Assembly (NCBI RefSeq): GCF_016433145.1
Contig: NC_058133.1
Location: forward strand, 250,630,020 to 250,680,148
Direction: 5' to 3'
Source: Gracilinanus agilis
Lineage: Eukaryota
DNA length: 50,129 nt
In this document: positions 1 through 50,129 of the stretch, in pieces
How positions within the stretch are numbered: position 1 is the stretch's first letter
How the letters are laid out: each line of letters starts with the position of its first letter
Position numbers and translations under genes: made by a program
Notes under the pieces: model-generated
Seen by the model: only the letters and a program-made list of their open reading frames with translations
Database searches by the model: none
What the model was told of the DNA's origin: nothing

Positions 1-423
1 GATTATAAAATCTTCCATCCTGACTCATGAGTCACCCTTGGGCTAGCTATTTGATTCATTCTTATGCCAACCTCTAGGATAATTCAGGGGACCATGTGCA
101 GATTTTTTCTTATTAATAAAATTCAAATCTTTCTCTTTAATTAGTTGACTCAAAGTCACACCCTAGTTCAAAAGAAATTTTTACTTGAATAAACTGAACA
201 AATCTTTCCCCAAAATAGTTATTCACATATCTCTATTAAATTCTTAACTCTCTTATGATTAAATAAATACAATTAGTGACTAAATAACACATTCATAATG
301 GAACAAATAACATAATTATTTATATTTTGCCTAGTCCAAAGTCAGAATCATCTTAAACCTAATAAACCCATAAAACTGTAAACCTATAAATACATAGCAA
401 TAGATGACTGGCTTTACTTCCAA

Positions 424-680
424 TGTTGTGAGGAAGATTATTACTTAGTTATTAGTTTAGTATTAGTATTAGACCTAGCAGGAAGGGCTGGAGAATTCCA
501 AGATGGAATGGGGAAGTAGAAAGTGGCTCTTGTTCTCTGAAGGAGAGACTCCATGGTGGTTGGGGCAAGTTGCAACTGACTTTAGGAGACACCAGATTGC
601 CAGAGATCCTGTGGAAAGATACTGAGTTGCAGGTCAATTTGGGCTGGGATTAGCAGTCTCTACCAAAATCTCCCACAAGT
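424..680. mobile_element. Fragment of an LTR related to the 4594-5418 element
   Basis: Begins TGTTG; shares ACCTAGCAGGAAG..GCTGGAG..AATTCCA.G.TGGAATG and GACTCCAT blocks with 4650-4745. Confidence 0.5.
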
Positions 681-1154
681 AGGTGATGGTCTTACAAATA
701 AGGAGACTGAGGTAGAGAGGGTTAAATGACTTGCCTAGGTCACACAGCCAGTGTCTCTGGGGTCAGATCTGAACTCAGGAAAATAATCCTTCCTGACACT
801 CTATCCACTTCAACACTTAGTTTCCTGTGCTGAAAGTCTTTCAGAAGTAATTTTTCTCTGATGTTGTTTTCATTCATTATGTACATTGTTTTTCTAATTT
901 TGATCTGAATCAGGCATTTGAAGTCTTAGGAGGAAAAGTCTTTTTTTTTTTCCTTTCTTGGTTCTTTTGAGGGTATAAGCCTATTAGCATTAGGTCAAAG
1001 GGTATTGGTTCAGTCACTTTCTAGGCAGAGTTCCAAATTGTTTTCTAGATCCACTGGACCACTTCACAGCTCCACCAAAAGTGCTCAGGGGCAAAGATGC
1101 CAAATACTGTCCTAGCCAAGGGCACCACTGAACAAGATTAAAATGTAATGAGGA

Positions 1155-1348
1155 GGGGCAGCTAGGTAGCTCAGCTGATAGAATACCAGGAATAAATAAG
1201 AGTAGTCCTGGGTTCAAATTTGACCTCAGACACTTCCTAGATGTGGAATTTGTGACCTTGGGCAAGACCCTTGACCTCCATTGCATTCCTGCTCTTCTGC
1301 CTTGGAATCAATACTTAGTATAGATTCTAAGACAGAAAGTAAGGGTTT
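1155..1348 (+). mobile_element. SINE1_Mdo-type SINE
   Basis: GGGGCAGCTAGGTAGCTCAG head (Pol III A box), GGTTCAAAT B box, AAGGGTTT tail. Confidence 0.75.
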
Positions 1349-1383
1349 GGGTTTTTTTGTTTTGTTTTGTTATGTTTTGTATT

Positions 1384-1576
1384 AAACCCTTACCTTCTGT
1401 CTTAGAACCAATACTGTGTATTGGTTCCTAGGCAGAAGAGTGGTAAGAGCTAGGCAATGGGAGTTAAGTGACTTGCCCAGGGTCACATAGCTAGGAAGTG
1501 TCTGAGGCTAGATTTGAACCCAGAACCTCCCGACTCTGGGTCTAGCTCTCAATCCACTGAGCCACAGGCTACCCCC
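1384..1576 (-). mobile_element. SINE1_Mdo-type SINE
   Basis: Reverse complement of the same family, tail-to-tail with 1155-1348. Confidence 0.75.
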
Positions 1577-1671
1577 AAGTAAGGTTGTTGTTTTTTTTTT
1601 AATGCAATTGGGACAACTATCAATAATACGGAAATAGGTCTTGATCCATGACACAAGTTAAAACCAGTGGA

Positions 1672-1849
1672 GGGGGCAGCTGGGTAGCTCAGTGGATTAA
1701 GAGCCAGGCCTAGAGACGGGAGGTCCTGGGTTCAAATCCGGCCTCAGACACTTCCCAGCTGTGTGACCCTGGGCAAGTCACTTGACCCCCATTGCCTACC
1801 CTTACCACTCTTCCTCAATACACAGAAGTTAAGGGTTTAAAAAAAAAAA
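1672..1849 (+). mobile_element. Young SINE1_Mdo-type SINE inserted in an L1 3' fragment
   Basis: Intact A/B boxes, A tail, near-identical flanks AAAAC(C)AGTGGA. Confidence 0.8.
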
Positions 1850-2439
1850 CAGTGGAAATGTGCGTCAGATATGGGGAGGGAGTTAGTAGAGGGTTGAAGG
1901 GCAAAGTAAGAACATGAGTTGTGTAACCATGGAAAATTTTTCTAAAAAAAAAAGCCAAAAATAAAATAAATGTAATTGGGAAATATTTGACAAGCAAACA
2001 AAATAACAGAATATAGATAATATTAATGTGTGGTTTTCTAAGTCAATATGTATCCCACAAGGATTCTTATATACAGTTCTATTTCAGTTTGACACCACTT
2101 TTCTACAGCCCCTCTACCACCTGCCATTTTCCCCTTTTGTCATCTTGCCAGTCTTATAGGTATGAGGTAAAGCCTTAAAGTTGCTTTAGTTTGAATTTCT
2201 CTAATTATTGACAATTTATAACATTTTTCATATGGTTATTGATAGCCTGTTTTCTATTACTTGTTAAAAACCCCTGACCTTTTGTCTTGGAATCTATACT
2301 AAGTATAAATGGCTTGCCTAGGGTACAGAGCTAGGAATTATTTAAGTTCAAATTTGAACCCAGGATCTCTTGTTTCCAGGCCTGACTCTATCCACTGAAT
2401 CACCTATTTGTCCCTCTATTCGTTGTTTGTTTTTTTTTT

Positions 2440-2636
2440 AAGCCCTTAGCTTCCATCTTAGAATCAATACTGTGAATTGGTTCCAAGGGAGAACAGTAAG
2501 GGCCAGGCAAGAGAGGTGAAATGACTTCCCCAAGGTTGCACAGTTGTGAGCATCTGCAGTCAGATTTGAATTAAGGACCTCCCATTTGCCAGGCTGGATA
2601 GCCTGGCTCTCAATCCACTGAGCTACCCAGCTGCCC
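2440..2636 (-). mobile_element. SINE1_Mdo-type SINE
   Basis: Poly-T then antisense family sequence ending GAGCTACCCAGCTGCCCC. Confidence 0.7.
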
Positions 2637-3508
2637 CACCCCAGTACTTCCTAAAGAAACAAATAACAGTATTTAGTATCTCTGTAGAAGAGCCTATCGA
2701 AGTCAGTGTTACAAATTACCTGTTACACTGTTAATAAACTTTACAGTCATTAAAATAGATGTAACCTTCCTGGAGAATGAGGGACATGAGGAGAGAAAGC
2801 TTACTGGAAAAGAGGTTTCCCTGACTTATTTTTATAACCTGGGGTGGAATCTTAGAGCTAACTAATGAGACTGTACTTTTTAATTAATGTATGAAGGTGT
2901 ATGAACATACATCTTTATTGTCTTAGAACTCTAGAAGAGAATAAGGTAATAGACCACACATGTATATACATATGTGGAAAGAGAAGGGACATGTCCTGAA
3001 AGCCTGTTACATGTGGGAGATAGATCAATAGTTAGAGAATATGTATGTATATGTTTATGTACAGATACCCATATTTGTGTATGATTGTATTTGTAAACAG
3101 AAAAAAACAAACTACTTTTCAAATTCAGCCAATGTTAGAATTTGTGTTGTTTAATTACGGATGTTAAAATTCTACTTTCTTTTTTGTGCAGGAGAGTTGG
3201 AACAGAGAATTCTAGAGCTGGAGAGAGGCAGAGAGAATGAGAATGGATGACAGAATGCTTTTGTTTTCTGCTTTCTTCTTCTCTCTATTTTATGGTACTA
3301 TAAAGGCAAAGGAGGATTCATACAAAGTGCTATTAGAAATATAAGGGAGGAATTAGGACACTGATGCATTGCTGGTAGAACTGTGAACTAATCCAACCAC
3401 TGGAGGGCAATTTGGAACTTTGTCCACAGGGCTATAAAACAATGCATAACCTTTGATCTAGTAATACCACTACTAAGCCTGTATCCCAAAGAGATTAAAA
3501 AAAAAATG

Positions 3509-3510
<2 letters not shown>

Positions 3511-3545
<35 letters not shown>
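3511..3545. repeat. (GT)n microsatellite
   Basis: Pure GT run of about 17 units. Confidence 0.95.
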
Positions 3546-3548
<3 letters not shown>

Positions 3549-3845
3549 ACCTATTTGTACAAAAATATTTATAGCTGCTCTTTTTGTGTCTGCCAAGAAT
3601 TGGAAATTGAAAGGATATTCATCAATCGGGGAATGGCTGAACATGATACAAGATGGCAATGGAATACTATTGTACTATAAGGAATGATGAAGAGAATGAT
3701 TTCAGAACAAGCCAAAAAGACCTTCATGGACTGATGCAGAGTGAAATAAGCAGAACTAGGAAAACATTTTAACAGCAATATTGTGGAATGATCAACTGGG
3801 ATAGACTTAGCTACTCTCAGCAATACAAAGATCCAGGACAATTCT

Positions 3846-4168
3846 CTTTTTTTATTATTAAAGTTTATTTAATTAATTCATTTAGAATATTGTCCCATGG
3901 TTTCATGATTCATGTTCTTTCCTTCCCCTCCTACCACCCCCCTCCTGTAGTCAAAGAGCAATTCCACTGGGTTTTACATGTATCATTGATGAGGACCTAT
4001 TTCCATATTATTAATATTTGCATTAAGGTGATCACTTAGAGTCTACATCCCCAATCATATCCCCATTGAACCATGTAATCAAGCAGTTGTTTTTCTTCTG
4101 TGTTTCTATTCCCACAGTTCTTTCTCTGAGTGTGGATAGCGTTCTTTCTCCTAAGTCCCTCAGAATTG
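3846..4168 (-). mobile_element. Antisense L1 3' UTR fragment with 16-bp TSD
   Basis: T-rich left end; identical direct repeat GATCCAGGACAATTCT at 3830-3845 and 4169-4184. Confidence 0.75.
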
Positions 4169-4593
4169 GATCCAGGACAATTCTGAGGGACTTATAACAA
4201 AGAATGCTATCCACCTCCAGAGGAAGAACTGTTGGAGTCAGAATGCAGATGAAAGTATGGAATTTTTCAATTGTTTATTTGTGTTTATGTTTTGGAGTTT
4301 CGATTTTATAAGATCACTCACTTACAAAAGTGAAAAATGTGGAAATGTTTTGCATGATAATACATGTATAACCCAGATCAAATCTCCTGCCAGCACTGAA
4401 AGAGGGAAGGGAAAGGGGTGAGAGAGATCAGTTTGATCATATAACTTAGGAAAACTTGAGTGGAGATTTGTTACATGTAATTGGTAAAAAATAAAAATTA
4501 AAGAAATAAGGGATGGGGCAGCTAGATGGCTCAATGGATAGAGAGCCATGCTTAGAGATAGGAGGTCCTGGATTCAAATATGACCTTCGACAC

Positions 4594-5418
4594 TGTTATG
4601 AGTAAGATTAGATTAGCTGATTATTAGGTATTGATTATATATTGATTAGGAAGTACCTAGCAGGAAGGAGCTGGAGCTGGGAATTCCAGGTTGGAATGAA
4701 GGAGGAGGAAGTCTGTCTGTGCCCTGTGGGTGTGGACTCCATTAGTGGTGGGCAAAACTGTTGCCAGCCTGGGAGACCTCAGAGCAAAGGACACCCTGCT
4801 TCCTGATTTCCCCTGGGATCCTGTGTGGTGTGGCATCTAAGAAAAGGAAAAGATCTACAGAGCCAAGAGAGGAGGAGTAGTTTAAAAACTGGAGGACAGT
4901 GCTTCAAGCAGAACTCTCTCTACTTGGTACCTGAGATCATCTTGACTCCTGGCATCCAGAGACCATCAGTGGATTGCAGTGAGAATCCCAAAGTCACAAA
5001 GCCCTAACTGTACTCAAGCCTGGCAGGTTCCAGGTTTGAGGCAGAAACCCAGAGACTCCATTTATAGTTCCTTGGGCCCTGTTAGTTTAGATCACTAAGC
5101 AAGAGTAGAATAAGTCCTCCCATTGCCCTGTGGTTTTATCCCTTAGATTTTAAGTATAGAAATCCTTTCCCACCTTTTAGTCTAACATAATTAAAGCTGT
5201 TAAGTCCCTTTTACCTTGTTAGCCTGTTACTATACTCTGGTCTAGTGGAAGCTGGGTGACAGTTAAGATCAACTGCCATTCCTGTGGAGATCCGGTAAAA
5301 CTCTGGTCTCTTCATCCTGGTCCAGTCTCTCATAAATCCTAGAGTGTGTTCCCACAAACCACTTAGTTTTATTGTAATATCCCTGGTGACCCCATTACCT
5401 CACTTATATTTTCCTACA
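4594..5418. mobile_element. Solo LTR (ERV1-like) inserted into a SINE
   Basis: TG at 4594-4595 and CA at 5417-5418, flanked by 4-bp direct repeat ACAC (4590-4593, 5419-5422); the SINE head (4514-4593) resumes after it and ends in an A tail near 5507. Confidence 0.7.
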
Positions 5419-6478
5419 ACACTTACTAGACACTCCTCCATTGTCTAGCCCTTTCTACAACTAATACACAGTATTGATTCCAAAATGGAAGATAAGGGTT
5501 TAAAAAAATATGAGTGATTAAACAACACTTTATGGAAGAGGTGGCACCTGCACTGGACATTTTAAAGAAACCAAAATTACAGACAGATAGGAGTACAGAA
5601 GGAATGCATTATAGGCATAGGAGATAGTCTAGGAGAGTTCACAAAGGCAGGAACTAGCAAATTGTTCAATTTTCCTGGATTATAAAGTTAGTTATGAAAA
5701 TAGTAGTATGAAATAATGCAAAGCCAGTCAAAGAGATAGCATTTTCTCTTACAGATGTTAGAGTGCTTCTTAAGGTTTTTGTGCCAAGTTAGGAAGATTA
5801 TTTAGGCAACTGTGTTAAGATGATTGAAAGGAGTTGATAAAGAGAATCATTGATGAGTTTAATATGCTTTCCAAACAATTCGCATTTATAGGACACATTT
5901 ATTTGGAGGCATCTGAGGAGTACTTTCTTGTGGAGTGAAGGCATACTCATCTGTGCCTTGCTGAGAAAATATTTTTTTCATTCATTCATTCATTCAATTT
6001 GTGTGAGTTGGAATGGGTAGCTCTCCAGAGGGAATGCCAAACAGGAAAAAAAAAAAACCACACACAAAAAAATATAGGCCAAGATAAGGCAGAGACTGAA
6101 TACTAAATGCTCCATGACTGCCTAAGGGGACAAGTTGGTGAAAGCTTGGGAAAAGTAAAATATTGGTTTTCTGACTTCTAGCTTTGAGAAAGAACATACA
6201 CAGTTCTAAATTCTCTTCAGATCTCATAAGGGTGAAAAAGACTCTGGGAAGAAACCAATATGTAGAGGATCCAGCACCTTAAATATTTCCCTAATCTGAG
6301 CTTGCTATCCTAGCTATTTCCAGGAAATTTCCTTTTGGATGAACCTAGATACCTCATTATCAAAGGAAGAGCTAATTTACTCTATTGTCTGGTATGTATC
6401 TTTGTATCTTCCTTAGATTACTATGAAAGTATTATCGACTTAGATAAAGGAGTTTATTTGCTATTTGTTACATGTAAT

Positions 6479-7270
6479 TGTTATAAATAAAAATAAAACT
6501 GGAAGCTTATTACCAGATTTATAAGCATTTATTAGTAAAGAGAGAGAAAGATAGAAAAAAAATCTTTAAGCCTTTCTAACTTTAGGCCAAAATCTGGTCC
6601 TCCATTGCAGCCCGCCTCCATGCTACCACCTGTCAGAGACCGTGGAGTGAGATGAGAGAGAGAGGGAGAAAGGGAGAGAGAGATATGCCAGTCCAGGGTC
6701 AGAGTTAGTTGAAGTCCAGAAGCTGCTTCTTGGGCTGATTTTTTAAACCTGTAACTCCTCCTTCTGTGGCAACATTGTGCTGATTCTGGCTAGACTGGGA
6801 AGCTGAAGTTGGGATGCTGAGGGTCCCCTTGGATTCAGGCCATCAGACAGGACACATGATCTGTGACTCCTATGTCTTGCCACTGGAGTGCATGGGCTCA
6901 AAGTCCCCTACCTCACAAATATTCTTGGTGGAACTGGGATTTGGGAAAGGTATCAAGCCTTGGATATATAGCTTGGAGTATTCCTTCTCCATAAAGAAAT
7001 AAGTAGCTCAGCCTGAACCTAAAAATCACTTATTGTAGACTAATAATATTTAAGGGAGCAGATATAATTCCATCTCGGTGTATAGTTTTGTCTTTCAGAT
7101 GATAACAGAGTAGCCAACCTCTGGCCCCAACATTCTGCTTCCCATTCTGGCAATAATCAAAACCTCTCTTGGAAAAGGGTGGATGGGGACTCCAGAGATA
7201 TCTATTCACTTCTAAATAGACCCATAAGGACACACATATCCTACATGGCCAACACATACATCCCCCTATA
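6479..7270. mobile_element. Possible LTR-like element
   Basis: TG start, antisense AATAAA-type segment (CATTTTATTAG) and GA-rich core typical of opossum LTRs; right boundary uncertain. Confidence 0.3.
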
Positions 7271-7699
7271 CACATATGAAGCACTCAGAGAACTTATGGA
7301 AGTCAGCAACTAGATATGAATATAGATAGAGCTTTCAAATAGCCTGTTCAGTCCTCTAAGAAGGGAAATGAACTTGGAACTGGCATTAAGGCAACTGTTT
7401 GACATTCCTTGAATCCCTAACCCTCCTTCTCTCATAGTGTCATTCTGTGGTTTGGAATTCCCCTCATAAAGCAAACATACTTTGGGATTGCTGAATGAGC
7501 GACTTCTTTCCCATTGAACCTACAACTTCCAAATGTCACTGACTTTGCTCTCCAAGTAGAATAGTGCTCTGGAAATATTTGGAATATTCTAATTTTTATC
7601 CAAGAACCACAGTGTGGGAATAAATCCTCTTATCTCTTTCAAAGGTCTAATCCTGGAACTGTCAAACTTGAGAAGCATTGAACTTTGGAGTGATCCACA

Positions 7700-8095
7700 T
7701 GACAGCACTCAAAGGTGGAGCCACAAAGGAATAATGAAATGGAGGAATTCCATGTAAACTGGAATAACCTCCAGGAATTGATGAAGAGTGAAAGGAGTAG
7801 AACCAGGAAAACATTGTACACAGAGACTGATACGCTATGGTAAAATAAAATGTAATGGACTTCTGTACTAGCAGCAATGCAATGACCTAGGACAGTTATG
7901 AGGGATTTATGGAAAAGAACGATACCCACATTCAGAGGAAGAACTACAGGAGTGGAAACATAGAAGAAAAACAACTGCTTGAACACATGGGTTGATGCAG
8001 ACATGATTGGGGATGTAGACTCGAAAGGACCACACCATATCAATAATATGGAAATAGGTCTTGATAGATGACACATGTCAAAGGTGGAGCCAACA
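7700..8095 (+). mobile_element. L1 3' UTR fragment
   Basis: Same family blocks (GGAATAATGAAATGGAGGAATTCCATG...GAAATAGGTCTTGAT) as other L1 ends in the window. Confidence 0.6.
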
Positions 8096-10017
8096 TTTAA
8101 AGCCCCTCACCATCTGGTTCCCATGTACCCTTCCAGACTGACTTCAGAACATTTTTTGTCAAGCAAAGTGTCCTTACCTGCACATTCTAACTTCTACCTC
8201 CAAGTTTTTACACAGGTAGTTTTCCAGGCCTGGAAAATGCATTCCCTCCGTATCACACCCCTTTTAAGATCCTTCGGTTCCTTCAAGGCTCAGTCTTGAA
8301 GGTAGGTCCCCTTGTCTGTGAATTCTGTCTTGGTCCTCCTAGTTGGAGTTCTGATACCTCTCAAATTATGTTGTATTTACTCATCTATGTAAATGTTGAA
8401 TCTTCACACACACATCTCAGATCAAAAATAATGTAGGCTTATACAATTCTGGTGGCAGTAGAATTGGGAAGGAAGGACTGAACTGGACTTGAGGGACATA
8501 GGAAGAATCAATAGAACTTGGTGATGAGAACAGGAAAGAAGAGAAAAAAGTTGACTAAGAGAGGGATCCAGATATGACTGTGCCTTTGTTAAGTAAACTC
8601 CTTGAGGGCAAGGACTATTTTTCTCTTTGTTTTTATATCCTCAGCATCTAATATCCTGCACATGTACTTCAAAAAAAATCTGTTGATTTGAAATCAGACA
8701 TATTACTTGGGGAGAGGGAATGGTGTGTTCAGCCAAGGCCTGAGCATCTCCAGATTGGATGTTGTTCTTTCATGTCCAATTCTGTGACCCTTTGGACATT
8801 ACTTTGCAAGCCAGTACCATCCATGAGGTTTTCTTGGCAAAGATACTGGAGTGGCTTTCCATTTCCTTCTCCAGTGAATTAAGACAGACAATAATAATAC
8901 ATGTATAATCCAGATCAAATTACCCTCTCTGAGAAGGGAAGGAGACAATTTGTATCTTACAATTTCAGAAAATCTATGTGGAAATTTGTTTTTTATGTAA
9001 TTGGGAAAATAAAATCTTTGAATAAAAAAAAGAATTAAGGGAGACAGAAGTTGTCATTTGCTCAGGATCATCAAACTAGTAAGTGTCTGAGGCCAGATAT
9101 TTTTGAATTAAGGCCTAGCAGTCTATCCACTGAGCCATCTAGCTGCCTATGGTATAAGTAGCCATTTGAGGATGGGGTACTTAGTACTGGGAATGCAATG
9201 AAGTACAAAGAAAAGATGCTGAGCTCTTCTCACTTGGCCTAAAAGGACTTACAGTTTAGTGGAGGTGGGAAAATGGGGAGCGGAAGGAATAGACACATAA
9301 GGGAGAGCATAGGCTGTATTGTTTAAGAGCCATTTAAGAGATTGGGACAATTCAGCTTTGCTTAGTCAGTTGTATATGACTCTTGGTGGCCCCATTTGGG
9401 GTTTTCTTGGCAAAGATACTAGAGTAGTTTACCATTTCCTTCTCCAGCTCATTTTGTTTTAAACTCTTACCTTCTGTCTTAGACTCAATACTGTGTTATT
9501 GTTACCATAAGAGCTAGGTAATAGGAATTAAATGACTTGTTAGGAAGGGTCTGAGACTAGATTGAAACTCAGGAGGATGAGTCTCCCTGACTCCACTGTC
9601 ATCTAGCTGCCTTACTATAGGAGACAAGAAGGGCAGTAGAATTAGAGACCAGGAGCTTATGTCAGGGGAAGAGAATGAAAAGGAAGATACCCAAGATAGG
9701 GTTAATAGGAAGATTAAGATTTAGCAACATAAGAGGCAGCTAATCAGAGTAATAATTCTAAGATGGAAGGTAAGGGTTTAAAAAAAAAAAAGATTTAGCA
9801 ACATGGAGGGATGGGGAAGAGGTCCAAATATGAGCACAAGCATAGAAATGGAATGGTAAGAGCAAAGGCCTAAATGTGGTAATAGAAAAAGAAATTAAAC
9901 CATTTCAGTAGATATGGAAGGTTGGTGTCTGGGAGATAAGGACTGAAAAAATGGGAGAGTCAGATGGTAGAAGATCTTGAATTCAATTCAAATATTTAGA
10001 TCAAGAAATATTAGGGG

Positions 10018-10200
10018 CTGGGGCAGCAAGGTATCACAGTAGATAGAGCACCAGGCCTATAGTGGGGAGGATTTGGGTTCAAATCTGGCCTCAGACACTT
10101 CCTTGCTGTGTGACCCTGGGCAAATCACTTAACCCTGATTGCCTAGACCTTGCCATTCTTCTGTCCTACAATTGACAATAAGATAGAGATAAAAGATGTT
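10018..10200 (+). mobile_element. Older CORE-SINE copy
   Basis: GGGGCAGCAAGG head, GGTTCAAATC B box, CTGTGTGACCCTGGGCAAATCACTT core. Confidence 0.65.
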
Positions 10201-10779
10201 TTTGTTTGTTTTTTTAAAGAAATATTAGGGGCCTACAGATATTAAAAATGACTTAGTTCTCTGTCTTCTAGGTAAACTTAGGAAGGCAGACATATTTACA
10301 AAGGGAATGGTGGAAAAGATCCCAAAAAATGGTGTGATGCTTGGAGAGAGAGATTACTTATGGATGGAGGAGGAGATAAGGGAAGGTTTCATGGAAGAAA
10401 TGATTCACCAGAAAAATTTTAGCTGGTACAAATGTAGGGTTTACTATTCTAGCATGTATAATGTATGCAGGAGGAAAAGGACTAAATAAAATTAGGGAAA
10501 TGAAATGAATGGGTGTAGTGTGACTAAGTCTAGAAACATAGATGGGAAATGATTGCAGAGCCCTCAAATACTAGGCAAGATTTGTATTTTTTTCTATAAA
10601 CTATGGAGGCCAAAGATTTTGAGCAGGAAGACAAGTGTCTTGATTAAATCTTGATTAGGAAGATTACTCTGGCAATGGGGTACAAGATGGATTAGAGAAG
10701 AAAGAAACTCAAGGCAAGGAGATGAGACCAAATGTAATTATCCAGATAAAAAAGTAATGTAGTCTAGTCTGGTGGCAAT

Positions 10780-11473
10780 TTTTTTTTTATCCTGGGACTC
10801 CATTCTAGGAGCATAGGGCCACAACCAGTAGGCAATGGGTCGCTCAGGGTCACCCAGCTGGGAAGTGTCTGAGTCCGGATTTGAACCTAGGACCTTTCGT
10901 CTCTAGGCCTGGCTCTCAATCCACTGAGCTAGCCCAGCTGCCCCTACTTTAGGTTGCAGTTTCTTTAGCAGATGTAGTTTTTACAGGGTGGGGTTGCTAG
11001 CCCCACGCCTAACCCTCCTCCTTTTTTCATCCGGGCTAGGGACCGTCCTTAGCCCAGGAGTGGTAAGGGTGGGCGATAGGGGTCAAGTGACTTGCCCAGG
11101 GTCACACAGCTGGAAATGTCCGAGGCCGGACTGGAACCTAGGACCTCCTGTCTCTAGGCCTGACTCTCACTCCACTGACTCTCACCCCCATTGCCCACCC
11201 TTACCAATCTTCCACCTATGAGACAATGCACTGAAGTACAAGGGTTTGGAAAAAAAACAGCTGGGTGGCTCAGTGGATTGAGAGCCAGGCCTAGAGACTG
11301 GAGGTCCTAGGTTCCAGTCCGGCCTCGGACATTTCCAGCTGTGTGACCTTGGGCAAGTCACTTGACCCCTATCGCCCACCCTTACCACTCCTGGGATGAA
11401 AAAGGAGGAGGGTTGGGTGTGGGGCTAGCAACCCCACCCTGTAAAAACTACATCTGCTAAAGAAACTGCTACC
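10780..11473 (-). mobile_element. Composite SINE/RTE-like insertion containing a 200-bp inverted repeat
   Basis: Poly-T at left end, GGTGGCAAT direct repeats at 10771-10779 and 11474-11482, several SINE heads and an RTE-like segment present in both orientations. Confidence 0.65.
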
Positions 11474-12135
11474 GGTGGCAATAATCATGTATAACTATGG
11501 GAGAAAGGGCTCAACTGGACTTGAGAAACATCGGGAAGAATAAATAGAACTTCATGATTAGATCAGTAGAGAAGGGAAAGGAAGCTCAACTAAGAGGGAT
11601 GAAGGTGCCACAGTCAAATGATGGGAACCCAAGAAGGATAACTACTGTCATTTTGAGAAACCCCATGGTTTCATATTCAGACATCCTGTTCCATTTCTCA
11701 CTTACACACCTCAGGAGTGAAGACTCAATTTTCTTCTTATAACTGGGGTTTACCCATAGGTGGCAACTTTATCTCTCCACTGAAAGTGGGAGCTCTCCAG
11801 AGCTATCTTTCCCCATTATTTTAGATTAAAGACTAGAACACATGAAGGGATGAAAATAAGGATATTTAGTGACGACAGGAGAAAAAAATACCAGGGAAGG
11901 TGAGAGGTATCTGTGTGGTAGGGATATACATGAATATACATCTACCCACATCCACACACACCTTGATTGCTTTAAAACAAAATAATGTCACCCCAACATG
12001 GATTTTCTAATGCCATGGGGAGAATTTTCCAAAGAAAGTTGATTCCCAGAATCTGCAAAACCAGCAAAATCTGGGGTAGCTGGGAAGAGGAAAGCTAGAG
12101 ATGACTCTGGGGCCAGTGTTCCCAGGTGATTTTTT

Positions 12136-14204
12136 TCAGGGACTACTAAAAGGGCTTCTTGGAGGGATAGTATGGGGGTTCTTTCTATCTTTGTTCATTT
12201 GAGTCACTGAATAGAGTAGTGGTGGTGGTATGTGAGTGGGTAGGATGTTGGGTGTGTGCGTGGGATCACTAGATGCTTGATTGTGAGTGACCAGACTGAG
12301 TCAACAGAGAGCCCTTGAAGGTGGAAACAGGAAAAGTCTTGGAATCTTCTCATGGGGGTCACTCTATTAGGAGGGATCTGGACCTGGAGGGAAGAGATAA
12401 AAGGAAACAGGAGGAAATCAAGACATGTTTGCGATGCAATAGAAGATAGTATAGTGATTAGAAGAGCATTTGCCCCACACTCCCAACCCCAGTCCCATTC
12501 CCCCAGCTCACTCTATTATACAGCTAATGAAACCTAGAAATAAAGAGGCAGCTGAGAGGGAAAGGAGCAGGATCCTGGTTTCCCTCAGATCCTGGTGTCC
12601 TGTGGGAAAGAAGGTGGAGTAAGAAGGTTGTCAGGATGCAGCAGGTCCTTTCCTGCCCACTTTTGAAAGGGAGACCTAAAGAGAGGATGGTTAGAACTCT
12701 ATTGGAGTAGGAATTGAATCCCAGATGAGAGTTGGAGGGCTACATGATTGGGTACCCAAGGGGAGCTTCCAGAAAGGGGCAGACAAGGGACTTAGATACT
12801 TGGGCTGACCTGGAAAGCAACGCTTGAGAGCCCAGCATTGAACTTCAACAGCTTTGCACGTGGAGCAGTTGTAGAGAGTAGTTATTCCACCTGCAGGCCA
12901 CAGTGGGGGCTGCAACGTCGGCTAGTGGAGATAGCTTGGGGAGAGCCCTGCCCCCTCTCTCCTAGGGTCAGAGTGGTGATAGCAGCGTAGGAGCAGCCTC
13001 CCAGGAACAGGGATTCCTATTGGGTACTCGCTATTCATCCCTCTCCACCAATCTTAGTTCTCCTCGGAGATCCAAGTGATCAGACTACCCCTTTCCTCTC
13101 AACTCATTTGCTGTATACTCACGGCAGGCAGGAGGGCACAGAGCTGAGAAAAATCAAGAAGAAAACTTTTTGTCTCCAATCCAACACCCTCCCTCTCCCA
13201 CTCCAATGCTTCATAACCTTCAGGGTTCCCCAGGATCTCCCTCTGCCCTTCCCCTATGCCTGATACCTTGCCTCACAGATTCAGGAAGTTTAGTCTCTTG
13301 AAGCCATTGCCAATAGGAGGAAAGGGAGAACAGGGAACCTTTGATTTCTGGGAAAGAGGGCAGCAAATGGTTTGTTCATGAATCTTCTGTTTGGTCCCTA
13401 CTCCAAATCATCATTTCCATTTTTTATCAGTGATTCCAAACCACTCCTTTCCCCCTAGGCTTCCTATTTTTCTCCCCATGCTCCTCCAATTCCCATAGCC
13501 CTCCTGGTCCCCCATCCCTAGTACCCACTTTCTTATTCCCCTTCCCTCTCTTTTCACCATACTTCTTTTCCTCTTCTCTGATTATCACTTCTTCTATTCC
13601 ATGCCTTCTACCCATTATCTTTCCCAATGGTTCATTCTCCATTCTTCATCCACCTAAGATGCCTCCTCCTTTCTCCTCACCAAAGATACTCAATACTCTG
13701 TGTGTCTTCTCTGTGATTCTATTCATGGACACATCATCTGGGGAAGAAGGGAAGATAGGAAAGGGATAGAGAAAGTTTTAGAGATCCTGGAGAGTAAAGT
13801 CCCCCTCCAAATGATATATAATTTTCCTTCATGGATCCTCTGGACCCACATTGAAAGTAGATCCAGAATAATAAGATCCAGGGGAGATCTTAGGAAGAGA
13901 TTTACTGGAAAGGACTATTATATGGAGGTGTGAAGAAAATTAGGAGCTTGAGGAGAAGCATGAAGAACTAGATCCCTAAGAGGCCTGGAGGAGAAGCTAG
14001 AACTAAGACTAGAGGAGAAGATTCCTAGTTCCCACCTAAGGCAAAGGCTGAGAAATTCCAGCTGCTTTTACAGTTTTCCCACTCTGAACTTATCTGATCG
14101 CAGAGATGAGCCACGCGTCCAGAAAGGTCTCTAGAGGGGAGGCGGCAGAAGATACAGGCTTGGGAGGTGCCCAGGCAAAGATAGCCAAGCATTAGGACCC
14201 ACAT
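12136..14204 (-). CDS. TMEM95: Sperm-egg fusion protein TMEM95; 7 exons; last-exon acceptor ambiguous (169 aa ending at 12301 or 218 aa ending at 12136)
   Basis: Exons 14204-14036 (MWVLMLGYLCLGTSQACIFCRLPSRDLSGR...), 13737-13681 (DVSMNRITEKTHRVL), 13347-13267 (SYWQWLQETKLPE), 13143-13123 (LCPPAC), 12890-12810 (TTLYNCSTCK...CWALKRCFP), 12599-12512 (hydrophobic TM segment), then acceptor at 12313 or 12295. GT-AG, phases consistent; signal peptide, CxxC, NCST sequon; synteny after KCTD11. Confidence 0.93.
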
Positions 14205-15410
14205 GAGAACCGGAATGAGGACTTTGGTTGAAATAAGATATAGGATACTGATTCCGTCCACTTTGACTATGGGGCTCTTTATTACTGGGTTCTAGAACCC
14301 CAAGAATATTCCAACTTGAAGGATAGCAGGTGAGTGGGTAGGGTCTCAGAATACAGGGGCGGGGTAGGGGTGGAAATATATTACAGTATAGAAGTCTAGA
14401 TTTCTATAAACCCAGCACCTTACATAACACTGATATCCTTTGGGGTTGTTGGTCAGTGATGCTTTCTATAAGCCTATAAGGGCAAGGTCACTATTAATTT
14501 TCCAGTGAGGGAGTGTAATATTTTAACACAGTGCCTGGCATATAGTAAACACTTAATAAATTCTTGTTGACTGATGGATTGACTGAACTGGCCAGCAGGT
14601 GTCCATCTATTTGGAACAAGAGCCCAGCTGTGTAAATTACTCTGTGGTTCATGAAAAAAGCTGCCTTTTTAGGAGACTGCAGAATAATTGCTGGCCACCA
14701 GAGGGGGCACAGCACAGAAAATCCTGCTCTGATCTTCCACTGCCAAGTAGGGGAAGGGAAGGGAATAAGCAGTTTAGGCACTTCACAGATATCCCATCTG
14801 ATCCTCACAACAACCCTTGGAGGTACATGCAGAAATCTTCCAGCAGCAGCAATTTTGATGGATCCATAGAGAAACTCAAAATATTAGTCAATCAACATGC
14901 ATTTATTAAATGACAACTAAATGCCAAGAGCTCTACTAGGTGATCGAGATACAAAAAGAAATCAAAATAGCATCTCTGACCTTCAAAAACCTTAAGATCT
15001 ATTGGGGGAAATGGCATTTATATATCTTTCACTATTACACTTTTCACTGTTATTGTTTTGACTTGTGATTTCATTGGTATAGAGATCTTCCAGGGAAGGA
15101 ATTCTACCAAATACAGATAAGAATTTGTTTTGCAGCTTCTCAGAGAGGCCCATAGCAATGGGAAAAGCCTGTTTATGGAAGATGAGATTTGAGATCGGAC
15201 CTGAAAGAAGCCAGGAGGCAGAGATGAGGAGGGAGAGAACTCCAGGCAAAGGGAATAACCCAGTGGAAAATGTACAAAGTTGGGAGGTGGGATATCTTTC
15301 AGGGAACAGCAAGAAGTCTAGTATCTTTGAATCAAAGAAAGAAGTGGTATAAGAAAACTGGAAAGGTAGGAAGGGGCCAAGTTATAAATGGCTTTAAAAG
15401 CTAACTAGAC

Positions 15411-15624
15411 GGGGGCAGCTGGGTAGCTCAGTGGATTGAGAGCCAAGCCTAGAGACGGGAGGTCCTAGGTTCAAATCTAGCCTCAGCCACTTCCCAGCTG
15501 TGTGACCCTGGGCAAGTCACTTGACTCCCATTGCCTACCCTTACCACTCTTCTGCCCTGGAGCCAATACACAGTACTGACTCCAAGACGGAAGGTAAGGG
15601 TTTAAAAAAAAAAAAAAAAAAAAA
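15411..15624 (+). mobile_element. Young SINE1_Mdo-type SINE
   Basis: Full-length head and core, 21-A tail, AAAAGCTAACT repeated at both flanks. Confidence 0.85.
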
Positions 15625-16550
15625 GCTAACTGAATTTAGACCCTGGAGGGTTCAAGGGGAGGTGATACTGTCAGATTTGCCCTTTAGGATGATCAATTTT
15701 ATAGCTGAGCAGAGTTTGTGAGGCTGGTAGACCCTCTAGCAGGCTATCTAAATGGTGCAGGCTTGAGGTGATGAGGGCCTACACCAAGTGGGTGACAGTA
15801 TCAGACGACAGAAGGGAGAATATACAAAGATAGAACCAACCAACCAAAGCAAAGGCCTTAGTAGAATGGAATGGGGGCAAGGGTGAGAAATGATGGGACA
15901 TCATATTCCATTATTCTAGCTAGATTTCTGATCTTGGGCTTGAATGAAGAGAGAGAAAGGTAATGAATTTCTCATGCAAGAATAATCAGAAATTGCTCTA
16001 TCAGTTGCTTTCTCTATGAGTCATGTCCCCAGGTCTAGGGGAAAACAATTCAAGGAGAGAAAAAGAGCAAGCAAGGACACAGGTGATACATATAGTTTCA
16101 GAGCAGCCCACCTCTACTTTTGTGTATAGAGTTGTACCTAGGGAAGGGCAAGTGGAACTTTATCTCAAGACATGGATATAGTTAGAAGGATATTCTTCCC
16201 CCTGGTAGTGGTTCAGAGACTACCATCTATTTTCCTCAGGGAAAAATACTACTCTCTCACCTAGTACCATCCAATATGTTCAGACATTCCATCACTGTGG
16301 TATCTTTCTCTTCCTCCCTAGTCCCAAAGAGAGTTGGGTCACTCCCTCTCCTGATACAACTGTATACATGGTCATCCTGTCCTCTGTCACTACTATCTTT
16401 TCTCCAAAGATTTTTTCCCCAAGGTGAAAAGATTCCTACTTCCAACTCTGTTGCATATTCAATTTCCAACACATCTCTTCATATACCCACCCTGACCCTC
16501 TCCCCTTCTCCCACAGATTTCACAAGTTTACAGTATAAAAAGGTTTTACT

Positions 16551-16556
16551 TTTATT
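16551..16556 (-). terminator. Candidate distal KCTD11 polyadenylation signal
   Basis: TTTATT on plus = AATAAA on minus, about 1.05 kb after the stop codon, in an AT-rich context. Confidence 0.5.
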
Positions 16557-17608
16557 GTTTCTTAGACATTTCTTATTAGATATGAACAATAAATAGTAAC
16601 TTTTTCTGAAAAAAAGATCTGTGCAAAATAGAAGAGTAAATATTCCATTTCCTTTTCCTCCTTTCCAATCTTCTTCATAAATTTGTTGTATTGAATTTCT
16701 CTTTCAGCCCAGGGCAATACTATATACACTATAGTGAAACCTAGCATCAGAACCATCGTTATTAGAGCAACCTATAGCTACACAATAATTGCCTCAGAAG
16801 CCCAAATAGGCCCAGAGCTTTTGTCTCCAGGCTCTCTCAGAGACAGAGATGCACAAAGACAGGTTTACCCCTGTTGACAGAGGGCTGTGGATACATTCAT
16901 ATATACACCCTATTGTTCAATAAAAAAATCTACCCATCCATTGGATGCACATAAATGCACACACCCTGTGCCAATCCAGTCATTCCACAACAAGGAACAA
17001 CACTGTAATAGATACTCTCCAAAACAGACCTGGACAAGCCCTGAGTCTGGGAAAGAAGTAAAGTCAGAGATCAAAAGGCAAATGACAGATTCTATTGTCA
17101 TCCAGAGACATATAGCACTACTAATCACAGAGGAAGACTCCCTGCCCCACCCCTCACTCCCTGTCAGCATGAAACATAGGGACAGGGTATGGGATCAGTC
17201 CTTCAATAAGCATTTATTATACCAAGTTTATGGATAATACTTGGATTCTCACAATTCACACCCCCCCCCCCAATTTGGAATCCCTTTTGATATTTTCTCT
17301 TCTCTTCAAGTCTGAGCTTCAGTAGAGGGCCATAAGGTGCCCTCCAAATTTCATAGCCCTTTAGGGGGCTGATCAGAATCCTTAGGTTAGAAGAGAGGGG
17401 AGGGTTGGTTTTCCAATTTTCTATCCCTCCCTAGATTGAAGCTCCAGTCAAGAGATAGACAGGGAGTCCCCCTTAACTCTCACAGCTCCTACCTCTTCCA
17501 AGTCATTCCAGAAAGTCCTAAATCTCTTACAGATCTAAGAGGAGTAGAGATTGCACCCCCCAACTTTATTGACTCTTCTTTTTTTCCCCCAAACCAAGTC
17601 ACTATCCT

Positions 17609-18427
17609 TCAATGTCGGACAAAACGCAGTGATCGAGAGTTGAGCAGGTCCTCAGGGTCAGGGAAGACAGAGTCAAGTCGAAAGCCATGTTCCAGAGCCA
17701 CCTGGAGCACTTCCTCCAGGAATCCAGGTGTTCCCAATACCTCCCGCCTCTCACCTGCCTCTCCTACTACCCACAGTTGTTTCAATCCTAGACGTCGATA
17801 CTCAACCTCCGGGAGCCCTTCTGGGCAGGGAGCCCATTCCAAATGGAAATGGGGACTTCCTTCTCCTCCTTCCCCTTCAGCAACTCCAAACCGGGTCCGG
17901 AGCACCCCAAGACAGGTGGGATCTGTGCAGAAAATATTGGCCCTAAAGGTGTCAACTCTGGCAGCACTGAGTTCATAGTGGTGGGGGCCTCGACGAGCTG
18001 AGAAGTGGACCAGTCGGGGGGTGGCATCCACATCTGCATGGAATAAGGCAGCTGTGACCACCTCAGTTCCCTGAGTTACTTCCAGTTCCCTGAGTGCATC
18101 TAGTAGGGGCTGGATCTGGTAGAAATCAGCCTCGGCTCTCAGGAGAGCTGTCTCCCCATACCCCCTAGGTAAGTCCAGGCAGCCCAGGCGCAGGAAATTG
18201 AGGATGTGACGGAAGGCTTTACCATCCCTGTCGATAAAATAGTAGCTGCTACCCAGGGGACCAGAGTTGGATGGTAGTGCTGCACCCTCTCTGAACATGG
18301 CCCCTAACATTGAATCTGGGAATCGAGTCAGAGTTTCCAGGGTGGTAGCATACAGTGTTCCCCCCACATTCAGTGTCACAGGCCCCCCAAAAGAGGGTGC
18401 CTGGGAAGGCATCGGAGGAGGGGGAAT
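17609..18427 (-). CDS. KCTD11: BTB/POZ domain protein KCTD11 (REN), single coding exon; start at ATT 18427 (272 aa), ATG 18412 (267 aa) or ATG 18310 (233 aa)
   Basis: Translation contains GPVTLNVGGTLYATTLETLTRFPDSMLGAMF, YFIDRDGKAFRHILNFLRLG and the KCTD11 C-terminus DSVFPDPEDLLNSRSLRFVRH*; TGA at 17611-17609; lies directly downstream of ACAP1 as in human. Confidence 0.96.
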   Translation of the reverse strand: MPPPPMPSQAPSFGGPVTLNVGGTLYATTLETLTRFPDSMLGAMFREGAALPSNSGPLGSSYYFIDRDGKAFRHILNFLRLGCLDLPRGYGETALLRAEADFYQIQPLLDALRELEVTQGTEVVTAALFHADVDATPRLVHFSARRGPHHYELSAARVDTFRANIFCTDPTCLGVLRTRFGVAEGEGGEGSPHFHLEWAPCPEGLPEVEYRRLGLKQLWVVGEAGERREVLGTPGFLEEVLQVALEHGFRLDSVFPDPEDLLNSRSLRFVRH

Positions 18428-19199
18428 TTTGAGGAGCACAGGAGATATACTGATGGGAAAGAAGAGTCTGGGTTTCTGGGGTATGGTAGAGAAACTGATT
18501 TGTAGATTCACACCAGATGGCTTTGAGGTAGGGAATAGTTTAGGGGTACCCAGCAGCTACCTCTCTGGCACACCTCAGCAAAATTAGCAGTAGAGAATAT
18601 TTTCAGGGTATAGAAAAATTTGGGGATACAGTACAGTCCTGGGATTGTCCTGTGGCTGGTTCCAAAGACAAAAAGCAGTTTGGGAGTGCGTCTCAGCTGG
18701 TTAGGGATGTTGAACCAAATTAGTGGCAGAGACCAGCTTGTGTGAGATAAACAGCTGGCCTGTTGGTTCAGAAATGCTGAATTCGGAGTACTCCAAGATG
18801 TGTGTGAAGAACTTTTTCTGAGGTACCTGAAGATTTCGTTTCAGGGTTCCAGCCGACAGATGGGCGGGACAGAGGCTGATTTCTGGGTGATCGGAGAGGG
18901 GAAATAGCAATGCAGTCTTTTGGAGGGGAGGAGGAGTCACTTGGTCGCAGTTTCTTCACAGTTCCCAGCAGAAGATATCCTAGAGCTGGCGCCGATATTT
19001 TGGGGAGCAGATCCAAACGTCTAGCGTTTCCAGTTCCCAAGTCAGGGAGTGGGGAGCCAAAGGGAGGCTGGAAGGGGTTGTGACTTCAGGGATGGGGTGG
19101 GGTAGCCAAGCCGTCCCTTCAGTAGGTTTCGGGGCTCGCTCCAAATTCGGCAGGGGTGGGAATGGTCTCAGAGAGCCGATCTGGACCCGGGATTTCGGG

Positions 19200-19440
19200 G
19201 GCCGCGCCCAGGATAGGATCCGCCGGCGTCGGCAGCAGAATGGATCCTCTGCTCTTCAGGAAGTAGAAGTAACAACGCAGACGTGATGGGCCCTTTAAGA
19301 GACAGGCCCGCCCCCTCGGAGCCCTACCCCTCCCTCCCCACCCCCTGCTGCGTCGGCTTGTTCTCCCTTTTGGGGACAAGGGCTGAGCTGGACGGTCATC
19401 TCCCGCCCCCGGGATGGGGAGGGGAGGAGAGAGGGAAAGA
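19200..19440 (-). promoter_or_regulatory. KCTD11 core promoter / CpG-rich region
   Basis: GC box GCCCGCCCCC 19306-19315, TATA-like CTTAAAG on minus strand at about 19293-19299, ACGTG core 19281-19285, local CpG enrichment; about 0.85 kb upstream of the CDS. TSS is inferred near 19265. Confidence 0.55.
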
Positions 19441-20270
19441 CCGAGGGGGAAGAGCTGAATATGGGATGCGGAATTCCCTGGAGGCTGGAGAGGAGGGTGC
19501 GGGGTAGATCCAACGCCCTCCCTACTCCTTCCCCATGCCTGGGTACCCCAGGGGAGGGGAGAGGGCAGTCAGGGAAGACTTCCTTAACTCTCTCCAAGGG
19601 AGGCAATGACTTTCTGGGGGTGGAGGTTTCCCGACATTAGAGGGTCTTCCAACAAAGAGGATTAGCTCGCTCCGAAGTTGTGCAAGGGGACTATTACTCT
19701 TACTAAGGGTTGCTTAGGATGGATGCCTGAATGGCCCCGACAGTGATTCCTTCCTACTTTGAGCCTGGGGCTTGGGCCACTAACACTGAAAGCATCTCGG
19801 GCTGCCTAGGGACACCTGAGTCCAAGGCGCCCAGACGTCCCCTACTCCTAAGGTTCTAAAGAGCCAGAGGTTTTAGATTGCAGTGGACTGAAGCTAATAG
19901 CCTGGGCTCCGGGAAAATTCCGGGGGGGGGGGGGGGGAGGAAAAGAACTCGGAATTCCTGCAGACAGAGTCGCTGAGACATCACATTCCGGGTATCTTGG
20001 GAGGGTGGGGTCAGAGAGACAGGGAACCTCAGCCTTGAAACTCTCCCTGGAAATAATTGGCCTCCTTTCCGTGGCCCCCTTTGGGGGGGGGGGGGTCAAG
20101 ATTTGAGAGGAATAGGAAAAATGTCCCAACCTATGGAAAAAGAAAGCTGGGGCCAGATTCCTGGGTCAGTTGGGTTCCCCTCTACCCCTAAGAGGTAGGG
20201 AAGGCTCACCCATACAGGAGGGAAGGATTGACTGCTCTTCTGGCTAACCTTTCATCAAGTCTATATGCTT

Positions 20271-20460
20271 GGGGGCAGCTAGGTGGCTCAGTGGATTAAG
20301 AGCTAGGCCTAGAGACCAGAGATCCTGGGTTCAAGTTCTATCTCAGATACTTCCTAATTGGTGACCCTGAAGCAAATCACTTGACCATTGCCTAGCACTT
20401 ACCTGTCTTCTGCCTTGGAACCACACAGTATTGATTCTAAGATGGAAGGATGAGGCTTTT
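20271..20460 (+). mobile_element. SINE1_Mdo-type SINE between ACAP1 and KCTD11
   Basis: GGGGGCAGCTAGGTGGCTCAGTGG head, family body and tail. Confidence 0.8.
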
Positions 20461-20463
20461 ATT
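20458..20463 (-). terminator. Candidate ACAP1 polyadenylation signal
   Basis: First AATAAA on the minus strand after the ACAP1 stop (251 nt downstream). Confidence 0.5.
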
Positions 20464-20713
20464 TTTTAAAAATACTCTTACATGTTTCACCCCAGAACTA
20501 AGGGTCTTCTGAAACATCCTGAGCTAGCTATGCCTAGAGTCCCTGAAATCTGCCCCAAATCCCTTAGCTTTTTGTAGGTTTTTCCCCCCCTCCACTTCTA
20601 TCTCTCTCTCAATCCACACCTCTACACCAGTACAGTGGAGACATATTGGTAGCTGAGAAATCATTTTTAAGTGAATGATTCCAAGGGAAGATTGGGGGTC
20701 TAAGTGCTCCAGT

Positions 20714-43990
<23,277 letters not shown>

Positions 43991-43999
43991 CTTGGGTGC

Positions 44000-44300
44000 T
44001 GTGGAGAAGAGAGCTAATTCTCTCTGGGGTGGAAGTGGAAATGTAAAGAAGGCTCACCCCCAGAGAGGAGGAAGGGGATGATATAAGAGTTTAAGGAGAA
44101 AAAGCGTTTATTTCTACGGGAGGTCTTCTCACCCCAGGGGAAAGGGGTGGCAAATGAAAGACACCCTCCGTTGTCAGGACTGACTGGGAGTGGCAGAAGG
44201 TGGGGCCTGAGACTGGTGGAGGAGGTCTGAGATCAGAGTAATGATCCCTCCCCTTCTTGGGTGTCTGCCCCATCATGATGCTTCCTTCCTCAAGTCCCTA
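44000..44300 (-). promoter_or_regulatory. ACAP1 proximal promoter / 5' UTR region
   Basis: Immediately upstream of ATG 43990; ETS-type GGAAGT core near 44031-44036; purine/pyrimidine tracts. Confidence 0.4.
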
Positions 44301-44591
44301 GGCCTCTATGTCCTTCATTCCCATCCCTTGTTTTCTACTACTCCCATAATTTCTCCTACGAGTCTGTTTTGTTTCCAGAATTTCCAACTTCATGTTCTTA
44401 CTTTACATCCCAGATTCACATCCAGTAGAATATGAATGTGCCTTATTATTTCACTTCCTGGATTCTTTTGTATCAACCCATGCTTTCCCTTCCCCTACTT
44501 CTCTCTTTTCCTACTCATTTCCTTATTGCCTAGGACCCATCCATCCATTGAATCCCATGCACCTGGACTCGACTCCTTTTTTTTGTTGTCC

Positions 44592-44597
44592 TTTATT
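44592..44597 (-). terminator. Candidate polyadenylation signal of the I-2 paralogue
   Basis: AATAAA on minus strand 87 nt after the modelled TAG (44686-44684). Confidence 0.55.
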
Positions 44598-44683
44598 GTC
44601 CATCTCTGGGTGGTCACAGACTGGAGAAGTGGGGGTATCTGTAGTGTCTCCCCCTCCCTCTCTTCCCCAGTTTCCTAAGTCGG

Positions 44684-47600
44684 CTACATCTTCCACTGAA
44701 CAGCGTCCTCCTCCTGACTCCAGCGTAGACGAAGTGTCTCATCTGGGTGATGGGGGGAATTTATGGGGGGTTAGGGTTAGGGAGAGTTATTGGGGATGGG
44801 GCAGGGGCGTAGAATGCAAGGGAATGGGAGTTCATTTATTACTGAACAGAATAACTCCCAAAGAATGAAAAGGAGGCTCCCATCTTCATCTCTTACTATT
44901 GTTATTCTTAATGATGTTACTTTTAGAAAGCCCCATTACACTCTTAAGGCACTTTTACATATATTATCTGTTTTGGTCACAGAAAAATTGAGGCCCAGAG
45001 AGGTAAAGGAACTTATCCAAGATCCAAAACTAGGAAGAGACCATCCTGGGATTTGAACTTGGGTTTTTCTATCTCCAAGTCCAGGGTTCTTTCCACCAAC
45101 CCATAGTAATATTTACAGTAAAGAAAACCTTTCTTCTGTTTACTGTTTTATAAGGCTGATTTGCACATGATATAAACATTGGGGTGGCAGAAGTTCTCTC
45201 ATGCAATGAGAAAGGAAGTCATTGCTGCCCCCCAACCCAGTTTAACTGTGACCTTGCAATTGCAGCATTAGTTCCCCTTCTCCCTCCCAGCATATCTCAG
45301 GTCCAACCCTGCTCTGTGACTCACGCCTTCGTTCGGGCCCTCCCGAGGCCCTCTGACTTTCCCCAGCATCTCTGTCTGGAATCCCCGAGCTCTTCCAGCT
45401 CAGTTCCTTGGTTATCAGCCAGTGACACCAGCCAGACATCACAGGGGACCCACTGCGCTTCTGGGGTAGGGCTGTGCCTGGGAAGTTGGGTGGGGAGGGT
45501 AGGAATCAGACCATGAGTTCTCTGGGCTGTCAGAAGGAAAAGAGGAGGCAGACCCTAGGGGGATCTAGAATAGGGTAATTGGGGGAAAGTTTGAGAAGGG
45601 GTTCTTGGTTGGGTGGGAAAAAAGTAGAAGGGATAGAGTTGGAACTAGAAGTAGGCAAAATAATCAGCCAACAACTGCCTATAGCATGAAGAATGGAGTA
45701 GGGAATGGAATGCATCATGTGATTTCCATTTTTTAGGATTAAAACACAACTGATATTTATGCTTCCATTTATCATTAATATTTCTGTTGGGTTTAAATGA
45801 GCTGCTAGTTGGCACAATGGATAAAGTGCATGGACCTGGAGTCAGGAAGACCTGAGTTCAAATGCAGCCTCTAACATTTATTAGCTATGTGATCCTGGGC
45901 AAATCACTTAGTCCTGTTTGTCTGGGTTTCTTCATCTATAAAATGAGCTGGAGAAGGGAATGGCAAATCACTCTGGTATCTTTGCCAAGAAAATTCCAAA
46001 TGAGATCACAAAGAGTCTGACATGCCTGAAATGACTAAACAACATTATGGCTTTAAATAATGGAAAAGTCTTTAAAACAAACAAACAAAAAAAAAAACCC
46101 AATACATATCTCTGTGGGGAAATAGGGGTGGGGGATGTGCAACAAGGGGCATTAAAAATTTTTTTTTATAAATGTCTACATTTTTAATGGCAGGAAACAC
46201 CAGTCTACTGTTCCTTAGATACTTATTTTGCATCACTAAATATTTGTGTTAAAGGGAAGACTCAAAGCCTCCCAAATACACTCACTAAGGGCATTGATGA
46301 ATCTTGACAAGGGGAAAAGGAATAAGCATTAATACCTACTAAGTGCCAGAAACTGTGCTGTGTCTCTTTCACATATTATCTCATTCGATCCTCTCAACAA
46401 CCCTGAAAGCTATTGTTCCAATTTTACAGTTGAGAAAAGAGAGTCCATGGTCACACAGCTCCTGACTGACACTAAATTTTACATCAGGTATTTCTGATTC
46501 CAGGCACTTCTCTGTCCACTCACTGTACCACCTATAAATGCATGTATATGTATGTGAGTGTGGGAGGAGTTAATGGGAAACATTCCTTAAATGGATATCA
46601 GGAAGGAACCTACCAGGAAGAGGACTGGGGTGGAAAGCAGTGATGGGTATATCTGGGGAAAGCTGGGAAAGTGGAGGGGTTTGGAGAACATAGGGAGTCA
46701 CTTAAGGATCTTCTAGGGAAGGGTAGTGTCATGGGCCCCTCACCAGGCTGAGACTGTGCTATAGTGATAGTCAGAGGCTTCTCTGTAGCCTTCTGTTCTC
46801 CATTGGATGCCTGTCCAGTAAGACCAAGCAGGTGGACTCCCTGGGAGGTCAGGGGCTTCTCTATTACCCAGGTCAATCCAGAGGTGCCTGTAAGGACCCT
46901 GGGGTTCAGATATTGGAAGGCAGGCATCTGACCCCCTAAGCCAATATCTCCACCTTCCACTCCAGTTAGTCATTACCTGGTCTGCAAATCTACTTCCCCC
47001 ATCTATACATTTAGTGAAAGGACCCCAGCTCCCACCCTGAGCCCTAACACTATAAAGTATTACAGCTAGAAGAGACCTTAAGTCACATTAAGTCTAACTC
47101 CTTTATTTAACTCATGACAAAATAAATCAGCCCAGATTACAGAATAGACTCTTGAAGGTCACACACAAAGCAAGTCAGTGCCAGAGCTGGTACTAAAAAT
47201 TCTTGGTCTTCCTGACTCCTAATCCACTGCTTCTCTCACAATTTAGGGCTGCCTCACCATCTCTCAGCTTCTTGTATCCTTTTCTAGATCTGTGGGTTTT
47301 GCCAACTTCAGGTATGTCCCTTTGCTGTAATAGTCCTGCTCTGGTAGGGGCTGGGGCAAGGTGTCTCTCTCCAACCCCCATTCAGAGGTATCTGATGATT
47401 CTTAGATTAACCAGGATCTCCTGAACATCTCTTCCTTTGTCAGATACATTCTACTCCCTACCCTTTTTCTACCTTGGCAGGTCCTAAGTCTTAAGGCATT
47501 TAACTTAAAATCCCTTGTCTAGTCTCATTTGCTTCTCTAATTTTTTATGTTTACACCAACACCTTAATTAACTGTCCCTCTTCATTGGGAAGTACCCTCT

Positions 47601-50072
47601 GAGGTCTTTATTCCCTCTCACTCTTGGATCCTCTACTCTAAAGGGGATCAGGAACATTAGGCCCCCTTCTCTGCCCAGAATCTCTTCCCCACAGAGCTTT
47701 ATAGGAGAATCTAATCTCTGTGAGAGGGGGAGTGGGAAGAAGGGGGAAGAACCATGATGCTCAATACATATATGCTCAATCAATTCCAATGTAGCAAGGG
47801 GTTGGAGTATCCTTAAGAATGGATCCTATAGCTTCATCCCATGCATATTCCAACTCTCTGCCTTCCTCACTTCCCACCCTCATTTCCTCTATCTCATTTG
47901 GGATGTTCTCATTCTTCCCTACCCCACCCTCCAATTAGAGACTGGGGCTTAGACTCAGGACTTGTAGTATATCAGCCAACCCTAGAATTTGTGCCTTAAA
48001 TAAAGATCCTGCTTTGTCTTTTCTCCTGGGGTGGAATTCGGGAGGTCATCAGGAAGTAAGACAAAAAGAGGAATGATGAATTCATAATTCCCATGAGTCC
48101 CTGATACTAATAGCAAGGCTGACTAGCCTCTAAGACTGCTACTAATGCAGTTCTTAATCAATCTCTTTCGTCCATCCCTTTCCCTCCTGTCCCCCTACTC
48201 TTAACCACCACTTTCTGTCTTTCCTTCCTTCTCTAGTTGGGAAATCCAGTTGGGATCTGGGACCACCACCACTTTCTGTCTTTCCTTCCTTCTCTAGTTG
48301 GGAAATCCAGTTGGGATCTGGGACCCTTCCATAGAGGTTAAATGAGCCAGATATTTTCTTGGGAAACCTAGAGAGAACTAACTCACCTGGGGGCTCCTCT
48401 TCATCATCCTGTACAGCTAATTTCTGAGCTTTGAGGAACTTCCCCTCATCATAGTGAGCCTTACGATGCCGCTCAAAATCATTTTGCACTGTGGGATGGG
48501 AGAGAACTAAGCCCTTGGGACCAGTAGTTGAGCCTCACCACCCCTGCCCTACCCCTTGGCTGAAAGTCTCACTTTTTTTAGATGTTAACTTGTCCTTGGA
48601 ACCTGTGTTGTTATCTCCAAACTGAAGAACTTTGGGGTAAAAACTGTCCAATGATGCAAGCCTGGGGGAAGGGGAGTGGGGGGAAGAGAGCACTGAGGGC
48701 CCTGGAGAGAGGGAAGTGGGGATGGGGGTAGGCCCTGGAGAGAGGGAAGTGGGGATGGGGGTAGTGGTGGCAGAGGGCCTCCCAATGGGGAGAGAAAGCT
48801 ACAACTCCCAATATCTCTCAAGGGCAGATGACTCTACCACCAACTGCGCCTTTATATCAGAGCCTAATGGGAGCTGTAGTTTCTTCCATTACATGGGTCC
48901 CTGAAGGGAGTCCCAATGGACCCAAGGGTTGGGTGCTGGCCAGACTCGCCTGGGTCCTTCATCAAGGAGAGCTGAGGCCAAGGAGCCCCCACCTCTCAGC
49001 AAGCGCTTCAGGTGACACTGCCTGTGAGGTCCCTGCTCTCAGATCCTCTTCACTGTCTTCCAGCCTAAGAATGTGGGGTGTGGCAGGGAAGAAAGGTGAG
49101 TGCCTTGGGAAAAAAACAAGCATCTATCCATCCAGACTGATCCCCTCCCCCCCCAACTTCTGGTGACTAGCTAAGATCTTAAGTCTGAAGCCCTAGGGGC
49201 AGGATGGGACCCTGGGGAGAAGAGTAGTATGAGGCTTGTCACAGCCAAGGTCTGTGTCCCGTTTTCCATGTACTTGGTGAATGGGGACCTGTGTTTGGCA
49301 TGTGACCTGCGGTAGGGTGTGCTGGGCTCATCCACCTTCATGAGTCCGTAGTCCTTGCCCAATGGGTGGTATGTGGCCAAGATATTCATCTCATCCCAGT
49401 GTTGGGACTTCTTCCTGGATTGGGAGAATCATGGAGAGGAGTGTCCTGAGTTCCCCTCCAGAACTCTAGTGCTTCCTTTCTCTTGTCAGCCCCCAGCCCA
49501 AGAGATCTTGAGAACACTAAGCTGGGAGTTGGTTTCTAGTATGAAGGATTCCAAGTCCAAAACAGACAACCTGGGCAAGTTAAACTCTTTTATCTCAGCT
49601 TTCTCAACTGAAGTTGGTCCATTCCCTTCAGCTTCAAATCCCTTGATCCTTCAATTTCCCTCACTCCTTTTTTGGACCTCATCTTCCAGGAGTCCTCAGG
49701 GAGTCACCCTCTTCCCTCTCTGCCTATTCCCTCTCCCACGTGGCACGCACAGTTCTTAAGGAATCCCTCCTCTCCCATCTCATCCCAACCTCTTTTTATC
49801 CCTTTCTCTTCCCCATCTCTCCGCTCCTCCCGTCTGCCCCCTTACTTCTCCCCAATGGGGACTCTCTGCACCATAATGGTGCTGGTGTTCTTCAGGATGC
49901 CCCGGGGCCGCTCATCAGTGGAGCTGGAGACTGAACATGGGCTGAGCTCCCCGGAGTGCAAGCTGGATTCGGACAAATGCAGGCTAGCGGCAGGCCCCTC
50001 CTGAGTGTCGGGCGCCGTCACGTGCAGGCCACCACCCCCTCCTGTGGCCCCCACAGCCTCCTGCTTCTCCAT
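44684..50072 (-). CDS. Protein phosphatase inhibitor-2 (PPP1R2/IPP-2 family) paralogue with long C-terminal extension, positional equivalent of mouse 2810408A11Rik; 9-exon model, about 348 aa
   Basis: Exons 50072-49846, 49414-49307, 49064-48993, 48661-48573, 48488-48387, 47350-47258, 46887-46744, 45477-45325, 44742-44684; all GT-AG, summing to 1047 nt in one open frame. I-2 motifs: [49 protein letters not shown]. Strong Kozak at 50072 (A at -3, G at +4). Exons 1-5 are well supported; exons 6-9 rest on splice sites and phase only. Confidence 0.8.
48204..48325. repeat. Perfect 61-bp tandem duplication
   Basis: 48204-48264 identical to 48265-48325. Confidence 0.95.
48698..48763. repeat. Perfect 33-bp G-rich tandem duplication
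   Basis: GGCCCTGGAGAGAGGGAAGTGGGGATGGGGGTA twice (48698-48730, 48731-48763). Confidence 0.95.
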
Positions 50073-50129
50073 CGTGCCCCTCCCCGAAGCCGGGGGCCGC
50101 CCTCAGCTGCCCCGCCCCGCCCCTCCGCC
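49970..50129. promoter_or_regulatory. Edge of a CpG-rich promoter with GC boxes; probable bidirectional promoter shared with NEURL4 beyond the window
   Basis: CpG-dense end of window with CCCGCCCCGCCCC at about 50111-50123 just upstream of ATG 50072; NEURL4 assignment is by synteny only. Confidence 0.6.

Follow-up and report, generated by a model that had tools for sequence, protein, structure and literature searches.

What does the minus strand encode between positions 44,684 and 50,072 of the window, and how is this locus related to inhibitor-2 of protein phosphatase 1 (PP1)? The window is the whole stretch of DNA that was analysed, 50,129 nt of the opossum Gracilinanus agilis. The control of PP1gamma2 plays a central part in the maturation and motility of sperm, and only some of its endogenous inhibitors are known.

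Gene identity

The locus is a genuine multi-exon, minus-strand gene of the IPP-2 (PP1 inhibitor-2) family. Exon 2 alone matched the Pfam profile IPP-2 (PF04979) with 59.8 bits (E=5.8e-16) and exon 5 alone with 28.3 bits (E=3.2e-6, profile positions 99-130), both above the gathering score cut-off of 25. Exon 2 was also aligned to residues 43-76 of inhibitor-2 in PDB 2O8A (chain I) with 30 of 34 residues identical (E=4.2e-16). Given these Pfam E-values and the match to 2O8A, the resemblance to IPP-2 is far above chance. The protein P0001, which is 98% identical to the window model, reached 111 bits over profile positions 1-130 and was aligned to residues 8-165 of 2O8A inhibitor-2 (E=1.8e-26), covering GILKN, KSQKW and HYNEG.

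The top match in the exon 2 search was XP_007483261.1, the Monodelphis domestica RefSeq entry 'protein phosphatase inhibitor 2-like isoform X2'. The window model is identical to it in 264 out of 269 positions, with 5 differences. The locus is very probably the opossum orthologue of the gene called 2810408A11Rik in rodents and an ancient, intron-containing sister of PPP1R2. The word 'novel' in the preliminary description is not supported: the gene is annotated in Monodelphis, and the mouse gene that corresponds to it in name and clade, 2810408A11Rik, has been published as coding for a sperm protein (PMC3597327). It is thus already known, though little understood.

Exon structure and conservation

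All splice sites are canonical (AG/GT) and the first five introns have the phases 2,2,2,1,1. The features are compiled in Table 1.

Table 1. Features of the IPP-2 family gene (positions in the window).
Feature	Position	Strand	Description
Exon 1, coding	49846..50072	-	227 nt, phase 2 out; ATG at 50072, MEKQE start, Gly/Ser-rich variable N-terminus, RPRGILKN (SILK-type)
Exon 2	49307..49414	-	108 nt, phase 2 to 2; SQHW degenerate RVxF, flank, DEPSTPY with GSK3-type Thr
Exon 3	48993..49064	-	72 nt, phase 2 to 2; LEDSEEDL (CK2-type acidic Ser), VSPEALAE
Exon 4	48573..48661	-	89 nt, phase 2 to 1; ends TSKK; acceptor 48661 (ttcccccag/GCT)
Exon 5	48387..48488	-	102 nt, phase 1 to 1; ends DDEEEPP; IDoHA-type helix, HYDE replacing inhibitor-2 HYNE
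Relic or optional 'exon 6'	47258..47400	-	phase from exon 5, acceptor 47400 or 47391; helix-2 orthologue ending in in-frame TGA
Exon 7	46744..46887	-	144 nt, phase 1 to 1; ends TITIAQSQP; sites ttacag/GC...CTG/gtgagg
Exon 8	45325..45477	-	153 nt, phase 1 to 1; Trp-rich motif, then variable tail
Exon 9, coding part	44684..44742	-	59 nt; stop TAG 44686-44684
AATAAA polyadenylation signal	44592..44597	-	86 nt past stop; sequence inspection only

The acceptor of exon 4 is preceded by 19 pyrimidines in 20 positions ahead of the AG. It was placed at 48661 and not at 48643 because the orthologues (P0001, P0156, P0155, P0153, P0002 and P0007; 6/6) all contain the RLASLD/RFATMD segment. Exons 7-9 are backed by orthologous proteins as well. 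The comparison of sequences supports forms of 218, 269 and 317 aa, which would be produced by alternative splicing.

Exons 2-5 and 7 showed 81-97% identity between this opossum and Australian marsupials, compared to approx. 70% for intron read-through segments as control. Among marsupials, exon 2 reached 91-97% and exon 3 91-95%, and exon 7 was 89-93% identical to the koala X2 and wombat proteins; its GLxWVIE motif is found in eutherians too. Exons 1 and 8 lay at or below the intron control with 52-80%, and these parts of the protein thus seem to be under weak constraint. Exon 1 showed 52-66% identity to Australian marsupials, with the start and RPRGILK kept across the orthologue alignment. 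Exon 8 matched P0001 with 96%, and its W..WL..K motif is kept in eutherians, echidna and a caecilian. A C-terminal exon of the exon 9 type (ETLRLQWTQEEE.RQWKM) is present in many eutherians.

The second HY-type helix and alternative gene models

In the reading phase that exon 5 dictates, 'exon 6' is orthologous to the second HY-type helix (KEYYSKGRYLRS) found in eutherians and monotremes. It matched the helix-2 profile in hhalign (87%, E=3.8e-6), but in the opossum the helix is not available in frame: a TGA (47266-47264) lies two codons ahead of the gtgagg donor. Its acceptors are the weakest of the gene (9-10/20 pyrimidines). The ancestral exon is still recognisable, but probably disabled or optional here through the in-frame stop and the weak acceptors. 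Use of this exon via 47400 or 47391 would lead to a protein of 244 aa carrying two HY-type helices in tandem, or make it a poison exon that triggers nonsense-mediated decay. We consider such use rather unlikely, although the phase fits exon 5, the donor (ATG/gtgagg) is good and YYSKGTYL is identical in 7 out of 8 residues to the eutherian consensus YYSKGRYL. Eutherian models also lend it some plausibility, as camel predicted isoforms have only helix 1 (X2) or only helix 2 (X3) and many others keep YYSKGRYL without the HY.EG pattern. Apart from the weak acceptors, it is opposed by the Pro-rich PLPEQD that stands in place of the helix's basic N-terminal half (QRKE), and by the absence of the helix-2 exon from all marsupial predicted proteins retrieved. 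Far less probable is the model of the preliminary description, in which nine exons form one frame of 348 aa, exon 6 is read in the non-helix frame, and KVLQF and RLRW serve as additional RVxF-type docking sites. This frame could be reproduced with exon 4 as 48643-48573 and exon 6 as 47368-47258: it is mechanically open over 1047 nt, codon 349 is the stop and ends exactly at 44684, exons 7-9 are identical to those of the supported model, and the orthologue alignment shows conserved columns at KVLQF and R-L-x-W. Its exon 4 acceptor, however, conflicts with all orthologues. Its exon 6 follows a purine-rich acceptor (9/20 pyrimidines) and yields a peptide without a counterpart in any of the six orthologues that tblastn mapped onto the window, while the opposite frame fits the conserved helix-2 profile and the koala, wombat and Monodelphis models skip the exon. 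An open stretch of 37 codons is expected by chance in approx. 17% of cases, (61/64)^37. Both KVLQF and RLRW carry Leu where the RVxF consensus requires V or I.

It is equally improbable that the opossum copy is decaying towards a pseudogene and that the open frames are remnants. The in-frame stop inside the ancestral helix-2 exon, the fast evolution of the N-terminus and the exon 8 tail, and perfect tandem duplications in introns 3 and 5 would fit decay. However, the frames of eight exons are intact and their splice sites canonical, conservation of exons 2-5 and 7 exceeds that of the intron control, the start, stop and AATAAA are conserved or present, and the gene has been kept from amphibians to mammals.

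Origin and genomic neighbourhood

The intron phases and the 108-nt exon 2 given for PPP1R2 in the preliminary description were matched by the canonical PPP1R2 of a gecko, in which introns 1-4 lie at the same residues as in the opossum gene. Because phases, exon 2 length and intron positions all agree, the gene is a duplicate at the DNA level and not a retrocopy, which bears out the initial classification as an intron-containing paralogue: its 7-8 introns keep ancestral positions and phases. The proposed IPP-2 family phylogeny grouped the locus with the 2810408A11Rik clade and apart from canonical PPP1R2 (IQ-TREE support 100/99). The paralogue clade comprises monotreme, marsupial and eutherian proteins, including 'RIKEN cDNA 2810408A11 gene', with a support of 99/97, and the marsupial subclade was supported with 100/99. 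A long-branch warning was limited to amphibian and hagfish rows. The duplication had been dated before the therian split. Its age and DNA-level nature were correctly recognised, but the date was too modest, as the tree and a caecilian copy place the event before the amphibian-amniote split as well.

The gene lies directly upstream of ACAP1, head-to-tail on the same strand. The first coding exon of ACAP1 starts at approx. 43990 on the minus strand, about 0.7 kb downstream, and its ArfGAP exon was found. NEURL4 lies beyond the window and flanks the orthologues: the order NEURL4-type, IPP-2, ACAP-type was found in tammar, Petaurus and a caecilian, and in wombat only the ACAP-type neighbour lay inside the flank examined. 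TMEM95, whose proximity had been put forward in favour of a sperm role, lies at a distance of approx. 30 kb, beyond ACAP1 and KCTD11, and offers no such argument.

Canonical PPP1R2 likewise lies directly upstream of an ACAP-type gene, and this shared neighbour suggests a block or genome duplication. Tentatively, the NEURL4-ACAP1-linked gene might be a PPP1R2 ohnologue from the early vertebrate genome duplications that was copied together with its ACAP neighbour, with an ancestral form that bears two tandem HY-type helices able to block the active site and a Trp-rich C-terminal helix; we regard this as possible rather than probable. If true, splicing could decide which of the two helices of a molecule engages PP1, or one molecule could link two PP1 molecules, and in marsupials the second helix would be knocked out naturally.

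Motifs and putative mechanism

All motifs claimed at the outset were found: GILK (aa 58-61), KSQHW (78-82), PSTPY (106-110), DSEED (115-119) and HYDEG (177-181) as well as KVLQF and RLRW. The SILK-type motif lies N-terminal to the RVxF site and aligns with GILK of 2O8A chain I. The degenerate RVxF site (K-S-Q-K-W) is present as KSQHW with a single K-to-H change and an identical flank. HYDEG aligns with HYNEG of 2O8A, and AlphaFold2 predicted this part to be helical (163-179, pLDDT 70-75). A further short helix was predicted at 215-222 of P0001, in the Trp-rich exon 8, and at 256-268 of the echidna protein. According to these models, the encoded protein is very likely intrinsically disordered with short helices. 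The C-terminal modules specific for the family are GLTWVIE (exon 7), the Trp-rich W..WL.TK helix (exon 8) and the ETLRLxW...WKM end (exon 9).

All three PP1-contact elements of inhibitor-2 thus appear to be retained, namely SILK (GILK), the degenerate RVxF (SQHW) and the IDoHA helix with HYDE, as do the GSK3-type Thr (PSTPY) and one CK2-type Ser. In the most likely mechanism, GILK and SQHW would dock on the catalytic subunit of PP1 and the HYDE helix would be laid over its active site. In male germ cells after meiosis, the setting suggested by mouse expression data, the protein may inhibit or chaperone PP1, and the C-terminal modules could provide localisation or a second partner. PP1 docking and inhibition are inferred from sequence, and some points weigh against them: KSQKW is changed to KSQHW and HYNE to HYDE, and the pre-helix acidic CK2 cluster of inhibitor-2 (SSGEEDSDLSPEE) is replaced by a basic segment. 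The mouse paper on 2810408A11Rik shows expression and localisation only, and a literature search found no published PP1 binding or inhibition test for any member of the paralogue clade.

The current view of canonical PPP1R2 is that it stabilises holoenzymes rather than simply inhibiting PP1, and the flank after its degenerate RVxF site KSQKW forms a composite site by which other PP1 partners are stabilised (PMC11561318). The opossum protein might similarly bind PP1 without inhibiting it, as holoenzyme stabiliser or metal chaperone. No part of the paralogue is more conserved than the flank following SQHW, with its invariant alignment columns, which favours this alternative; we give it a minor but appreciable chance. 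It would be compatible with the docking mechanism outlined above, the sole difference being what happens to PP1 activity.

A conserved inhibitor-2 relative of germ-line type, with one mouse expression paper so far, was overlooked by the main evolutionary survey of PPP1R2 (PMC3840573), which does not cover the NEURL4-ACAP1-linked paralogue. The present analysis adds an age of at least tetrapod, a suggested duplication along with the ACAP neighbour, and a probable ancestral protein with a duplicated inhibitory helix, the second of which seems disabled in the opossum lineage. The basic reading as a known gene family is unchanged, and the new context narrows the constructs worth testing for PP1 binding.

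Comparison with known systems

The opossum gene shares membership of the inhibitor-2 family with the PPP1R2 retrocopies, but differs from them in its introns. The PPP1R2 isoforms of human spermatozoa reportedly include a retrocopy product. Two such isoforms are described for these cells (PMC3606321). The processed copies, such as PPP1R2P3/PPP1R2B and PPP1R2P9/PPP1R2C, are intronless and derive from the canonical mRNA (PMC3840573).

With canonical PPP1R2 (PDB 2O8A/2O8G; PF04979), the opossum gene has in common GILK, SQ(K/H)W with its flank, the PSTPY Thr, the HY(N/D)EG helix, the residues of introns 1-4 and all five phases. It differs by the lost acidic cluster ahead of the helix, by KFLKAQK instead of NIKLARQLI past HY.EG, and by about 45 more N-terminal residues in the 2O8A alignment, fewer than the 55 first assumed. 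It also has three or four additional C-terminal exons. The C-terminal extension claimed earlier is real and conserved, but comprises 70-118 residues past the IPP-2 domain and not 150.

The closest system is mouse 2810408A11Rik, published in 2012 as a protein with an IPP-2 domain that is specific for testis and sperm (PMC3597327), so that the proposed sperm role has already been examined in part. The comparison was made through other rodent proteins of that name (Jaculus, Cricetulus, Phodopus), which fall in the same clade as the opossum protein and share with it the IPP-2 core, a long N-terminus ahead of SILK and a C-terminal extension. In marsupials, this gene lies between NEURL4-type and ACAP-type genes. 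Compared to the opossum forms (218-317 aa), the proteins of these rodents and of eutherians are longer, with approx. 400-470 aa and an N-terminus of roughly 130 residues. Eutherian proteins also have an insert that follows helix 1, and their second helix, of which the opossum has no usable copy, is intact. This loss is a lineage difference and is compatible with orthology to the 2810408A11Rik group.

Gene structure and family assignment

The inhibitor-2 (PPP1R2) paralogue runs from 50072 to 44684 on the minus strand and has several exons with canonical splice sites. Its intron phases are 2,2,2,1,1, followed by 1,1. In an exon-by-exon search of the translated gene, Pfam IPP-2 was matched by exon 2 with E=5.8e-16 and by exon 5 with E=3.2e-6. 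Exon 2 also matched residues 43-76 of the inhibitor-2 in PDB 2O8A (E=4.2e-16). P0001, a Monodelphis protein about 98% identical to the gene model, was aligned with 2O8A (residues 8-165) across all three PP1-contact elements at E=1.8e-26. The motifs listed in the preliminary description, namely GILK, KSQHW, PSTPY, DSEED, HYDEG, KVLQF and RLRW, are all found in the gene. Its reading as an intron-containing inhibitor-2 paralogue holds as well, and the gene is real.

Comparison with P0001 sets the exon 4 acceptor at 48661; acceptors at 48643 and 48658 were ruled out. For exon 7 and likewise for exon 8, two minus-strand frames are open, of which orthologues back only one. Two intronic tandem duplications with 100% identical copies were seen, and the one in intron 3 stops 37 nt 5' of the exon 4 acceptor. 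Either both arose very recently or they are artefacts of the assembly. Intron 7 holds a marsupial-type SINE-like element, recognised by eye only.

Features of the paralogue and its neighbours, with amino-acid identity per segment between this opossum and Australian marsupials
Feature	Position	Strand	Identity	Remark
Exon 1	50072-49846	minus	52-66%	
Exon 2	49414-49307	minus	91-97%	
Exon 3	49064-48993	minus	91-95%	
Exon 4	48661-48573	minus	89-92%	
Exon 5	48488-48387	minus	81-84%	
Exon 7	46887-46744	minus	89-93%	
Exon 8	45477-45325	minus	72-80%	
Exon 9, coding part	44742-44684	minus		TAG at 44686-44684
AATAAA	44592-44597			86 nt past stop
Intron 2 and intron 5 read-through			~70%	crude neutral control: intron segments that other species' models happen to include
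Open stretches around exon 7	47087-46743, 46969-46613	minus		
Open stretches around exon 8	45554-45324, 45505-45245	minus		
Tandem duplication, intron 3	48698-48764			33 bp x2
Tandem duplication, intron 5	48204-48325			61 bp x2
SINE-like element, intron 7	45780-46050			
ACAP1 start	~43990	minus		ATG 43988-43990
ACAP1 ArfGAP exon	~35.3 kb	minus		Pfam match
KCTD11	18511-17609	minus		
TMEM95 exons	between 14261 and 12691	minus		
Gecko PPP1R2 region and flanking genes	4492-9376, 10001-29089, 38917-39089			positions in gecko locus L001

Predicted products and relatives

With exon 2 alone as query, a phmmer search of the full library returned 624 family members, the best match being XP_007483261.1 ('protein phosphatase inhibitor 2-like isoform X2 [Monodelphis domestica]', 269 aa). 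Joining exons 1-5, 8 and 9 gives a product of the same length, 269 aa, with 5 differences to this entry, which places the DNA in M. domestica or a very close relative. Exons 1-5 and 9 make up the counterpart of RefSeq isoform X3 (218 aa). Exon 7 is additionally present in koala X2 and one wombat protein, and the equivalent form here has 317 aa. A word search with P0001 led to 639 relatives, including marsupials, both monotremes and many eutherians ('uncharacterized LOC...'); the rodent entries among them bear the name 'RIKEN cDNA 2810408A11 gene'. The gene is already annotated, with a RefSeq model in Monodelphis, and the rodent counterpart has been published (PMC3597327). In the koala models P0156 and P0004, the exon 8 donor is read through and the last exon is in a different frame (MRHFVYTGVRR...). 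Since eutherians and Monodelphis share the ending ETLRLxW...WKM, the koala version probably reflects an error of gene prediction.

A duplicated helix

An alignment of 25 orthologues reveals a modular protein. A variable N-terminus is followed by RPR(G/S)ILK, the best-conserved block, VTPEALAERFA..D..PKVLQ and helix 1 (DF.KHRKAHY.EGKFLK), whose HY.EG reads HYDEG in this opossum. Behind helix 1 come an insert confined to eutherians, the second HY-type helix (QRKEYYSKGRYLRS), GLxWVIE, SGWCQWLVTK.LSW and the end ETLRLQWTQEEE.RQWKM. In a profile-profile comparison, helix 2 was matched to helix 1 in register over 29 columns with 83% probability (E=8.5e-6). Helix 2 is an internal copy of helix 1. Pfam detected neither the exon 6 peptide of this opossum nor elephant helix 2, and the echidna segment matched IPP-2 profile positions 90-129 only weakly (E=0.0072).

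The two homologous helix exons may be used alternatively. Of the predicted camel isoforms (P0170, P0157), X2 contains helix 1 alone and X3 helix 2 alone; in elephant (P0059, P0164), X1 carries both helices and X2 helix 2 only.

Exon 6 and the 348-aa model

An exon homologous to the helix-2 exon persists in this opossum and is read in the phase of exon 5 from an acceptor at 47400 or 47391. Its peptide in this phase matched the helix-2 profile with 87% probability (E=3.8e-6). Four observations argue against normal use of exon 6. The frame meets a TGA at 47266-47264, two codons ahead of a good donor; the N-terminal half of the helix, otherwise basic, has given way to a Pro-rich stretch; no other acceptors in the gene are as weak, with 9-10 pyrimidines out of 20 compared to 12-19 elsewhere; and the helix-2 module occurs in none of the marsupial predicted proteins, while most eutherian and both monotreme ones contain it. 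If exon 6 were included, a product of 244 aa would result.

The preliminary description had instead proposed a frame of 348 aa, and this could be reproduced with exon 4 starting from 48643 and exon 6 placed at 47368-47258 in the other frame. It is indeed open. A 37-codon open stretch arises by chance with a frequency of about 1/6 according to our own calculation. Against this model, orthologues set the exon 4 acceptor 18 nt further upstream, and the proposed exon 6 follows an acceptor rich in purines and encodes a peptide without counterpart in the mapped orthologues. The 348-aa model needs correction.

Constraint among marsupials

Compared with the intron read-through, the identities in the table suggest purifying selection on the PP1-binding core and on exon 7. 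They give no clear sign of it for the N-terminus or for the tail encoded by exon 8.

Genomic neighbourhood

ACAP1, KCTD11 and TMEM95 all lie on the minus strand as well. Only about 0.6 kb separates the AATAAA of the paralogue from the first coding exon of ACAP1 downstream. The 3' end of the paralogue adjoins the ACAP1 promoter region. Upstream of the ATG, the sequence from 50073 to 50129 has a high GC content and contains Sp1-like boxes (GGGGCGGGG, minus strand). Other marsupials have NEURL4 in head-to-head orientation some 2 kb upstream of the paralogue, and the two genes may therefore share a promoter region.

Origin and age of the duplication

Gecko PPP1R2 (P0015) was mapped exactly on its genomic locus L001 with six coding exons of 116, 108, 78, 101, 183 and 65 nt. 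Its phases are 2,2,2,1,1, which bears out the PPP1R2 phases and the 108-nt exon 2 given in the preliminary description. Introns 1-4 interrupt the gecko and the opossum gene at identical residues, and an origin as a retrocopy was rejected because of these shared introns.

In a maximum-likelihood domain tree, rooted with hagfish and to be read with a warning of long branches, the mammalian paralogues formed a single clade (bootstrap/SH-aLRT 99/97) that was joined by amphibian proteins (100/99). Canonical PPP1R2 of sharks, sturgeon, frog, reptiles and mammals formed another (93/87). Given this grouping of mammalian and amphibian paralogues, the duplication is older than the amphibian-amniote split. 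The earlier proposal of an old DNA-level duplicate is supported by the shared introns and the tree, but its dating to before the therian split was too young in view of the amphibian members. Of these, the 'PPP1R2-like' gene of the caecilian Rhinatrema has the order NEURL4-type / IPP-2 / ACAP-type, identical to that in tammar and Petaurus; further ones were found by name in axolotl, Pleurodeles, Lissotriton and Discoglossus. In wombat, the ACAP-type neighbour alone falls inside the flank.

In L001, gecko PPP1R2 has as neighbours an APOD-like lipocalin gene on one side and an ACAP-type gene on the other, all three sharing one strand, and the opossum paralogue is likewise directly upstream of ACAP1. 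The pairing of both genes with an ACAP neighbour suggests a block duplication including this neighbour, possibly as part of the early vertebrate genome duplications.

Proposed function and comparison with known inhibitor-2 proteins

AlphaFold2 predicted P0001 to be mostly disordered (pLDDT 55) with short helices at the LAERLA segment, the HYDE helix and the Trp-rich motif, and in echidna both HY-type modules were helical. These monomer models are of low confidence (pLDDT 55-56), as for a disordered protein, and were used for helix propensity only. Canonical PPP1R2 contacts PP1 through GILK, SQKW and the HYNE-bearing IDoHA helix; binding is lost when HYNE is mutated, and in the 2O8A structure the helix covers the active site (PMC11561318). 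Based on these contacts, the alignment of P0001 with 2O8A and the predicted helices, the most likely function would be an inhibitor-2-like regulation of PP1 in the male germ line. Localisation or partner binding would fall to the C-terminal modules.

The locus is absent from the survey published in 2013 on PPP1R2 and the retrocopies derived from it (PMC3840573), and literature searches for more recent gene names or for functional studies of the paralogue gave nothing past a 2012 paper on the mouse gene. There, an IPP-2 domain at aa 150-277, a band of ~47 kDa and an mRNA restricted to testis were described (PMC3597327). The mouse protein was located in round and elongating spermatids and in the acrosome and post-nuclear region of sperm, the acrosomal signal being gone after capacitation (PMC3597327). 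To this known gene, the present analysis adds a deeper age, a probable linked ACAP duplication and a duplicated inhibitory-type helix whose second copy is probably disabled in this opossum.

What the first reader, a model, noticed from the sequence alone, without database searches (positions are those of the whole stretch)
47258..47400. Exon 6 hides a duplicated I-2 inhibitory helix in a frame the splice phases do not use
Seen: 47350-47258 is a 93-nt phase 1-1 exon (CTTGCCCCAG / GTGAGG) open as [32 protein letters not shown], which fits the model. An overlapping frame reads [28 protein letters not shown], and YYSKGTYLK aligns with exon 5 HYDEGKFLK; that frame stops at TGA 47266-47264, 6 nt before the donor. 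I recall a YYSKGxYL motif in the mouse protein, unverified. Inference: exon 5 was duplicated, and this lineage either switched reading frame, uses weaker phase-1 acceptors at 47400 or 47391 to read the helix frame as a truncating/NMD isoform, or the assembly lacks one base (a 1-nt insertion before the TGA would carry the helix frame to the donor in phase 1). A two-helix inhibitor or a frame-switched exon would both be unusual.
Basis: partly seen in the sequence, partly recalled or inferred. Interest (0 to 1): 0.75.

Follow-up and report, generated by a model that had tools for sequence, protein, structure and literature searches.

The report
Decayed second-helix exon of opossum I-2 paralogue
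The "hidden" reading frame is what remains of an ancient exon that gives a second PP1-inhibitor-type helix to a sperm-specific inhibitor-2 paralogue in monotremes and placentals. In this opossum the exon no longer fits the reading frame, and every annotated marsupial transcript leaves it out.

Summary
Coordinates, both peptides, the TGA at 47266-47264, the AG at 47400/47391/47350 and the GTGAGG donor are all as described.

The gene is the orthologue of mouse 2810408A11Rik. This is a testis-specific inhibitor-2 (IPP-2) paralogue lying between NEURL4 and ACAP1.

The likeness of YYSKGTYLK to exon 5 is not above chance on its own (helix-1 profile E=3.1). Monotreme and placental orthologues carry a second motif (DFERxRRAYYSKGQYLR; LQRKEYYSKGRYLR..ELEEDTEDE) on a phase 1-1 cassette exon placed exactly here. 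A profile of that exon, built without marsupials, picks the ORF 47401-47267 as the best of 2901 six-frame ORFs (E=7e-4). None of 300 shuffled introns comes near that score.

So the helix duplication is real but older than crown mammals. It is not a change in this lineage.

In this opossum the exon is disabled:
- It is 143 nt from the ancestral-type acceptor to the donor, which is 2 mod 3.
- It has a TGA 6 nt before the donor.
- Its acceptors are poor, and prolines sit in the helix.

All nine marsupial protein models I retrieved (Monodelphis, koala, wombat) skip it. The 93-nt frame-switched exon has no homologue.

The parts
49846..50072 (-). Exon 1 of the I-2 paralogue (ATG 50072-50070), with the SILK-type motif RGILKN
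   Evidence: tblastn of Monodelphis XP_007483260.1, 96% identity; boundaries checked
49307..49414 (-). Exon 2: [17 protein letters not shown]...DEPSTPY (degenerate RVxF region)
   Evidence: Pfam IPP-2 PF04979, E=2.1e-16
48993..49064 (-). Exon 3
48573..48661 (-). Exon 4
48387..48488 (-). Exon 5: helix 1 ([19 protein letters not shown]); ends in phase 1
   Evidence: Pfam IPP-2 profile positions 98-130, E=8.2e-6
47258..47400 (-). Remnant of the ancestral helix-2 cassette exon, taken from the ancestral-type acceptor (AG 47402-47401) to the donor. It is 143 nt, which is 2 mod 3
   Evidence: Helix-2 profile top hit, E=7.3e-4; 0 of 300 shuffles; blastp 44-50% identity over 22-29 aa to placental orthologues. 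Its first residues ESS match the placental exon start DSS. Position between exon 5 and the LTWVIE exon
47267..47401 (-). Helix-frame ORF of 45 codons, preceded by TAA 47404-47402
47306..47332 (-). Core motif YYSKGTYLK
   Evidence: matches YYSKG[RQ]YLR of placentals and monotremes
47264..47266 (-). TGA that ends the helix frame 6 nt before the donor
47252..47257 (-). Donor GTGAGG, the best-scoring GT of 72 in intron 5 by a crude matrix
   Evidence: matrices recalled from memory, rough
47258..47350 (-).
   Evidence: No homologue, best E=1; acceptor score -4.5 against -0.5 to 6.1 for the gene's real acceptors; absent from all marsupial isoforms
46744..46887 (-). Next annotated exon ([13 protein letters not shown]...), which is exon 6 of Monodelphis isoform X1; phase 1-1
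   Evidence: tblastn 100% identity
45325..45477 (-). Exon with the [13 protein letters not shown] motif; phase 1-1
44684..44742 (-). Last coding exon ([18 protein letters not shown], stop TAG 44686-44684)

Best explanation
The segment 47400-47258 (minus strand) is the marsupial counterpart of an ancestral mammalian cassette exon of the 2810408A11Rik-type inhibitor-2 paralogue. In monotremes and placentals that exon is phase 1-1 and can be skipped. It encodes a second copy of the I-2 inhibitory (IDoHA/HYNE-type) helix, YYSKGxYLR, followed by an acidic run.

In this opossum the exon still has its ancestral frame open for 45 codons, its core motif, and a good donor. It can no longer serve as a coding cassette. 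Its length is 2 mod 3, the ancestral frame ends in TGA 6 nt before the donor, its acceptors are weak, and prolines interrupt the part that forms the helix in other species.

The main mRNAs therefore most likely skip it and join exon 5 to 46887 or to later phase-1 exons, giving a one-helix protein. Any inclusion would give a stop-containing transcript.

Shown here: the homology, the position, the frame arithmetic, and the absence from annotated marsupial proteins. Inferred: that the exon is skipped in this animal, and that the remnant has no function.
For: - Gene identity: IPP-2 domain in exons 2 and 5. The window's exons are 84-100% identical (95-100% apart from the short, gapped exon-3 match) to Monodelphis LOC103099279 proteins. 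The orthologue family includes proteins named 2810408A11Rik, and the gene lies between NEURL4-like and ACAP1 genes.
- Second helix in the orthologues: platypus and echidna have DFER(Q/R)RRAYYSKGQYLRSG directly after exon 5, and platypus isoform X3 skips exactly that block, so it is a phase 1-1 cassette. In placentals, isoform pairs from tenrec, tree shrew, whale and camel define the same cassette directly before the LNWVxE exon.
- Homology of the remnant: profile E=7.3e-4, rank 1 of 2901 ORFs; 0 of 300 shuffled introns; blastp E about 7e-5 to 5e-4; same spacing between YL and (D/E)LE(E/K)DT; correct position in the gene.
- Helix 2 is a copy of helix 1: hhalign P=8.9e-6. The best PDB match of the platypus block is I-2 residues 133-173 of 2O8A. 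AlphaFold predicts both as helices in platypus.
- Disabled state: 143 or 134 nt, TGA 47266-47264, acceptor scores -5.6 and -2.4 against real ones of -0.5 to 6.1.
- Skipped in annotation: Monodelphis X1-X3, koala X1-X4 and two wombat models all lack it.
Against:
- No genomic DNA of another marsupial was available. I therefore cannot say whether the frameshift is shared, recent, polymorphic or an assembly error.
- The remnant is well preserved for a dead exon: 45 codons without a stop or frameshift, 44-48% identity to placentals (about what I estimate by eye, uncomputed, for the still-coding exon 46887-46744), and the best donor in the intron. By rough reckoning this argues against loss in the marsupial stem, and it leaves room for recent loss or residual use.
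- Annotation pipelines tend not to report isoforms with premature stops, so absence from protein models is weak evidence against inclusion.
- The splice scores come from matrices I recalled from memory.
Confidence: 0.62

Rival explanations
1. The exon is still used through the weak upstream acceptor (47400 or 47391). The TGA then acts as the stop of a short two-helix isoform of about 244 aa (exons 1-5 plus 45 residues), or it marks a regulated unproductive (NMD) isoform.
For: The helix frame is open over the whole stretch from the ancestral-type acceptor to the TGA, and both acceptors give phase 1. The donor is the strongest in the intron. The core motif and the DLEKDT stretch are kept. Some placental isoforms also end shortly after helix 2, for example Otolemur P0070 and Myotis davidii P0090.
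Against: Acceptor scores are far below the gene's real acceptors. The stop lies upstream of three exon junctions, so by the usual rule decay is expected. No such protein is in the 5.8-billion-protein collection for any marsupial. The sequence PQPLP sits where the helix begins in other species.
Confidence: 0.14
2. The assembly, or the sequenced individual, lacks one base near the 3' end. The real exon is 144 nt, open, and phase 1-1, so this opossum makes a two-helix protein as monotremes and placentals do.
For: One added base before the TGA would carry the frame to the donor in phase 1. The preservation of the ORF and the donor would then be explained.
Against: There is no long homopolymer at the site; the longest run is AAAA. 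A DNA run holds 97% of the sampled words of the 5.5-kb stretch, but this does not test the site itself. The tail after the shift (KKLRD) does not resemble the placental EDEQQ tail. The acceptors stay weak and the prolines stay in place. None of the three Monodelphis isoforms retrieved contains the exon, and they come from a different assembly (GCA_027887165.1).
Confidence: 0.1
3. Frame-switched exon: the 93-nt exon 47350-47258 is spliced in and read as APTRAG...KLRDG. It would be a new peptide overprinted on the old helix exon.
For: Length is a multiple of 3, it is open in phase 1, it has CAG|...|GTGAGG borders, and the last 9 nt before the AG are pyrimidine-rich.
Against: No homologue in 121 orthologues (best E=1). 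It is absent from all nine marsupial isoforms. There are 46 such open candidates in this intron by chance, and a shorter one (47335-47258) scores better.
Confidence: 0.06
4. Chance resemblance: the ORF has nothing to do with the second helix of the orthologues.
For: The match is short (16.6 bits). Against helix 1 alone it is not significant (E=3.1).
Against: It is the top hit of 2901 ORFs at E=7e-4. None of 300 shuffles exceeds 9.2 bits. It has the correct strand, order and neighbourhood in the gene, the same spacing to the acidic stretch, and a matching exon start.
Confidence: 0.03

Closest known systems
Mouse 2810408A11Rik and its mammalian orthologues (testis-specific IPP-2 domain protein; PMC3597327)
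   Same: Same gene: IPP-2 domain, the same neighbours (NEURL4, ACAP1), and the same exon order and C-terminal motifs (W.WL..K.L.W and ETLRL.W.QEE..WKM).
   Different: Placental proteins are 400-520 aa. They have an N-terminal extension, a linker of about 90 aa and an intact helix-2 exon. The opossum gene has no trace of the linker, and its helix-2 exon is disabled. The one paper on the gene notes only the IPP-2 domain and no second motif.
PPP1R2 (inhibitor-2) IDoHA helix with the HYNE sequence, PDB 2O8A/2O8G
   Same: Helix 1 (HYDEGKFLK) aligns with I-2 residues 138-160. The platypus helix-2 block aligns with I-2 residues 133-173 as its best PDB match. Both are predicted helical. In I-2 this helix lies over the PP1 active site, and the mutation HYNE to AAAA abolishes PP1 binding (PMC11561318).
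   Different: Helix 2 reads YYSK where I-2 reads HYNE, so His becomes Tyr and Glu becomes Lys. Nobody has tested whether it binds PP1. Canonical I-2 has one such helix.
Pseudo-exons, or lineage-specific loss of a cassette exon
   Same: An ancestral alternatively spliced exon that acquired a frame defect and a stop, and that is absent from the lineage's annotated mRNAs.
   Different: The remnant keeps a long open frame and a strong donor. A residual role as a stop-containing 'poison' exon is therefore not excluded.

Membership tests
Inhibitor-2 family (Pfam IPP-2, PF04979): the gene as a whole | SILK-type motif (GILK) near the N-terminus | tested here: met
   RPRGILKN in exon 1
Inhibitor-2 family (Pfam IPP-2, PF04979): the gene as a whole | Degenerate RVxF region KSQKW followed by [11 protein letters not shown] | tested here: met
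   [17 protein letters not shown] in exon 2; Pfam E=2.1e-16, above the curated cut-off
Inhibitor-2 family (Pfam IPP-2, PF04979): the gene as a whole | Inhibitory helix with an HY(N/D)E sequence | tested here: met
   [16 protein letters not shown] in exon 5; Pfam profile positions 98-130, 27 bits against a cut-off of 25
Helix-2 cassette exon of 2810408A11Rik orthologues: the segment 47400-47258 | Core YYSKGxYL(R/K) | tested here: met
   YYSKGTYLK at 47332-47306; profile E=7.3e-4
Helix-2 cassette exon of 2810408A11Rik orthologues: the segment 47400-47258 | Lies between the helix-1 exon and the L(T/N)WV.E exon, on the same strand | tested here: met
   48387 > 47400-47258 > 46887
Helix-2 cassette exon of 2810408A11Rik orthologues: the segment 47400-47258 | Acidic run (ELEEDxEDE) after the core | tested here: inconclusive
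   DLEKDT is present at the same spacing, but then comes RS and the stop; the EDE part is missing
Helix-2 cassette exon of 2810408A11Rik orthologues: the segment 47400-47258 | Phase 1-1, length a multiple of 3, helix frame open from acceptor to donor | tested here: not met
   143 nt (or 134 nt), both 2 mod 3; TGA 47266-47264
Helix-2 cassette exon of 2810408A11Rik orthologues: the segment 47400-47258 | Included in at least one mRNA isoform | not testable with these tools
The exon is absent from the nine marsupial protein models retrieved
I-2-type inhibitory (IDoHA) helix: helix 2 of the family | Helical segment that ends at the HY.EG-like turn | tested here: met
   For platypus: AlphaFold helix 158-177 with pLDDT about 70, parallel to helix 1 at 132-146. 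Not tested for the opossum remnant, because a joined model was not built
I-2-type inhibitory (IDoHA) helix: helix 2 of the family | HYNE-type sequence (His-Tyr-x-Glu) | tested here: not met
   YYSK in all species; only the Tyr and the following Gly are kept
I-2-type inhibitory (IDoHA) helix: helix 2 of the family | Binds PP1 across the active site | not testable with these tools
   Needs binding or inhibition assays, or a complex structure

The most novel reading that the evidence does not exclude
Marsupials did not simply lose helix 2. They turned the ancestral coding cassette into a switch. Inclusion through the weak acceptor ends the protein right after the second helix (a short two-helix inhibitor of about 244 aa) or sends the mRNA to decay. 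Skipping gives the one-helix protein with the W.WL tail. At family level, the 2810408A11Rik proteins of monotremes and placentals would be the first I-2 relatives with two inhibitory helices. They could engage two PP1 molecules, or toggle between two modes on sperm PP1.
Probability: 0.12. Interest if true: 0.6.

Novelty: new variant of a known kind. Interest (0 to 1): 0.42.

Why it matters
Inhibitor-2 is one of the oldest PP1 regulators, and its single helix over the active site is essential for binding. This check shows that a testis-specific paralogue has carried a second, alternatively spliced copy of that helix since before the monotreme-therian split.

The library of papers I could search holds one paper on this gene and none on the YYSKG motif.

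In this opossum the copy is disabled, and no retrieved marsupial protein model carries it, which makes a natural comparison. If one-helix marsupial proteins and two-helix placental proteins behave differently towards sperm PP1, that difference points to what the second helix does.

For annotation the lesson is practical. The 93-nt 'exon' should not be added to the opossum model on sequence grounds alone.

Tried and rejected
- **Reads.** No junction or indel evidence was obtained.
  - After no letters of 44983-45025 went to any database, pattern, paper or findings search.
  - By my slip, the local six-frame file still contained them. From then on they were masked in scripts.
- **Marsupial genomic DNA.** I tried look-up of encoding contigs for Monodelphis, wombat and sugar glider. 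Each time the answer was 'file too large'.
- **Independent assembly check.** I looked up the 62-aa ORF 47381-47196 as an exact product. It is not on record.
- **Pfam.** A scan of both frames of the segment gave no hit. The motif is too short for the IPP-2 model.
- **Is the segment a repeat?** It has no second copy in the window. I recognised the SINE next to it from memory only.
I rejected it: E is 14 or worse, the same nucleotides give the far stronger helix-2 match, and the placental block belongs upstream of the exon. The placental linker has no trace in the window.
- **The hit at 26152-26262.** This helix-1 profile hit ([10 protein letters not shown]) is an isolated 10-residue match and not a PPP1R2 retrocopy.
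- **Rfam on 45100-50129.** Nothing.
- **Joined models.** Whole-protein searches used the Monodelphis and monotreme proteins that the tools returned. One search joined the exons inside a local script only to check frame arithmetic.
Full report
**What is there**

On the minus strand the window carries an intron-containing inhibitor-2 paralogue.

- Pfam finds the IPP-2 domain in two open stretches. One is [17 protein letters not shown]...DEPSTPY (E=2.1e-16). The other is [16 protein letters not shown] (E=8.2e-6, profile positions 98-130).
- A word search with the exon 5 stretch returned Monodelphis domestica 'protein phosphatase inhibitor 2-like' isoform X3. Its cluster also holds isoform X1 of LOC103099279.
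- tblastn of these proteins on the window, followed by a check of the splice sites, gives eight exons: 50072-49846, 49414-49307, 49064-48993, 48661-48573, 48488-48387, 46887-46744, 45477-45325 and 44742-44684.
- Exon 5 ends in phase 1. The three following exons start in phase 1, and the two internal ones also end in it. This explains the exon-skipping isoforms X2 and X3.
- The gene lies between a NEURL4-like gene and ACAP1.
- The window's exons are 84-100% identical to the Monodelphis proteins, and 95-100% apart from the short, gapped exon-3 match. The genome is therefore an opossum very close to M. domestica, though not the assembly those proteins come from.

**The observation**

**Is the likeness more than chance?**

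Not against exon 5 alone. A profile of helix 1 from non-marsupial orthologues scores the ORF 47401-47267 at E=3.1, and it ranks fourth.

- A search with the Monodelphis protein found about 600 relatives. Several of the best are named 2810408A11Rik.
- Placental orthologues carry LQRKEYYSKGRYLR(C/S)..HPELEEDTEDE about 90 residues after helix 1. Platypus and echidna carry DFER(Q/R)RRAYYSKGQYLRSG directly after exon 5.
- The hidden frame aligns with this block at 44-50% identity over 22-29 residues.
- A profile built from 54 distinct placental and monotreme blocks, with no marsupial, picks the ORF as the best of 2901 six-frame ORFs of the window (16.6 bits, E=7.3e-4). Exon 5 comes second.
- None of 300 shuffled copies of intron 5 exceeds 9.2 bits.
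- The ORF lies where it should, between the helix-1 exon and the exon that begins (G)TSGLTWVIE, which is the counterpart of placental LNWV.E.

**Exon structure of the ancestral block**

- Platypus isoform X3 lacks exactly (E)RDFERQRRAYYSKGQYLRSGNNTASEDYSDEDSNE(N). The junction codons change as expected for a phase 1-1 cassette.
- Isoform pairs from tenrec, tree shrew, blue and Rice's whales and camel show the same for placentals. There the exon starts with D-S-S and ends directly before the LNWV.E exon.
- The opossum ORF starts E-S-S at the AG of 47402-47401, with 23 residues before YY against about 25 in placentals. It also keeps the six-residue spacing between YL and (D/E)LE(E/K)DT.

The acceptor before 47400 is therefore the likely ancestral one, and the hidden frame is the ancestral coding frame.

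**Is helix 2 a copy of the I-2 helix?**

Four results say yes.

- The helix-1 and helix-2 profiles align in register (hhalign P=8.9e-6, probability 83%). The blocks were anchored on the motif, so the register is partly given.
- In monotremes the two read [17 protein letters not shown] and DFERQRRAYYSKGQYLR.
- The platypus block alone finds, as its best PDB match, residues 133-173 of inhibitor-2 in the PP1 complex 2O8A. At E=0.27 this is weak, but the place is right.
- AlphaFold on platypus isoform X1 with a 26-sequence alignment predicts an otherwise disordered protein with helices at 132-146 and 158-177. Each ends at the HY.EG or YYSKG turn, with pLDDT about 70.

In canonical I-2 this helix lies over the PP1 active site, and HYNE to AAAA abolishes binding (PMC11561318). 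Helix 2 has YYSK in place of HYNE. Whether it works the same way is open.

**Age of the duplication**

Monotremes, placentals and this opossum remnant share the motif, so the duplication predates crown mammals. It is not a change in this lineage.

Amphibian 'inhibitor 2-like' proteins (axolotl, newts, a caecilian) group with this paralogue. They carry a second stretch, IHLRLAQKLLEQE, that resembles the second half of the I-2 helix. I did not pursue this.

**State of the exon in this opossum**

- From 47400 or 47391 to the donor is 143 or 134 nt. Both are 2 mod 3, whereas a phase 1-1 cassette needs a multiple of 3.
- The ancestral frame ends in TGA six bases before the donor.
- By a crude log-odds score, using matrices recalled from memory, the donor is the best of 72 GT sites in intron 5 (5.1; the gene's real donors score -1.1 to 8.5).
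- The acceptors score -5.6 (47400, an AAG), -2.4 (47391) and -4.5 (47350), against -0.5 to 6.1 for the real ones.
- The sequence [10 protein letters not shown] stands where other species have the helix-forming FERQRRA or LQRKE.
- All nine marsupial protein models I could retrieve join exon 5 directly to later exons or read through its donor: three from Monodelphis, four from koala and two from wombat.

**The 93-nt reading**

Its peptide has no homologue among 121 orthologues (best E=1). Intron 5 contains 46 open phase 1-1 AG..GT candidates, and a shorter one at 47335-47258 outscores it. I found nothing in its favour beyond the arithmetic.

**How old is the loss?** (inference only)

Forty-five codons without a stop or frameshift, identity to placentals about what I estimate by eye (uncomputed) for the still-coding neighbouring exon, and the best donor in the intron all fit poorly with 80 million years or more of neutral decay. 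My rough estimate puts the chance of no frameshift and no stop at a few per cent. This points to a fairly recent loss, or to residual use. It keeps the truncating/NMD isoform and the one-base error alive as rivals.

**What could not be done**

One local script still held them in its six-frame file, and later scripts masked them.
- Marsupial genome DNA was not retrievable.

**Verdict**

It is partly wrong: the duplication is ancient, and the favoured 93-nt exon is unsupported.

Most likely this is a disabled, skipped remnant of an ancestral second-helix cassette exon (0.62). The rivals are residual inclusion as a stop-containing isoform (0.14), a one-base error (0.10), the frame-switched exon (0.06) and chance (0.03).

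What is new is at family level. A conserved, alternatively spliced second I-2-type helix in the 2810408A11Rik proteins is not described in the literature I could search.

Noticed in passing
window 48204-48325: Perfect 61-bp tandem duplication in intron 5 (48325-48265 and 48264-48204, 100% identical), so a very recent event.
   Followed up: partly
window about 47100-47255, minus strand: A MIR-like SINE seems to start right at the remnant's donor (GTGA|GGCAGC...GCAGTGGAT.AG..GGAGTCAGGA.GACC...GTGTGACC). I recognised it from memory of the consensus. blastn finds no second copy in the window. If it inserted into the 3' end of the old exon, it could be what shortened the exon.
   Followed up: partly
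window 44617-44760, minus strand; koala proteins P0005, P0123: Koala models read through the donor of the WCHWL exon. They then read the last exon in another frame (MRHFVYTGVRR...KLGKRGRGR), which is open in the window too. Opossum and placentals keep ETLRL.W.QEE..WKM. This may be an annotation artefact or a real alternative tail.
   Followed up: no
proteins P0130, P0133, P0257 (axolotl, caecilian): Amphibian 'inhibitor 2-like' proteins carry IHLRLAQKLLEQE 25-45 residues after HY(N/D)EG. This resembles NIKLARQLISKD of canonical I-2. The caecilian also has the WYNWFRIKG tail motif. The opossum remnant's YLKLAK is closer to NIKLAR than the placental YLRSCS is.
   Followed up: no
protein P0127 (armadillo, 1094 aa): A read-through fusion model of this gene with ACAP1. 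It shows that the tandem arrangement is kept in placentals.
   Followed up: no
window 46888-48386 (intron 5): There is no trace of the roughly 90-residue linker that separates the two helices in placentals (best E=9.4, elsewhere in the window). Monotremes lack it too, so it is probably a placental addition.
   Followed up: yes
hit list: Among the 120 best of the 616 matches (the only ones listed), marsupial orthologues appear for only four species (Monodelphis, koala, wombat, sugar glider). No human or other catarrhine protein appears there, although lemurs and a galago do. The gene may be lost or unannotated in some lineages.
   Followed up: no
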